From contig CBDURE010000013.1 in NCBI GenBank assembly GCA_965369605.1, positions 1-43,124 on the forward strand: a stretch of DNA of 43,124 nucleotides, in the 5' to 3' direction. Shown here in pieces: positions 1-43,124 of the stretch. How positions within the stretch are numbered: the first letter of the stretch is position 1; the number at the start of each line of letters is the position of its first letter. This DNA is from an uncultured bacterium (lineage in GTDB: Bacteria > JAJVIF01 > JAGGVT01). Under the pieces are notes generated by a model. It worked only from the letters and a program-made list of their open reading frames with translations. It made no database searches and was not told the origin of the DNA. The position numbers and the translations under genes are program-made.

Positions 1-7
1 AATATTT

Positions 8-25
8 CCCCCCGCTCGCGGGGGG
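8..25. repeat. GC-rich perfect palindrome ccccccg-ctcg-cgggggg (stem-loop), probably terminator/REP-like for an upstream gene
   Basis: Read directly: ccccccgctcgcgggggg, 7-bp G/C stem. Confidence 0.5.
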
Positions 26-57
26 ATTAAGGGGGGGATGAGATATAACAACAACAC

Positions 58-89
58 TTTCCCGACATGCTCTTACGTTCGGGGCTCGG
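58..89. repeat. Left copy of 32-bp inverted repeat (tttcccgacatgctcttacgttcggggctcgg); partner at 7978-8009
   Basis: Reverse complement matches 7978-8009 with one mismatch (a/t); the pair brackets the three-gene lipoprotein array. Confidence 0.8.
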
Positions 90-311
90 TTTTCAAAAGC
101 AATCCCCAAAATAAATCTTTACAATTAAACGTGGTTTCGTAGTAACCCCAAAAGCGTTTTTCAGGATCAACGGATTATACGGTTGAAATAACCAGCTTAG
201 TTCAGTATAATTCGTTTTCCTAAAAGGGTTGTTTATCAGCAACATATCACTGCTTCAGAGCTTATTAAATAGCAACCATAACTCATTGTAATTTTCCACA
301 GGTGAATCAGT

Positions 312-3020
312 ATGCCTGAAAAACGGCTATCTTTATTTATTTGTTTTTTTACTGCTTGTTTGATTTTTTCCGGCTGTTCAGGGAGCAATATCTCAACCGC
401 TCCCGGAGTTACAGCCTTTGATTCAACCGATTTAGCGCTGGATGGAGTTTCTGATTTTGATGCAAACGGAAAACCGCTGGCAGGATGCGGATCGCTTGGG
501 TTGTTTGAAATCCACGTGAATGTAGAAACACTGGAGGGGGAAATAACTCCTTTTCGCACAACGGCATCCGCTGATGTTCTTGAGATTGTTGATATAACGA
601 ATTTCCTTCAGGTCGCGCCATGTACCGAGTGTGTGAAACTGCGGTCTATTGCATTGGATTCGGATGAGAATCTGGTGCTTTCAATTGGTATCAAGCATCC
701 ATTCGGTGCAGGTGATGCGGGAGAGCTTATTTCAGGCAGGAATCGCGCTGATTTGCATGTGTTCAATGTCGAGGGGACAATTCTCGCATCGACAGCTAAT
801 GTGGATATTTTTGGCGGATTGAATCAGGGAGTTGGTTCGTTTACGCTGGTCAACGCTGACGGATTAAGCTCATATCTGAATATTCCTCTTCTTCCATTTA
901 CGCTTAATTCGATTCATCCGTACAAGCTTCATTTTGATGACTACTCATCCGGCAATTTTGATGCGAATAATCCAATGGGATTTCAGAGCGTGACAAATCC
1001 CCCGCCGAGCGGAAATCTGGTAATGGCGATGGGGTGCGATTATGACTTTCAGGATTATGTGTTGGATATTGCACCCGGGGATACTTTTGGATTTATATAC
1101 GCGGTTGGATGCACATACGCTGTAAGTACGGCAAGCAGGGATGACAGGTTCAATCCGGAATATCGAATCCCGCAGCATTTGAAAAAAGCGGCTGCGAAAG
1201 TCGTTGTCAGGATTGTGGATAACCAGCTTGAAGCGGGGAATGTATCCAGCGCAGTTGAAATTGAGATAGATATTGTTGACATGAATCATGGTGTCGCGGT
1301 TGGGGATGCGCTTGATGAGATGTTTGCCGACAGTTCTGTCGAATCAATAAAACTGGAAATTCCCGGAATTACAACCAATATCGTGGATGTCGCGCTGGCT
1401 AATATCGGTGGTACGGGGCATAGCGAGCCTGACCCTCTGACTTACGCGGTTACAATCCTGAATGATGCGGCAGGCGGTGAGGGAATATACACAGGGCTTG
1501 TAAAAGTGCGGGATTCGTATGCGCAGGGGTTGAATATATCACCATTATTGGACTCGATGGACGGTATTCAGCGAGTGGAGCCGATTAAGAGTCCGCTTGA
1601 GGGTTTGTTTCCGATATCTGAATTTGCGACCTACCAGAAATTTCAGGTTGAGGTTGTCGGTCATGGCAATGAAATACCGGTAGCGACCCTCCAATCTGAG
1701 CCTGACCCGGTTGTAATAGAAGAGGGTAATTTTGTTACTTTCGATGGCTCCTCATCGTATGATACAGATGGAACAATCACGCTTTATGAATTCGATTATG
1801 ACTGGGATGGCATTGAAGAAAATTTTTCGGCTGATGAGTCCAATATTACTGGAATTGTGATTTCACCCCCCTATATGACCAATGGCAACTACACGGCGGC
1901 TTTGCGTGTTAGCGACGATTATGATCCCAGCGCTGTCGATTATGCAATTGTGCAGGTTACCGTAAATGAATGGGCTGGATGTCCTGATGCTCCCTATGCC
2001 GGGAATATTTTCAACGGGGGATTTACTTTCAGTGCATATCAGGATCATTATGAATTCCTTTTATGGGATGACTTTGCTGATCAGATTATTGACGCGGATA
2101 TATTATCATCAGGCAATGGTGTGGTTATCTATTCGGATAGAACGAGATTCGATGGCGAAATGCGCATTTTTGATCCTGGTTCCGCAACATTTACACCTGT
2201 GGGCGATGATTATCCGGGTGCAATAGGAGTCAGCATTGATATTGATTCCACAGACCTGGTTGTGTTTGTGACATCCACACTATCGCAGGTTATCAATAAC
2301 GCGGGGGATATTCCGCTTGTGAATCGAATTGCAGCATCAAACGATTATTTCACAGTGGTTGACCCGTTTGAAGGAGAGTCAAGTGAACAGATTGTAAATG
2401 TGGGCACAACAATCCAGGCAATAGATATCGACGCTTACGATGATATCTGGGTGCTTGATACGGACAATGTCATGCACAGGTATGATAAAACAAACGGTTA
2501 TACAGAGAGCATGGCAAGACAGTTCGACCTTGACAGTGCGACATCAGGCACGTTTAACGGGTTTGTTTTCGATTTCGTAATTAATTTCCATAACGAGGCT
2601 TTTTTTATATTAACCAATGAAACCGGAAAAGGCGTGTTGTGGCGTTTTGAATGTGACGGCACTTACAATCAGTTGATAAATGGCAATTCTAATCCTTTGG
2701 TTGATGTTTTGGAATATGCCACGGAAAATGATGTGGCTGATATTGGAATCGATAATCTCAATATTGGCGGTAATGTTCTTGATGGCGCGCAGGATTCGCA
2801 GATTGTTGTGGTGGGAGGCTGTCTCTCAACATACTGGTTAACGATGATTAGCAGGATTGACTCCGAATTAAACCAGCATTTTACTTCAGCCATCAGTATG
2901 GGGGACGGGCTGACAAATGTATTCTTCAATCAACGCACTAATATTCTCTGGGGCTGGCAAAGTCACGAGTACAGCGATTCGTTCACAGAAGAATGGCATC
3001 CGCCATCTGATTGGGATTAG
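312..3020 (+). CDS. Large secreted lipoprotein (902 aa), founding member of a paralogous family; C-terminal region with beta-propeller-like YDDIWVLD/NHL-like repeats; function unknown
   Basis: Signal peptide plus lipobox LIFSG-C at N-terminus; RBS aggtga upstream; TAG stop; strong paralogy with 3117-5873 and partial with 6028-7923 and 8136-8543. Confidence 0.75.
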   Translation: MPEKRLSLFICFFTACLIFSGCSGSNISTAPGVTAFDSTDLALDGVSDFDANGKPLAGCGSLGLFEIHVNVETLEGEITPFRTTASADVLEIVDITNFLQVAPCTECVKLRSIALDSDENLVLSIGIKHPFGAGDAGELISGRNRADLHVFNVEGTILASTANVDIFGGLNQGVGSFTLVNADGLSSYLNIPLLPFTLNSIHPYKLHFDDYSSGNFDANNPMGFQSVTNPPPSGNLVMAMGCDYDFQDYVLDIAPGDTFGFIYAVGCTYAVSTASRDDRFNPEYRIPQHLKKAAAKVVVRIVDNQLEAGNVSSAVEIEIDIVDMNHGVAVGDALDEMFADSSVESIKLEIPGITTNIVDVALANIGGTGHSEPDPLTYAVTILNDAAGGEGIYTGLVKVRDSYAQGLNISPLLDSMDGIQRVEPIKSPLEGLFPISEFATYQKFQVEVVGHGNEIPVATLQSEPDPVVIEEGNFVTFDGSSSYDTDGTITLYEFDYDWDGIEENFSADESNITGIVISPPYMTNGNYTAALRVSDDYDPSAVDYAIVQVTVNEWAGCPDAPYAGNIFNGGFTFSAYQDHYEFLLWDDFADQIIDADILSSGNGVVIYSDRTRFDGEMRIFDPGSATFTPVGDDYPGAIGVSIDIDSTDLVVFVTSTLSQVINNAGDIPLVNRIAASNDYFTVVDPFEGESSEQIVNVGTTIQAIDIDAYDDIWVLDTDNVMHRYDKTNGYTESMARQFDLDSATSGTFNGFVFDFVINFHNEAFFILTNETGKGVLWRFECDGTYNQLINGNSNPLVDVLEYATENDVADIGIDNLNIGGNVLDGAQDSQIVVVGGCLSTYWLTMISRIDSELNQHFTSAISMGDGLTNVFFNQRTNILWGWQSHEYSDSFTEEWHPPSDWD

Positions 3021-3116
3021 ATAATATTAAATTGACTAAATATAAGGAATGATGTTTCTTATAACCTATATTAGTTGAACCTATTTAACAATTCAGGTTA
3101 GGGTGGTTGTACTATC

Positions 3117-5873
3117 ATGTGTAATTCACGATTTTGTTTTACATTGCTTGTGATTATCAGTTTGATACTTGTCATTGGCTGTTCAGGGGGGAGCAATCCT
3201 GTTGCTCCTATTGGAGCGCTGGATTCTCAGTCAGTAAGTTACAATTCATTTCCTGTTGGAGTGTCTGATTTGGATGCCGATGGGAATCCGCTGGCAGGAT
3301 ACGGGGCGCTGGGGTTGTTTGAAATACATCTGGATTGCGAATCGCTTACTGGTGATATCCAATCGCTGAGGAAAGCATCGCTGCCGGATGTCCTTGAGGT
3401 GGTTGATATCACGAATTTTCTTCAGGTTGCACCATGTACCGATTGTGCGAGAATCGGCGCGATTTCAGCGGATACCGATGGCAACATAGTTTTATCCATG
3501 GGAATAAAGCATCCGTTTGATGCCGGGAATCCGATGGAACCGATAAGCGGGAAAAATCGCGGCGACCTTCATATATTTAATGTCGAGGGATTGGTTGTAG
3601 TTGACAGCGATGTAACAGTGGATTTTGCGGGAATCAAGGAGCAGGTTGCTGATTTCGATATGATAAACGCGGATGGCTATTCGCCGTATCTGGATGATGC
3701 GCTGGATGGCATCTATCCAACAACCGCGACCATTCATCCGTATAAACTACATTTCGATGATTACTCAGCGGGTAATTTTGATGGCGGCAATCTGATGGGA
3801 TTTGAAAGCGTAACCGACCCGCCGCCGAGTGGGAATCTGGTTATGGCGATGGGATGCGATTATGATTATCAGGACTATATATTCAATCTCGCATCCGGCG
3901 AAACAATCAGATTTATGTTTGCGATTGGGTGCACTTACGCGGTAAGCGCAGATTCGAAATCGCAAAGATTCATGCCTGAATATCGCGTTCCGCAGCATCT
4001 GAAAAAAGCGGCGTGTGAAGTCGCTGTGCGAATTGTTGATAATCAGTTTGAGCCGGGGAATCCATTGAGCACTGCTGATCTGGCAATAGATGTCGTGGAT
4101 GTAAATCACGGTGTCGCGGCTGGCGATGCGCTTAACGAAATGGCTCATGACAGTTCAGTTAGCGGGATTTCGATTGAGATTCCGGGCGTTTTATTCGGCG
4201 TTACCGATGTAACGCTCACAAATACCGGCGGAACAGGTCATGATTCGACTGATCCGCTGACTTATGAAATCACAATCCAGAACGAGGCAGCAGCCGCCGG
4301 GAGCGGATACAGGGGACTTGTCAAGGTTCTTGACGCATATCCGTCCGGCTCGAATACCTTTTTGCCGCTGGGGGATTCCGATGGCATTGAGCGAGTCGAG
4401 CCAAATCAGAATCCGCTGGATGGGCTGTTCGCGATAGATGAATTTGCGACTTACCAGGTATTTTATATTGACGCGAGCGGGCTTTTCAATAATCCGCCGG
4501 TTGCCGACCTTCAGCCCGACCCGATTATTATTCATCAGGGCAATTCGGTTAATTTCGATGGCTCCGCATCGTATGATACTGACGGAACAATTATGCTTTA
4601 TGAATTCGATTTTGACTGAGATGGAATAGAAATCAATTTCGAAGCTGATGACATGAACGGGCATGGTACGCTACTTTCAGATCCCTACGATATTGTGGGA
4701 GATTTCACAGCGGGACTTCGAGTTACCGATGACCAGCTGGCTGTTGGCTATGATTCAGTTCCGGTTACAGTAAATGAACCTTCATCGTGTCCTGATGCGC
4801 CATACGCGGGATACACAATAACGCAGGATTTTATTGACAGCGACGGTGACTTTTTCCATTTCCAGATGATGACCGGATGGCACTGGAAAGCAGGCGTGAT
4901 CTTCGATTCCGATTTCCTTTCCAGCGGTGATGGCATTTGCATCTACTCGCAGGAAGTGGAAGAGGACGGCACATTCGGCGGTGAGTTGAGATACTATGAT
5001 CCGATGGGTGATGAGGGCTGGGGATTCACGGCGGTTGGACCTGACTATCCCGGCGAGCAGGGAGTTTGTGTCGATGTTGACAGCACGGATTTAGTTGCGT
5101 TTGTAACGCTTGGAGACAATTTCTATGAGGCGTTTGGTCCGCCGAGTGAATGGACTCTCAGTGATTATATTAACGAGAGCAATGATTATTTCACGGTTGT
5201 GGATCCTTATGTTGGGCAATCATCTGAAGTGGTTGTCAATGTTGGGACACGAATCAGGGCGATTGATATCGATGGCTATGATGATATCTGGGTGCTTGAT
5301 ATCGACAATGTAATGCACAGGTATGTGAAAGGTACATCTCCTTTGAGTTACACGGAGGATGTTACTCGTCAGTTTGACCTTGATATTGCCACAGGCGGAC
5401 TGTTCACCGGACAGGTTTATGAATTCGTGATTAATTTCCACAATGAGGCTTTCTTCATTCTCACTGATAATACTGCTAAATGTGATTTGTGGCGGTTTGA
5501 ATGTGATGGTGTTTATTACTCCAATATCAATGGCAACGCAAACCCGATGATAGAAGTGCTTGCTGAGGATTGCACCGGAAATGCGGATATAGTCATCGAC
5601 AATCTTGACGCCAGTGGAAATCACCTGACTGGCGCGCAGGATTCACAGATTGTAGTTGTCAGCGGATACAATCCAAGCAACAACTGGCATACGATTATGT
5701 CTCGCGTTGATTCAGAGCTTGACCAGAAACTAACGCATGATGAAAACTGGGATGCGAGCGGAATCCAGACAGCGTATATCGACCAGAGAACCAACGAACT
5801 CTGGGGCTGGCATCGCTCAAACTCTTCTGATTCATGGGCGGAGCGATGGACAGCGCCGTCACAATGGGAGTAA
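3117..5873 (+). pseudogene. Paralog of 312-3020 lipoprotein interrupted by one in-frame TGA (4617-4619) where the paralog has TGG (Trp); otherwise intact in a single frame
   Basis: ORFs 3117-4619 and 4653-5873 are in the same frame; DFD*DG here aligns to DYDWDG of the 312-3020 protein; lipobox VIG-C; could alternatively be a sequencing error. Confidence 0.65.
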
Positions 5874-5917
5874 GAGGAATTTAGCGGGGGCAGGTTTAAA
5901 AAAAAGGAAATACTCAC

Positions 5918-5950
5918 AATAGCAGAGGGTTTTAACCCTCTGCTATTTTT
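5918..5950 (+). terminator. Rho-independent terminator after the second lipoprotein gene
   Basis: aatagcagaggg-tttta-accctctgctatt followed by ttttt. Confidence 0.7.
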
Positions 5951-6027
5951 GCGTATTAGTAATATAAATATCTGTTTGATATAATATCCTTACGTTCTTC
6001 ACAAATCATATATGGAGCGTGTTTGAC

Positions 6028-7923
6028 ATGCGCTGTTCAATATTGCTTTTATCTCTAATTATCTTTTTACTGTGTTTTGCGGGATGTTCGAGTTCATCAA
6101 AGAATCCGGCGCAGCCTGAAAGCCCAATGCTGCCCCAGGCTGGAGTTTCGGACGATGGCACCGCGCTTTTGTATCAGGGCACTTTCGAGATTGACCTTGA
6201 AACTCAAACAATAACGCAGTATGAAAACAGGGAAGCGTCCACCATTTATGATATAACGGGATTCCTGCCGGATAAGTGTCCGGGCGGATGTTTCCGATTT
6301 GCAATTGTTGGGGTTGTCGGCAATGTTTTGGAAATTGAACTAACGCTTGAAAACCCGCTTGCGATACAGGCTTACGATGCGAGAGTTCAATATCTTGATT
6401 TGTTCGGCAAGACGGTTTTAAATTCTGACAGTTATACTGACTTTCTTGGGACGCCAATAACCAAAGTTTATCCATTTACAGCGTTTGTAAAAGAGAATCC
6501 AGATAGAGCGTTTCCGGTAGGTCCGGGTGGAATTGACACCGAAACGATGTATCTGGATTTTCCTCCGGGCGCGCCATCCGCGGTTAATTACGCGGTAACA
6601 GCGCATCTTCCGGGGAATACGCCTGAGCCGTATGAGATAAGTGAAATGGCTCAGGCCGGCACGCTGACCGCAACGGGCGGAAGCGCGATTATCAGTTGCC
6701 TTGTGGATGACCATCAGGATAATATTTCCGGCGTTTACCTGGATGCGACGCCTTTCACAGGCGCGCCTGTATCGTTTGTTTTCAATGACCCGTTATGGGA
6801 AGTTGAAATCTCCAATACAGCTGGAGCATCCGAGGGATCATATTACCAACTGATTATGGCTTTAAGCCCAAACGGGCAGAATGTCAGCACTTATAATTAC
6901 GTGGAAATCACAGTGGATGACAGTGTTCAGTGGAAGAATATCCGGTTGAGAACAGATTCCGCAGCGAAAGATCTCGCGGTTAATCCTGATGGCAGTTTGT
7001 TGATTCTGTATGATGACGCTCAGGTGTGGAAATATAATGAAGGCGACTATTTTGGCCATGCTGCTGCTGATTACCTGTTTACGGCTGAAGTTAAACAATG
7101 GTCGGAGCTGACTCCACCGCCATCGCCGGTACTCGCAAATGCGTTTATTGATGTTTCCGATTCAGGGGATATTATGGCATCTAATGCTGATGGTTCAATA
7201 TGCGAATATCCTGTAGGTTATTATCCGACTCAGAGCTATGATTCTTTGGGAAATTTTCATGGAGAGAGTGGAGCGCATTGCACCGGTGGGCCGATTATTG
7301 ATGTGTTTTGCTTCAAATCCGGATCAGGCGGCTATAACCTTGACCACGTTATGCTCGCGCCGGGGAACAGTGGGGATCAGAGTAACATGTATCGCCAGTC
7401 GCATTATGGCTGGGGATGGATTCAGCAATACGGGCAGGAATGCCACGGCTCAGGTTATGACAAAATACGAAACATTGACGTTGCCGGCGTTGAATCTGCC
7501 AGTGTGAATGAATTCTGGGCTTTGGAGGATTCTCCTGATTATTACGGAGCCTTGTTTATTCAGGATGATTTTTTCTATTACCATTATGCAGATGCATATT
7601 TTGGCACAGGCTCTCAAACTGAGGATGATTCCTGCTGGTACAACGCAATCGATTTAACCGCCGATGAAGATGGCAATCTGTATGTTCTTGATCAGCTTAT
7701 TGACAACAGCGGTCGGGTTAAGGGATTCACCGGGGATGTGTCCGGGGGAACATCGCTTGGGCATTTCGATGTGCCGTCCCAAATAAACTCAACACCGTTA
7801 AGGATTGAAAGCAGTGATGTATCAGGAGTGAACGGTAATCTTGTTTTCATCCTGCATGGTGATTTCGCCACCGATGGCTGTTTTCTTAGTGTCTTTTTAC
7901 CTGCTGATATACCGTGGTCGTGA
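6028..7923 (+). CDS. Secreted lipoprotein, distant paralog of the 312/3117 family (shared N-terminal DIT.FL...C..C module, C-terminal beta-propeller-like repeats)
   Basis: Lipobox CFAG-CSSSS; ggag RBS 12 nt before ATG at 6028 (ORF track starts at GTG 6019); TGA stop. Confidence 0.7.
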   Translation: MRCSILLLSLIIFLLCFAGCSSSSKNPAQPESPMLPQAGVSDDGTALLYQGTFEIDLETQTITQYENREASTIYDITGFLPDKCPGGCFRFAIVGVVGNVLEIELTLENPLAIQAYDARVQYLDLFGKTVLNSDSYTDFLGTPITKVYPFTAFVKENPDRAFPVGPGGIDTETMYLDFPPGAPSAVNYAVTAHLPGNTPEPYEISEMAQAGTLTATGGSAIISCLVDDHQDNISGVYLDATPFTGAPVSFVFNDPLWEVEISNTAGASEGSYYQLIMALSPNGQNVSTYNYVEITVDDSVQWKNIRLRTDSAAKDLAVNPDGSLLILYDDAQVWKYNEGDYFGHAAADYLFTAEVKQWSELTPPPSPVLANAFIDVSDSGDIMASNADGSICEYPVGYYPTQSYDSLGNFHGESGAHCTGGPIIDVFCFKSGSGGYNLDHVMLAPGNSGDQSNMYRQSHYGWGWIQQYGQECHGSGYDKIRNIDVAGVESASVNEFWALEDSPDYYGALFIQDDFFYYHYADAYFGTGSQTEDDSCWYNAIDLTADEDGNLYVLDQLIDNSGRVKGFTGDVSGGTSLGHFDVPSQINSTPLRIESSDVSGVNGNLVFILHGDFATDGCFLSVFLPADIPWS

Positions 7924-7977
7924 ATTGATGGGAACGCTTTGATTGCACAACTGTTATAATAGTTAAACTTGATGCAT

Positions 7978-8009
7978 CCGAGCCCCGAACGTAAGAGCTT
8001 GTCGGGAAA
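7978..8009. repeat. Right copy of the 32-bp inverted repeat (partner 58-89)
   Basis: ccgagccccgaacgtaagagcttgtcgggaaa = reverse complement of 58-89 with 1 mismatch. Confidence 0.8.
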
Positions 8010-8031
8010 GGCAAGTAGAACCAGAAACATT

Positions 8032-8079
8032 GTCATTCCGACCATCCTCCTTGCTTCGCTCGTCGGATGTCGGAATGAC
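8032..8079. repeat. REP-like hairpin gtcattccgac...gtcggaatgac (family also at 19103-19138, 27409-27492, 30781-30980, 42791-42810, 42934-42958)
   Basis: 11-bp inverted arms read directly; same core gtcattcc/ggaatgac recurs in at least 5 other intergenic sites. Confidence 0.7.
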
Positions 8080-8135
8080 GTTTTTCTTGTTCTTCTGATC
8101 TTTCCCGGCTTGATGGTTCATCCGGGAATGTTGGT

Positions 8136-8543
8136 TTGGTAAATGCGGATGGCTATTCCGCATATCTTGACGATGTCCTTGATGAAATATATCCAACTGA
8201 TGCGACAGTGCATCCCTACATTTTGCATTTTGATGATTATTCAGTTGGCAATTATGATGTGTCAAATCCGATGGGATTTGAAAGTGTAACCAACCCGCCG
8301 CCGAGCGGTAATCTTGTAATGGCGATGGGATGCGATTATGACGTGCAGGATTATAAATTCAACATGGACAGCATTACGGATATCCGCGCAATGCCTGAAG
8401 TTGAAATCCCAGCCTGTCTTGGCGCTGGTCGCAGGTTCGCGCATAACCATGTCGATTTCAACGGCGATATGCATGTGGTTTACGAGGATGGCACACTGGG
8501 ACGATGGACGAATCTTGAGATTGGGTATGTGAAATATTATTAG
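8136..8543 (+). pseudogene. Truncated fragment of the lipoprotein family (only the central ~75 aa, ADGYS.YLDD...HFDDYS.GN.D..NPMGF.SVT.PPPSGNLVMAMGCDYD.QDY, is homologous), lying just outside the right inverted repeat
   Basis: About 80% nucleotide identity over about 230 bp to 3660-3890; no N-terminal signal or lipobox, 3' part unrelated. Confidence 0.6.
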
Positions 8544-8583
8544 GACGGTTGCGGTAAATTCATTCCGAGACAAGATAGACAAT

Positions 8584-8612
8584 GGACAGTTCATTGCGGA
8601 CTGTTCTTTTTT
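8584..8612 (+). terminator. Possible weak intrinsic terminator (7-bp stem, 9-nt loop, T7 run)
   Basis: ggacagt-tcattgcgg-actgttc-ttttttt. Confidence 0.35.
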
Positions 8613-9311
8613 TCAATAATCGCGCATCCAGTATGGATTGAGCATTCTGTGTATGGTGAATGTTTCGAGGGTATCCGGGATTTTCACCTTGCCAATCATG
8701 TCATCCGTTGCCATGACTCCGATGAAATCTATTCCTTCGTTTTTGGAAATCTCATAGGCGATTTTAATGCCGTTTTCAATCATGGATGGTGCTGTCTCGT
8801 CGAGCATGTGTGTGTTTGAAATAAGCCCGGTAACTTTCAATCCGCTGACCGATTCAACTCGCCTGAGTTCCCGAGTGCATTGTTCAGTATTGGCGTTGAA
8901 TGGCCTTGACGCGTTCAGGATATAAAAGAGATTATGTTTTCGCCCATGAAGATTTTTACTGATGCTTGCGAGAATTCTGGCACCGACAGCATCCCCGCCG
9001 ACATCGACAACCATCCAGTTGTCCGGATCGCTGATTATTCCATACATCGCGGAGGAAATTGAGGGCATGTCGCTGTGCGGTACGGATGAGATTACAACAT
9101 TGATGCCCTCATTTTTCAGCGCTTCGGCTGCCTCCTGGCTTCGGAAAAGCGGTTTGATTGTGTCTAAATCAACCAGTGTTACAGGCGTTTTTCCGCTGGC
9201 GTTAAGGCGTCGCGACCACGTGATTGCGAATTCACTTTTACCTGAGCCGTGCCCTCCGATTAGGATAGTCAGGCCTGTTTGGAAGGATTTTATGTATGCG
9301 TTTGGTGGCAA
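8613..9311 (-). CDS. P-loop NTPase of unknown family (232 aa), probably co-transcribed with the YchF-like gene
   Basis: Walker A GGHGSGKS near N-terminus followed by hydrophobic-D (LVDLD) Walker B-like strand; no further family assignment possible by eye. Confidence 0.5.
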   Translation of the reverse strand: MPPNAYIKSFQTGLTILIGGHGSGKSEFAITWSRRLNASGKTPVTLVDLDTIKPLFRSQEAAEALKNEGINVVISSVPHSDMPSISSAMYGIISDPDNWMVVDVGGDAVGARILASISKNLHGRKHNLFYILNASRPFNANTEQCTRELRRVESVSGLKVTGLISNTHMLDETAPSMIENGIKIAYEISKNEGIDFIGVMATDDMIGKVKIPDTLETFTIHRMLNPYWMRDY

Positions 9312-9328
9312 TTGAGTTCCTTTTTTTC

Positions 9329-9425
9329 CTGGGAGCGCTGGAATCCTTCCGGCGCATCAAGGCGTTCACGCCTTTAGGAGGGCGCTTTCGCGCCCATGCG
9401 CCGGAAAAATTCCGGCGCTCCCAGG
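9329..9425. repeat. Large imperfect palindrome (about 35-bp arms, about 25-nt spacer) between the two minus-strand NTPase genes
   Basis: cctgggagcgctggaatccttccggcgcatcaaggcg ... cgcccatgcgccggaaaaattccggcgctcccagg; each arm also internally palindromic (ccggaa/ttccgg). Confidence 0.6.
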
Positions 9426-9434
9426 AGGATAGTT

Positions 9435-10514
9435 TTAATTGTGCCTGAAGAAAATAATATCGCCGTCCTGGACGATATATTCTCTTTTTTCACTGCGATA
9501 AACACCGGCATCCTTGCATGCTTTTTCGCTGCCGTATTTGACCAGATCATCGTAAGCTATAACCTCGGCGCGGATGAATCTGGTTTGGAAGTCCGTGTGA
9601 ATGGCTCCTGCCGCGTCATAGGCGGTAGCGCCTTTTTTGGTTGTCCATGACCGGGCCTCGACATCGCCACCTGTGAAAAAGTGGATTATTCCCACGGTTT
9701 TGTAAACCGCCTTGATTAATTTTACCAGCGCTGTTTCCTCCAAACCCATCTCCTTGATGAAAATTTCCTGATCCCCCTTGTCGAGTTCATTCAATTCAGC
9801 CTGGAGTTTGCCTCGTAATACAAGCACCCCAATTCCTTTTTGCGCCAGGTTATTTTTTATGGTATCCAAATCGCCCGGGAAGTTGCCGTCATCATCGGCG
9901 TTGATAAGAACGATGCAGTTTTTCTGCGTAAGGAATCCGAATCCGCGAAGGGTTTTTCTTTCCTCATCGGTGAAGGTTTCCAATCTGAGCGAGCGTTCCT
10001 CGTTGAGTATATTGTTGATACGCGAAATGAGATCGTACTCAACCTGAAGTTCCTTCTTGCCCTTTTTTTTCAAATCGTGTTCGATGCGGGCAAGGCGTTT
10101 TTCCGCCGAGCTCATGTCGGTGATTATCATATCGCTTTCGATGCTTTCCACGTCTCGAAGCGGGTCGATTGTGTTGAACCTGTAGTAGATGCTTTCATTG
10201 ATGAATCCGCGAACGACATAAACCAGCGCGTCCGCCATTTTGAGCTGCGCAATCATTTGGTCGTCAAGGCCCTTTTGCTGCGATGAATCATCCTGCTGAT
10301 ATTCGAAATCGTTGAACTGCATTTCACTGAGAGTCATTTTCGCCGAGTTAAATAATTCAGCCACCTTGTCAAGGCGGTGGTCCTCGATTTTGGATGAACC
10401 CAGACGTGCTTTCAAACGCCCTTTATCGATTGATGTTTCGGTGAATGAATCGCAGAGCGTATTGAAAATCGTTGTCCTGCCCGAGTTGGGATATCCTGTT
10501 AATGCAACTTTCAT
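9435..10514 (-). CDS. Divergent YchF/Ola1-family GTPase-like protein (359 aa) with degenerate G motifs
   Basis: C-terminal ...GAIHTDFQTRFIRAEVIAYDDLVKYGSE...EYIVQDGDIIFFRHN is clearly YchF C-terminal (TGS-like) domain; N-terminal P-loop reads GYPNSGRTT (Arg in place of canonical Lys) and the DxxG position reads NDFE. Confidence 0.65.
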   Translation of the reverse strand: MKVALTGYPNSGRTTIFNTLCDSFTETSIDKGRLKARLGSSKIEDHRLDKVAELFNSAKMTLSEMQFNDFEYQQDDSSQQKGLDDQMIAQLKMADALVYVVRGFINESIYYRFNTIDPLRDVESIESDMIITDMSSAEKRLARIEHDLKKKGKKELQVEYDLISRINNILNEERSLRLETFTDEERKTLRGFGFLTQKNCIVLINADDDGNFPGDLDTIKNNLAQKGIGVLVLRGKLQAELNELDKGDQEIFIKEMGLEETALVKLIKAVYKTVGIIHFFTGGDVEARSWTTKKGATAYDAAGAIHTDFQTRFIRAEVIAYDDLVKYGSEKACKDAGVYRSEKREYIVQDGDIIFFRHN

Positions 10515-10590
10515 TTTTGTATTCTCCCAAACATATAATTATAACCGAGTCACTTAAAATTATCATTCGATAAAGCAGTTATTTGGGATG

Positions 10591-10742
10591 CCTCACCCCC
10601 CAGCCCCCTCTCCACCATGTGGAGATGGGGAGCAGGAAAACGCTATGCGGAGATGGGGAGCAGGGAAACGCTATGCGGAGAGTGAAGGGTAAGAGTAATC
10701 TTACTCCCTTCTCCTGATGCAGGAGAGGGGCTGGGGGTGAGG
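10591..10742. repeat. MITE-like element family 1: terminal inverted repeats cctcaccccc.gcccctctcc / ggagaggggctgggggtgagg enclosing about 110 bp that contains a 30-bp tandem duplication
   Basis: TIRs read directly; internal tandem repeat atggggagcagg(g)aaaacgctatgcggag x2; same TIRs at 16285-16384, 17940-17985, 39171-39305. Confidence 0.7.
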
Positions 10743-10918
10743 TTCTTTAAGCCAGATAAAAAGCGACAGTTCCCTTTTGGAGTATTCTCAGTTATTTCTG
10801 TTTTCACCGGACAGTAGTGATTTGCGAAATGAATCGATAAAATTGTATAATTTGCACGGTTGGAGGGACTTGCCTGAATAGGCGTTTTTTTGTTTTATTC
10901 ATAGGAGATTTACTGAAT

Positions 10919-11821
10919 ATGAGCGATTTGAAACTTGCGTTACTCAATATGATTCCCCAGCCGATGATTATTCTATTCGCGCGCCCTTATGTGGCCGGTG
11001 CGACAATGCAGTCGGCGATTGATGTCGCCGACAGACTCTATAAAACTCGTGGGATTTTATCAACACTCGATGTCCTTGGGGAGGACGTTGACCGAGAGGA
11101 GGATGCTCACGCGGCATGCGACCTGTATCTTCGAACTATTGATGCACTCGGAAGCCGCGATCACGCGACAGTGTCAATCAAGCCGGGACACATGGGGTTT
11201 TATGTCAGTTCTGACATTTGCTATGAGAATGTCGAATCGATAATTCAAAAGGGAGTGGAAAAGAATATCGCGGTTACAATCGATATGGAGGACACCGATC
11301 AAACTGATTTTACTCTGAAACTTTATCGTGAGATGGTGGAGAAGTATCCGACCACCGGAACAGTCCTGCAGTCAAGACTATGGCGCACGAGTGATGACAT
11401 TGATTTGCTTGATGGAATCACGGCGACAGTCCGGTTGTGCATCGGGATTTATGATGTTCCAAAATGCTCGTATCGAACAAAACTCGCAATGAAAGAAAAC
11501 CTTCTCGCGCTGATGAAAAAGCTTTTTGACAAGGGGCATATTGTTCAGATTGCGACTCATGATGAAGCGATAATTCGCCGTGCGGTTGAATATATCGAGG
11601 AGTGGGATATCCCTCGCGAGCGATGTGAATTCCAGATGCTTCTGGGGGTGCCGCGTAATCGAATTATAAATGAACTTCGCAGGAAGAATTATGCAATCAG
11701 GTATTATCTGCCGTTTTGTGAAAGGTGGGATAACGGGGTTGCGTATCTCCGAAGGCGTCTTAACGCCAATCCATATATGATGTTTTATGTGATGCGGAAT
11801 ATTATGCGCGGTTCTGTATGA
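10919..11821 (+). CDS. Proline dehydrogenase (monofunctional PRODH family)
   Basis: Motifs ARPYVAG, LDVLGE, QMLLGV typical of proline dehydrogenase; TGA stop. Confidence 0.75.
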   Translation: MSDLKLALLNMIPQPMIILFARPYVAGATMQSAIDVADRLYKTRGILSTLDVLGEDVDREEDAHAACDLYLRTIDALGSRDHATVSIKPGHMGFYVSSDICYENVESIIQKGVEKNIAVTIDMEDTDQTDFTLKLYREMVEKYPTTGTVLQSRLWRTSDDIDLLDGITATVRLCIGIYDVPKCSYRTKLAMKENLLALMKKLFDKGHIVQIATHDEAIIRRAVEYIEEWDIPRERCEFQMLLGVPRNRIINELRRKNYAIRYYLPFCERWDNGVAYLRRRLNANPYMMFYVMRNIMRGSV

Positions 11822-11858
11822 TTGCAGCTAATTTGAAATCCTTTTGGTCGGTTGTAAT

Positions 11859-12869
11859 TTATAATTCAAGAATCTCATCCCGGCTGATTAACACACTTTC
11901 AGGTAAATCCAAAGTGCCGTTTAACAGTTTTTCTGTTGAGTAGTAATATACTTTGCCCGTCAATTTATCCCAGTTTTCTTCTGCGTCAAGAACGGAACCG
12001 GAACCTACAGGGGAAATTATTTTCATATTACTTGCTCCCTCAATTCCTCTGTCTCTGAAACGTTTTCCCAACGGCTCATCTGTACAATCAAAAAACTTAA
12101 CAGGCTTGTTGTCAAGATAAGCTAATCCACATTCCACAAAACATGGAATCTCACGGTCAGCTGAAATAAAATGCGGCGCCATGTTTTCCTCAATCCAGTA
12201 ATAATTACCCACCAATGCCTCTTCAATAGACGCAGGCGCATTGCCAACTCTCCAGTATTCACCCCTGAAAAAAGCGCCCCAGCAAATATTCCGCATAACC
12301 TGGAAAAAATCATTCTCAGAAACTCTATCCGGGTTTATCTCCTGATCATAATAATAATTAATCACATCAGGAGCTACCTGCGGATTTGGGTACTTATATA
12401 TGATGTAATCATCTATCTCATAGAATACAATCTCAAAATATGCCACATCATCAGATTCACGTATATACGCGATTTTGCCAATATCCAACTGGCGTGGTTC
12501 CAGCTTGTCAGAAACAGGTTTAAGCGGTTCTCCGTTTAAGGGGTTTGAGGGCCAGATAAAACACAATTCTGAAAATAGGAATTCTTTCAAATCATAAGGA
12601 TAACGACCATTAATATAATGGAATTGGAGTAGTGGGGCAATGAAAGCTCCAGAACCGACAGGGCTGAGAATACCGCCGGGAAAATCTTTGTCTGTTTCCC
12701 TGGCAACTTCAGATGCACGTAAATTGTACGGAGTTTGTCCGCTCGATAAATCTCTTTGAGCATCAACTGCGCTTGTGTTGCTGTAACTCGTTATTGTTCC
12801 AGCCCAAAAAATGCAAAGGCAAATCACTACGATTTTAGAAAAAAATTTCATCTTTGAGCTCCTTGTCAT
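11859..12869 (-). CDS. Secreted hypothetical protein (336 aa); about 92% identical over mature region to 19499-20536 product
   Basis: N-terminal signal peptide; near-identical blocks (ILSPVGSGAFIAPLLQFHYINGRYPYDLKEFL...) shared with inverted paralog; even the overlapping antisense ORFs are identical. Confidence 0.7.
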   Translation of the reverse strand: MTRSSKMKFFSKIVVICLCIFWAGTITSYSNTSAVDAQRDLSSGQTPYNLRASEVARETDKDFPGGILSPVGSGAFIAPLLQFHYINGRYPYDLKEFLFSELCFIWPSNPLNGEPLKPVSDKLEPRQLDIGKIAYIRESDDVAYFEIVFYEIDDYIIYKYPNPQVAPDVINYYYDQEINPDRVSENDFFQVMRNICWGAFFRGEYWRVGNAPASIEEALVGNYYWIEENMAPHFISADREIPCFVECGLAYLDNKPVKFFDCTDEPLGKRFRDRGIEGASNMKIISPVGSGSVLDAEENWDKLTGKVYYYSTEKLLNGTLDLPESVLISRDEILEL

Positions 12870-13047
12870 ATAGTAAATTTATCGACTTAAAATTGTATAT
12901 TTCTATTATGACTCATTTTAACAAGGATAGCTTGGTTTTAAGAATGAACAATATTCTTAACTTTGAACCTCCTGCCGTTGTGTTACAATCATAATTAATT
13001 ACGGAATAGTAGGGGATTGTAATCGTCTATCCTCAAAGGGGTCGGAC

Positions 13048-14376
13048 ATGAAAAAAAATATATCGATTATTATCGTTTTGATTCTGGCAATATGCGCTCT
13101 GAGTTGCGGGAATGCCTTGGGAGATAAAGGCGATGACAAATCATCTGAAATGACAAGCGCAGTTGTCGAACGCAATTCGATAAAAGTGCAGGTGGAATCA
13201 ACCGGCAGGATAGTCTCAAACCTGGATGTCGAGATTAAATGCAAGGCGAGCGGTGAGGTTATCACTCTGCCATTTGATATAAGTGATGAGGTTAAGAAAG
13301 GTGATCTGGTCGCTGAATTGGATCCTGTCGATGAGGAGCGCAATGTTCAGAAAGCGAATGTTACTCTTTCATCATCACTTGCACGACTTGCGAAAGCCAA
13401 ACTGAATCTTACAATCGCGCAGGATGATCTTGCAAATGCGCAGGCGCGAGCTGAGGTTGATCATGATACCGCGGTTACTCGCGAGCGGGATACGCTGGCA
13501 AAAGCTGACAGAGTGAAACAGCTTTACGAGCAGAAGCTGGCGAGCCAGGAGGAATACGAAACCGCTGAAACCGCTGCGCAAAAAGCGGAAGCTGATTTAA
13601 CCAATGCCACGATTAGATTAGAGGAACTGAAAACAGATAAAGCCGCGCTGGAATTGAAACGTCAGGATTTGAGCCTGGCTGAATCGGATGTTGAATCCGC
13701 GCGGATTAATCTTTCCACTATTGAACAGAGATTGAAAGACACGAAAGTTTACGCTCCCATTGATGGCATTGTTACTGACAGGCCGGTTCAGATTGGCCAG
13801 ATTATCTCGTCAGGTATCAGCAATGTCGGTGGCGGAACCACGATTCTGACATTGTCTGATTTATCGCGACTGTTCGTGCTGGCATACGTTGATGAAAGCG
13901 ATATAGGCAGAATCGAACAGGGGCAGACTGTGAATGTTTCCGCTGATGCCTTTATTGGAAAGCAGTTCAAAGGCGTTGTGGATCGAATCGCGCAAAAAGG
14001 CATTAATCAATCAAATGTAATTACATTCGAAGTCAGAATCGAACTGCTAAGTAAAAATAAATCTCTCTTGAAACCTGAAATGACAGCGGATGTGGAAATT
14101 TTAATGGCTGAAGCTAATGATGCACTCACGATTCCTTTGGGCGCTGTATCCAGAGAAGAGGGAATGCCGTCAGTGTCAGTAATCATGGATGATGGCAGTG
14201 TGGAAATCCGAAATGTTGAGGTGGGAATAACAGATGGTGAGATTATTGAAATCGTTAAAGGTTTGCAGGAGGGCGAAACGGTAGCAATAAATGAGATGGA
14301 GTACGAAAGCGCATGGCGCAAGCGATTAGAAGAACGAAACAGGAGCAGACCTTCGGGAGGATTGGGTCGCCACTGA
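13048..14376 (+). CDS. Efflux periplasmic adaptor lipoprotein (HlyD/MacA family)
   Basis: Lipobox ALS-C; long coiled-coil region then beta-barrel-like C-terminus; stop overlaps ATG of next gene (TGATG). Confidence 0.75.
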   Translation: MKKNISIIIVLILAICALSCGNALGDKGDDKSSEMTSAVVERNSIKVQVESTGRIVSNLDVEIKCKASGEVITLPFDISDEVKKGDLVAELDPVDEERNVQKANVTLSSSLARLAKAKLNLTIAQDDLANAQARAEVDHDTAVTRERDTLAKADRVKQLYEQKLASQEEYETAETAAQKAEADLTNATIRLEELKTDKAALELKRQDLSLAESDVESARINLSTIEQRLKDTKVYAPIDGIVTDRPVQIGQIISSGISNVGGGTTILTLSDLSRLFVLAYVDESDIGRIEQGQTVNVSADAFIGKQFKGVVDRIAQKGINQSNVITFEVRIELLSKNKSLLKPEMTADVEILMAEANDALTIPLGAVSREEGMPSVSVIMDDGSVEIRNVEVGITDGEIIEIVKGLQEGETVAINEMEYESAWRKRLEERNRSRPSGGLGRH

Positions 14377-15065
14377 TGATCATAAAAACCGAGAACATTG
14401 CAAAGATTTTCAAAGTGGGCGACAGCGTTGTTAAGGCGCTTGACGGCGTAACCTTTAGTGTTGACGAGGGGGATATGGTCGCGGTAACAGGAACGTCAGG
14501 CAGCGGCAAGACTACGCTGATGAATATAATCGGTTGCCTTGGGAAACCGGATTCGGGGAAGTATTTCCTCACTGATGTTGATGTGTCCAATCTGTCCAAG
14601 GATCAATTGGCGGAAACGAGAAATCGCCGCATTGGATTTGTCTTTCAATCGTTTAACCTGATAGCCCGTATGTCATCGCTGGAAAATGTTGAACTGCCGC
14701 TGTTGTATGCGGGTGTCGATGATGCCAAAGCCCGTGCAATTGAATCTCTCAGGAGTGTTGGACTTTTTGAAAGGATGAATCATGAGCCGAATCAGCTTTC
14801 AGGCGGCGAGAAACAGCGCGTTTCGATAGCGCGAGCGCTGGTCACGAAACCGTCCATTCTACTTGCTGATGAGCCAACCGGAAATCTGGACAGTAAAACC
14901 AGCAGGGAGATTCTGGATCTTTTTGTCAAACTAAATGATGAAGGATTGACTGTTTTGGTTGTAACTCATGATGATGATGTCGCCGCGCGATGCAAGCGGG
15001 TTATCCGCATGATGGATGGCCGCATTATCAGCGATGAGCGAAACGGGGGGAAACATCACGGATGA
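14376..15065 (+). CDS. ABC transporter ATP-binding protein (MacB/LolD-type)
   Basis: Walker A GTSGSGKTT, signature LSGGEKQRVSIARAL, Walker B LLADEPTGNLD; start at the internal ATG (14376) overlapping upstream stop. Confidence 0.85.
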   Translation: MIIKTENIAKIFKVGDSVVKALDGVTFSVDEGDMVAVTGTSGSGKTTLMNIIGCLGKPDSGKYFLTDVDVSNLSKDQLAETRNRRIGFVFQSFNLIARMSSLENVELPLLYAGVDDAKARAIESLRSVGLFERMNHEPNQLSGGEKQRVSIARALVTKPSILLADEPTGNLDSKTSREILDLFVKLNDEGLTVLVVTHDDDVAARCKRVIRMMDGRIISDERNGGKHHG

Positions 15066-16270
15066 TTCTGATGACAACAATTAAAATGGCGCTTAAGGGA
15101 TTAGCCGCCAACAAGCTCAGGTCGTTTCTCGCGATGCTCGGAATAATTATCGGTGTTGGAGCGGTAATATCGATGCTGGCGATTGCGACAGGCGCGAAAC
15201 GCGAAATGATGGACAGGATAACGGCAATGGGAACCAATCTGCTTGTTGTAAGGCCCGGGCAGCTTGGGTCGCGCGGTGTTATGAGTGGAACACGCCAGAA
15301 TTTGACTGTTGATGATGCTAAAGCGCTGCTTAACGAAGTGGATGCCATTGAACAGGTTGCACCGGTGGTCTCCAGTAATACGCAAGTGAAATATTTCAAT
15401 AATAATTCGCGTGTTAATGTAATTGGAACTGCGATTACATATCAAACGATTAGAGATTACCATCTGGAAAAGGGAAGATTCTTCTCCGAGGCAGAAATAA
15501 ATAGTACATCACGTGTAGCTGTTCTGGGACCTCAAACCGTTGAAGATCTTGAACTGCCTGAAGATCCCATTGGCGAAACGATTAAACTCCAGGGAATCAA
15601 ATTCCGTGTTGTCGGCGTTTTGAAATCAAAAGGTGATATGGGCTGGTATAATCCGGATAATCAGGTGTTAATCCCATATACAACCGCAATGAAAATCGTT
15701 TTCGGTTTTGATTCACTGCGTGAGATTAATGTTCAGGTAAGCAACAGCGACGCGCTTATGGAAGTTGAAAAAGCGGCTGCAGTTGTGTTGAAAAAACGCC
15801 ATAAAATTGCTCCCGGGCAGGAGGATGATTTCTATATCCGCAATCAGGCTGATTACATCGAGATGGCAAGTGAAACCAACCGTACATTTGCAATACTGCT
15901 GGGAAGCATCGCAAGCATATCACTGCTCGTTGGCGGTATTGGAATAATGAATATCATGCTTGTTACTGTAACTGAAAGAACAAGGGAGATAGGAATACGT
16001 AAGGCGATAGGCGCAAAAGACAGGGATATACTTCGCCAATTTCTTATTGAAGCAATAATCATGAGCGGTATCGGCGGCATAATCGGGGTGGTAGTCGGAT
16101 TTGAAGCATCGAGAATTATAGGTAACGCAACCCAGTTCCAAACAGTTGTCGAACTGACAGGAGTTATGCTGGCTTTATCTTTCTCTGTCGCGGTTGGGAT
16201 ATTTTTTGGTTACTATCCGGCTCGCCGTGCAGCGTTGCTTGATCCGGTGGAATCTCTCTATTATGAATAG
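15062..16270 (+). CDS. ABC transporter permease, MacB periplasmic-core plus FtsX domain type
   Basis: N-terminal TM helix, large periplasmic domain, C-terminal FtsX-like 3 TM helices (GIRKAIGA motif); start overlaps upstream stop. Confidence 0.8.
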   Translation: MILMTTIKMALKGLAANKLRSFLAMLGIIIGVGAVISMLAIATGAKREMMDRITAMGTNLLVVRPGQLGSRGVMSGTRQNLTVDDAKALLNEVDAIEQVAPVVSSNTQVKYFNNNSRVNVIGTAITYQTIRDYHLEKGRFFSEAEINSTSRVAVLGPQTVEDLELPEDPIGETIKLQGIKFRVVGVLKSKGDMGWYNPDNQVLIPYTTAMKIVFGFDSLREINVQVSNSDALMEVEKAAAVVLKKRHKIAPGQEDDFYIRNQADYIEMASETNRTFAILLGSIASISLLVGGIGIMNIMLVTVTERTREIGIRKAIGAKDRDILRQFLIEAIIMSGIGGIIGVVVGFEASRIIGNATQFQTVVELTGVMLALSFSVAVGIFFGYYPARRAALLDPVESLYYE

Positions 16271-16284
16271 GGCTTACTATATGA

Positions 16285-16384
16285 CCTCACCCCTGACCCC
16301 TCTCCTGCATCCGGCGAGGGGAGAAAGCATAGTGCTTTTCTGTTCCCCCTCTCCTGATGCAGGAGAGGGGGCTAGGGGGTGAGG
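16285..16384. repeat. MITE-like family 1 copy (paired TIRs cctcacccc...ggggtgagg)
   Basis: gacctcacccctgacccctctcctgcatccggcgagggg ... cccctctcctgatgcaggagagggggctagggggtgagg. Confidence 0.7.
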
Positions 16385-16442
16385 TTTGATTAAAGCAATA
16401 CGGTATTTAGGTCTGAACTTAAAATGCAGGAAGGACAAAAAG

Positions 16443-17927
16443 ATGCGCTTAACAAAATATAATTTATACTCTCTCAGCATTTCCCTTTTGTGCTGCTTGA
16501 TTCTGTTGCTCTCAAATCCGGTTTATGCTGATAACGGCAACAAGCCGTTGGAACTGACCGTTGAAGAGGCAATACTGATGGCTTTTGAGAACAACAGCGC
16601 GTTCAAGATTGAACTCCTTAAACCGGAATTGCGTGAGAGTTCGGAGCAGCTGGAACGGTCGGCGTTTGATGTTGGATTGTCGAGTTCGGTGTCAACATCG
16701 CGGGACAAGGATGATTCCGGGTCGAAAAGCACTCGATCTGATTTGAGTTTTGGAATTTCAAAACTGCTGTTATCGGGAGGAGATATAAGCCTTGGGCTGT
16801 CATCAAACAGAAACGGGGGAACAGCCAGCGATAACAGCTATTCTGCGCGTGTTAGCCTGACATTATCCCAGCCAATTTTTAAGGGTGCGGGTTACTCAGT
16901 AAATCTTGCGGGATTGCGCAAGGCGCAGTTGAGTGCGAAATCGTCGATTTATGAGCTTCAGGGCTATGCCGAAACACTAATCAGCCAGGTTGAATCAGCA
17001 TATTGGGATTATGCTCTCGCTGTCAGGCAGCTTGCAATCTATGAGGAATCCCTGAATCTAGCCCAGCGACAGTTTGATGAAACCCGGACTATGGTCGATG
17101 TCGGCAAGCTTGCCGAGATGGAGCTTATTACATCAGAGGCGGAAGTGGCATTGCGCAATGAAGCTTTAATAAACGCTCGAAGCAATATTGAAAAAACACG
17201 AATTAAATTAATGCGCCTGTTGAATCCGCCGAATGCTGATTTTATTAAGCAGGATATTGTTATTAAGGATGAATTTGTTATCCCTGAATTTGAAACAGGT
17301 GAAATGGATTCGCATATTAATATTGCGTTACTCAATAGGCCGGATTTGAATCAGGCTGAATTGCAGTTACAGCGAAATGAACTTGATGTATTAACAACAA
17401 AAAATGGATTGCTTCCCAACATGAATTTTTTTGTTACGCTTGGAATGACCGGTTATGCTGATTCGTTCAACCAGTCAATAGGGGATATAGGCAACAGCGG
17501 GAATGAAATACAAGTCGGGATTCAATATACGCAGGATATTGGCAACAGGAATTCACGGGAACGGCACAGGCAGTCTTTAATAAGCGAGGAGCAATCCAGA
17601 GAGGCGATGAACAATCTTGAGCAACTTGCTAAAATGGATGTTAGTGTCGCGTGGATTGAACTTAACCGCACTACCGAACAGATTGTCGCAACAGCGGCAT
17701 CCCGCAAACTGCAGGAGGCGAAATTGCGGGCGGAAACGGAGAAGTATCGCGTAGGGAAATCGACATCGCTGCTTGTCGCTCAGGCACAACGCGACCTTCT
17801 CGCAAGCCGGATATCTGAAATACAAGCTGTTGCAAACTGCCGTAAAGCGGTTGTTGATTTGTTACGGAATGAGGGCGTATTGCTTACGAGATATGGTTTT
17901 TCGTTGGTAAATGGTGAAGTTGTATGA
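16443..17927 (+). CDS. TolC-family outer-membrane efflux protein
   Basis: Signal peptide; two repeated coiled-coil/beta modules typical of OEP/TolC; RBS aggaagga before ATG 16443 (ORF track begins earlier at 16386). Confidence 0.75.
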   Translation: MRLTKYNLYSLSISLLCCLILLLSNPVYADNGNKPLELTVEEAILMAFENNSAFKIELLKPELRESSEQLERSAFDVGLSSSVSTSRDKDDSGSKSTRSDLSFGISKLLLSGGDISLGLSSNRNGGTASDNSYSARVSLTLSQPIFKGAGYSVNLAGLRKAQLSAKSSIYELQGYAETLISQVESAYWDYALAVRQLAIYEESLNLAQRQFDETRTMVDVGKLAEMELITSEAEVALRNEALINARSNIEKTRIKLMRLLNPPNADFIKQDIVIKDEFVIPEFETGEMDSHINIALLNRPDLNQAELQLQRNELDVLTTKNGLLPNMNFFVTLGMTGYADSFNQSIGDIGNSGNEIQVGIQYTQDIGNRNSRERHRQSLISEEQSREAMNNLEQLAKMDVSVAWIELNRTTEQIVATAASRKLQEAKLRAETEKYRVGKSTSLLVAQAQRDLLASRISEIQAVANCRKAVVDLLRNEGVLLTRYGFSLVNGEVV

Positions 17928-17939
17928 TTGTAATAATGG

Positions 17940-17985
17940 CCTCACCCCCGGCCCCTCTCCTGCATCAGGAGAGGGGAGAAAGAGG
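17940..17985. repeat. MITE-like family 1 solo end forming hairpin cccctctcctgcatcaggagagggg, immediately after tolC-like stop (terminator-like)
   Basis: cctcacccccggcccctctcctgcatcaggagaggggag. Confidence 0.6.
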
Positions 17986-18017
17986 GTTTATCAGCTTATA
18001 ATTCTATTCAAGAGCGA

Positions 18018-18956
18018 CTACTTGTTATCAAGGAATCGACCGGCTTCGAGTACCGGAAGGCCGCTGCTTTCCGAGGAAACATAGATTATCTGGGTTTTTT
18101 CATTTGCTACTACTTCTTTAATCCACTGCTGGATTAACAGGCCGTAGGGGCCTCCAATACTGTCCGCGATTTCACGGTTGGCATCAGCAATTCCTTTCGC
18201 TTCAATGCGTTTTCTTTCCGCCTCCTTGGTTTCCTTCTGCAGGACAAAATCCATCTCCTGCTGTTCCTGATCGGCTTTCAATTTTTTTTCGATAGCGGTA
18301 GCAACCATCAGCGGAAGCGCAACATTCCTTAAAAGGGTATTTTCAAGGATGATTCCATATTTCTGGAATGACGGTTCAATCTCTTGTTCAACATCCTCAA
18401 CAAAGATCTCTCTTTTTTCCGATGAGTAAATCGCTGATGATGTATGCTTTGCCGCGGCATCCCTGAGCGCGGTACGTACAGTTGGGCGAATGATTTTCGC
18501 CACATAACCTTCACCCAGCTCCCTGTAAATTCGAGGAGCCTCTTTCGGGTCAATCTTGAACCAGACTGTTACTTCAAGCGTAACAGTCAGGCCGTCGGAT
18601 GTCAGCACTTTGATAGAGTCATCTCCTCGAACCTGCCCCTCACCGGAGGTGCCGCTCATTGTGTACTCCTCGGTTCGTATCGTCATCGGCACTACATTTT
18701 TCAGCGGGTTGATTAAGTGTAAGCCCTCTTTAAGAGGGGTTGGGGTGACTTTTCCGAATAGTTTTTCCACTCCGACATAACCGGCATCCACAACCCTGAG
18801 GCCTGACCCCGCGATTAAGAGCACTCCGACCACAATCAGGATTGAACCGGGTCCCGTTGACTGCATCACTTGTCCACTGCTTAAGAAAATAAGTTTCTTG
18901 CTAACGAAATAAATTCCGACAAAAATAGCTATTATTCCCAGTACTAAAAATTGCAT
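18018..18956 (-). CDS. SPFH/band-7 (stomatin/HflK/C-like) membrane protein
   Basis: N-terminal TM helix then SPFH core (GYVGVEKLFGKV..., coiled-coil EQQEMDFVLQKETKEAERKRIEA). Confidence 0.75.
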   Translation of the reverse strand: MQFLVLGIIAIFVGIYFVSKKLIFLSSGQVMQSTGPGSILIVVGVLLIAGSGLRVVDAGYVGVEKLFGKVTPTPLKEGLHLINPLKNVVPMTIRTEEYTMSGTSGEGQVRGDDSIKVLTSDGLTVTLEVTVWFKIDPKEAPRIYRELGEGYVAKIIRPTVRTALRDAAAKHTSSAIYSSEKREIFVEDVEQEIEPSFQKYGIILENTLLRNVALPLMVATAIEKKLKADQEQQEMDFVLQKETKEAERKRIEAKGIADANREIADSIGGPYGLLIQQWIKEVVANEKTQIIYVSSESSGLPVLEAGRFLDNK

Positions 18957-19168
18957 GATTCCTCCGAAAAGATCAAGGCTTGGTTAATTACGGACTCATT
19001 TTACCGATTGCATGAGAAAAGCACAAATGGAAGTTTTGTAAAAGCAAGTAGTATGGTTTCTTGTGAAGTTGTCTCAAAACCTCTAAATAGCAGGAAAAAC
19101 GCCATTCCGACCTTTCGCTTCGCGAATGTCGGAATGACGAACTATTTATATTCTGAGACAGTTTTGCA

Positions 19169-19192
19169 AGAAACCGGGCTACAATCTAATCT
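19169..19192. repeat. 24-26-bp direct repeat gaaaccgggctacaatctaatcta; second copy at 20567-20594; the pair brackets the 19499-20536 paralog plus its promoter
   Basis: Both copies read directly; a degenerate third copy (cccaggctacaatctgaatga) at about 19208. Confidence 0.65.
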
Positions 19193-19498
19193 ACGCAAAA
19201 CCTGGGAAATGGATTCCCAGGCTACAATCTGAATGATAAGGTCTGCGTGAAGTTTGAGGCGATGTTTATCCTTTGGAATTTCGTGGGTATGGTATTGTAT
19301 GGTCGCATCCTGGACGGGCAATATTAGCAGGGAACTCATTATTGGATTGTTTTGGTATATGCGATGGTGAACCCAGCGTTGTACTTCATTCACTTGATGA
19401 AGAGAAATGTCGGAATTGTAATTTGCTCTAGTGAAAAAAATATTTTGAGCTATATGAAATATAGTCGATTAATTTACTGGATATCAAGGAGTAAAAAA

Positions 19499-20536
19499 AT
19501 GAAAATACTTTCAAAAATCACAATGATTTTCATTCTTGTGTTTTTTACTATTGCGATGACAGGATGCGGGAATTCAAGCAAGGATAAAGAACCGAACACA
19601 ATACAAGATAATCTGAACATCAATAACAATGACAATGTAAGAGATTTATCGTTTGATCAAACTCCATACAGTTTGCGTTCATCAAAGGTTGCCAAAGAGA
19701 TAGACAAAGATTTTCCCGGTGGTATTCTCAGCCCCGTCGGTTCTGGCGCTTTTATTGCCCCATTGCTCCAATTCCATTATATTAATGGGCGTTATCCTTA
19801 TGATTTAAAAGAATTCTTATATTCAGGGTTATGTTTTATCTGGCCCTCAAATCCCTTGAACGGAGAACCGCTTAAACCTGTTTCCGACAAGTTGGAACCA
19901 TGCCAGTCGGATATTGGCAAAATCGCGTATGTACGTGCATCTGATGATGAGGCATATTTTGAAATTGTATTCTATGAAATAGATGATTACATCATATATA
20001 AGTATCCAAATCCGGAGGTATCTCCTGATATGATTAATTATTATTATGATCAGGAGATAAACCCGGATAGAGTTGACGAGAATGATTTTTTCCAGGTTAT
20101 GCGGAATATTTGCTGGGGCGCTTTTTTCAGGGGTGAATACTGGAGAGTTGGCAATGCGCCTGCGTCTATTGAAGAGGCATTGGTGGGTAATTATTACTGG
20201 ATTGAGGAAAACATGGCGCCGCATTTTATTTCAGCTGACCGTGAGATTCCATGTTTTGTGGAATGTGGATTAGCCTATCTTGACAACAAGCCTGTTAAAT
20301 TTTTTGAGGTTACAAGGGAACTTTTGGAAAAACGTTTCAAAGACAGGGGGTTGGAAGGAGCAAGTAATAAAAAAATTATTTCCCCTGTAGGTTCTGGTTC
20401 CGTGCTTAACGCAGATGAAAACTGGGACCGACTGACGGGTAAAGTATATTACTATTCAACAACAAAACTGTTAAACGGCACTTTGGACCTACCTGAAAGC
20501 GTGTTAATCAGCCGGGATGAAATTCTTGGGTTGTAA
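19499..20536 (+). CDS. Secreted lipoprotein, inverted paralog of 11859-12869
   Basis: RBS aggag plus ATG at 19499; lipobox MTG-C; upstream 40 bp also similar to upstream of the paralog. Confidence 0.7.
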   Translation: MKILSKITMIFILVFFTIAMTGCGNSSKDKEPNTIQDNLNINNNDNVRDLSFDQTPYSLRSSKVAKEIDKDFPGGILSPVGSGAFIAPLLQFHYINGRYPYDLKEFLYSGLCFIWPSNPLNGEPLKPVSDKLEPCQSDIGKIAYVRASDDEAYFEIVFYEIDDYIIYKYPNPEVSPDMINYYYDQEINPDRVDENDFFQVMRNICWGAFFRGEYWRVGNAPASIEEALVGNYYWIEENMAPHFISADREIPCFVECGLAYLDNKPVKFFEVTRELLEKRFKDRGLEGASNKKIISPVGSGSVLNADENWDRLTGKVYYYSTTKLLNGTLDLPESVLISRDEILGL

Positions 20537-20590
20537 GAATGACCTCACCCATGTTTTCCCGGTTAATGAGAAACCGGGCTACAATCTAAT

Positions 20591-21130
20591 CTATGTTGCA
20601 AACGTTTTGTCCTGGGCGAAAGCTACTAAAAATGAGCGTCGCATTTTCATTCCGATTGAAGCGGCGGATACGGCGTCGATGGCGTTGAAATCAAAGCCGT
20701 CGCCTCTTGGATAGTAACCGACCCAGAACGGATAGCATAGTTTGCTGTCTTTGATGCCTATTATCTTCGGCAGTTTCCTGTTGTGGATTCCGTGTTTGAT
20801 TAATATCCATCTGTATTCATCGATGACTTTTTCCTTTGCCTGTTCGGTGGACAGTTTCCATGCGAATGTTGGATACTCGGATTTATCATCAAGTGTGAGT
20901 TCCTCGATTTTCAGGAAAGAAAAAAGGCCGACGATACCGTCGGCCGCAACATCTATTTCCTTATTGCCTGATTCAACTGAGATAGTCAGTGTGAATATGT
21001 AATGCGGAAAATTGATTAGTTCAACTTTCAGCGGCGTTTGCATATATGAAGCGGCAAACAGCCGTTTTCGCTTTCGTGTGAGATTCTTAAAAGCAGTTTC
21101 CCTGTCAACAGATGGCGTAACGAATCTCAC
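20591..21130 (-). CDS. Hypothetical protein (179 aa)
   Basis: ORF only; no recognisable motif. Confidence 0.4.
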   Translation of the reverse strand: MRFVTPSVDRETAFKNLTRKRKRLFAASYMQTPLKVELINFPHYIFTLTISVESGNKEIDVAADGIVGLFSFLKIEELTLDDKSEYPTFAWKLSTEQAKEKVIDEYRWILIKHGIHNRKLPKIIGIKDSKLCYPFWVGYYPRGDGFDFNAIDAVSAASIGMKMRRSFLVAFAQDKTFAT

Positions 21131-21132
21131 AA

Positions 21133-21354
21133 TCAGTCTGACCCGCCGGGAATCTCTTTTTTCCTTCGTCCTTTCATAAGAGCAAACACACCGACAATTA
21201 TCAGGATAAGCCCTGAAAGCAGGTTTACCAGTTTGCCCAGCGGTTCTTCCGGCGCATATGCTGATATCGCCACGATTGCTCCAAAGGTGACCCAGAATAT
21301 GCCCATCACTTGAAGGGGATTCGCGACAGATTTTTGTTCATCTTTATTTTCCAT
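21133..21354 (-). CDS. Small two-TM membrane protein (73 aa)
   Basis: Two hydrophobic helices; tightly packed with neighbours. Confidence 0.35.
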   Translation of the reverse strand: MENKDEQKSVANPLQVMGIFWVTFGAIVAISAYAPEEPLGKLVNLLSGLILIIVGVFALMKGRRKKEIPGGSD

Positions 21355-21390
21355 TGTATTTCCTCATTTTAAGAGTTAAAAATGGCACGA

Positions 21391-21594
21391 TTAGAATTTC
21401 ATGTAAAGGTATATCTGGACTAACAGCACGATAACGGCCCATATTCTGAGGTCGCGCCATGCGCTTTGGTCAGGCGCTCCCCTGAAAATATAGGCTTTTG
21501 GACGAGTTACCGCCCAAAACATCACGATTAAAAAGAAGATTGCTCCGATTATTTTAACCGTGCCGATTGGTATTGATTTTAAACTTTCAATCAT
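21391..21594 (-). CDS. Small membrane protein co-encoded with SSS transporter (possibly DUF4212-like symporter small subunit)
   Basis: 67 aa, two TM helices, 1-bp gap to the symporter gene. Confidence 0.4.
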   Translation of the reverse strand: MIESLKSIPIGTVKIIGAIFFLIVMFWAVTRPKAYIFRGAPDQSAWRDLRIWAVIVLLVQIYLYMKF

Positions 21595-21595
21595 A

Positions 21596-23101
21596 TCACT
21601 CGCCTCCCTCTGCTCTGTCTGAGAGATTTTTCTGGATATTCTCGTTTTTCATGACAAGGCCGTAAACCAGTCCGGTGAGTTCCTCGATAGGCTTCGGCTT
21701 TGTGCACAGGCTTACTAACACATTAATGATAATCGCCATAACGAACGACCACCATGCGACATAGAGGAAATTCATTCCTGTCGCTGTTAGAGAAACTGAA
21801 CAAACCACACCGAGGACTAATCCCGCGAGTCCGCCCCAGGGAGTTGATCTTGCCCACATAATGCCGAGAAGGACAGTTGCCAGAGTCGCGCCCTGGAAGA
21901 TGGTAAGAATTTTCTGCATCGCCATGTAAATTCCGAACTTCTCTGTAATTGGCGCAAGCGGAACGGCGATAAGAATGAAAACCACCGTAAGCCATCTGCC
22001 GAAATTCAGATAGTGCTTGTCGGATGCGTCCTTTTTAAAGAAGTTTTGGTATATGTCTCTCGACCAGATTGTAACCGCCGAGTTGAGCGTTGAGTCGATG
22101 CTTGAATAGACGGCGGCGATAAACGCGGCGAATATCAAGCCTGAGAGTCCGACTGGCAGCAGGTTCTTGACCGCCCAGGGAAGTGCCTGGTCTTTGTTTT
22201 CAAGTCCTTCTGTGCAAAGCGCGAGAACGAAGAGGCCGGGAAGAACATAGAGAAGGGGAACCATTGTTTTAAGGAAAGCCGCGCTTAACATTCCAGCTTT
22301 GGCATCCCATTCGGATTTCGCGCCGAGAGTTCTTTGGATAATCGCCTGATGGCAGCACCACCATGCAGGCGACAGTACAAGCGCGAGGCCGAATATCATC
22401 CCCAGCCACGGATAGTCCGGGTTATCTAATGGCAAGAACAATTTGAAGTGGTCAGGATGTTCAGGTTGGATTTTAGCAACCAATCCTCCCCAGCCATCCA
22501 CTAAATCGAATCCAATAATGGCAATCGCGACTCCACCAACCAGCATTATTACTAATTGGATGACATCGGTCATTGCGACCGCTGTCAAGCCTCCGCTGAC
22601 TGTGTAGAATCCAACGACAACCGCAGTGACTATGATTCCAGTCCAGATACTCCAGCCGAGGTAGGTTTCAATCATTACACCGCTGGCCCAGAAGAAGATT
22701 GACAGGCATGCGATGAGGAAGCAACCCCACAATAGAGCCTCAATTGTTCTGACCGGCTGGCTGTAACGTTTGCCCAGATATTCAGGCACAGTGTAAACAC
22801 CGGCTCTCCAGTAGTAAGGAACGAATATCAGAGCAGAAATAACCATCGCGGGAATCGCGCCGATCCACTCGTAGTTCGCCTGCGCGATACCGACACCGTA
22901 CGCGGCGCCGGCGCCTCCGACATAGTCGTATGAGCCGATGTTCGTGCCGATAATCGACATTCCGATTATCCACCATGTCAGATTCCTGCCGGCAAGGAAG
23001 AAATCCTCCGATGTGCGGACGTATTTACGGAAATATACGCCGACAGCGAAGATGCCTACAATGAAGGCAATTACAATGAATACGTCTATTCCGTGCAACA
23101 T
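21596..23101 (-). CDS. Sodium:solute symporter (SSS family)
   Basis: About 13 TM helices; N-terminal FFLAGR/GGAGAAYG-type motifs of SSS family. Confidence 0.75.
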   Translation of the reverse strand: MLHGIDVFIVIAFIVGIFAVGVYFRKYVRTSEDFFLAGRNLTWWIIGMSIIGTNIGSYDYVGGAGAAYGVGIAQANYEWIGAIPAMVISALIFVPYYWRAGVYTVPEYLGKRYSQPVRTIEALLWGCFLIACLSIFFWASGVMIETYLGWSIWTGIIVTAVVVGFYTVSGGLTAVAMTDVIQLVIMLVGGVAIAIIGFDLVDGWGGLVAKIQPEHPDHFKLFLPLDNPDYPWLGMIFGLALVLSPAWWCCHQAIIQRTLGAKSEWDAKAGMLSAAFLKTMVPLLYVLPGLFVLALCTEGLENKDQALPWAVKNLLPVGLSGLIFAAFIAAVYSSIDSTLNSAVTIWSRDIYQNFFKKDASDKHYLNFGRWLTVVFILIAVPLAPITEKFGIYMAMQKILTIFQGATLATVLLGIMWARSTPWGGLAGLVLGVVCSVSLTATGMNFLYVAWWSFVMAIIINVLVSLCTKPKPIEELTGLVYGLVMKNENIQKNLSDRAEGGE

Positions 23102-23120
23102 TTAACTTTTACCCTCGCTT

Positions 23121-24239
23121 TTATTTTTTAAATACACATGAATTAAGTTTATCTATATATGTGTCACTGAAACTTGAGCCGGAGAAGAAGACAACGCCAT
23201 CAGCGTTTTCCTCTCTTGAGATGATTATCTGTTGCTCAAGTTCTTCAGGAGTATTCTTGTTATGTGATGTGCTGACCGCTATCCCGGGATAAACAAGGCA
23301 TTTGCCTTTAGCGACTTCAACAGCGCGATTAGTGTATTTTCTAAAAACGTCGTGGTTGCTTGTGTAAATCATCGGGCAGATGATGTCGATGATTCCCTCA
23401 TCGACCCAGCCCTTCCAGTCCTGTCCGATAAGGAGTTTCGCCGATTCGTGGTCGGGAAAAACCGCAGCCGATAGTGGGATGTCTTTTCCTGATTTTTTGA
23501 TTGAATCCTTGATTCCTCTAACAAGAGTGGTTACATGATTCGCGTTCCATCTAAGCCATTCGCACCATTCTGAACTTCCGCAGTTATGCCATCTCAGTTC
23601 GAGAGGAGTTACGCCGTATTCTTTTTTGAAAGCGTTAATAGTGGCGTCATCATAGCTGAATCCCTGGCTGGTCTGGAAACGGATGCCATCCAGCTGGATG
23701 CCGTCGATGTCATATTCATAAGCGGTTGCGATTTCAGCGATAATGAAATCGCGAACATCCTTGATTGCTAAATTCAGTTTTGGGCTTATTTCCTTTATGG
23801 TTTTCATCAACCATTCGGGATGCTCCTCGACTGTTTTTTCCCATCCGGGATAAATGTGGCTTGGGCAGATGCATGGATGGACTTTGATGTTTTTCGCGTG
23901 AGCTTCTTTGAGCAAGACATCAAGGAAATCCCAGTCCATCTTGTGCTGCCATTTCAGCACTGAAAAAGCGAAGAGGTCTGTGATTCCGATTTGCGCATAT
24001 TTAATGAAAAGCTCCTGCATCTCAATTTGCGCTTTTTCTTTCTCTTTTGAGAATTGTCGGGTTGATATCCACAACGCTCGCGCTTCGTTGTGTGATACGC
24101 TTTGATGCTGACGCATTGAAATGACAGAAGTTTTAATATTCTTAGAGCTTTCTTTAGCAACAAGCTGCGCGGGGTGAAGGCAAATCAGGAGTAGAATCCC
24201 GATTGCGAGTATTCCTGTAAATGCTTTGTACTGCATCAC
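23121..24239 (-). CDS. Secreted glycoside-hydrolase-like family 10 (GHL10/DUF187-type TIM-barrel) protein
   Basis: Signal peptide; motif YDIDGIQLDGIRF typical of GHL10; paralog of 29695-30762. Confidence 0.55.
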   Translation of the reverse strand: MMQYKAFTGILAIGILLLICLHPAQLVAKESSKNIKTSVISMRQHQSVSHNEARALWISTRQFSKEKEKAQIEMQELFIKYAQIGITDLFAFSVLKWQHKMDWDFLDVLLKEAHAKNIKVHPCICPSHIYPGWEKTVEEHPEWLMKTIKEISPKLNLAIKDVRDFIIAEIATAYEYDIDGIQLDGIRFQTSQGFSYDDATINAFKKEYGVTPLELRWHNCGSSEWCEWLRWNANHVTTLVRGIKDSIKKSGKDIPLSAAVFPDHESAKLLIGQDWKGWVDEGIIDIICPMIYTSNHDVFRKYTNRAVEVAKGKCLVYPGIAVSTSHNKNTPEELEQQIIISREENADGVVFFSGSSFSDTYIDKLNSCVFKK

Positions 24240-24312
24240 AAGTCCTTTTTATGGTGACCCGAAAGTCACGAATTTATTTGGATTAACGACTTTTTATCAA
24301 ATGCAAGACTTC

Positions 24313-24840
24313 TTAAATTAATTCGTAATTATACAGGTTTTCATCCGTTGCCACAACTTTACGCGCGAAATTGTCTTTCATGATGGTTTCGTAATCGTGG
24401 CCGACATCCGCTCGGCAGATTGACAGGAACACCAGATTTGTATCTGATACATTCACGACTCTGTGGCCGAATCCCGGTGGTGAATATACATGGCTGTTGG
24501 GAGTTAATTCGTGTGATTCGAATTTGTCGCTTCTGTCCTGAATGAGCGCAAGGCCTTTTCCCTCAAGCCCCATGATTGATTCGGCTGCATCAGGAGCGTT
24601 ATGGAAATGCCCTTTTGTGAAATAGAATTCGTTGCCTACTCTTCCGGGAAATAGAATAGTCGTGCCGATGATGAGATTATCGCTATCGGATGGCACGGGG
24701 AGGGCGTAGACCTCGTAGATGACGGGGTCGTTTTTTGAGAGGATTTCCTCGACCGCTTTTTGGTCGGCGAATAGCGATTTGATATCGCTTAGCTTGCGGA
24801 TTATTTTGTCGCCGTATGGTTTTGTTATGTCTGGTATCAT
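24313..24840 (-). CDS. Cupin-type glucose-6-phosphate isomerase (archaeal-type cPGI)
   Basis: TKGHFH...E metal-binding motif and PPGFGHRVVN motif characteristic of cupin PGI. Confidence 0.6.
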   Translation of the reverse strand: MIPDITKPYGDKIIRKLSDIKSLFADQKAVEEILSKNDPVIYEVYALPVPSDSDNLIIGTTILFPGRVGNEFYFTKGHFHNAPDAAESIMGLEGKGLALIQDRSDKFESHELTPNSHVYSPPGFGHRVVNVSDTNLVFLSICRADVGHDYETIMKDNFARKVVATDENLYNYELI

Positions 24841-24856
24841 GAGTTCACCTTAATTT

Positions 24857-24924
24857 CCCCGGCATGCCTGATTCACCTTATAGAAAATTGATGATTTTGT
24901 TCGGGACGGCATGACCGGGTTACG
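24857..24924. repeat. MITE-like family 2 copy (ccccggcatgcctgattcacct...ttcgggacggcatgaccgggttacg); followed by a separate 21-bp-arm hairpin at 24934-25008
   Basis: Same about 68-bp unit occurs at 29567-29633 (same strand) and 29479-29545 (inverted). Confidence 0.7.
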
Positions 24925-25067
24925 ATTTTTCTGCCCAGGAGCTTCGGCAACCTTGCCGTAAAGGCGCTGAAGCCCCCTACTTTCCGGCAAGGATGCCGAA
25001 GCTCCCGGTGAGTGTTGTTTTTTTACTTGCTAACCTGCTAACTTACTAACCTACTAACTTTCTTTTC

Positions 25068-27326
25068 CTATTTCAGTTCTTCGTAGCCCTTGATTATCTG
25101 GCATGCCGCTCTCATGAATGATGAGCCTTTTGCGAGGGCGTATTCGCTGGTTCGGTATGCGTATGTCCAGCCCCAGACATCGGTGTCGATTACCGGATAG
25201 TCGATAGGGACATCCGCGACTACCCATTGCTTGGTGTCCAGATCGCCGAGTTCAAGGAGTTCGCCTTTGCCTGAATAGATTCCAAGAGTAATTCCGCCGG
25301 GAACGATGCCATCCTCACAGCCTTTCATGAAACAGTATCGAGTGTGATAGCAATTCGGGCCTTGTCCGACATCAGCCATCATTGAGACATCGGCGGGATT
25401 GAATCCGAGAATCCATTGCAGCTGATATTCCGCAGCTTCGAGATATTCAAGATTTTTGCAGAGACGGCCTGCTGTTGCGAGTCCGAATGCGGTTTCGCCG
25501 AATCTTCCGTTGTTTGTGTCGGGGACTATGTTTCTAATCGTACCGTCATCCAGTTTTCCTCCGACTTGTCCGAATGGTGAGAGGTAGGCGTACTGCATCA
25601 TGTTGTCAGCCCATGCGGCAAAACAATCTGCGATTTCCGGTGTAAGTTCGCTTTTGGGATATCGATTGGCGAATTCATACAGTGCCGGCATGTGATATCC
25701 GGGACGCAAGGTTGTTTTCTCTTTTAACGAGTCTGTGTAGAAACTGCCATCATCGAGCTGAAGATCAATAATCGCTTTGACTCTGGCTTCAGCATCGGTG
25801 AAATATTTCCTTTCTCCTGTGATTTCGTATAATTCCAGATTGTTGAGCAGAAGTCCTGATTGTGTGTAATACAAATCCGGGTTGTCTGCAAGTATTTTAC
25901 TGGAGCGTTCGTAGGTATCCATCGCGACTTCGATACATTTATCAGAAAGATTTTTGTTGTATGGCATTAGCTGTCTTCCTATCCTTGCGAGCAGCGCGCC
26001 TGTTGTGCCGATTGCGGCTTCTTTAGTGATTCCGTAGTTGTATTTAACGCAGTCGGATTCATACACCACACGCGGCGCTTCATTTTCAGGGGTTGCAAGC
26101 CATGTGCAGACATCCTCGAAATCGGGTGTGAAACTGGCATGAAATCCGCCATCCCAGTATGATCTGCAGAAATAATCGGCTTCCCATGCGGCTTCGTTTA
26201 TAAATCGAGGCATACCGTCGAGTTGCTCATCGAGAATATCGCCGAATTCATCCTGGAAAGTTGTAAGGGCGTTTATTCCCATAGTTCCGCCCCAGATCCA
26301 TTTACCGTAATCGCCGGCATCGTGCCATCCGCCAGCGACATCGACACGGGTGCCGTCCAGTTTGACGATTGTATCGCCGGTATGGCAGGCTTTGTGGAAT
26401 CCGGGAACCTCAGTTCCGCATCGTTGATAGCGGAACCATCGCGCGGCTTTTTTTGTCAGTTCGAGATAATGGTCTTTTCTGATTGGGAACGTGTGTGAAT
26501 CGACAACCTCTTTGGTTTCATCGATAATCAGCCGGACTCTGTATAGGCCGGGTGTTTTGAAATCGGAGAAATCCGCGATGTAGTTATTGCCGCCCCAGAT
26601 ATGGAATCCGGTTTTCTTTAGTTTTCCTTTGTAAACAACAGGTTGTGGAAAGGGATGCTGCCTGTTGTGGAGTGAATCTATCAGTTCAAAATGCCCTGTC
26701 AGTTTTGAGTTGTTAGCCCATACTACAGCGGTTTTTACGCTTTTAACATCGTATCCGGCGTGGCAGATTATCGGCTTGAGTGTTTTCTGCGCGATTATCT
26801 GTCCGTCGGCAAGTTCGGACCAAGTGTCGATTTGTTGGCGGATTCGTCGAATCGTCCGCGCCTGTTTCATCTTGTCATCCATTGAGAGTTCGCTGCGGTT
26901 TCTTAGTTTTCGCGATGTTACATGAAATTCCAGTATTTTCGGATGACTGGCGACCTCAACATCCAAAGTCATGGTTTCCTGCGCGTATTCATAATCGACT
27001 TCCTTCTTCTTGCCGGTGGCTGTATCAATCAAAATCGGCATACCTTTAATGAGGAAATAAATCGGGTCGAATTTGAGTTGTGTTTTTATGGTTTTGGAGG
27101 AGGGAGCGTCCATTTGGAAGATGATTCTTAATTTCACGTCGTTTTGGTACGCTGCGACTTCCCATGATGTTCCCTTTATTCCAAGTGAAACGGGAATATC
27201 ATCGCGAAGTATCCAGCCTTCATCCTCGTCGAAAAAGTCACTGAATGTTTTGTCCTGTGCAAGTCCAGCGCTTGTCAGAAATGCGAATAATAATGCTGTA
27301 ATTGTTACAAACCTGAGAACTTTCAT
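25068..27326 (-). CDS. Secreted glycoside hydrolase family 9 endoglucanase with N-terminal Ig-like (CelD_N-type) domain
   Basis: Signal peptide; GH9 signature DVAGGWHDAGDYGKW; paralog of 30985-33267. Confidence 0.8.
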   Translation of the reverse strand: MKVLRFVTITALLFAFLTSAGLAQDKTFSDFFDEDEGWILRDDIPVSLGIKGTSWEVAAYQNDVKLRIIFQMDAPSSKTIKTQLKFDPIYFLIKGMPILIDTATGKKKEVDYEYAQETMTLDVEVASHPKILEFHVTSRKLRNRSELSMDDKMKQARTIRRIRQQIDTWSELADGQIIAQKTLKPIICHAGYDVKSVKTAVVWANNSKLTGHFELIDSLHNRQHPFPQPVVYKGKLKKTGFHIWGGNNYIADFSDFKTPGLYRVRLIIDETKEVVDSHTFPIRKDHYLELTKKAARWFRYQRCGTEVPGFHKACHTGDTIVKLDGTRVDVAGGWHDAGDYGKWIWGGTMGINALTTFQDEFGDILDEQLDGMPRFINEAAWEADYFCRSYWDGGFHASFTPDFEDVCTWLATPENEAPRVVYESDCVKYNYGITKEAAIGTTGALLARIGRQLMPYNKNLSDKCIEVAMDTYERSSKILADNPDLYYTQSGLLLNNLELYEITGERKYFTDAEARVKAIIDLQLDDGSFYTDSLKEKTTLRPGYHMPALYEFANRYPKSELTPEIADCFAAWADNMMQYAYLSPFGQVGGKLDDGTIRNIVPDTNNGRFGETAFGLATAGRLCKNLEYLEAAEYQLQWILGFNPADVSMMADVGQGPNCYHTRYCFMKGCEDGIVPGGITLGIYSGKGELLELGDLDTKQWVVADVPIDYPVIDTDVWGWTYAYRTSEYALAKGSSFMRAACQIIKGYEELK

Positions 27327-27529
27327 TTTGAATCTCCTGATGTTTTAGTCTTACAAATTAAATTTCGAAAGCAACATGCTAAAGGTCATCTGCTAAAGAT
27401 GATGTTCCGTCATTCCCGCGAAAGCGGGAATCCATTTTTCTTTTTATAGAAGAGTTGGCATCTCTCATTTTTAAATGGATTCCCGCTTTCGAGTGTGTCG
27501 GAAAAACCGCCAATCTAATATAAAACGTT

Positions 27530-27631
27530 GGGTGCCGCCCATACAACCGTCTCGGTTTTATGGGTGACACGTTGCTAAGTTACGCATTTCACCCACAAAT
27601 CACAAAAAGACGTGATGTGTGGGCGGCACCC
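27530..27631. other. Long multi-stem hairpin (12-bp outer stem gggtgccgccca/tgggcggcaccc) in the 5' region of the GH9 gene; candidate structured RNA/regulatory element
   Basis: Outer and inner (gggtga/tcaccc) stems read directly. Confidence 0.3.
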
Positions 27632-27740
27632 GGTGTTAGTTAAATATCGAATGAGTACCATGCTAAAGCATTGTACTGATTTCAGATAGCATTATGCAGA
27701 TATCGCATTGTTTAATCAATGTTAATTTGGGAATTTTCGT

Positions 27741-29336
27741 TTACCAGGCGTACTCGCTAATCTGTAACCAGTCCCATTTCTGGTCGGTGATAATGCGCCA
27801 TTCTGTTTGTTTTCGCGTGTTGTCGAACTGCTTGTATGGCTTGAAATATGGCAGCATCGGCTCAGGATATATCATGACGTGAATATGCTGCTGGCGGTAA
27901 TTTTCACACGGAGCGCTTCCGAATTCGAAAATGTTGTAATCGTTTTGCTTTAAATCCTCTTTGTTGAGTTGGAATTCGAAATAAATAACGGGCATCATCG
28001 CGTCAGGCTCGAATTCCTTCACCAGTTGCCAGTCGTTGGTGCAATCCTTGAGTTTGTATTCTTTCCCGTTGATTTTCAGAGTCCATTCAGCGTCGTCCGG
28101 GAAAATAACCGGCGGGATTGCGAATGACTGAGTTTCACCGCCCATGAGGTATAGTCGGGATGTTATTTTCTCAACCGGATTTTCTTTATCGTCGAGATTT
28201 CCAATGTAGAATTTTTTGCGAATCCAGTCGCCCTGCAGGACTCTGTGTCCCGCTCTGTACCAGGTTTCTTTCTGGTAGTTTGTCATGACAGGCGGATTGC
28301 CTTTGATAACTTTATAGTAATAGTTTTCAGCGTTTGGATAAAGCGCGGCACTGTTTGCGCCGTTTAGAGTAACTGCGATTCCACTGCCGTTTTTCATCGT
28401 GTTGCGCATCATCATGTCATCGCCTTTTGCGCACTGGATGAAATGCCAGTACCACCATCCCCCAAGCTGCCAGTTTCCCCTGCCATTGTGCAAATCCTCT
28501 GATTTGAAATACGGCGATTCCAGATGCGATTCCGATGTGTACTCCTTATATTTAAACGGATTTCCGTAGAATTCCATAAGCGAGCACGGCATAAGCGTAG
28601 CGGTTTCTCTTGTATCAGATTTTCTTGTGCTGATATTTTCCACATAATACCATTTGCCATCTATTAATACTTCCCCGACCGAATGTCCGTTCATGTTGAC
28701 AGTTCGTGCTGGAAGTCCAATTGTGTGCATCATTCCGACAAATCCGTTCGCTCGTCCGACACAGAAAGAGCGGTGGAAAATTAGATCGACCGGATGCTTC
28801 GATTCATAAACAGGTCCGCCTTTATTAACATAATGCGCCCAGTCAGCTATAAGCTTAACCTTGTCCATGATTGGCGTTTCATCAGTTACACCATTTTCCC
28901 TGAATATCATATCTCTGGTTATTACCAGCGCGTCCCAGTCTCTTTGATGAGCGGTTTTGCCATCGTTTTCATTGTAAATCTCGCCGCCGCTGCCCGGGAT
29001 TCTCTTGCTCTCCGGCATGGACGCCATTGAGACATTCGCGCCGTTTGGGAATTCATCGATGCCCTTTGAGTTTCCGGTTATGAGAGGTTTGGATGGCAGA
29101 TATGAGTTTTTATCTATCTGCCTGTTGATAAACACGCCGTTGCCATCGGCGTTGATTTTGTCGAATTTTTTATAGTGGAAAGAGATATCCCAGTTGATGC
29201 TCCAGTTGTATTGCCCTGCGACATCGTTGACTTTTATTGTGATGGGCTGCCAATCGCTTTTTTCATCAGCTGAAACGCTGGTAGTAATCGCGAGGCAGCA
29301 GAATAGGGCTAGTATGAATAGGCATTTGATTTTCAT
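27741..29336 (-). CDS. Secreted transglutaminase-like domain protein
   Basis: Signal peptide from Met at 29336 (ORF track starts 13 codons earlier); core FCVGRANGFVGMMHTIGLPAR...H resembles transglutaminase-like Cys-His core. Confidence 0.5.
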   Translation of the reverse strand: MKIKCLFILALFCCLAITTSVSADEKSDWQPITIKVNDVAGQYNWSINWDISFHYKKFDKINADGNGVFINRQIDKNSYLPSKPLITGNSKGIDEFPNGANVSMASMPESKRIPGSGGEIYNENDGKTAHQRDWDALVITRDMIFRENGVTDETPIMDKVKLIADWAHYVNKGGPVYESKHPVDLIFHRSFCVGRANGFVGMMHTIGLPARTVNMNGHSVGEVLIDGKWYYVENISTRKSDTRETATLMPCSLMEFYGNPFKYKEYTSESHLESPYFKSEDLHNGRGNWQLGGWWYWHFIQCAKGDDMMMRNTMKNGSGIAVTLNGANSAALYPNAENYYYKVIKGNPPVMTNYQKETWYRAGHRVLQGDWIRKKFYIGNLDDKENPVEKITSRLYLMGGETQSFAIPPVIFPDDAEWTLKINGKEYKLKDCTNDWQLVKEFEPDAMMPVIYFEFQLNKEDLKQNDYNIFEFGSAPCENYRQQHIHVMIYPEPMLPYFKPYKQFDNTRKQTEWRIITDQKWDWLQISEYAW

Positions 29337-29354
29337 GATGAATTCTCCAGATAG

Positions 29355-29680
29355 CTCGTAGCGCTGATGTCCCATCGGCTGTGTCCGAAACGTCCCGTTT
29401 CGCTTTTTTTATTATATCGACGAGACGTCGATGACACAGCCGATGGGACGGGGCTGTTGAAAAAGGATAGGTTTTAATGTAACCCGGTCATGCCGTCCCG
29501 TGCCCAGTTGACAATTTTCTATAATGTATATTAGGCATGCCGGGGAGGTGGCTATTTACGCGGAACCCCGGCATGCCTGATTCACCTAATAGGTAATTGT
29601 TGATTTTATTCGGGACGGCATGACCGGGTTACGGTCGAAATAACCTTTTTCAACAGCCCCGGGGACATCAGCGCTACGAG
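29355..29680. repeat. Complex nested-palindrome element: 19-bp outer inverted repeat (ctcgtagcgctgatgtccc) enclosing an internal hairpin and two opposed MITE-family-2 copies
   Basis: Outer IR 29355-29373 / 29662-29680; inner cccatcggctgtgtc/gacacagccgatggg; MITE2 copies 29479-29545 (-) and 29567-29633 (+). Confidence 0.7.
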
Positions 29681-29694
29681 AATAATATAAAAGC

Positions 29695-30762
29695 TTATTC
29701 TTTGAAAACGCTTTCTCTTAATGCTTCGAGAAATTCGTCGGTTATATGCGTCGCGAAGAAAAACACGATTCCGTCCGCGTTTTCCTCTCTCGATATGGCG
29801 ACCTGTTCTACAACTTCATCAGGTGTGCTATGGCTATGGCCTTTGATTTGAATTCCGGCGGTAACGAGACATTTGCCTTTGCCAACATCCATAGCGGCTT
29901 GAGTATATTTACGGAAAACGTTAGGATTTTTTGTGTACAGCATGGGGCAAATCATATCGACGATTCCCTCATCAACCCATGCCTGCCAATCCTGCCCAAT
30001 TAGAAGTTTTGCCGATTCGTGATCGGGAAAAACCGCGACAGACAGTGGAATATCCTTGCCGGACTTTTTGATGGTGGCTTTGACATCGCGGACATAACTT
30101 GTTACACGATCCGCGTTCCATCTGCACCACTCGCACCAGATAACACTTCCGCTGTTGAGCCATCTCAATTCCATCGGGTCTTTGCCGAATTCATCCTTGA
30201 ACTCCTTCAGAGTAACATCATCGTAACTGTATCCCTGGTGAGTCTGGTAGCGGATTCCATCGAGTTGGATGCCGTCAACGTCATACTCCAGCGCTTCCGT
30301 AATTTTACTCAGCGCGAGTTCCTTTGCACCTTCGGCAGGGAAATTCAGCCAGATATTATCCTCGTTCATGTTTTTCATAATCCATTCGGGATGCTCGTCC
30401 AATTGTTCCTGCCATTCCGGGAACATGTTATCGGGGCAACAGATTGCATGGACTTTCATGTTTCTTGAGTGAGCCTCATCAATCAAAACCTGCAGGAAAT
30501 CATAATCCTTGTTGTGCTGGCATTTCAGAATGGAGAAACAGTAGAGGTTATTGATTCCGATTGAATCGAGAGTATCGAGCATTTTCCTGATTCCTGCCAG
30601 CCCTTTGTCTGTGTCGCTGTCGAACGATGAGGAAGACATCCAGACACCGCGAATTTCATCGGCTTTCGGTTGAATTGATGCTTGTGCAGCGCCTGTTTGG
30701 TTGATGCATAAAACAAGCAGGAGGGCGAGCATCAGAGTTTTGGTGATTGTTGTGAATTTCAT
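29695..30762 (-). CDS. Secreted GHL10-like protein, paralog of 23121-24239
   Basis: Signal peptide; YDVDGIQLDGIRY motif; collinear similarity to the other copy. Confidence 0.55.
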   Translation of the reverse strand: MKFTTITKTLMLALLLVLCINQTGAAQASIQPKADEIRGVWMSSSSFDSDTDKGLAGIRKMLDTLDSIGINNLYCFSILKCQHNKDYDFLQVLIDEAHSRNMKVHAICCPDNMFPEWQEQLDEHPEWIMKNMNEDNIWLNFPAEGAKELALSKITEALEYDVDGIQLDGIRYQTHQGYSYDDVTLKEFKDEFGKDPMELRWLNSGSVIWCEWCRWNADRVTSYVRDVKATIKKSGKDIPLSVAVFPDHESAKLLIGQDWQAWVDEGIVDMICPMLYTKNPNVFRKYTQAAMDVGKGKCLVTAGIQIKGHSHSTPDEVVEQVAISREENADGIVFFFATHITDEFLEALRESVFKE

Positions 30763-30780
30763 GGTTTACTCTCCTTAAGA

Positions 30781-30980
30781 TGGATTCCGGGTCAAGCCCG
30801 GAATGACATTAAATGCAATGATGATATATTGTCATTCTGAACTTGATTCAGAATCCATCTTTTTCCGGTAATGGGATGGATTCCGGGTCAAGCCCGGAAT
30901 GACATAAAATGCAATCCCGGAATGCCATTGAACGCCTATAATGGCTATTGAATGTCTGGAATGACATTAAATGTAATCGC
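30781..30980. repeat. Cluster of REP-like hairpins: two tandem 37-bp units ggattccgggtcaagcccggaatgacat(t/a)aaatgcaat plus a gtcattctgaa...ttcagaatcc hairpin and partial third unit
   Basis: Units at 30783-30819 and 30878-30914 read directly; same gtcattcc/ggaatgac core as the other REP-like copies. Confidence 0.7.
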
Positions 30981-30984
30981 GGAT

Positions 30985-33267
30985 TTAGGGATTCAATCTC
31001 CGCATTGCTTTTTCAATCTGTGTTGTGCCCAGTACGAACCATGCGCTGTTTCGCGCCCAGTATTCGTTGCTGGAATAGACGTAAGTCCATCCGCGGACAT
31101 CGCAGTCGATTATCGGATAGTCCACAGGGACATCGGCAAGCACAATGTTTTTAGTGTCAGTATCGCCAAGATAGAATGGCTCGCCGGTTCCACATTTGAT
31201 TCCGTTTAGTATTCCGCCGGGTACGATGCCATCCACGCAGCTTTCCATGAAACAGTAGCGGTGATGGAAACATCCGGGACCGAATCCGACTCCAGCCATC
31301 ATTGAAATATCGGGTGCATTGAATCCGGTAATCCACTGGATTTGATGTTCCGCAGCTTCGAGATATTTGGGTTCATCGCACAGGATTGCAGCTGTTGCCA
31401 GTCCCCATGCGAATGCGCTGATACGTCTGTTGCCATGCTCGTATCTCATATTCAGCAGTTTGCCGTCTTTATTCACGCCGCCAACCAGTCCGAAATTATT
31501 CATGTTTGTGAAATTCATAGTGAGGTCAGCCCAGCGTTTGAAAGCCTGTTTTATTTTAACGTTCAGACTGCTGTCTGGATTCTGCTTGAAGAAATCATAC
31601 AGTGCGAGCATGTGGAATCGGCATTCGACATACTTATCCGATGTTCTTGCTTCATCGAAATAGAAACTGCCATCCTCAGCCTGAAGCGCGAGGAGATTTT
31701 CTGTAAATGCAAGAGCATCTTTTTGATATTTTTCATCGTTGGTTACTTGATAGAGGTCGATTGCCGACTTTAAAAGTCCGGCTTGAATCCAGAGGTATGA
31801 ATTTTGCTTTTTCTCGTATTCCGGTTTTGACAAATCGACGGCTTTGTCCAGCTCATAGACCTCTTTTGCAACTGAGATGCACCGGTCGCTGAGTTTTTTG
31901 TCATAGGGCATAACCTGCCGTCCGACTTTTGCAGCGGCTGCGCCCATGTGGCTGATTCCAGGTCCGCGTGAACCGCCATAATAGTTGTTTTCAAGCATTT
32001 CCGCTATGGTGACAATTCTGGGCGATTCTTTTTCAGGAGCGCCGAGCCATGTGCAGACATCCTCGAAATCCGCGGTGAATCCGGCGTGAAACTTGCCATC
32101 CCAATAGCCTTTGCACAGATATTCCGCTCCCCATGCGGCTTCGTCAAGGACGTCAGGTTTTGCGGTTCGGTTGCTGACGAACTCATCGCCGAGTTCATCC
32201 TGCAGATTTGCCAGCGCGATAATGCTGATTGTGGTAGGTCCAATCCATTTGCCGTAATCGCCGGCATCATGCCATCCGCCGGTAACATCGACTTTCGTGC
32301 CGTCAAGTTTGATAACCGTATCCTGCATGTGGCAGGCTTTGTGGAATCCCGGAATCTCCATGCCGCATCGCTGGTAGTAATACCAATCCGCCGCTTTCTT
32401 TGAAAGTTCGCGATACAGATTTTTCTTGATGGGGAAAACCTCTGAATCGACAACCTCTTTTGTTTCGTTCACTCGGAGCCTGAGATAATATAAACCGGGC
32501 GTTTTGAAATCGGAGAAATCAGCGATGTAGTTGTTTCCGCCCCAGATATGGAATCCGGTATATTTAAACTGTCCCGTATAGATAACCGGCTGCGGTGCGG
32601 GATGCTGCCTGTTACGGGTGGCATCCAGCAGCTCGAATGTGCCTGAAAGATTCTTTGAGTTTGCCCAGATTACCGCTGTTTTTGTGCCGTTGATATCATA
32701 ACCGGCGTGGCAGATGATCGGCTTGAGTGTTTTCTGTGCGATAATCTGTCCGCTTGCCAGTTTGGACCAGCTGTCGATTTGCGGACGGATTCGCCTTAGT
32801 GTCCTTGCTTGTTTGATTCTATCCTCGGTTGTGAGTTCGCCTCTATTCCCAAGCCTTCGCGATGTCGCTTTCATCTCAAGGATTTTGGGGTAGTCTGTTA
32901 CTTCCACATTGTAAATCATTTTGTCGTTTATGAATTTGTAACCAATCTCTTTCTCTTTTCCGGTTTTCGTGTCAATCACAACCGGCATGCCTCTCATGAG
33001 GAAATAGACAGGGTCAAATTCAAGAGTTGTTTTCACAGGTTTGGAGGGGGATTTATCGAGCTGGAAAATCACTCTTAGCATTACGTCATTTTGGTAGAGT
33101 GCCGCGCTCCATTTTATCCCGTCGATGTCGAGAGTAACCGGGATGTCATCGCGTAATGTCCATGCATCATCGAGGATATCGCCCGATTTTTCCTGCGTGG
33201 CGATTGTCGCTCCTGTCAGCATCAGTAAAACCAAAATACCAATCAGTATCATTCTCAGAGTTCTCAT
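30985..33267 (-). CDS. Secreted GH9 endoglucanase with N-terminal Ig-like domain, paralog of 25068-27326
   Basis: VTGGWHDAGDYGKW signature; signal peptide. Confidence 0.8.
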   Translation of the reverse strand: MRTLRMILIGILVLLMLTGATIATQEKSGDILDDAWTLRDDIPVTLDIDGIKWSAALYQNDVMLRVIFQLDKSPSKPVKTTLEFDPVYFLMRGMPVVIDTKTGKEKEIGYKFINDKMIYNVEVTDYPKILEMKATSRRLGNRGELTTEDRIKQARTLRRIRPQIDSWSKLASGQIIAQKTLKPIICHAGYDINGTKTAVIWANSKNLSGTFELLDATRNRQHPAPQPVIYTGQFKYTGFHIWGGNNYIADFSDFKTPGLYYLRLRVNETKEVVDSEVFPIKKNLYRELSKKAADWYYYQRCGMEIPGFHKACHMQDTVIKLDGTKVDVTGGWHDAGDYGKWIGPTTISIIALANLQDELGDEFVSNRTAKPDVLDEAAWGAEYLCKGYWDGKFHAGFTADFEDVCTWLGAPEKESPRIVTIAEMLENNYYGGSRGPGISHMGAAAAKVGRQVMPYDKKLSDRCISVAKEVYELDKAVDLSKPEYEKKQNSYLWIQAGLLKSAIDLYQVTNDEKYQKDALAFTENLLALQAEDGSFYFDEARTSDKYVECRFHMLALYDFFKQNPDSSLNVKIKQAFKRWADLTMNFTNMNNFGLVGGVNKDGKLLNMRYEHGNRRISAFAWGLATAAILCDEPKYLEAAEHQIQWITGFNAPDISMMAGVGFGPGCFHHRYCFMESCVDGIVPGGILNGIKCGTGEPFYLGDTDTKNIVLADVPVDYPIIDCDVRGWTYVYSSNEYWARNSAWFVLGTTQIEKAMRRLNP

Positions 33268-33441
33268 TTTTTAATTCTCCATGTGTTTCATTAAGTTTGA
33301 ATGGGTAACATTATGAAGATTTCGATAGCATTATGCAAACTTCGTGTTTGATTTCAACTTTTTTAATTGATGCCTTTGCTTTGCCCGGAGCGGCAAAATG
33401 TTATAGAATGATGAAACCAAGCTTACAGGAAAGGCTGAGGG

Positions 33442-34332
33442 ATGCCAGAGAAATCAGGCGATAAAAAAATTGAGCGAATAGCTCTGAGATACCAGCCCAA
33501 CAACACACGCGCTATCGATGCGAGCGGCGTTATTTTGCCGTACCTCAGAAGCAGGCATATCGAGGTTGAGATCCTTCACGCCGATCCTGAACCATGTGAG
33601 ATTCATCCCCACAACTCTGATGAGATTTCAATACTTAACCGGATCGATTTGATAATCTCGCTTGGCGGGGATGGCACTTTCCTGTCAACCAGCCGGCTGG
33701 CATCGCGAAGGGCCATTCCGGTTTTTGGCGTTTATCTGGGCGGGCTTGGATTCCTTACCGAGGTGCCGCTGGCAAACGCGTTGAAAGGATTGGAAAAGGT
33801 GCTCAAAGGCGATTTCCAAATTGAGGAACGCCTGATGATTGAAACTGAACTTGAATATAACGGCAGCAAGGCGACTTATGTCGCGTTCAACGATATTGTG
33901 TTCCACAGAATTTCACTTCACCGGATGGTTGTAATCGAGGTTTTCATCGACCGGCATCCGGTTGTCTCGTACGAGGCGGATGGCCTGATTGTATCGACAC
34001 CGACCGGCAGCACGGCGTATTCGCTGTCCAGCGGAGGTTCGATTCTCTGGCCTGACCTCGATGCGCTAATAATAACCCCAATCAGCCCCCACACATTAAG
34101 CAGCCGCCCCCTGATTGTACCCGCCGACAAGGTAATCGAAGTTCGCTGCCCGGTAGCGAACAAATCGGAAATATCGGTCATGCTGGACGGGCAGTTGTCG
34201 TGCAGTTATAACTACCCCATTGCGTTCAACATACGTAAAAGCGCCACCAAGGCAAGATTAATCAGGCTGGGCGAAAAACGCTTCGGCGACATTTTGCGGG
34301 AGAAGTTGAGCTGGGGTAGGAGGTTTAGGTAG
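33442..34332 (+). CDS. nadK: NAD(+) kinase
   Basis: GGDGT(F)L motif, NDIV, DGLIVSTPTGSTAYSLSSGG conserved NAD kinase motifs. Confidence 0.8.
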   Translation: MPEKSGDKKIERIALRYQPNNTRAIDASGVILPYLRSRHIEVEILHADPEPCEIHPHNSDEISILNRIDLIISLGGDGTFLSTSRLASRRAIPVFGVYLGGLGFLTEVPLANALKGLEKVLKGDFQIEERLMIETELEYNGSKATYVAFNDIVFHRISLHRMVVIEVFIDRHPVVSYEADGLIVSTPTGSTAYSLSSGGSILWPDLDALIITPISPHTLSSRPLIVPADKVIEVRCPVANKSEISVMLDGQLSCSYNYPIAFNIRKSATKARLIRLGEKRFGDILREKLSWGRRFR

Positions 34333-34435
34333 TCGGGGGGGATTTCCTTTTTTGTGAATTGACAAGGCTGTATGTTCAAGAGGGTACTTATAACGGGCGA
34401 TATGAAAGGGTGCTGTTCTCAATGGCAAAGCAAAA

Positions 34436-35377
34436 TCAGTCAAACAAGGAAAAGAGTTCGTTGATTTGTTCTTGATGATACTTACCGATAGAGCTGGTAT
34501 CAGAAGCATCCCCAAGATTGAAACAATTTTGGTTTTTTATTTGCTCCACATTCTGTTTAAGGCTCATCGACCCATGGGTATAGTTTTCTTCATCATACTT
34601 TAAAAGCAAGATACTGTGAGCCATCTGAGAAGAACGTGAATCGCCTTGATATTTAATCGAAGGTGCTTGAATTAACCGACAATTTCCTTTATTTTGAGGA
34701 TTAGTTATTTCTTTCCAAACTACTAAATGCCAATGTTTAACATCTTTTATATCAACATTATTTCTCAATTCAACTATTGATCTAAAGGATTCGCAAAAAT
34801 CAGACTTTGCCTGTTGGTTGCGGATAGCCATGTTAAATGTTAGTAGTAAAAGAATATAATGGCTTTTCTTGTTTGCTCCTGATAATAATTGCCTGATCTT
34901 CATAAGTAATGCTTCAATAACTTCTCGTTTTAGAATCTTTGTTATCTTCGACTCGTTTCTTAATGATTTTTCCTTATAATAAGTATCGCAAAAATCCAAG
35001 TTAATTAATGATAGATCAGGTGGTATATCAAGAGGTTTGTTGCTAAACATGCATTTTCCATTTTCGCAAATAAGTGATTCAACGGACCCAAAGAACAATT
35101 CATACTGATGATTGTGGAGATATAATTCAAACTTCAATTCCCACTCACCGTATTTTTTCATTTTTTCTTCTTCATTCAAATCTTCCAAGTTCTCATTATA
35201 TTCAATTGCGATGATCTTTTTCAAATTATCCTTCCAAGCTAAAACATCATGTATATCCAATCCTGGGAGTCCCAAATAAACCAGTCCATCATTGCCATTT
35301 GCCTGTTTAACCTTTTCAATATATGTTATATCTATGTGCTCTCTTATGAATTGCTTGTTTGGTGAATCAAAAGCCAT
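34436..35377 (-). CDS. Hypothetical protein (313 aa), partner translationally coupled to the GHKL ATPase; AT-rich island gene
   Basis: Start 1 nt after upstream stop; no recognisable motif; K/N/I-rich composition. Confidence 0.5.
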   Translation of the reverse strand: MAFDSPNKQFIREHIDITYIEKVKQANGNDGLVYLGLPGLDIHDVLAWKDNLKKIIAIEYNENLEDLNEEEKMKKYGEWELKFELYLHNHQYELFFGSVESLICENGKCMFSNKPLDIPPDLSLINLDFCDTYYKEKSLRNESKITKILKREVIEALLMKIRQLLSGANKKSHYILLLLTFNMAIRNQQAKSDFCESFRSIVELRNNVDIKDVKHWHLVVWKEITNPQNKGNCRLIQAPSIKYQGDSRSSQMAHSILLLKYDEENYTHGSMSLKQNVEQIKNQNCFNLGDASDTSSIGKYHQEQINELFSLFD

Positions 35378-35378
35378 A

Positions 35379-37046
35379 TTATTCTCCTCCTAATATAATA
35401 ATTTGAATGTCTGAATATACAGATTCCAGTTCAGATTGTGTTAACCTTTCCTCAAGAATGGAGTCAATCAATTTAAATACTTCTATTAGCTCGTCATTTT
35501 TGCCATGTGCACAATAATCATTTTGCAGCATAATCGACAAAATACTGTCAATGATTTCATCAGAGGTAATTGCTTCTTTTGCCTTTTCAATTTCTTTATC
35601 TGCTTGCTTCACAATATCATCAATCTTTTTACTTGATATTTCTTTATCCCGGGTAGAATATTTTTTTCGTTTTTGTATTCGATCTTTAATTCGTTTGGAA
35701 AGGACCTTTATTAATTCCTTAAGCTTCTTTTCTATATTCACATAATAAACACTGTGTGGCTGGGTTTCGATATCAAACCTACCATCAAGGGCATTTTTAT
35801 AATCTCTCCAGGATTTTAATTTATTTTTGGCATTTTCAATGCGATTCTTGTACATTAGCAAATCATCTGTTTTAGGATATTCAGAAATTTGTTCATGAAT
35901 ACTCGCCAGTTCATTTTTTGAATCCTCCAACCTTTCAGAAGATACATAATGATTATGGACTTTAGAAGAGTCCTCGCAGATGGTTCTAACGAGTTTGTCC
36001 AGGATTTTATTCAACTCAACTGATGTTGGACTGGGTTCAAAATCATCTCTTCCAGCTAGTGGTCGAAGGTCATCATGAGGTTCTATTAGAATCTCGCCTG
36101 TAGCTCTAATGTATTTAGAATGGTTAACAGAGAATTTTCTAAGGTAATCTCTATTACCAATAGAGAACCCCTTATATTTTACTAGCAGTCCTCTTATATT
36201 CATGTCTTTGAAAGGTAGTTTTGAATCATTAAAAACAGCCCATGCGTAAACATTCAATTTAACATTATTATCGGATTCGTAGTAAAAAAGTGGTCCAAGA
36301 CCTTGTTCGGTAAGGAATATTTTATTTGTGTATGGTCGATTTTGGGGAACATCATCAATGAAAATATCAACTTTACCGCTAAAATCTTTATTATATTCTG
36401 TGATACTAGATTCGAAAGAAAAAGTCGGATCAAATTTCAAAGGTACCGTGTTTTGTAGATATTCATTGAATCTATTTCTGTCTTTCATGTATTTATGCAT
36501 TTCAAGATCAAGGCCACTTAAGATTACCTTTGTTCCTTTAGATGTTGATACAGCGTCTGATGCATGATTCCCTATCTCAATTGAATCGCTGAGAAGATCA
36601 ACTAAACTAAGATGTTTTGTTGATTCTGTTAGTCGTGATTGTTGAATTTCATCAAGTTTAGTCTTCATATTTTCAAAATCGATTTTTAAGAATAAGGATC
36701 CACCTTTTTTCTTTTGTGTTAGCAAAATAAGTTGATCACAGTATGGAAATGCGCTAAAAATCCCGATTCCTCGAAAACCAACATTCACTCGTGGATCTTT
36801 TGTGGAAATCCCAAGTTTCTTTGCATCAGATAATTGCTTCATATTCATACCATCACCATCATCAACAATCACGATTGAATGAGGGTTTATTTTTATATCA
36901 ATTTTCGATGGATTGGAATCTATGCTATTCTGGATATATTCCCTGATTGAATCAAGAGGATGAACATATATTCCTTTTGTAAGAATCGATATAAGTTCAC
37001 TACCGATATCATCCTTTGTGAAGTTGGGAACTTTGATAGATTTCAT
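35379..37046 (-). CDS. GHKL-superfamily (MORC/HATPase_c_3-like) ATPase with long C-terminal coiled-coil region
   Basis: Bergerat-fold motifs in order: N-box EYIQNSID (ExxxNxxD), G1 DDGDGM (DxGxG), G2 GFRGIG (GxxGxG); start set at MKSIKVP (ggag RBS) rather than ORF-track Met at 37175, which would leave only 23 bp to the divergent gene. Confidence 0.7.
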   Translation of the reverse strand: MKSIKVPNFTKDDIGSELISILTKGIYVHPLDSIREYIQNSIDSNPSKIDIKINPHSIVIVDDGDGMNMKQLSDAKKLGISTKDPRVNVGFRGIGIFSAFPYCDQLILLTQKKKGGSLFLKIDFENMKTKLDEIQQSRLTESTKHLSLVDLLSDSIEIGNHASDAVSTSKGTKVILSGLDLEMHKYMKDRNRFNEYLQNTVPLKFDPTFSFESSITEYNKDFSGKVDIFIDDVPQNRPYTNKIFLTEQGLGPLFYYESDNNVKLNVYAWAVFNDSKLPFKDMNIRGLLVKYKGFSIGNRDYLRKFSVNHSKYIRATGEILIEPHDDLRPLAGRDDFEPSPTSVELNKILDKLVRTICEDSSKVHNHYVSSERLEDSKNELASIHEQISEYPKTDDLLMYKNRIENAKNKLKSWRDYKNALDGRFDIETQPHSVYYVNIEKKLKELIKVLSKRIKDRIQKRKKYSTRDKEISSKKIDDIVKQADKEIEKAKEAITSDEIIDSILSIMLQNDYCAHGKNDELIEVFKLIDSILEERLTQSELESVYSDIQIIILGGE

Positions 37047-37198
37047 TTTAAGACTCCGAAGTATTTCAGAGATATTTAAGAATTCTAGAACTGAAATTAT
37101 ACCAAAGCAAGAGCTCAGCTCATAGGAGAAATGTGTTTTCACCATGTCGTTCATGCTTGACAATATCGCGGTCATAATGTTAGCTTTCTGTTATTAAA

Positions 37199-38566
37199 AT
37201 GAAAAAGATACTTTTGATAGAACCAGATTATCGTTCAAAGTTTCCCCCTTTGGGATTGATGAAGATCTCTACCTTTCATAAGAATCGCGGTGATTGCGTT
37301 GCTTTTGCTCGTGGAAGAGAAGAAAATCTTAAAGCAGTAACATGGGACAGAATCTATATTTCTTCGCTATTTACGTGGGAATTGCCAAGAACATTAAAGA
37401 CAATTAAATATTACAAAGATTCGGTTACGTGCAGCAATGACTTAATAGTTGGTGGAACTGCAGTTACATTGAAACCAGATTTCATTTTGGATAATATCAA
37501 TTGCACAGTTGTGAAGGGACAGTTAGACAAACCAGGACTACTCGGTGCGAAAACACCAGCGATTGCCAACTTTGTGCCAGATTACTCGATTCTTGAAGAT
37601 GTTGATTTTGAATATAAACCTAAAGACGCGTATTTTTGCCGTATTACAAAGGGATGCGTTAGGAAATGCAAGTTTTGTGCGGTTCCGAAATTAGAACCAA
37701 CTTTTGGTTTTAATGGTGATGTGTTGAGTCAGGTTCGCAAAATTAAAAAGTTACATGGTGAAAAGCATGATTTGGTCATCCTGGATAATAATATTCTTGG
37801 GATAGATCGATTTGAAGAGATTATTACAAAGATAAAAAAATGTGGCTTTGAGAAAGATAGTAAACTGAATGGAAAGAAACGTGGTGTCGATTTCAATCAA
37901 GGCATTGATGCCAGGCTCATTAACTCGAAAAACGCAAAACTACTTGCATCAGTGTGCTTGTCGCCAGTTCGTTTGGCTTTCGATTTTGATGGTATGGAAA
38001 GAAAATATCGCAAGGCGGTACACACATTAGAAAATGTAGGATTTAGAACGTTCACGAATTATTGCCTTTTCAACTTTGAGGATTCACCGAGAAGTTTATA
38101 TCATAGACTAAGAGTAAACATTGAGCTGAATCGAGAATTAGGAATCAGGATAACTGGCTTTCCGATGCGTTACATACCTATAGATAGCATTAATCGTCGA
38201 CATATCGGACCAGAATGGCGATGGAAGTATTTAAGAGGAATTCAGTGCATTTTGCTCGCCACAAGAGGTCTTGTCAGCCCTAATCCTGCGTTTTTTGAAG
38301 CATCATTCGGTGAATCATATGAAAAATTCATTGAAATTATTTCAATGCCTGATAGATACATAATCTATAGAAATAAAAATAAAGAGGACGCAAAAGCTTG
38401 GCGTAGGAGATTCATTCACCTTAGCAGAGGAAGTAAAGAAGAATTATTTGAAATCCTTAAGAAGTTGAACAGCAGTCGAACTAGGAAAAAGAACATCATG
38501 GAGCACAAAAAGTTTCTAGGGCTTTTAGAGCACTACTATCCAAATGGTGAAATACATTATGAATAA
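37199..38566 (+). CDS. B12-binding-domain radical SAM protein (class B rSAM-like)
   Basis: N-terminal KILLIEPDY...PPLGL motif typical of cobalamin-binding domain of class B rSAM; CxxxCxxC cluster CVRKCKFC; divergent from GHKL operon; AT-rich. Confidence 0.65.
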   Translation: MKKILLIEPDYRSKFPPLGLMKISTFHKNRGDCVAFARGREENLKAVTWDRIYISSLFTWELPRTLKTIKYYKDSVTCSNDLIVGGTAVTLKPDFILDNINCTVVKGQLDKPGLLGAKTPAIANFVPDYSILEDVDFEYKPKDAYFCRITKGCVRKCKFCAVPKLEPTFGFNGDVLSQVRKIKKLHGEKHDLVILDNNILGIDRFEEIITKIKKCGFEKDSKLNGKKRGVDFNQGIDARLINSKNAKLLASVCLSPVRLAFDFDGMERKYRKAVHTLENVGFRTFTNYCLFNFEDSPRSLYHRLRVNIELNRELGIRITGFPMRYIPIDSINRRHIGPEWRWKYLRGIQCILLATRGLVSPNPAFFEASFGESYEKFIEIISMPDRYIIYRNKNKEDAKAWRRRFIHLSRGSKEELFEILKKLNSSRTRKKNIMEHKKFLGLLEHYYPNGEIHYE

Positions 38567-38605
38567 TAATCCAGCTTAAAAGGTGAATATCCTTCTAACC
38601 TCTCT

Positions 38606-38700
38606 AATCCTCGTCCTCTTCCTTATCCGATTTGCGGCGGTCTATTATTTTTTGGGCCGCTTCGTGGCCTGCTTCGTCGTAGTGGCTGAACTCGATTTCG
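38606..38700. repeat. 95-bp direct repeat A: degenerate duplicate (5 mismatches) of the last about 95 nt, including the stop, of the EF-G-like gene; partner B at 39310-39405
   Basis: taatcctcGtcctcttccttatccgatttgcggcggtcT... vs taatcctcAtcctcttccttatccgatttgcggcggtcG... Confidence 0.8.
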
Positions 38701-38801
38701 AATGTGGTAAACGCCCCCCTCTTATTAAGGTTTAAGAAAAATTGAAGAGAATTTTTCATTTCTTGCAGCGATTTTCGCTTCGGTGCCGTCTATTAGGCAC
38801 G

Positions 38802-39275
38802 ATGGATAAGTATTCAGAAGGCAGTCGAGCGGAAAATCACAGCAAACGAAGGAAACTGCGGCGGGAATCCACTGTTGCTGAAAAGAATCTGTGGGAAAGG
38901 CTTCGGAACAGGAATCTTAGCTACAAATTCCGCCGCCAGCATAATGTTGGCTATTACATCGCTGATTTCTATTGTGCAAGATTGATGCTTGCTGTTGAAA
39001 TTGATGGCGGCATACATTTGCAAAGGGATCATCTTGAGTATGATAAAGAGCGGGACAGGATTTTTCGATCAAAAGGTGTGAGGGTGTTAAGGTTTACCAA
39101 TGATAGAGTTATGAATGAAATGGATAAAGTATGTGATGAGATTGTTGCTGTGTGTGATGAAATGGGAAGACCTCACCCCCCGGCCCCCTCTCCACCTGTT
39201 TTGTCCACGGACAAGGTTTACACATTGTCAGGGACATGGTTTACACATGTCAAGGGTAATAATGGTACCCCCTAG
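38802..39275 (+). CDS. DUF559 (Vsr-like / restriction-endonuclease-fold) protein; C-terminal 30 aa are read-through into the MITE
   Basis: Conserved DUF559 pattern ...AEKNLWERLRNR...KFRRQHNVGYYIADFYC...LAVEIDGGIH...VLRFTN; tail PHPPAPSPP encoded by cctcaccccccggccccctctcc. Confidence 0.6.
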   Translation: MDKYSEGSRAENHSKRRKLRRESTVAEKNLWERLRNRNLSYKFRRQHNVGYYIADFYCARLMLAVEIDGGIHLQRDHLEYDKERDRIFRSKGVRVLRFTNDRVMNEMDKVCDEIVAVCDEMGRPHPPAPSPPVLSTDKVYTLSGTWFTHVKGNNGTP

Positions 39276-39305
39276 GGGGTTGCAGGAGAGGGGTCGGGGG
39301 TGAGG
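39171..39305. repeat. MITE-like family 1 copy with paired TIRs
   Basis: cctcaccccccggccccctctccacc ... ggagaggggtcgggggtgagg. Confidence 0.7.
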
Positions 39306-39308
39306 TTA

Positions 39309-41390
39309 TTAATCCTCATCCTCTTCCTTATCCGATTTGCGGCGGTCGATTATTTTTTGGGCAGCTTCGTGGCCTACTTCGTCGTAGTGGCTGAATTCGA
39401 TTTCGTAGGAGCCTCGACCGGATGTTATTGAATTGAGGTCAGCGACGTAATTCTGCAGTTCTGCCAGAGGAATAGTTGCCATTATTACCTGCAGGGAGCC
39501 TCGCGCCTCCATGTTCTGGATTCGAGCGCGTTTTGAGTTCAAATCGCCCATGATATCGCCCATGTATTCCTCGGGGATGAAGATTGTGGCGTTATAGACA
39601 GGCTCGAGCAGGATGGGGGTGGCGTCCACCCATCCCTTTTTGAAACTGATACGCGCCGCCTGTTTGAAAGCGATTTCCTTTGAGTCAACTTTGTGGTATG
39701 AGCCGAAGAAAAGGGTCGCTTTGAAATCGGTTGCGGGATAGCCCGCGAGTGGGCCATCCGACATGTATTCTCTCAAACCCTTTTCAACAGCGGGGATGAA
39801 AGAGTTCGGGATGACTCCGCCGACTATGGCATCGACGAATTCAAATCCGGCTCCGCGTTCCATAGGCTCGTAGCGGATGTGGACATCGCCGTACTGCCCC
39901 GCGCCTCCGGTCTGTTTCTTGTGCTTACCCTGCGCCTCAGACTTGCCCTTGATTGTTTCGCGATATGCGATTTCAGGAGTTTTGGTGTCAACGCCGACGT
40001 TGAATCGACGTTTAAGCTTTTGCAGCGCAACTGCCAGATGGTTCGGACCCATTCCGTTGAGAATCAATTCATGAGTTTCCTGGTTCCTGTCCCAGATAAG
40101 AGTGGGATCCTCTTCGGTCAGTTTGGTTAGCCCGGTTGTGATTCGCTGCTCGTCATCGCGGCTTTTTGGAGTAAGCGCGAGGGAGTAAATCGGCTGTGGG
40201 AAGTCGATAGGCGCATACACAACAGGCTGATCGGCTTTGGTTATAGTGTCGCTGGTGTTTGTTACAGTGAGTTTTACGAGAACTCCGATATCTCCGGCGA
40301 TAATCTCTTTTATAGTCTCATGCTCCTTGCCTTTCAGTTTAAGAAGCGCGCCGATTTTTTCCTTTTCGCCTCGTGATGTGTTGTACAGGTTGCTGTCGGC
40401 TGAGATTGTACCCGAGAAAACACGCACGATGTTGATTCGTCCGGCGAACGGGTCGATAGTGGTTTTCACCACAAACGCGCTGACAGGCGCGTTGACATCG
40501 GGTTCGCGATTCTCTTTTTCCTCTGTTCCCGGTTTCAAACCCTCTTTCGGGGGGAATTCAGCCGGTGATGGGAACATGTTGACAAGAGCGTCAGTAAGCG
40601 GCATGACTCCGTTGTTCAATGTTCCACTGCCGGCGAAAACAGGAATAATCTCACCCGATTTAATCGATTTTTTCAGTACCCTGAAGAAATCCTCAGGCGG
40701 AATGTCCTCGCCCTCGAGATATTTCTCCATTAGTTCCTCATCGTTTTCAGCGATTTTTTCAATCGTTTCAATGCGAAGAGTCTCGGCAATGTCGCTCATG
40801 TCAGCAGGAATATCCTCTTCGCGGATTTTTTTGCCGTCACCATCGGGATAAATCGCTTTCTGCTTGAGCAAATCAACGACACCCTTGAACCCTTCCTCTT
40901 TGCCAATAGGGATAGTCAGGGGCATTACGCCTTTGAAAATCTCTTTGATCTGCTGGAAAATGCGGTCGAAATCGGCGCGTTCCCTGTCCATTTTGCTGAT
41001 GAAAATAGCGCGCGCGTGGTTGCCGCTTATCGCGAATGAATTGACTTTCTCGGTCATAACCTCGACACCGTCAACAGCGCTGATAACAATCACCGCGATA
41101 TCCGCTGCCCTGAATGAGGCGCGAGCGTCGTTGATAAAATCGGGGAATCCCGGGGTGTCTATCAGGTTAATTACTGAGCCATTGTGTTTAACGGGATAAA
41201 ACGATGACGAAACCGAAATTTTACGCTCGATTTCATCCTCGAGGAAGTCCATTACAGTGTTGCCTTCATCTGTTTTGCCCAGGCGATTTAGTTCGCCTGT
41301 GTTGTATATCATTGCTTCGGCGATGGAGGTTTTTCCGCATCCACCGTGTCCCGCGAGTACAACATTCCTGAAATCATTCACGCTTGCCAT
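39309..41390 (-). CDS. Elongation factor G-family GTPase paralog (EF-G-like), non-canonical G1 region
   Basis: Five-domain EF-G-like length; G1 AGHGGCGKTS, DTPG (G3), NKMD-like SKMD (G4); start placed at Met preceded by aaggaga RBS (ORF track starts 23 codons upstream). Confidence 0.7.
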   Translation of the reverse strand: MASVNDFRNVVLAGHGGCGKTSIAEAMIYNTGELNRLGKTDEGNTVMDFLEDEIERKISVSSSFYPVKHNGSVINLIDTPGFPDFINDARASFRAADIAVIVISAVDGVEVMTEKVNSFAISGNHARAIFISKMDRERADFDRIFQQIKEIFKGVMPLTIPIGKEEGFKGVVDLLKQKAIYPDGDGKKIREEDIPADMSDIAETLRIETIEKIAENDEELMEKYLEGEDIPPEDFFRVLKKSIKSGEIIPVFAGSGTLNNGVMPLTDALVNMFPSPAEFPPKEGLKPGTEEKENREPDVNAPVSAFVVKTTIDPFAGRINIVRVFSGTISADSNLYNTSRGEKEKIGALLKLKGKEHETIKEIIAGDIGVLVKLTVTNTSDTITKADQPVVYAPIDFPQPIYSLALTPKSRDDEQRITTGLTKLTEEDPTLIWDRNQETHELILNGMGPNHLAVALQKLKRRFNVGVDTKTPEIAYRETIKGKSEAQGKHKKQTGGAGQYGDVHIRYEPMERGAGFEFVDAIVGGVIPNSFIPAVEKGLREYMSDGPLAGYPATDFKATLFFGSYHKVDSKEIAFKQAARISFKKGWVDATPILLEPVYNATIFIPEEYMGDIMGDLNSKRARIQNMEARGSLQVIMATIPLAELQNYVADLNSITSGRGSYEIEFSHYDEVGHEAAQKIIDRRKSDKEEDED

Positions 41391-42009
41391 TAATATAATT
41401 CTCCTTGAAATACCCAACGCGCAGCTAGCCAAAAAATGACACCCATGCATGGATGCCAACGCAAAGCAAGAATCATATCAAAATGGAGGGTGAAATACAA
41501 ACAGGAAAGGTGAAATTCTCGTGGCGGAGAGACGCAACGCGCTGCGCCCCTACATAAGTCCGACATAAAACGCGAAAATGGAATTTCATATACCAGAGAG
41601 GATTATTTGAAATACCGAAATTTTGAAGATGTTGGTTATAATGCGGTTTTGCGCATGATTGAATGTGCATACAAGGTGAGCGTTTGATATATGAAATAAA
41701 TAATTTCAGATTAGTGATTAAAATTACCATGTAAAGTGATTTGAAATACCGCTATGCGCAATGGGTTGAGCGGAATAATATAGCCAGTATTTCACGGATG
41801 GCATAATATATTCTACGCGATTACGGACGCCTGCTTGGAGCGGCCTGATTATATCAGCAATGCATCATGAGTTGTTGCGGGCGGTATAAAATAAGTCGAT
41901 AAAGCCATATTCTATTGCTGCAAAGGTATAATATATATCTGCCAAACGGTTGTGCCGTTATGCCGTTTCTATTGCATATTTTATTCCGCCGTGATATAAT
42001 AATCTAACT

Positions 42010-42744
42010 ATGAGCAAAGACCAGGGCAGAATAATCCGGCTGGCAAGAGTTAAAAAAGGCTGGAATCAGCATGATTTAGGTGAGCGAACAGGGATTGTGC
42101 AGTCGCTGATAAGCCGTTATGAAAACGGTGTGAGAAACATCCCAAAACATGACCTGAAAAAAATCAAAAGAGCGCTTGGGCTTCGCGATGAGGATTTAAT
42201 GCCGGATGCCGATGAGCGAATCTTTTCGGAAATTCTCGATGAAAGACGGGATCGCCGCCGCGATATGGTTAAAAAGGATTTCCTTCACTTTTTAAGGGAA
42301 CTCGACAAACTTGGCGGACGTCTAAGCGAAATAACGGGCGGGGAAATTCAGATTCCGGTGCTGACTGATATTCCGGTTGGATGCCCTGTCCCGGTGATTG
42401 ATGAAAAATACATTGACAGAATGGAAGCGCTGCCGCACGGATGGGTTGAATCTGAGAAAATATTCGGCCTGGTTATCAACGATGACTCAATGGATGGTTT
42501 GGGATTGTATTCCGGTGACACTGTTTTTGTTAATCGTCAAAATATTGAAATTGGCGGCCAGGGCAGGGTCATGGCGATTGGCACGAAAAAAGGCCTGGTC
42601 ATACGGACCGTTGTACGGCATAAGGACAAACTGCGATTAATCGCTGAGAATCCACGTTTCGAAGTTCAGGAAATATCCCCCGATGATGTTCATATCTATG
42701 GAACTCTTATTAAGTATGTTTCGAAAGCAAAACTTGGATTATAG
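42010..42744 (+). CDS. LexA/cI-like repressor: N-terminal XRE-type HTH plus C-terminal S24 peptidase domain
   Basis: HTH region GWNQHDLGERTGIVQSLISRYENG; S24 motifs NDDSMDG (Ser) and downstream AIGTKKG (Lys); tataat 8 bp upstream. Confidence 0.7.
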   Translation: MSKDQGRIIRLARVKKGWNQHDLGERTGIVQSLISRYENGVRNIPKHDLKKIKRALGLRDEDLMPDADERIFSEILDERRDRRRDMVKKDFLHFLRELDKLGGRLSEITGGEIQIPVLTDIPVGCPVPVIDEKYIDRMEALPHGWVESEKIFGLVINDDSMDGLGLYSGDTVFVNRQNIEIGGQGRVMAIGTKKGLVIRTVVRHKDKLRLIAENPRFEVQEISPDDVHIYGTLIKYVSKAKLGL

Positions 42745-42933
42745 TTTCTCATACGATGTCAGGTCGAATAACCAGTCATGTTGCGTAACACTTCATTCCC
42801 GCGAAAGTGGCTGTTGAAAAAGCGCTAACGTAGGGGCGCTGCTTGTTGCGCCCTGAAGTTACTACTTCTAATGTGGGATATCGGGGCGTTGTTTGGAATC
42901 TGTCTCAGAACATAGAATTATGTGCAAAACAAT

Positions 42934-42958
42934 GTCATTCTGAGCGCAGCGAAGAATC
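42934..42958. repeat. REP-like hairpin gtcattctgagcgcagcgaagaatc
   Basis: Read directly; same family core as 8032-8079. Confidence 0.6.
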
Positions 42959-43124
42959 TATTCTCGACAAAGCGAATTATTCTTAACAGGTTTAATCACC
43001 AATTGTAACCCGGTGTCCCTTCACCGCGGTGTCCCTTCACCGGGGCTTTGCGTGAGATAGCCACCTGTTTCCCCGGCAAAGGGGAGGCTGTCTCAAAAGA
43101 TTGCAAAGGTTAAATAATTAAGGC

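Follow-up and report, generated by a model that had tools for sequence, protein, structure and literature searches.

A single in-frame TGA at a conserved tryptophan codon of a lipoprotein gene from an uncultured bacterium, probably a recent nonsense mutation

Young bacterial pseudogenes with a single lesion are a general phenomenon in the literature on bacterial pseudogenes. In mycoplasmas, the variable surface lipoprotein families Vlp and Vsa are subject to on/off switching. PKD domains are found in extracellular proteins (PF18911/PF00801), with solved structures for those of the clostridial collagenases and KIAA0319L, among others. Under translation tables 4 and 25, UGA is read as tryptophan and glycine, respectively. 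In Escherichia coli, Trp-tRNA(Trp) competes with RF2 and can suppress UGA as a near-cognate tRNA, according to a passage of PMC10570021 that cites Engelberg-Kulka 1981, and a passage of PMC13092985 describes bacterial tRNA(Trp) variants that read UGA.

The gene considered here, p2, lies in a window of 43,124 nucleotides (the whole stretch of DNA that was analyzed; contig CBDURE010000013.1 of assembly GCA_965369605.1). It resembles young single-lesion pseudogenes in having one disabling substitution that is lineage specific, a redundant paralog, and relatives with other lesions or a deletion. We see no essential difference from such pseudogenes; the p2 family is uncharacterized, and its host is known from metagenome assemblies alone. 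With the mycoplasma systems, the locus shares numerous lipoprotein paralogs, of which some are off, and exposed domains that evolve fast. Unlike those systems, it shows neither a repeat tract nor an inverting promoter nor a recombination cassette at the p2 lesion, and inactivation is by ordinary point mutation or indel. An in-frame TGA aligned to tryptophan is also a property of genes read with tables 4 and 25, but here about one gene in three in the window ends with TGA and a single in-frame TGA is present. Finally, as in the suppression described for E. coli in the PMC10570021 passage, the UGA of p2 appears to have arisen from UGG, and its misreading would give tryptophan and the ancestral protein. 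In contrast to that case, there is no sign here of raised or selected readthrough, no stimulatory context or structure, and no conservation of the stop. Taken together, p2 looks like a redundant, fast-evolving gene with an ordinary nonsense allele of recent origin; a base error is the less likely reading.

The interrupted gene and its family

p2 (positions 3117..5873, plus strand, as are all parts of it given below) comprises 918 codons including a single in-frame TGA at 4617..4619, and encodes a lipoprotein made of an N-terminal module (N-module), a PKD domain and a C-terminal beta-propeller. Direct reading of positions 4611-4625 gives tttgacTGAgatgga, the first ten letters of which (4611-4620) are tttgacTGAg, with the TGA in frame with the ATG at 3117. 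Past the TGA, the frame is open for 417 further codons, up to a TAA at 5871-5873. The upstream open reading frame (ORF; 3117..4619, 500 aa) covers the signal peptide with its lipobox, all of the N-module and the PKD domain up to its midpoint. The rest of the PKD domain and the propeller fall in the downstream ORF (4653..5873, 406 aa), which is the portion of the p2 frame that begins with the first ATG past the TGA and is in frame with position 3117 (4653 minus 3117 is divisible by 3). The two alternative frames of this stretch carry 41 and 83 stops, and thus the openness of the p2 frame is not an effect of composition. When the whole window was scanned for stops with at least 100 open codons on each side, this TGA was the sole case inside a real gene.

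The intact upstream paralog p1 (312..3020, plus strand; 902 aa, identical to P0009) served as the reference. With the TGA read as tryptophan, the 918-aa p2 aligns with p1 from end to end at 55% identity. The TGA, at residue 501, occupies a conserved tryptophan codon of the PKD domain and aligns with the W of YEFDYDWDG in p1 (...LYEFDYDWDGIE...), encoded there by TGG at 1803-1805; relative to TGG, the change in p2 is a G-to-A substitution at 4619. All ten of the closest PKD copies (p1 of the window and copies from loci L001, L003, L015, L017, L018 and L019) read TGG in this column, most of them as gacTGGgatgg. Among 106 aligned homologues, the residue is W in 66, Y in 19 and L in 14, and it is never Cys. 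The TGA is kept in none of the relatives compared. Hence, as in a nonsense allele, a codon that is sense in relatives is replaced by a stop, and intact full-length homologues (p1 and homologues of 900 aa) align on both sides of it. The interrupted frame described in the original prediction is therefore confirmed, including its claims that one lesion splits the second lipoprotein gene and that this lesion is a G-to-A transition at a tryptophan codon; the paralog-matching C-termini that it quoted fall within the end-to-end alignment of p1 and p2.

Both paralogs begin with a hydrophobic N-terminus followed by a lipobox of the form [LVI][ASTVI][GAS]C, read by eye. In p2 (...SLILVIGCSGG), the lipobox is LVIGC, with Cys22 at 3180-3182; in p1 (...CLIFSGCSGS), it is FSGC. 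G21, C22 and S23 hardly vary across the family. The PKD domain is the sole domain recognized by sequence in p1 and p2, with PF18911 scores of 34.1 bits in p1 and 38.3 bits in W-restored p2 (cut-off, 27 bits), and the family profile matches solved PKD domains. In p2 this domain spans 4488..4745 (residues 458-543) and is cut in two by the TGA, which lies near profile position 42 of 85. The 500-aa ORF alone, in which residues 458-500 cover profile positions 1-42 of 85, scores 26.6 bits for PKD_4, below the cut-off. As in the described PKD proteins, the domain of p2 scores above the curated cut-off; the lost tryptophan is that of the domain's W-D-x-G motif, common to this lipoprotein family. What sets p2 apart from them is the flanking N-module (about 450 aa), for which no match was found in Pfam, NCBIfam or the PDB sequences, and the overall arrangement of lipobox, N-module, PKD domain and propeller, which corresponds to no described family. 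An AlphaFold model of p1 (mean pLDDT, 77.7) comprises an N-module that is rich in beta structure and modeled with patchy confidence, followed by the PKD domain and a C-terminal beta-propeller that is modeled confidently. A Foldseek search with this propeller returned WD40-type propellers.

The family search yielded 275 proteins, in most of which the similarity is confined to the N-module and PKD domain, or about 60% of the query. The domains at their C-termini vary and include Kelch, PQQ-type or BNR propellers and beta-helices. Two family peptide patterns were used to scan the GTDB species representatives and identified 15 loci, all in the metagenome-assembled genome "bacterium isolate AUK107"; together, these loci hold at least 19 family copies. 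Twenty-two of the 24 other family copies examined are intact. A member from a contig with 3x coverage (L020) has a lone in-frame stop, but it is a TAG at a variable, non-Trp column, and thus there is no recurrent pattern of TGA at tryptophan. The window also contains a relic of a third member (8097..8393, plus strand), found by tblastn and six-frame reading 2 kb downstream of p2. This internal fragment (99 aa) matches residues 169-267 of p2 at 66% identity, and the sequence on either side of it shows no homology. A large, expanded and uncharacterized lipoprotein family in an uncultured lineage, of which p2 and some other members change quickly and have been lost more than once, might repay study more than the stop codon itself.

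A terminator-like hairpin was read by eye 3' of p2 (5921..5952, plus strand), with arms AGCAGAGGG and CCCTCTGCT, a loop of TTTTAA and a following ATTTTT; it is absent from the list produced by the consensus scan.

The second slot in relatives and the age of the lesion

The position after p1 was compared in three related loci. In L001, from an ENA metagenome, p1 is 87% identical to that of the window at the nucleotide level and 98-100% identical to that of AUK107; here the second slot is empty, p2 being absent and the gene immediately after the p1 ortholog being homologous to the third gene of the window. L017, from a JGI metagenome (p1 amino acid identity, 83%), has an intact second-slot gene with an N-module 70% identical to that of p2, from which the PKD domain is wholly missing in frame. 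In L018, a Logan assembly (p1 amino acid identity, 68%), the second-slot gene is split by a 1-nt deletion, CAGAGT-TAACG in place of the expected CAGAGTGTAACG, and the repaired frame contains no other stop. The lesions of L018, a Logan contig, and L020, with its 3x coverage, could be assembly errors.

In the N-module, the three second-slot genes (those of the window, L017 and L018) group together, being 67-78% identical to one another and 56-60% identical to the p1 group. Their propellers are only 45-47% identical to one another, as opposed to 68-94% in the p1 group. Between the window and L017, dS was 1.27 for the p2 N-module and 0.31 for p1, and omega was about 0.18 and 0.30, respectively, although synonymous sites are saturated in the p2 comparisons, so that these estimates, intended as a test for relaxed selection, indicate only past purifying selection and a divergence much deeper than that of p1. 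The slot genes were thus formerly under purifying selection and have diverged far more than the neighboring p1. The pattern of divergence fits rapid evolution or exchange of the exposed domain. Judged from these comparisons, the slot after p1 turns over quickly, and we infer that p2 is dispensable.

Only 3.3% of the possible substitutions in p2 create a stop. Assuming a transition/transversion ratio of 2 and 0.05-0.2 indels per substitution, the lack of a second disabling change in 2,754 nt places the lesion within about 0.5-1.3% neutral divergence (95% bound), i.e., at the strain level. The fully intact remainder of p2 equally fits a sequencing error or a functional readthrough gene.

We consider it likely that a recent, real G-to-A transition (TGG to TGA, position 4619) has truncated one copy of this multicopy surface lipoprotein family. 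A real mutation was one of the options listed in the original prediction, and it now leads, as the second-slot counterparts have been independently deleted, shortened and frameshifted. The stop would thereby fall midway through the PKD linker domain. Translation would then cease after residue 500, so that the lipid-anchored product would consist of the N-module and half a PKD domain and would lack the beta-propeller, and the last 1.25 kb would be translated only to the extent that UGA is misread. Such a product would presumably be nonfunctional or reduced in function. With p2 in what appears to be a dispensable, fast-evolving slot, the allele may represent neutral decay caught early or a strain-level loss of function. 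In itself this is minor and adds one case to the young nonsense alleles of redundant genes.

Base error, selected loss and residual function

The first alternative is that the gene is intact (918 aa) in the organism, with TGG at this codon, and that the A at 4619 was introduced by base calling, low coverage or mixed strains. The gene is perfect but for one substitution, the window and the relatives are metagenome-assembled contigs, and a lone in-frame stop occurs in the low-coverage family member as well, all of which would suit an error. However, substitution errors in short-read consensus sequences are rare, and about 3% of them would give a stop. The 43-kb window has no other broken gene, and an error-prone assembly is thus less plausible. 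The products of 500 aa and 406 aa have separate entries under three sources (NCBI, ENA and Logan), whereas the joined 918-aa version with tryptophan is absent from the collection; as an aid to annotation, these public products are the halves of a single 918-codon gene. The Logan listing lends weak support to the A, since one contig is counted and it is perhaps not an independent assembly. The independent loss or breakage of p2 counterparts in relatives also speaks against an error. Exact 47-nt patterns with N at 4619 had no matches in metagenome contigs and genome contigs, a related-locus search of metagenome contigs with the 500-aa fragment returned nothing, and no contig records encoding the window's own products were found. 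These scans thus yielded no second copy of the strain that would confirm the A allele independently. On balance, an error seems rather unlikely to us, and we infer that the A is genuine; taking all readings with a real base together, the case for it is strong.

A real mutation could also be one instance of a repeatedly favored loss of the surface-exposed propeller lipoprotein in the second slot, for example, in escape from its use as a receptor by phages or predators. We regard this as improbable. If true, it would account for the p2 nonsense codon, for the single nucleotide missing in L018 and for the whole gene missing in L001. A TGG-to-TGA change would then act as a soft knock-down, with misreading by tRNA(Trp) restoring the wild-type protein at a low level.

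Still more doubtful is that the mutation is real and the gene alive, either because the 500-aa lipid-anchored N-module works alone or because misreading of UGA gives a little full-length protein and the stop serves as a strong down-tuner. The part of the protein that the family conserves, the N-module, is fully encoded before the TGA, and the PKD domain is absent from the second-slot gene of L017, which suggests that it can be dispensed with. Yet our searches turned up no natural short form of the family, the one candidate (P0072) itself carrying an in-frame stop, and half a PKD domain is likely unfolded. As for leakage, ordinary misreading of UGA would insert tryptophan and produce the normal protein at a low level, and any leak at p2 would thus restore the exact ancestral residue. 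Efficient readthrough, if real, would yield a peptide spanning ...EFDFDWDGIEINFEADDMNGHGTLLSDPYDIVGDFTAGLR. The base 3' of this TGA is G, whereas it is T in six and A in two of the eight other TGA stops of the window. This G is the remnant of TGG-GAT and is therefore expected after a TGA that arose in this way.

The original prediction also listed stop-codon readthrough, and saw no stem-loop 3' of the TGA. The latter observation holds: the 101 nt around and 3' of the TGA fold no better than shuffled sequence (z = 0.10; the same stretch of p1 was the control). With no structure there and the stop conserved in no relative, the readthrough option is not borne out, and nothing indicates selection for leakiness at this codon. 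The C-terminal half is also unlikely to be usefully expressed on its own, as far as can be judged from its start. The ATG at 4653 lies 34 nt past the TGA and is preceded by no Shine-Dalgarno-like motif (upstream bases, aatttcgaagctgatgac), and its product would have no signal peptide. Shine-Dalgarno-like motifs are present before p1 (AGGTGA), p2 (GGGTGG) and the third gene (TGGAG).

Switching and recoding

Phase variation, i.e., a reversible on/off switch of a variable surface protein, is very improbable. It would suit a multicopy, fast-evolving surface lipoprotein family that has other inactivated members and a gene cluster bracketed by a 33-nt inverted repeat. Nevertheless, the lesion changes one base within unique sequence that is free of homopolymers and short tandem repeats, and the copies of the inverted repeat are 4.5 kb and 3.4 kb from the stop, so that inversion would leave the codon unchanged. 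The lesions of the relatives differ in kind and in site. The phase-off state offered in the original prediction is thus unsupported, there being no repeat tract or invertible element at the lesion.

Stop codon usage was determined for 29 long ORFs in the window, which end in TAA (12), TGA (9) or TAG (8). In seven of the eight other TGA-ended ORFs, readthrough would add 0-15 codons; in the eighth, it would run for 116 open codons, antisense to a gene relic. Genes that end in TGA at a normal length include those for an HlyD-type adaptor, an ABC ATPase, a TolC-type protein, proline dehydrogenase and a sodium:solute symporter. By ORF coordinates, the ABC ORF (ending at 15065) and the MacB-type permease ORF (starting at 15062) overlap by four bases; the original prediction placed an overlapping TGATG between the HlyD-like and ABC genes, a detail on which the case for TGA as a stop does not depend. 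Since TGA ends eight other genes at their expected lengths, as the original prediction held in calling it a genuine stop elsewhere in the window, the genetic code is standard. An alternative code was rejected on stop usage, readthrough lengths and the split-frame scan, and selenocysteine or readthrough signals were rejected on folding, the p1 control stretch and Rfam. The window contains no tRNA genes and hence encodes no suppressor tRNA, and it has no Rfam match at the gathering score, nor any at E <= 10 around the TGA.

Programmed recoding, in which TGA would stand for tryptophan or glycine (code 4 or 25) or selenocysteine or form part of a programmed readthrough signal, can draw on the tryptophan column in which the TGA falls, as a UGA-to-Trp code would give, and on the tRNA(Trp) variants described in the PMC13092985 passage, but it is almost certainly wrong: a reassigned code is effectively refuted by the TGA-terminated genes and by the many TGG codons of the window set against one in-frame TGA in a gene, and selenocysteine or a structured readthrough signal is unsupported, given the W, Y or L of homologues, the missing tRNA and Rfam matches, the lack of a SECIS hairpin or other stable fold 3' of the TGA (z = 0.10) and the unconserved TGA.

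Otherwise, the window is ordinary chromosomal DNA of an outer-membrane bacterium, with genes for YchF, EF-G, NAD kinase, MacAB-TolC and GH9 enzymes.

Counterparts of p2 and other interrupted family members

In the related metagenome locus L018 (Logan assembly SRR31636559), the positional counterpart of p2, the second lipoprotein gene of the window, is split by a single-base deletion at ~3031-3034. This deletion lies outside any homopolymer, and the remainder of the repaired frame is intact. The counterpart in locus L017 (JGI sample 3300042089) carries an in-frame deletion at ~5113-5132 that removes the entire PKD domain, so that the N-module is joined straight to the propeller. This lipoprotein family can thus do without the PKD linker. 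In locus L020, one in-frame TAG (5419-5421) interrupts the family member P0072, which was called as a 571-aa protein, the true gene being longer. Homologues have N, H, or Y in the TAG column. Since the coverage of the L020 contig is only ~3x, an error is a plausible source of this stop codon.

Surroundings of the lipoprotein cluster

A 33-nt inverted repeat with 97% complementary arms (57-89 and 7978-8010) encloses the entire lipoprotein cluster, consisting of p1 (the intact upstream paralog), p2, and a third gene. In locus L001, the same two arms are only ~165 nt apart (7501-7535 and 7700-7781), and both are located 5' of recJ. The window contig begins within the inverted-repeat element, which is therefore possibly a dispersed repeat, or else the breakpoint of a rearrangement.

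A relic at 8097-8393 preserves a 99-aa internal fragment of a third lipoprotein family member, with 66% identity to residues 169-267 of p2. This fragment is contained in a 135-aa open reading frame (8136-8543), the rest of which is unrelated.

Repeats and duplications elsewhere in the window

The MacAB-TolC operon and a Band 7 gene sit between the arms of an 898-nt inverted repeat (11859-12756 and 19639-20536; 90% identity). The arms are two copies of one gene in opposite orientations, encoding 336 and 394 aa, with no Pfam match. The layout of the two copies around the operon and the Band 7 gene resembles that of a composite element.

The EF-G gene, on the minus strand at 39309-41459, has its 3' end duplicated 705 nt away, which forms a 96-nt direct repeat (38605-38700 and 39310-39405) with 95% identity. 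A GHL10-like hydrolase gene and a GH9 cellulase-like gene form a duplicated pair (23121-27326 and 29695-33267), in which the repeated stretches share 71-79% nucleotide identity.

Several gene ends carry GC-rich palindromic intergenic elements that belong to one family, with the motif CCTCACCCC...CCCCTCTCCTGCATCAGGAGAGGGG. These elements, located at 10591-10747, 16281-16387, 17934-17983, and 39269-39311, resemble REP elements.

Follow-up and report, generated by a model that had tools for sequence, protein, structure and literature searches.

The window analysed here, the whole 43,124-nt stretch of DNA, carries an array of lipoprotein genes (genes 1 to 3) followed on the same strand by the short ORF that is the subject of this study (Table 1). 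The ORF begins 126 bp past the right arm of a 33-nt inverted repeat, and between it and gene 3 lies a long REP-like hairpin with a T-run after it (8030-8095). Gene callers list it either as P0246 (135 aa) or as P0001 (90 aa). The ORF has no Pfam domain, and PKD is the sole Pfam match of genes 1 and 2. Scanning the window for Rfam families and tRNAs returned no matches.

Table 1. Coordinates of features in the window that bear on the ORF at 8136-8543
Feature	Coordinates	Strand	Remarks
33-nt inverted repeat	57-89 and 7978-8010		one mismatch between the arms
Gene 1, N-domain	312-1700
Gene 2	3117-5873
In-frame TGA in gene 2	4617-4619
Gene 3	6019-7923		upstream neighbour of the relic ORF
Context element	7978-8080		right repeat arm (7978-8010) and REP-like hairpin (8030-8080); dispersed, not an array boundary
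TGA closing the frame upstream of the ORF	8073-8075	+
Left deletion junction	8091-8123	+	some weak in-frame similarity may persist before homology stops; neither start context nor RBS, lipobox or promoter evident
N-domain segment	8124-8366	+	parent residues ~176-256 (parent ~900-930 aa); in frame; all family-invariant residues kept
Relic ORF	8136-8543	+	135 codons, TTG start; between gene 3 and the convergent 232-aa gene
Codon 40	8253-8255	+	TAT (Tyr) in the window; TAG in L001 and L002, same species
C-terminal segment	8367-8543	+	parent's last 58 codons and stop; final blade of the C-terminal beta-propeller; fused in frame
Intrinsic-terminator-like hairpin and T-run	8584-8612 (hairpin 8584-8606)	+	terminator scan; inherited from the parent gene
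232-aa CbiA/ParA-like (ATPase-like) gene	8613-9311	-	convergent with the relic ORF
Palindromic G/C-rich repeat	10583-10742		28-nt tandem pair at 10617-10672
REP-like hairpin, further copy	19104-19140

A blastn search with positions 8001-8700 against the window aligned 8137-8362 with gene 2 (3661-3886) over 226 bp without gaps at 77.9% nucleotide identity (E 1.8e-48), and 8211-8354 with gene 1 (915-1058) at 80.6%. A repeat search recovered the same two matches as repeat families D1 and D2. Over its first 77-86 residues the translation of the ORF (LVNADGYSAYLDD...NPPPSGNLVMAMGCDYD) is 74% identical to the product of gene 2 and 67.5% identical to that of gene 1, a likeness to the family that is far above chance. 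When the frame is read upstream, family homology stops at ~8124 (GNVGLVNADGYS) and the frame runs into the TGA at 8073-8075, with no signal peptide and no N-terminal domain along the way. In these respects our results bear out a preliminary description of the locus, which had put the match to the centre of gene 2 at about 80%, quoted the same translation, remarked on the missing signal peptide and N-terminal domain and placed the fragment some 130 bp beyond the right inverted repeat in the orientation of the array.

The lipoprotein array and its intergenic repeats

Genes 1 and 2 share a common plan: a conserved N-terminal domain of ~430 amino acids (the N-domain), a PKD domain and a variable C-terminal propeller or beta-helix. 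In a family alignment (A2), the gene 1 N-domain is highly conserved in hundreds of proteins from unclassified metagenome-assembled genomes, with C104, C107, H129, H149, E154, H202, H207 and H289 as invariant residues, and it is found fused to PKD and to diverse C-terminal modules, among them PQQ or Kelch propellers, NosD-type beta-helices and BNR modules. The N-domain has no match in Pfam and no sequence match in the PDB. A Foldseek search with an AF2 model of gene 1 (pLDDT 76, falling below 50 across residues 189-236) returned generic beta-propellers only, all of them from the C-terminal domain, and nothing for the N-domain. Gene 2 contains an in-frame TGA at a position occupied by Trp in gene 1 and in the family consensus ('YEFD(F/Y)DWDG'), a single change of TGG to TGA. 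Gene 2 may be a nonsense pseudogene or depend on read-through, or the base may be a sequencing error.

In three related loci (L003, L004 and L007), a 555-aa recJ gene and a repeat-rich spacer of ~360 nt lie directly upstream of gene 1. Both are absent from the window, and no recJ homologue is found anywhere in the 43-kb contig. Comparison of window 72-147 with L003 7783-9835 marks the site of the missing gene: positions 1-91 of the window match the region upstream of recJ, and from 148 onward the window matches the gene 1 leader.

We considered whether the 33-nt inverted repeat bounds a mobile or invertible array and rejected this, its arms being copies of a dispersed intergenic element. In L007, a copy comes after the stop codon of each of genes 3 and 4, and the spacer between those genes has the element in both orientations around its REP-like hairpin (10781-10795, 13606-13620 and 13882-13896); in L003 and L004 the element is found upstream of recJ (in L003 at 7492-7549 and 7714-7782). 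The relatives' copies of the element carry a hairpin of ~50 nt inserted at their middle. In the window, it is merely the absence of recJ that makes the pair of arms look like an array boundary. The window has the REP-like hairpin ('CGTCATTCCGAC...GTCGGAATGACG') in two or more intergenic regions, and the L007 version has a larger loop. Another intergenic repeat, palindromic and G/C-rich ('CCCCAGCCCCCTCTCC...GGAGAGGGGCTGGGGG'), lies between ychF and a proline dehydrogenase gene and resembles a dispersed repeat.

Two-part homology to full-length family members

The preliminary description held that the sequence downstream of the family match was unrelated to it. This is wrong: codons 78-135 are homologous to the C-terminus of full-length family members. 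They align without gaps with residues 875-932 of the 932-aa protein P0103 at 60% identity (blastp E 4e-20 among the compared proteins and 1.8e-20 pairwise) and with the extreme C-terminus of P0077, residues 865-926 of 926 (33/64 identical, E 2e-16; 52% over 869-926). The N-domain segment matches the same two proteins, with 80.7% identity to residues 178-260 of P0103 and 63/86 (73%, E 4e-44) to residues 176-261 of P0077. The nearest of the compared proteins to this segment is P0088 (82-84%), to which it is 84% identical over residues 176-256 by tblastn and 82% identical over 77 residues by blastp, with 79.9% nucleotide identity to L007 13018-12775. Towards the 5' side, tblastn similarity to P0077, gene 2 and gene 1 reaches weakly to 8091-8109.

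The same two-part relationship is seen in nucleotide comparisons. Positions 8125-8341 and 8454-8543 both match the P0103 gene at ~76% identity; the final 90 bp of the ORF are 75.6% identical to the final 90 bp of that gene, and the matching piece of the P0103 gene ends at its stop codon. Between the two matching pieces lie 1.96 kb in the P0103 gene, as against 113 bp in the window.

A word-indexed protein search with the 135-aa ORF returned only its own 90-aa version, and the homology of the tail surfaced with an exhaustive phmmer search of 1.84 billion representatives. In this search, ~90 family members match residues 1-80, and the full-length members P0077 and P0103 match the ORF in two stretches. 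Residues ~100-134 are matched seven or more times by repeat proteins such as P0206 (7-fold), and comparison of a P0206 blade ('VDNNGNIHVVWEDYTNGEWGTDSEIMYANY') with the corresponding stretch of the ORF ('VDFNGDMHVVYEDGTLGRW-TNLEIGYVKY') identifies a beta-propeller blade motif. No other protein among the 1.84 billion representatives shares the mini-architecture of the ORF. Weak tblastn matches of the tail to a 667-aa gene in L004 fall in two frames (E ~2), and we dismissed them as chance.

Measured against such full-length proteins, the ORF has lost ~614 codons (~1.84 kb) internally and ~175 codons at its 5' end, the latter together with the promoter and the lipobox. The internal junction falls at ~8367-8373, where 'DYKFNM' is joined to 'DSITDI'. 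With P0103 taken as a proxy for the parent, similar short strings stand on the two sides of the junction ('AAT ATT AAC AGC GAT' and 'GAT AAC ATA TCA GAT'), which would be compatible with a microhomology-mediated deletion. Both the deletion endpoints and the microhomology are read by proxy, since the best full-length models are just 60-84% identical to the ORF in amino acid sequence. The true parent allele was not recovered, a scan of metagenome contigs with the tail yielding distant blade matches only (L012 and L013).

What the ORF retains can be set against what a functional lipoprotein of this family contains, namely the lipobox cysteine C22 and a complete N-domain running from G58 to T440. 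Only residues ~176-256 are present, and the invariant residues C22, C104, C107, H129, H149 and H289, amongst others, fall outside the fragment. A consensus scan of the + strand from 7924 to 8136 found no sigma-70-like promoter, and consensus-level inspection found no SD-like sequence before either the TTG at 8136 or an ATG at 8271.

The ORF is also present in two other metagenomes, in contigs L001 (corresponding to window 8094-8800) and L002 (8203-8783), with the same junctions and 99.86% identity. In both of these a T to G change at 8255 turns codon 40 into a stop, the L001 translation reading '...SVGN', stop, 'DVSNP...'. As a result, the gene caller gives only the 90-aa P0001 there, from Met46. 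The TAG allele shows that translation of the 135-aa product is not selected for. The window allele has no disabling mutation: its 139 in-frame codons are intact and, within the region covered, all family-invariant residues are kept. The dN/dS ratio between the fragment and gene 4 of L007 is 0.06 (dS 1.46) which, together with the retention of the invariant residues, implies that the divergence accrued before truncation and that the deletions are recent. L002 departs fully from the window after 8783, inside the 232-aa gene (L002 582-700, coverage 1.17), and may there be a chimeric low-coverage assembly or a structural variant.

Slot 4 in related genomes

Homologues of the 232-aa neighbour led us to related loci, all of them reversed relative to the window, in which the position between gene 3 and this neighbour (slot 4) can be compared. 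A genome-contig scan with the neighbour gave no matches. In L007, whose neighbour is 88% identical in amino acid sequence, the order is recJ, gene 1 (903 aa), gene 3 (629 aa), an intact gene for the 898-aa P0088, the 232-aa gene and ychF. In L009, which has the most similar neighbour found (91%), the slot is filled by an intact family member whose C-terminal domain is of the blade-repeat type; the contig ends within this gene, leaving more than 583 aa of it. In L004, L005 and L006 (neighbour 90%) the slot-4 gene is absent and an additional gene-3-like paralogue is present instead. The arrays of L003, L004 and L007 have no counterpart of gene 2. No array is found at this position in the more distant L010 and L011, which are not syntenic and so provide no outgroup for the slot, and the P0103 locus (L014) shows no synteny with the window.

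Alignment of window 7900-8400 with the spacer between genes 3 and 4 of L007 shows that the first part of the spacer, comprising the repeat arm and the REP-like hairpin, is kept in the window and that ~860 bp are missing, made up of the rest of the spacer and the first ~175 codons of gene 4. At the other end, window 8508-8610, which takes in the final 36 nt of the ORF together with the terminator-like hairpin, matches at 93% identity L009 6164-6062, just downstream of the intact slot-4 gene of that locus.

The relatives' slot-4 genes have histories of their own. Comparison of the window with L009 reveals a sharp recombination breakpoint at 8507/8508 (L009 6164/6165), with 93-95% identity downstream and no nucleotide similarity upstream, indicating that the gene body in the slot was exchanged in one lineage. 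The intact gene of L009 has its own stop codon 20 nt before the breakpoint, and behind it lies an out-of-frame remnant of an older 3' end ('TNLEIAYVKYH' followed by a stop). P0088 (L007 10847-13543) is a chimera of an N-domain of the gene 1/2 type and a C-terminus of the gene 3 type: its last 350 residues share 54% identity with the C-terminal half of gene 3 (window 6880-7917), and its gene is 72% identical to the window over 7573-7995, including shared sequence just past the stop, and 86% identical over 6910-7079. The make-up of P0088 indicates that the array's two lipoprotein families have exchanged domains. Moreover, dS between the fragment and L007 gene 4 is 1.46, as against 0.44 for the gene 1 orthologues of the same pair of genomes, so that 'positional orthologue' is an oversimplification. 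On the basis of these comparisons, slot 4 has evidently seen gene replacement.

Origin of the ORF

The preliminary description saw in this layout a possible silent donor cassette for antigenic variation, that is, a promoterless archive copied by segmental gene conversion into the centre of gene 1 or gene 2 so as to vary a surface antigen. Neisseria pilS and the Anaplasma msp2 donor pseudogenes are gene-conversion antigenic-variation loci comparable with the vls locus of Borrelia. The likeness to vls is real up to a point: the fragment is a promoterless, 5'-truncated central copy of a surface-lipoprotein gene, it adjoins full-length paralogues on the same strand, an inverted repeat lies nearby, and the fragment's frame is unbroken in the window strain. 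The array, too, is clearly recombinogenic, with gene content that differs among close relatives and the breakpoint at 8507/8508. The lack of a promoter and 5' end is, however, a feature shared with any 5'-truncated pseudogene. The vls locus consists of contiguous arrays, with 15 silent cassettes in strain B31 that are ~90% identical to the cassette region of vlsE and whose differences are concentrated in variable regions (PMC11499132). By contrast, tblastn searches with genes 1, 2 and 3, P0077 and P0088 found one fragment of the family, besides the full-length genes, in the 43-kb window. In codon alignments it is 75.8% identical to gene 2 at the nucleotide level (57% at third positions, dS 1.55) and 66% identical to gene 1 (49%, dS 2.07), so that synonymous sites are saturated against both; gene 1 orthologues between these genomes are 90-93% identical (dS 0.29-0.44), and those of L003, L004 and L007 are no nearer to the fragment (64-65%). 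Uninterrupted identity extends over at most 23 nt with gene 2 and 14 nt with gene 1.

A search for conversion tracts across the paralogues, which the preliminary description had proposed, was carried out as a Sawyer-type permutation test of runs of concordant polymorphic sites in consensus assemblies and found no tract (P=0.37 for gene 2 and P=0.49 for gene 1). In a family alignment of 50 sequences, the 77-aa window equivalent to the fragment ranks 19th of 350 for lowest entropy in the N-domain, and a fragment covering so conserved a region would donate hardly any diversity. Nor does a cassette account for the 3' half of the ORF, which is its parent's own last blade, stop and terminator; genes 1 and 2 end otherwise. 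Gene 2, the nearer candidate recipient, has its in-frame TGA. The repeat arms are dispersed elements, and the source is an environmental uncultured bacterium without known host immune pressure. It had been suggested that the absence of mosaicism and an accumulation of frameshifts and stops would tell against a cassette. The TAG in L001 and L002 and the lack of conversion tracts go in that direction, whereas the window allele has no stops; and as stop codons do occur in vls silent cassettes (PMC11499132), the TAG by itself is compatible with a donor role. On balance we regard a silent cassette as highly unlikely.

The alternative offered at the time, a decaying duplicate, comes nearer to the mark, in that the ORF is a remnant with a nonsense allele in two other strains. 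Its parent, though, does not appear to be gene 2. A partial copy of the centre of gene 2 placed here would fit the ungapped match between the two and a shared sub-type ('NADGYS.YLD..LD.IYPT') that is like gene 2 and unlike gene 1. Against this, L007 gene 4 (82-84% in amino acid sequence) and P0103 (81%) are nearer to the fragment than gene 2 is (74%), dS to gene 2 is saturated at 1.55, and the propeller-type tail is foreign to gene 2, which ends '...WTAPSQWE' like gene 1. Related arrays also lack gene 2 whilst possessing a slot-4 gene. Descent from gene 2 is, to our minds, just as improbable as a donor cassette. We see even less reason to believe in a co-opted small cytoplasmic protein of 135 aa (from the TTG at 8136) or 90 aa (from the ATG at 8271). 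In the window the ORF is unbroken and has a terminator behind it, gene callers annotate it, and the 90-aa version is unaffected by the TAG polymorphism; yet such a protein would contain no complete domain, merely a few strands of a ~430-aa domain and a single blade of a multi-blade propeller, without a Pfam match. Neither start is preceded by an SD-like or promoter-like site, and the architecture is without a homologue in the phmmer search. As for a chimeric collapse of reads from different paralogues, the family has multiple copies and the contigs are metagenomic, but three independent assemblies from different samples (the window, L001 and L002) have both junctions in common at 99.86% identity, and an assembly artefact is scarcely conceivable.

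A further possibility concerns the slot rather than the ORF. The position beside the 232-aa gene might be a recombination hotspot at which family members are swapped, with the relic kept as a homology anchor or donor. The contents of the slot do vary, from a chimera with a gene-3-type C-terminus in L007, through a propeller type in L009 with its breakpoint 36 nt before the old stop, to an empty slot in L004. We consider this very unlikely. Were it true, it would mean slow, population-level shuffling of surface lipoproteins in an uncultured environmental lineage and not programmed antigenic variation.

The ORF at 8136-8543 is very probably a non-functional deletion relic of a fourth full-length lipoprotein paralogue, in other words an ordinary pseudogene. 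Each half is homologous to a part of the same single proteins (P0103 178-260 and 875-932; P0077 176-261 and 865-926) and essential parts are missing; intact genes occupy the syntenic position in L007 (898 aa) and L009 (>583 aa); a nonsense polymorphism segregates, carried by L001 and L002 and not by the window; and no conversion tracts were found. The intact frame of the window allele, with all its invariant residues, points the other way, as it would be expected under selection too. We infer both the order and the mechanism of the deletions. The parent would have been a family member of ~930 aa that once lay between gene 3 and the convergent 232-aa gene. A 5' deletion would have taken the remainder of the spacer, the promoter, the RBS, the lipoprotein signal peptide and the first ~175 codons, and an in-frame internal deletion (~1.84 kb, ~614 codons), probably at a short microhomology, would have joined N-domain residue ~256 to the last 58 codons. 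This would leave 81 codons from the best-conserved part of the N-domain, together with the final propeller blade and the original stop and terminator. With no means of secretion and no complete domain, the relic is presumably not expressed to any purpose and drifts neutrally.

In most respects, the relic resembles other deletion pseudogenes: it is homologous to intact genes, is without a promoter, a start, a signal peptide and the greater part of the coding sequence, has intact counterparts in the same slot of relatives and a segregating nonsense allele, and retains its stop and terminator. It differs in that its internal deletion is in frame, so that a 135-codon ORF survives and is annotated, and in that the remaining piece is still pristine, with all invariant residues, which marks the event as recent. 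Its kinship with the family of genes 1 and 2 is plain from both parts, the 81 codons being 73-84% identical in amino acid sequence to the N-domain core (P0103, P0077 and P0088) and the 58 codons 52-60% identical to the C-terminal blade (P0103 and P0077); unlike the members of that family, it has no lipobox or PKD domain, is missing ~80% of the N-domain and keeps a single blade.

It follows for current databases that P0246 and P0001, public records of a 'hypothetical protein', are gene debris and are due a pseudogene flag, and that the locus is not to be counted as a candidate for antigenic variation. Judging from the sequences compared here, the lipoprotein array turns over quickly among close relatives, through gene gain and loss, chimerisation, nonsense mutation and deletion, a pattern typical of surface proteins under diversifying pressure in environmental bacteria.

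Follow-up and report, generated by a model that had tools for sequence, protein, structure and literature searches.

Prokaryotic viperins are proven radical SAM defence effectors, and among DNA-repair enzymes spore photoproduct lyase works by radical SAM chemistry on DNA. The Ophion defence system combines a radical SAM enzyme with PHP and PRTase proteins (bioRxiv 10.1101/2025.09.30.679545). GHKL ATPases of the MORC/paraMORC type, found in prokaryotic operons (Iyer, Abhiman & Aravind 2008, PMC2292703), are established components of restriction-modification (R-M) systems, and the published CxC-ABC/DndE (Pbe) systems carry phosphorothioation genes or cytosine methylases (PMC10853773) in a slot equivalent to that of the radical SAM gene described here. 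The window analysed in this work (the whole stretch of 43,124 nt) contains an island (34436-38566) that encodes a GHKL ATPase, a partner protein and a radical SAM enzyme (rSAM). We hold with moderate confidence that this island is a horizontally acquired three-gene, R-M-like conflict module in which rSAM modifies DNA, one member of an extensive and so far undescribed family of systems built around a single radical SAM enzyme. The module's chemistry, target and defence phenotype are inferred, and the indication that DNA is the rSAM substrate comes entirely from neighbouring genes.

All three genes are intact, stand out from the host DNA in composition and have been conserved together. The partner gene (34436..35377, minus strand, 313 aa), the GHKL open frame (35379..37175, minus strand, 598 aa) and the rSAM gene (37199..38566, plus strand, 455 aa) have exactly the coordinates given by a first-pass annotation of this DNA, which had also judged the block AT-rich (mid-30s % GC). 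Computation bears this out: the island has 34.3% GC (partner 33.1%, GHKL 32.9%, rSAM 36.9%) against 45.8% for the remainder of the window, and the flanking nadK and EF-G genes reach 51.4% and 49.7%. All 13 of the 1-kb windows inside the island have a GC fraction of 0.375 or less, under the minimum of 0.377 among the 148 outside it (mean 0.457, sd 0.027). The three proteins, noted earlier as K/N/I-rich, contain 24-27% of these residues versus 15-21% in their neighbours. The flanks are, as had been read, nadK, a small DUF559 endonuclease and an EF-G-like gene; the endonuclease, which adjoins the island, is absent from the ~170 other loci. The partner ATG (35377) lies 1 nt beyond the GHKL stop codon (35379-35381), the spacing originally noted, with the Shine-Dalgarno sequence AGGAGGAG, and the partner is presumably translationally coupled to the ATPase. 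When the GHKL gene is started at M44 (35379..37046, minus strand, 555 aa), which has a GGAG Shine-Dalgarno ahead of nt 37046, the gap to rSAM is 152 bp (37047..37198, 34.2% GC), in agreement with the divergent region of about 150 bp proposed initially, as against a mere 23 bp with the longest ORF; alignments to GHKL homologues start near residue 54 of the 598-aa ORF. Since a sigma-70 consensus scan gave no site within these 152 bp (and 21 sites against 16.4 expected, no excess, over the whole region), both promoters are presumed, rather than located, there.

The GHKL ATPase carries the complete Bergerat motif set that had been claimed for it, EYIQNSID (aa 79-86, nt 36918-36941), DDGDG (aa 105-109, nt 36849-36863) and GFRGIG (aa 133-138, nt 36762-36779; all in 598-aa numbering), together with a Pfam HATPase_c_3 match (E = 1e-12), and has a helical, poorly conserved C-terminus. 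Of its earlier MORC/GHKL label, GHKL stands and MORC is the less secure part: in a profile search against the PDB, HtpG/Hsp90 (3.5e-15) ranks first for the ATPase domain, followed by MutL (1e-9) and MORC3 (3e-8).

The 313-aa protein that had been listed as an unknown partner is, on its predicted structure, a methyltransferase-fold protein (class I SAM-methyltransferase-fold, distantly related to the PP_RS20740 family), whose top structural match is the tRNA methyltransferase Trm1. A motif I-like loop, YLGLPG (aa 34-39; 35261..35278, minus strand), follows predicted strand 1 in the model, Y34, G36 and P38 being invariant and G39 present in 67 of the 73 partner-family members. A motif IV-like sequence, NLDFCD (aa 126-131; 34985..35002, minus strand), sits where the predicted central strand ends; the family never varies at L127, D128, F129 or C130 and keeps N126 in 71/73 members. 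Judged by the fold match, its position is probably that of catalytic motif IV in Rossmann methyltransferases. The acidic SAM-ribose residue is replaced by Q in 32/73 members, which makes the catalytic competence of the partner uncertain.

rSAM contains the [4Fe-4S]/SAM motif CxxxCxxC as CVRKCKFC (C153, C157 and C160; aa 153-160; 37655..37678, plus strand), invariant across 120 homologues. The enzyme opens with a Rossmann domain of the B12 type, continues with a radical SAM barrel and finishes in a helical domain of basic character, the whole protein being strongly basic (pI 9.6). The Pfam Radical_SAM match falls under the cut-off (E = 5.4e-5). The CxxxCxxC part of the original motif description is thus secure, while the N-terminal cobalamin-domain motif is weakly supported in sequence (Pfam B12-binding, E = 2.7e-3, 18 bits versus a cut-off of 32.1) and agrees with the fold, since the AF2 model (pLDDT 94.6) has an N-terminal Rossmann-type domain. 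This B12-binding domain is a fold resemblance in a predicted structure, and cobalamin use is possible; AprD4, the second-best structural match, is not known to use this cofactor. Foldseek matches comprise MgmA (2e-11), AprD4 (TM 0.60), MiaB, RimO and OxsB, and rSAM also matches phrog_9298 at 2e-43. The family is very widespread, with more than 5,975 homologues in the database search, at least 498 GTDB species among bacteria and archaea, and 53-62% identity across phyla.

Many radical SAM enzymes with a B12-binding domain are biosynthetic, and rSAM shows a weak NCBIfam likeness to the ladderane lipid, PhpK, HpnR and BchE families (E = 1e-3 to 1e-2), as would suit a class B radical SAM methylase tailoring a small molecule or peptide in a RiPP, cofactor or lipid operon. 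This origin is highly improbable, however: those scores are 20 bits or less against cut-offs of 250-650, none of about 190 loci has conserved precursor peptide, transporter, tailoring or scaffold genes, and what is conserved next to rSAM are ATPases, helicases and nucleases that handle DNA. On the other hand, the best matches of rSAM and its partner act on non-DNA substrates (for rSAM, protein, aminoglycoside, tRNA and ribosomal protein in the case of MgmA, AprD4, MiaB and RimO, respectively), so an RNA or protein target is possible. A Trm1-like methyltransferase, a MiaB/RimO-like rSAM and an Hsp90/MutL-like ATPase could alter the translation machinery (tRNA or rRNA) and bias translation against invaders, a scheme to which the matches with MiaB, MtaB and RimO lend some support (E about 1e-8 for structures of MiaB bound to RNA; RimO the sole match among PDB sequences, E = 0.03). 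We nevertheless regard it as quite improbable, because identity to these proteins is 9-15% with TM-scores of about 0.5, the N-terminal three-cysteine cluster of MiaB/RimO is absent (the only invariant cysteines being C153, C157 and C160), all partner cassettes are DNA-centred (DndD/DndE-like, ParB/DGQHR, HerA-NurA, SNF2, HKD-helicase) and phage copies of rSAM lie among DNA replication and packaging genes.

The trio recurs in other genomes. All 13 independent partner-family loci (L001-L004, L007, L017, L054, L061, L091, L092, L184-L186 and the window were covered) have a GHKL gene immediately before the partner gene and, no more than one gene away, a radical SAM gene, in unrelated microbes, and the association persists at 21-33% protein identity, with gene order and orientation varying. 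In L092/L093 the usual rSAM gives way to another radical SAM protein, a canonical B12-binding one, which argues that B12-type radical SAM chemistry is what the GHKL-partner pair needs. The neighbours of these relatives include MmeI-like RM and toxin-antitoxin genes (HigB, HepT/MNT), ArdC, an integrase, a resolvase, a KAP NTPase and the conjugative plasmid pNL1. No Pfam, NCBIfam or PADLOC model assigns the trio to a RiPP, a cofactor pathway or a named defence system, and no name for the trio or for the rSAM cassette family turned up in PADLOC v2, in NCBIfam or in the literature that could be searched. The proposal of a candidate undescribed module is therefore supported, as the genes lie outside any known biosynthetic or housekeeping operon, co-occur elsewhere and are set in a GC profile that is not flat.

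The unit is bigger than the trio: a large number of variable DNA-handling cassettes form one family with rSAM at its hub. It is the terminal gene, nearly always last, in at least six cassette types of DNA-handling ATPases, helicases and nucleases, among them NurA-HerA-GHKL (NurA and HerA match PDB 7f6d at E = 3e-4 and 7e-52), ParB-REase-SNF2-ParB (SNF2, ParB-N and a small protein whose PD-(D/E)xK-like motif was read by eye and has no family match), PbeA-PbeC (E = 1e-227 and 1e-172; PbeA is annotated 'DNA phosphorothioation system restriction enzyme', E = 1.8e-144) with a weak DndE-like protein, cassettes with DGQHR/DndB/DpdB-like proteins, and cassettes with NERD-UvrD helicases. The upstream gene is co-directional with rSAM in 77/79 sampled loci and on the opposite strand in just one of the 79, so the divergent arrangement of rSAM from the other two island genes is unusual for the family. 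The closest relatives of the window rSAM belong to another cassette type, NurA-HerA-GHKL, and only 41 of 66 nearest neighbours share a type, so that rSAM is exchangeable between cassettes.

A constant, terminal rSAM below varying modules is also what one effector with many sensors would look like. Radical SAM enzymes are proven in such roles (viperins, Ophion), and the GHKL-partner variant, in which no recognisable nuclease was found, has no other obvious effector. rSAM could then be an effector and not a self-marker, triggered by variable ATPase or helicase sensors to make an antiviral nucleotide analogue (viperin-like) or to inflict radical damage on nucleic acids, and replication would be stopped or the cell killed. 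We consider this unlikely, if the most serious of the alternatives: most cassettes already come with nucleases (NurA, PIN, a metallo-beta-lactamase, the HKD nuclease of PbeA, a small REase-like protein), PADLOC gives no match to pVip or any other model, and rSAM folds like the two-domain B12-type enzymes rather than like viperin. Moreover, a short solitary rSAM (~290 aa) is found in 17 phage records and on over 545 viral contigs, where it has replication/recombination genes to one side and HNH/terminase genes to the other and, in one case, overlaps a DNA methyltransferase gene; a toxic solitary gene would be odd on over 500 phage contigs and at phage methyltransferase positions.

These phage copies adjoin RusA, exonuclease and Erf/RecE recombination genes, which would also suit DNA repair or maintenance on mobile elements and phages, with rSAM reversing lesions in the manner of spore photoproduct lyase, alongside MutL-like, NurA-HerA and SNF2 repair machinery and without immunity. 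The cassettes do contain repair-type proteins (NurA-HerA for end resection, MutL-like GHKL, SNF2 and UvrD-like helicases), and the lyase is a precedent. We give this explanation as little credence as the RNA target, because distribution is patchy and horizontally transferred (AT-rich islands, plasmids, toxin-antitoxin/R-M neighbourhoods), rSAM is tied to PbeA and DGQHR proteins, typical of modification-restriction systems, and the partner proteins diverge fast (27-33% identity) while rSAM is conserved, a pattern typical of conflict systems.

In the R-M-like module that we favour, rSAM would mark DNA covalently as self by means of a 5'-deoxyadenosyl radical, perhaps with the help of cobalamin. 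The GHKL ATPase, by analogy with MutL and with MORC/paraMORC proteins of R-M operons, may dimerise on ATP and clamp or loop DNA, delivering or coupling the enzymes to their DNA sites, and the methyltransferase-fold partner could recognise or flip the target base or add a second SAM-dependent modification. The GHKL-partner variant may be modification-only, clamp-based (silencing) or dependent on an unlinked nuclease, and phage rSAM copies would protect phage DNA, like orphan methyltransferases.

Of the named defence models, Mza alone resembles the window ATPase at all, through the GHKL ATPase MzaB (14-16 bits versus a cut-off of 850); the likeness is confined to the ATP-binding motifs, and no other Mza genes are present in the window. 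The closest folds to the partner are Trm1 and the R-M amino-methyltransferases HsdM and BsaXI (identity about 10%), but its motif is D-F-C with an invariant cysteine, its ribose-binding acidic residue is often glutamine and no target-recognition domain was identified in it. MgmA, OxsB and AprD4, which act on protein glutamine, a nucleoside and an aminoglycoside, share the two-domain fold of rSAM (N-terminal Rossmann B12-type domain and CxxxCxxC barrel; Foldseek E = 2e-11 to 1e-6, TM-scores 0.49-0.60, identity 12-15%), although the basic helical C-terminal domain is the rSAM family's own. The paraMORC R-M operons resemble the window in pairing a GHKL ATPase of intact motifs with a methyltransferase-fold protein in a mobile, sporadic operon, in a nearby Vsr-type (DUF559) endonuclease and in the proposed role of ATP-driven DNA clamping or looping; they differ in that the window ATPase scores with HtpG/Hsp90 and MutL above MORC3, its variant has no linked helicase or nuclease, and the word 'radical' appears nowhere in the text of the paraMORC paper (PMC2292703). 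Relatives of the window rSAM close PbeA-PbeC-DndE-like operons, in the slot that holds modification genes (DndCDEA or cytosine methylases) in the published PbeABCD/CxC-ABC-DndE systems (PMC10853773), a paper that mentions 'radical SAM' only for DndC and does not speak of such an enzyme in this slot; the window itself has no Pbe or Dnd genes. Many rSAM loci share with the Dpd 7-deazaguanine system (DpdA/DpdB and helicases) a DGQHR/DpdB-like ParB-fold protein and SNF2/DpdE-like helicases, hence a common architecture of DNA-loading protein, modifying enzyme and restriction helicases. In rSAM loci, which lack queuosine-pathway genes, a radical SAM enzyme would take the place of the Dpd transglycosylase as the modifying enzyme (the window variant also lacks the DGQHR protein). 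Finally, viperins and Ophion (OpnA) likewise place a radical SAM enzyme within an anti-invader gene cluster; theirs is of another class, with no PADLOC match in the window, and its partners are PHP and PRTase in Ophion and none in pVip, whereas the window-type rSAM is common to many DNA-handling cassettes and to phages.

The AT-rich island at 34436-38566 is foreign to its surroundings and carries three intact open reading frames, coding for a methyltransferase-fold partner protein (34436..35377, minus strand, 313 aa), a GHKL ATPase (open frame 35379..37175, minus strand, 598 aa) and a radical SAM enzyme (rSAM; 37199..38566, plus strand, 455 aa). The discontinuity in GC, which the first-pass annotation had judged by eye, is borne out by measurement (34.3% in the island vs 45.8% in the remainder of the 43-kb window): all 13 of the 1-kb windows inside the island have a GC fraction of 0.375 or less, whereas the 148 outside it average 0.457 (sd 0.027) with a minimum of 0.377. 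The flanking nadK and EF-G-like genes that had been described, together with a small endonuclease cassette, are present (51.4% and 49.7% GC, respectively) and the endonuclease is a DUF559 protein; the richness in K, N and I seen in the three island proteins amounts to 24-27%, against 15-21% in their neighbours. The island is a genuine compositional unit with sharp borders, the left one lying inside the 103-bp spacer after nadK and the right one no more than 40 bp from the rSAM stop codon. The usual signs of an integrative mobile element were not found: there is no integrase or transposase in 34.3-38.7 kb, no tRNA in the window and no att-like direct or inverted repeat bracketing the island. 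An empty-site comparison by a metagenome search with nadK brought up a single close relative (69% identity), whose nadK is followed by a HAD-like gene, so that synteny is not conserved and the comparison is uninformative. A search of 33-42 kb at the Rfam gathering thresholds returned no RNA element and, hence, no B12 riboswitch.

The sole bracketing repeat in the region encloses the endonuclease cassette, not the island. It is a 96-nt direct repeat (38605-38700 / 39310-39405, 95% identical) that corresponds to the duplicated 3' end of the EF-G-like gene and surrounds a DUF559/Vsr-like ORF (38742-39275; Pfam DUF559, E = 1.6e-32), which looks like the insertion of an endonuclease cassette of about 705 bp at the EF-G 3' end with restoration of the gene end, and the remnant EF-G 3' copy abuts the AT-rich island. 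DUF559 was considered as a fourth component and rejected, since it is absent from about 170 other loci, has 44% GC and lies within its own EF-G 3'-end duplication. A GC-rich motif, GAGGGGTCGGGGGTGAGGT, occurs five times (10725-10743, 16284-16302, 16367-16385, 17939-17957 and 39288-39306) against an expectation of 0.01, has an inverted partner at 39170-39190 and is reminiscent of the REP-like repeats found between genes, here of the host; the DUF559 ORF shares its 3' part with one inverted pair, so that its last ~35 codons are probably not real coding sequence. The EF-G-like ORF was called with a TTG start, and about 0.5 kb past this gene there is a LexA/CI-like repressor gene (HTH_3 plus Peptidase_S24; 42010-42744, plus strand).

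The GHKL protein contains, as had been claimed, the complete set of Bergerat motifs (EYIQNSID for ExxxNxxD, motif I; DDGDG for DxGxG, motif II; GFRGIG for GxxGxG, motif III), as well as a Thr-containing motif IV, KGTKV. Residues G90, G93, G95 and T172 are invariant in nine homologues and Pfam HATPase_c_3 matches above its cut-off (E = 1e-12), features that place the predicted protein in the GHKL (Bergerat-fold) ATPase superfamily. Its more specific assignment to MORC is only tentative, as a PDB search with the profile of the nine homologues, which aligned over the ATP-binding domain only, scored HtpG/Hsp90 N-domains (3.5e-15) and MutL (1e-9) ahead of MORC3 (3e-8). The ATPase domain is followed by a conserved middle region (RGLL..GF.IG, GEI, R..FE) and by a poorly conserved, helical C-terminal tail in which no nuclease motif was found. 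Because the homologues align from residue ~54 of the 598-aa frame and a GGAG Shine-Dalgarno sequence lies 7 nt upstream of M44 (nt 37046), the gene was placed at 35379-37046 (555 aa); with this start, the AT-rich divergent spacer up to the rSAM gene measures 152 bp, close to the 150 bp estimated at first. A scan with the sigma-70 consensus found no site in this spacer and no enrichment in the region overall. At the other end, the partner ATG lies 1 nt past the GHKL stop, in agreement with the first-pass annotation, and is preceded by AGGAGGAG within the GHKL 3' end, an arrangement compatible with translational coupling.

The partner has no Pfam family. Its N-terminus matches NCBIfam PP_RS20740_fam (NF047698 / PF28273) weakly (24.6 bits with a cut-off of 200, residues 6-50 only), its relatives reach 28-36 bits with this family and many homologues have precomputed PF28273 matches, indicating a distant relative that is not a member by the NCBI criterion. 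The partner family is rare: five homologues were all that a single-sequence search of 5.8 billion proteins retrieved, a profile search reached at least 122 (many of them tagged PF28273) and an exhaustive HMMER scan of 1.84 billion yielded 380 representatives at the 50% identity level. The fold search, for which a nuclease, a sensor or a methyltransferase had been envisaged, came out as a methyltransferase: the predicted protein has the Rossmann-like seven-strand fold, the glycine-rich motif I and the motif IV after strand 4 of class I SAM-dependent methyltransferases, and its invariant positions define YLGLPG, resembling motif I, and N-L-D-F-C, resembling motif IV. Since Q occupies the ribose-binding position of strand 2 in 32 of 73 family members, activity of the protein is uncertain. 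When compared with viral structures, the model gave generic methyltransferase matches only (TM-scores of 0.40 or less), and a profile search of ~3,000 neighbour ORFs found no partner-like domain beyond GHKL-partner loci. Searchable literature on PP_RS20740, a hypothetical protein of Pseudomonas putida KT2440, consists of furfural-tolerance work only, in which the V338F change arose during adaptive evolution and over-expression of the mutant protein improved tolerance (PMC9630843).

The metagenome recurrence on which the first-pass annotation had made its proposal depend was found, and the three genes form a conserved unit: in all 13 independent partner-family loci examined (the window included), GHKL is the gene immediately upstream and an rSAM gene lies no further than one gene away, with identities of 21-33% to the window proteins. 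Among these loci of relatives, the order is GHKL-partner-rSAM in L001/2, L003 and L004 (377 aa), in L017, L054 and L061, in L091 and in L186, and rSAM-GHKL-partner in L007/8; the rSAM gene is convergent in L184 and L185 (650 aa). In L092/93 the GHKL-partner pair is followed by a different rSAM (L092 8953-10485, L093 3661-5193), a canonical B12-binding/Radical_SAM protein of 510 aa that scores 17.5 bits with the window-family profile. This apparent non-orthologous replacement of the rSAM component is an indirect hint that the GHKL-partner pair needs B12-type rSAM chemistry. Neighbours of the trio in the sampled loci include an MmeI-like R-M enzyme, ArdC, an integrase, HigB, HepT/MNT, a KAP NTPase, a resolvase and an excisionase-type HTH protein. 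A biosynthetic operon, a reading that no neighbour gene supports, is extremely improbable, and a function in DNA repair or maintenance is very improbable given a context that is mobile, patchy and of the conflict type.

The CxxxCxxC motif reported for the rSAM is formed by C153, C157 and C160, invariant in 120 homologous sequences. An AF2 model (pLDDT 94.6) consists of an N-terminal Rossmann domain, a barrel and a helical C-terminal domain and matches radical SAM structures with probability 1.00, while Pfam Radical_SAM remains just under its cut-off (23.9 vs 29.5 bits); with the cysteine motif and the partial TIM barrel of the model, the enzyme belongs to the radical SAM superfamily. The best structural matches include MgmA (E = 2e-11), AprD4 (TM 0.60), MiaB/MtaB/RimO and OxsB, at 9-15% identity. 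The proposed N-terminal cobalamin domain remains a candidate on account of its fold, because the modelled domain is of the cobalamin-type Rossmann fold and MgmA and OxsB are B12 enzymes, but its sequence signal is weak (Pfam B12-binding gives 18 bits, below the cut-off of 32.1). AprD4, an equally good match, has a B12-type domain but is not known to use cobalamin. The protein is basic (pI 9.6), and C102 is the only near-invariant cysteine of its N-terminal domain. A methylthiotransferase of the MiaB/RimO/MtaB type was rejected, as the three cysteines of the auxiliary cluster are missing and the C-terminal domain is all-helical instead of TRAM; NCBIfam RimO and MiaB models score 14-17 bits, with cut-offs of 251-357. 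The ~230 aa that extend the C-terminus of the 686-aa versions of the enzyme match no Pfam domain, and a 735-aa "N-terminal extension" in the viral locus L114 is an ORF-calling artefact in high-GC DNA.

The rSAM has a far wider distribution. Its homologues number more than 5,975, the top 120 of them being 53-62% identical to it, and it occurs in 498 or more GTDB species spread over many bacterial phyla and some archaea, where it is the hub of cassettes of DNA-tracking ATPases, helicases and nucleases. ORFs were called and clustered in 90 rSAM loci, the calling being crude at high-GC loci; the gene upstream of rSAM is co-directional in 77 of 79 GTDB loci and no more than 120 bp away in 67. The recurrent upstream cassettes are NurA-HerA-GHKL (type A; PDB 7f6d, E = 3e-4 and 7e-52); ParB-N, a small protein, SNF2 and ParB-N (type B), the small protein having a PD-(D/E)xK-like motif read by eye without family-search support; PbeA (HKD-helicase, 1e-227), PbeC (CxC ABC ATPase, 1e-172) and a small DndE-like protein (type C); the GHKL-partner pair of the window (type D); a DGQHR/DndB/DpdB-like protein with or without a metallo-beta-lactamase (MBL; type E); and large helicases plus NERD-UvrD, with a GHKL gene downstream (type F). 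The NurA-HerA-GHKL-rSAM operon is the commonest GHKL-containing context (L005, L007, L011, L014, L016, L022, L024, L026, L028, L032 and others; ~6 kb upstream of rSAM), and in L007/L008 it is directly followed by a second GHKL and partner, so that two cassettes flank one rSAM gene. The enzymes closest to that of the window are of type A (59-61%) and one of type D (58%), and only 41 of 66 nearest rSAM neighbours share the cassette type, which indicates that rSAM is exchanged among cassettes. Cultured examples are on plasmids, such as the conjugative pNL1 of Novosphingobium aromaticivorans (L174, NC_009426.1 114946-122990; PIN-like, GHKL, DGQHR, rSAM, GHKL) and the Rhizobium plasmid pCC511_1 (L175), which combines types B and E. 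On both plasmids a PIN-like domain protein and a GHKL (Hsp90-like) ATPase form a pair beside the DGQHR-rSAM-GHKL block, a further recurrent unnamed two-gene module. Two DGQHR-MBL-rSAM cassettes on DAINAU010000004.1 (L051 and L052), ~26 kb apart and with identical neighbouring gene patterns, are either a large duplication or an assembly artefact. Modification of RNA by the trio, to which resemblances to Trm1 and MiaB would point, is very unlikely, since the genes that accompany the rSAM are DNA-centred and the MiaB auxiliary cluster is missing.

Viruses carry the enzyme as well. Against phrog_9298 ("radical SAM domain protein"), the window rSAM scores 2e-43, relatives are encoded by more than 545 IMG/VR contigs (among them loci L094-L173) and the viral protein is mostly solitary, of ~290 aa and without the C-terminal domain. 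It was found in 17 phage records, including Bacteroides and Phocaeicola phages, Clostridium phage phiCT453B, Marinitoga camini virus 1 and Methanomassiliicoccales viruses (for example NC_029004.1 9456-10331, PV036431.1 28948-30072 and NC_134205.1 49954-51264), solitary copies being widespread in phages of anaerobes and of Methanomassiliicoccales. The gene is flanked by replication/recombination genes (DnaB, DnaD, RusA, exonuclease, helicase) on one side and by HNH/terminase genes on the other, a position typical of phage anti-restriction methyltransferases; one phage has it overlapping with the end of a gene for a DNA methyltransferase. That the rSAM would itself be the effector, acting like viperin or by radical damage, is unlikely, because the cassettes have their own nucleases and the phage copies are solitary.

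The trio could be an R-M-like system, the favoured model, to which we give even odds. The rSAM would modify DNA and its mark would distinguish self, the GHKL ATPase would clamp DNA in the window variant, and recognition or co-modification of the target would fall to the methyltransferase-fold partner; the island has two candidate modifiers, the rSAM and this partner. No nuclease domain was found in the three island proteins, so the window variant may only modify, silence by clamping or use an unlinked nuclease; nucleases are present in its sister cassettes. The equivalent slot is occupied by phosphorothioation genes or cytosine methylases in the published CxC-ABC/DndE (Pbe) systems (PMC10853773), and ATPases of the GHKL/paraMORC kind, for which looping of DNA has been proposed, are well established in R-M operons (PMC2292703). 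More tentatively, and with the balance tilted against it, this cellular relative of phrog_9298 might be a new DNA-modifying enzyme whose radical mark, for example a C-methyl group or another adduct on an unactivated base or sugar carbon, self-labels a modular restriction super-family (GHKL plus methyltransferase-fold partner, NurA-HerA-GHKL, ParB-SNF2, Pbe-like and DGQHR systems would read it), with capture by phages as anti-restriction.

If the inference holds, an rSAM of at least 498 sampled species and hundreds of phage contigs writes a novel DNA mark that many restriction machines read, which would bring new chemistry to prokaryotic epigenetics and phage-host conflict. Under the new-chemistry reading, it would be a third self-marking chemistry in addition to SAM-methylation and phosphorothioation/deazaguanine insertion. 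The inference would also explain the orphan genes for a "radical SAM domain protein" that occur in gut Bacteroides, Clostridium and archaeal viruses, would assign a function to PP_RS20740-like proteins and could have consequences for transforming anaerobes and for new DNA-modifying tools. Even with a target other than DNA, one enzyme is the terminal gene common to at least six unrelated DNA-handling cassettes, undescribed in the available resources.

The trio had been described as matching no named system, and the comparison with known ones agrees. PADLOC-DB v2.0.0 (including pVip, Mza, DISARM, Dnd, Dpd and Pbe) gave no match at E <= 0.1 for the partner or the rSAM and weak matches only for the GHKL protein (MzaB and TmtA, 10-14 bits), so that none of the anti-phage systems named there is indicated; NCBIfam gave nothing above cut-off for the three proteins or their relatives, and the searchable full-text literature outside subscription journals contains no description of the trio or the rSAM family. 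Ophion also contains an rSAM, but is a different rSAM system. The parts of the trio belong to known kinds, namely GHKL R-M ATPases, Rossmann methyltransferases and B12-type rSAM enzymes, whereas their combination is new, as is the use of one rSAM as the common terminal gene of many restriction-like cassettes.

Follow-up and report, generated by a model that had tools for sequence, protein, structure and literature searches.

A dead EF-G gene end beside a DUF559 nuclease cassette and a BoxC-type hairpin MITE: a candidate recombination scar

Introduction

Repeats of the BoxC/PIT/'triplex-motif' type were already known in the 1990s. They are found in hundreds of genomes across the bacteria and have been linked to genome instability; to our knowledge, neither an enzyme that mobilises or recognises them nor any other protein has been tied to them. 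Homology-facilitated illegitimate recombination, familiar from transformation of Acinetobacter and pneumococcus, usually ends in the replacement or deletion of recipient DNA, and illegitimate joints that give a duplication instead of a deletion are a rarer outcome of such recombination. Target-site duplications made by transposases are short (about 2-15 bp), initially identical, and lie around an element with terminal repeats. The architecture shared by BoxC, PIT and TMECO consists of a G/C-rich CCCTCTCC, a loop, GGAGAGGG, 2-3 nt and GGGTGAGG (PMC4666352, Table 1), and BoxC-type motifs in E. coli are documented sites of rearrangement, where the published study reports no mobility gene near the motif and draws no link from BoxC to ycjD or DUF559 (PMC4666352). 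In the RAYT/REPIN system, hairpin repeats that are scattered through the genome as doublets or MITEs also stand close on either side of a single-copy gene (PMC3337134). The EDxHD homing endonucleases, which include I-Bth0305I, have a Vsr-type PD-(D/E)XK catalytic fold (PMC3239194, PMC2677866) and require an N-terminal NUMOD/HTH DNA-recognition region (PMC3239194), and among the homing family are free-standing, selfish nuclease genes found where a gene end is disrupted or duplicated (PMC3239194, PMC2677866).

The locus described here lies in a stretch of 43,124 nt from an uncultured bacterium, called the window throughout, and resembles the surroundings of E. coli ycjD. In both, the last codons of a small DUF559 ORF run into half of a BoxC-type element (YcjD ends in ...RSPSP*, the window protein in ...GRPHPPAPSPP), diverged direct copies of the 3' end of a gene flank BoxC DNA, and the locus varies between strains, with ycjD present in about 3,350 of 5,426 genomes and eefRABCD in the others. 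A complete BoxC element (TMECO #9) is located 168 nt downstream of ycjD, and E. coli K-12 has a 39-nt direct repeat of the gene's own 3' end, 90% identical and with a spacing of 106 nt around the BoxC half; strain 2017-02-2CC lacks the ~93-nt block that gives rise to this repeat, which thus looks local. The window differs in that 96-102 nt of the neighbouring EF-G gene are duplicated and the copies come from different alleles.

Results

The window contains an intact stand-alone EF-G gene (39309-41390, minus strand) that encodes 693 aa and ends in ...SYEIEFSHYDEVGHEAAQKIIDRRKSDKEEDED-TAA, with the stop codon at 39309-39311. All five EF-G domains were identified with Pfam (GTP_EFTU, EF-G_D2, EFG_III, EFG_IV and EFG_C), the match to NCBIfam NF009381 scored 880 bits against a cut-off of 583, and the length equals that of the relatives P0001, P0242 and P0243. 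A repeat search and codon comparison identified the end of this gene (39310-39405, minus strand) as one copy of a direct repeat, the other copy of which lies at 38605-38700 (96 nt, 95% identity, 5 mismatches, no gaps; blastn E=2e-39). This pair is the only direct-repeat family in the region, and no third copy of the EF-G-end repeat was found within the whole window. An earlier note on this DNA had described a 95-nt repeat from 38606; the repeat, its five substitutions and the lack of indels were borne out, and its length had been miscounted by one base. The note was also right that the right copy holds the last 31 EF-G codons and the stop, and that the left copy keeps the EF-G frame, ending in TAG (38604-38606) as against TAA. 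Comparison with relatives that have the T-F allele extended the EF-G-derived part of the left copy by two codons, to 38706 (102 nt; 94% identity to L180 over 102 nt in blastn), so that the left copy forms part of a dead relic of the EF-G 3' end (38604-38706, minus strand) consisting of T-F, 31 codons and TAG. The relic is followed by its own native, MITE-free 3' flank (38567-38603, minus strand), at least the first 12 nt of which are homologous to the flank in L001 (L001 3871-3979 aligns to window 38700-38592 with 90% identity, continuing 12 nt beyond the stop).

The copies differ by four synonymous and one non-synonymous substitution, over 16 synonymous and 77 non-synonymous sites (pS 0.25 and pN 0.013 for live end versus relic, from only ~100 nt; P=0.004 against neutral decay). 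Upstream, the relic has the T-F codons also seen in P0242, P0243, L177 and L003, and the live end has the S-Y codons also seen in L001, with 11 of 105 nt (~10%) differing overall between relic and live end. Nine differences to L180 were counted for each of the two copies, and 10 and 14 to L001. Polarisation of the five variant sites with outgroups was inconsistent, as L001 agrees with the relic at three of them and L177 agrees with the live end at three and at the stop codon. The 3' flanks are likewise unlike, the relic leading into the L001-like, MITE-free flank and the live end into the MITE, as in L179-L184. By these comparisons the copies appear to have diverged under purifying selection, like two functional alleles, and the 4:1 synonymous excess, the T-F versus S-Y codons and the unlike 3' flanks together indicate that one gene end was brought in from elsewhere.

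Two simple origins of the repeat were rejected. A transposase target-site duplication does not fit 96-102 nt of ~5-10% divergence with coding-type substitutions and a TIR pair on one side only, as the earlier note had argued from the length and divergence of the copies. A simple tandem duplication does not fit the unlike flanks or the distance between the copies, which is no smaller than that to other lineages.

The interval between the repeat copies measures 609 nt and comprises ~25 nt (38707-38730), a 70-nt leader, the DUF559 ORF and a 137-nt MITE. The earlier note had placed only the DUF559 gene and a family-1 MITE here; both are present, and the leader and the ~25 nt come in addition. EF-G homology ends at 38706 and firm homology to the DUF559 cassette begins at 38731. 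The stretch between (GTAAACGCCCCCCTCTTATTAAGG) has a C-run situated where other DUF559 loci have upstream modules, and may be either filler at the junction or an upstream G/C-run module that the cassette retains in truncated form. The sequence boundary at 38706/38707 is read as a non-homologous joint.

The DUF559 ORF (38802-39275, plus strand) encodes a Vsr-fold PD-(D/E)XK nuclease (Pfam PF04480) with its domain within 38802-39167, and its codons from about 39168 onwards (the last 36) are MITE sequence; the database call P0241 for this gene starts at 38766 and gives 170 aa. The window has no other DUF559 gene. The PF04480 match scored 112 bits (1.6e-32, cut-off 20.6) and covered 105 of 109 profile positions. 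The core residues D-F-Y-C ... E-x-D-G-x-x-H ... R-F-x-N are kept, as are all 15 invariant columns of a 40-sequence alignment (L19, R20, E27, W31, F43, R45, D55, F56, E66, D68, G69, H72, D81, R97 and N100). The Vsr fold assigned to DUF559 proteins in the earlier note was corroborated by a match to PDB 3hrl (3e-16) and by a weaker match that suggests a distant relation to the homing endonuclease I-Bth0305I (3r3p; phmmer E=1e-3 over 92 residues), and a PADLOC homing-endonuclease model also matched (1.4e-5). The protein differs from the EDxHD enzymes in being a catalytic domain only (122 aa): about 20 basic residues alone precede the nuclease domain, the only other Pfam match is MTES_1575, and no NUMOD/HTH recognition region was found with Pfam. 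Nor does the gene have a setting like that of the EDxHD genes, in a group I intron or intein or between the halves of a split-intein gene: no intron or intein was found, and it is free-standing between the relic and the MITE.

The cassette includes a conserved non-coding leader of 70 nt (38731-38801, plus strand), recognised from a blastn block shared with L016, a sequence from a related organism: L016 1360-1823 corresponds to window 38731-39193 over 464 nt at 87% identity, leader and TIR junction included. The cassette in L016 occupies an unrelated genomic site, no target similarity was found between the two sites, and the DUF559/TIR junction is identical in both. The earlier note had regarded the MITE as an additional, later fusion onto DUF559, a view contradicted by this shared junction and by the BoxC hairpins that abut DUF559 across phyla. 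A TGA stop ahead of the MITE in the sister contig L015 shows the PHPPAPSPP tail to be incidental. Among 75 other DUF559 loci with usable flanks, the gene is tightly bracketed by repeats in 41 and by a duplicated neighbour-gene end in none; the earlier note had proposed a search for further cassettes of that kind.

The hairpin MITE (39171-39307), with TIRs CCTCACCCCCCGGCCCCCTCTCC and GGAGAGGGGTCGGGGGTGAGG and of the BoxC/PIT/'triplex-motif' type, begins 2 nt beyond the EF-G stop. This TIR, with its 2-nt offset, was also found in L179-L184, which have no DUF559 gene there, and the unit between the repeats is thus not one inserted element. The TIR pattern had seven matches in the 43 kb window against 0 expected, grouped at four sites; three of these are wholly between large ORFs, and the fourth lies between the DUF559 domain and EF-G, where only the incidental tail of the DUF559 ORF enters it. 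Folded in silico as a hairpin, the MITE reached -72 kcal/mol for RNA and -34 kcal/mol for DNA (z about -4.5), and the copy m16285 represents the local hairpin form. The window TIR reads GGAGAGGGG-TC-GGGGGTGAGG, with CCCCCTCTCC in the opposite arm; it has the BoxC architecture GGAGAGGG-N-GGGTGAGG and agrees with the TMECO table of PMC4666352, and the terminal motif of the window MITE is the BoxC/'triplex motif' repeat. Across 80 DUF559 loci from many phyla, the motif clusters at the two ends of the nuclease gene, at distances of up to about 100 nt; relative to distant flanks it is enriched 41-fold there, and relative to other non-coding DNA 11-fold. E. coli K-12 ycjD follows this pattern, and BoxC-type hairpins abut DUF559 3' ends across phyla and at ycjD. 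This shows that DUF559 nucleases travel with the BoxC/'triplex' repeats of bacteria.

Among 15 related loci from nine lineages (72-95% amino-acid identity), none has a DUF559 gene near EF-G and none a second EF-G end. The relic adjoins a low-GC three-gene island (34436-38566; GC 0.32-0.38 versus about 0.49), delimited by composition and Pfam, with an unknown gene, a HATPase_c_3 protein and a B12-binding/radical-SAM protein (rSAM), and PADLOC gave no match for it. This island is shared by none of the 15 loci, so none of them offers the empty site sought in the earlier note, in which the rSAM island would come directly after EF-G. No cassette-free conspecific sequence was present in the collections searched; donor and recipient are therefore indistinguishable and a crossover inside EF-G is not mappable, and the amino-acid mosaic of EF-G relative to P0001 and P0242/3 has no clean block. 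Every lineage has a different neighbour after EF-G (Mrr, SmpB, proline dehydrogenase or a restriction-modification gene of type-ISP-like kind), which marks the site as a hot spot.

The EF-G locus is also a breakpoint of an inversion of at least 28.5 kb that distinguishes the window from its nearest relative (L180), with two MITEs as the breakpoints: L180 5620-6802 aligns to window 10656-11821 on the plus strand and L180 2049-5560 to window 42746-39284 on the minus strand. The other breakpoint is a second MITE of the same family (10591-10742), upstream of the proline dehydrogenase gene. Compared with L180, the MITE interior is flipped relative to EF-G, which a single MITE-by-MITE inversion does not explain, so more than one event may have occurred. 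No Pfam family of integrases, recombinases or excisionases was found in the scanned window ORFs of at least 100 aa, eight of which had no match at all, with five transporter-operon ORFs (13048-17927) outside the scan; the latter correspond by position to the MFP, ABC, FtsX and OEP genes of L179-L184.

Discussion

The most likely origin of the repeat, with a probability of about 0.5, is recombination that joined two diverged versions of the region downstream of EF-G, with the repeat as its scar. Version 1 would consist of an EF-G ending in ...SYEIEF...TAA followed after 2 nt by the BoxC-type hairpin MITE and the small DUF559 cassette, and version 2 of an EF-G ending in ...TFEIEF...TAG followed by the MITE-free native flank and the low-GC three-gene island; being ~10% apart, they would stem from different lineages. 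At 38706/38707 the DUF559 cassette would be joined by its 5' edge to position -102 of the EF-G in version 2, leaving a dead gene end of 102 nt that lies downstream of the live one at a distance of 609 nt. What the sequences show directly is the anatomy of the locus, a separate ancestry for its two EF-G ends, relatives in which the structure is absent and a setting of rearrangement. We infer that the most economical route would be a single event of horizontal transfer and recombination with one homologous and one illegitimate junction, the break perhaps having come from the fold-back or putatively triplex-forming MITE or from the adjoining DUF559 nuclease. Homology-facilitated illegitimate recombination likewise leaves one homologous and one non-homologous junction, here beside a conserved core gene, and an allele mosaic from diverged lineages; the window differs from its usual outcome in carrying two copies of a 102-nt piece of that gene.

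A distinctly less probable explanation is a self-mobilising DUF559 cassette, moved either by homing, in which a predicted cut of a cassette-free EF-G 3' region would be repaired from a cassette-bearing allele, or as a 705-bp circle of EF-G end, MITE and DUF559 gene integrating by a single crossover in the 102-nt homology. On both routes the element would carry its own gene end and displace the old one. The structure is the exact product of a Campbell-type single crossover, with the live gene running into element DNA and the relic into native flank, and the separate ancestry of the two ends agrees with it, but a mechanism that forms such a circle is not known and the MITE stands at the EF-G stop in L179-L184 without DUF559, so the inter-repeat interval is not one element. 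The 87%-identical copy with leader and TIR junction in L016 speaks for mobility, yet its site and that of the window lack target similarity. Similarly, the nuclease keeps every invariant residue and matches both the I-Bth0305I catalytic domain and the PADLOC homing-endonuclease model, yet it has no DNA-recognition domain such as NUMOD/HTH; and repeats tightly bracket DUF559 in 41 of 75 loci, and in E. coli genomes without eefRABCD the sapF-fabI site is taken by ycjD instead, but the duplicated neighbour-gene end recurs in none of the 75. The earlier note had favoured site-specific integration by an element bringing its own gene end, or a homing-type insertion. Its idea of an end from elsewhere agrees with the substitutions, codons and flanks, but the lack of an integrase among the scanned ORFs, the 0 of 75 loci and the composite interval lend the remainder no support, and self-integration of the DUF559 cassette is at most a putative route.

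Duplication in situ is unlikely; the hairpin MITE would then have prompted replication slippage, a template switch or an unequal exchange that copied the gene end locally, and the copies would have diverged later. A local event of this kind is exemplified by ycjD of E. coli K-12, and BoxC motifs are linked to local instability, but a decaying copy would not be expected to show the 4:1 synonymous excess (P=0.004), the copies are as distant from each other as from other lineages, and a local copy would share flank or allele, as the relic (T-F, L001-like MITE-free flank) and the live end (S-Y, MITE) do not. The remnant of a site-specific integrative island, with attL and attR at the EF-G 3' end and all but DUF559 and the MITE since lost, is an even poorer candidate. 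Direct repeats restoring a gene 3' end are typical of such islands, the gene remains intact, the divergence of the copies is as expected of attP and attB arms, and the site downstream of EF-G is an island hot spot; however, neither an integrase nor an excisionase, nor a relic of either, turned up in the scanned ORFs of the window, the repeats are only 609 nt apart, the actual low-GC island is outside them with no third copy at its far border, and the MITE at the stop is ancestral, being common to relatives without an island. An assembly artefact, by misjoined strains or repeats, is very improbable, although the contig is metagenomic, as all records of the window's proteins come from NCBI/ENA assemblies, MITEs are multi-copy and the MITE-EF-G junction is seen in this arrangement in the window alone. 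The independent ENA assembly L015 (ERZ26661670, 656 nt) matches window 38589-39244 at 99.2% identity and, spanning the rSAM-side flank, relic, DUF559 gene and MITE start, reproduces the relic-DUF559 junction, chimeric joins fall inside shared repeats and not at a unique joint such as the relic's inner boundary, a 5%-diverged repeat is not a collapse product, and the TIR lies 2 nt past the EF-G stop in six other contigs too.

For the wider family, it is a tentative proposal that DUF559 nucleases are the missing partners of BoxC/PIT/'triplex-motif' repeats, the small nuclease gene and the hairpin repeats that bracket it forming a selfish cross-phylum module that would break DNA at its own repeats, with the EF-G-end duplication and the MITE-bounded inversion as possible footprints. 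Such a module would be analogous to RAYT/REPIN, differing in its PD-(D/E)XK nuclease in place of a Y1 (HUH) transposase, in its BoxC-type repeat and in its mobility being putative.

The locus illustrates how a core translation gene can stay intact while the adjoining DNA swaps between lineages, with a dated relic of the other allele remaining. The locus also cautions that a long gene-end repeat is not always an integrase att site. If it is true that DUF559 proteins bind or cut BoxC DNA, a widespread repeat family would be explained and a very common DUF would be given a function.

Sequence and ancestry of the duplicated gene end

The end of the EF-G-like gene is present twice as a direct repeat, 38605-38700 against 39310-39405, in which 96 nt align (blastn E=2e-39) with the five substitutions and no indels that the earlier note had predicted; no third copy was found in the whole 43 kb. 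The right copy (39310-39405, minus strand) forms the last 31 codons of the EF-G gene (39309-41390, minus strand, 693 aa), which has five of the five EF-G domains (Pfam), scores above the curated cut-off of an NCBIfam EF-G subfamily model and lies outside any ribosomal-protein operon; upstream of it is a LexA-like gene. The left copy, hereafter the relic, keeps the reading frame, and its stop codon is TAG rather than the TAA of the gene. Between the copies lie, rightward from the left one, approximately 25 nt of unclear origin, a 70-nt leader, the DUF559 ORF and a 137-nt hairpin MITE (39171-39307). The MITE terminal inverted repeats of 21-23 nt are also found at three other window sites (10591-10742, 16285-16384 and 17940-17985; 7 matches versus 0 expected), the element folds far better than shuffled sequence and the last 36 codons of the DUF559 ORF consist of MITE sequence. 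The Rfam scan returned no family at gathering score and two chance-level miRNA matches in the region, and a promoter and terminator scan performed no better than on shuffled sequence.

The closest EF-G relatives were recovered via the protein database and their contigs were fetched for comparison; exact-sequence look-ups with the EF-G, DUF559 and rSAM proteins gave no match, and the entries of the window itself were reached by way of cluster members. Over the 31 shared codons, four synonymous differences and one non-synonymous difference were counted (16 synonymous and 77 non-synonymous sites), a split with P=0.004 if one copy had simply decayed. By comparison with the relatives, the EF-G-derived relic runs two codons further, to 38706, and differs from the live end at 11 positions over 105 nt. 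The relic carries codons T-F, shared with the EF-G proteins P0242 and P0243 and with the related loci L177 and L003, whereas the live gene carries S-Y, shared with the related locus L001. The two copies lie at 9 and 9 differences from the relative L180 and at 10 and 14 from L001, so that each is about as distant from other lineages as from its counterpart. Homology between L001 and the relic continues for 12 nt beyond the stop, into a MITE-free flank; the live EF-G stop is followed by 2 nt and then the terminal repeat, the same arrangement being present in six contigs of the P0242 lineage (L179-L184). Taken together, the substitution pattern, the T-F versus S-Y codons, the distances to other lineages and the different flanks indicate that the relic and the live end are the ends of two different alleles, approximately as diverged as separate species-level lineages. 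Such ancestry fits neither in-place copying nor a transposase target duplication. The core inference of the earlier note, that one gene end had been carried in, is therefore upheld by substitutions, codons and flanks of separate origin, as is its view that no short transposase target duplication was involved. The EF-G protein encoded at 39309-41390 is a fine-scale mosaic in which 27 informative positions agree with the P0242/P0243 lineage and 10 with the EF-G protein P0001, interleaved, a pattern suggesting repeated recombination among these lineages.

The locus in related genomes

In 15 related loci (nine lineages, 72-95% amino-acid identity) a single EF-G end was present with no DUF559 gene nearby. 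A metagenome scan with the EF-G C-terminus identified no close relative, the best matches being 72-77% identical and none accompanied by DUF559. The DNA downstream of EF-G comprises, in L001 (4591-5364), the C-terminal portion of a type-ISP-like restriction-modification gene, in L177 (1714-2093) an Mrr-type nuclease, in the relative L013 SmpB and in L179-L184 proline dehydrogenase, and 17 contigs of another relative (contig ends L003-L012) all terminate approximately 230 nt past EF-G. Since the downstream DNA differs each time among the relatives, the site is a hot spot of variable DNA. The relic adjoins, in the window, a 4.1-kb island (34436-38566) of 32-38% G+C versus approximately 49% in the region; by Pfam its three genes encode a HATPase_c_3 (MutL/sacsin-like ATPase) protein, a B12-binding/radical-SAM protein and a protein of unknown kind. 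The island looks like an acquired one of defence type, but none of the PADLOC, NCBIfam and Pfam models gives it a name.

Compared with the nearest relative, L180 (GCA_021157815.1, 89% nucleotide identity), the LexA-EF-G block is inverted with respect to the block from proline dehydrogenase to the sodium:solute symporter. A single MITE bridges EF-G and proline dehydrogenase in L180; in the window the two junctions are separated and each carries its own MITE (39171-39307 and, upstream of proline dehydrogenase, 10591-10742), placing the repeat locus exactly on a breakpoint of a MITE-bounded inversion of at least 28.5 kb. One crossover between MITEs was rejected as the route from the L180 order to that of the window, since none of the single-crossover schemes that could be drawn up gives the observed orientation of the MITE interior with respect to EF-G; more than one event may have occurred.

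Several other features of the window were recorded. ORFs 11859-12869 (336 aa) and 19352-20536 (394 aa) are insertions relative to the otherwise collinear L180 and have no Pfam match. A short dispersed element at 27405-27633 belongs to a second repeat family common to these lineages, pieces of it occurring at unrelated places in L179, L180 and L001 with 100% (41-45 nt) or 82-95% identity. A GHL10 and GH9 cellulase gene pair is duplicated (23121-27326 versus 29695-33267; 71-79% nucleotide identity, 5.9-6.6-kb spacing), PKD-domain proteins at 312-5873 repeat with a 2.8-kb period, and intergenic repeats of 68 nt (93%) and 41 nt (98%) lie at 24857/29566 and 30779/30875, respectively.

The DUF559 cassette

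The DUF559 ORF scores 112 bits in Pfam, and its protein retains all invariant residues of the family. Among solved structures it matches 3hrl, a DUF559 protein, at 3e-16; a weaker match, at 1e-3, is to I-Bth0305I, a homing endonuclease, over the catalytic domain. An 82% identical relative, L016, lies in an unrelated context beside a CofH-like gene and is 87% identical to the window cassette at the nucleotide level from the leader through the gene into the MITE terminal repeat, indicating that leader, gene and terminal repeat have together changed location within this organism group. The junction of gene and MITE, GAAATGGGAAG/ACCTCACCCC, is identical in L016 and the window, so the MITE is not a later addition to DUF559 of the kind proposed in the earlier note and is a constant companion of the gene. 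The L016 cassette has an additional MITE on the 5' side. The 70-nt leader (window 38731-38801; L016 1360-1431) is approximately 90% conserved, like the coding region, between the two genomes, whose flanks differ; it could act as a promoter or as a regulatory RNA, and a consensus promoter scan revealed nothing convincing. A discrete left cassette end was considered and is not claimed, because the alignment of the window with L016 is ambiguous upstream of 38731.

The proline-rich DUF559 tail is without evident role, as in the sister contig L015 the ORF already stops immediately short of the MITE: ATGGGA of the window (39156-39167) is AAGTGA in L015 (568-579), a change of two bases, and the protein measures 121 aa in L015 versus 157 aa in the window. 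L015 differs from the window at five positions, all of them close together at the left end of the MITE, and with an L015 coverage of 1.7x they may be sequencing errors.

Survey of DUF559 loci

DUF559 loci were collected with a search profile built from an 8-sequence alignment, the best match in the genome collection, outside which the window's own genome lies, being 53% identical. The sample comprised 80 loci from many phyla (L017-L096, 39-53% identity), 75 of which had usable flanks. The earlier note had envisaged other DUF559 cassettes flanked by duplicated 3' gene ends; a duplicated neighbour-gene end was found around DUF559 in 0 of these 75. A 75-nt repeat at L027, considered as a duplicated gene end for its seeming period-3 differences, was traced to non-coding repeat DNA that separates LeuRS from another gene.

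A feature common to the DUF559 loci is that G/C-rich hairpin modules closely bracket the gene. Direct or inverted repeats of at least 20 nt lie within 400 nt on both sides in 41 of the 75 loci, and the bracketing repeats reach 116 nt and 100% identity. C4 and G4 runs are most frequent 60-160 nt ahead of the DUF559 domain and 20-80 nt behind it, where they are present in up to 52-62% of loci per 20-nt bin versus approximately 5% inside the gene. The terminal-repeat words CCCTCTCC and CCTCACCC of the window are 20-30-fold enriched around DUF559 genes. In 43 of the 80 loci a bipartite motif, CACC(2-5)-N(1-4)-C(3-6)-[TG]C, is present no more than 250 nt from the gene; its density there is 41-fold above distant flanks and 11-fold above other non-ORF DNA of the same loci, and several DUF559 homologues end in ...PxPxxGEGxG tails read from the G/C-rich hairpin modules. 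In a published screen (PMC9881135), DUF559 was one of the gene families with an enrichment of inverted repeats in their flanks.

Origin of the structure

The favoured reading of the structure, with a probability of about one half, is a chimera in which two alleles of the hot spot downstream of EF-G are combined. One allele, EF-G(SY)-MITE-DUF559, and the other, EF-G(TF)-native flank-low-GC island, would be linked by a non-homologous joint at 38706/38707. The simplest route would be a single event of transfer and recombination in which one junction was a homologous crossover and the other an illegitimate joint. In one version the island arrived beside the resident cassette with a 102-nt passenger piece of the donor EF-G; in the other the cassette arrived with the donor EF-G end and displaced the resident end, and the data fit both. 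The break may have occurred at the fold-back MITE or been cut by the adjacent nuclease. As such, the gene-end repeat is one more variant among recombination scars already known.

Self-integration of the cassette, in line with the self-mobilisation suggested in the earlier note and either by homing or by a single crossover of a 705-bp circle, predicts the same final anatomy and is in keeping with the relocation of the cassette and its nuclease ancestry, but is rather unlikely, given that the MITE is already at the EF-G stop in DUF559-free relatives, that no second example occurs among 75 loci and that the protein is without a recognition domain. Local duplication followed by divergence has a precedent in the E. 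coli ycjD repeat and is nevertheless improbable, since the kinds of substitution, the T-F and S-Y codons and the unlike flanks all contradict it. A decayed integrase island is slightly more doubtful: no integrase, transposase or other recombinase family was detected among the window ORFs of at least 100 aa other than those of the transporter operon at 13048-17927, which by position match efflux genes of the relatives, no degenerate EF-G-end copy or att-like direct repeat was found at the far border of the low-GC island, and the actual island lies outside the repeats. Misassembly is very improbable and is unlikely for the left junction, as L015, from an independent ENA assembly, matches window 38589-39244 at 99.2% identity, a stretch that takes in the rSAM-side flank, the relic, the DUF559 gene and the start of the MITE; the concern about an assembly artefact is thereby removed for the left half of the structure and stands for the MITE-to-EF-G junction, which is known from the window alone.

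BoxC elements and E. coli ycjD

The bipartite motif, which also forms the termini of the MITE family of the window, is that of the E. coli BoxC element, also named PIT or TMECO (Holder et al. 2015, PMC4666352), whose authors never found mobility genes beside the element and make no mention of ycjD or DUF559. The DUF559 gene ycjD of E. coli K-12 (L185, NC_000913.3 1351204-1351760) ends inside a BoxC-like half (...RSPSP*), and TMECO #9 of that study lies 168 nt downstream, a proximity with a chance of approximately 0.004 by our own arithmetic (23 elements in 4.6 Mb). A 39-nt, 90%-identical direct repeat of the ycjD 3' end lies around the BoxC half, and E. coli strain 2017-02-2CC lacks the approximately 93-nt extra block that makes this repeat. 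The ycjD region is present in approximately 3,350 of 5,426 complete E. coli genomes (approximately 62%). In the strain examined from the ycjD-less remainder, eef efflux genes occupy the sapF-fabI interval, and an eef/ycjD alternative has been reported across phylogroups in a preprint (10.1101/2024.08.01.606150). The O157:H7 sapF-fabI interval was discarded as a clean ycjD empty site, as it holds a different island (eef).

The window cassette thus has a distant counterpart in E. coli, the arrangement of ycjD with BoxC, which is known but so far unexplained. A cross-phylum coupling of DUF559 with the BoxC/triplex motif was not found described in the literature searched. We regard this coupling as a more interesting result than the gene-end repeat. 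With it, the old question of what acts on BoxC elements becomes accessible to direct experiment.
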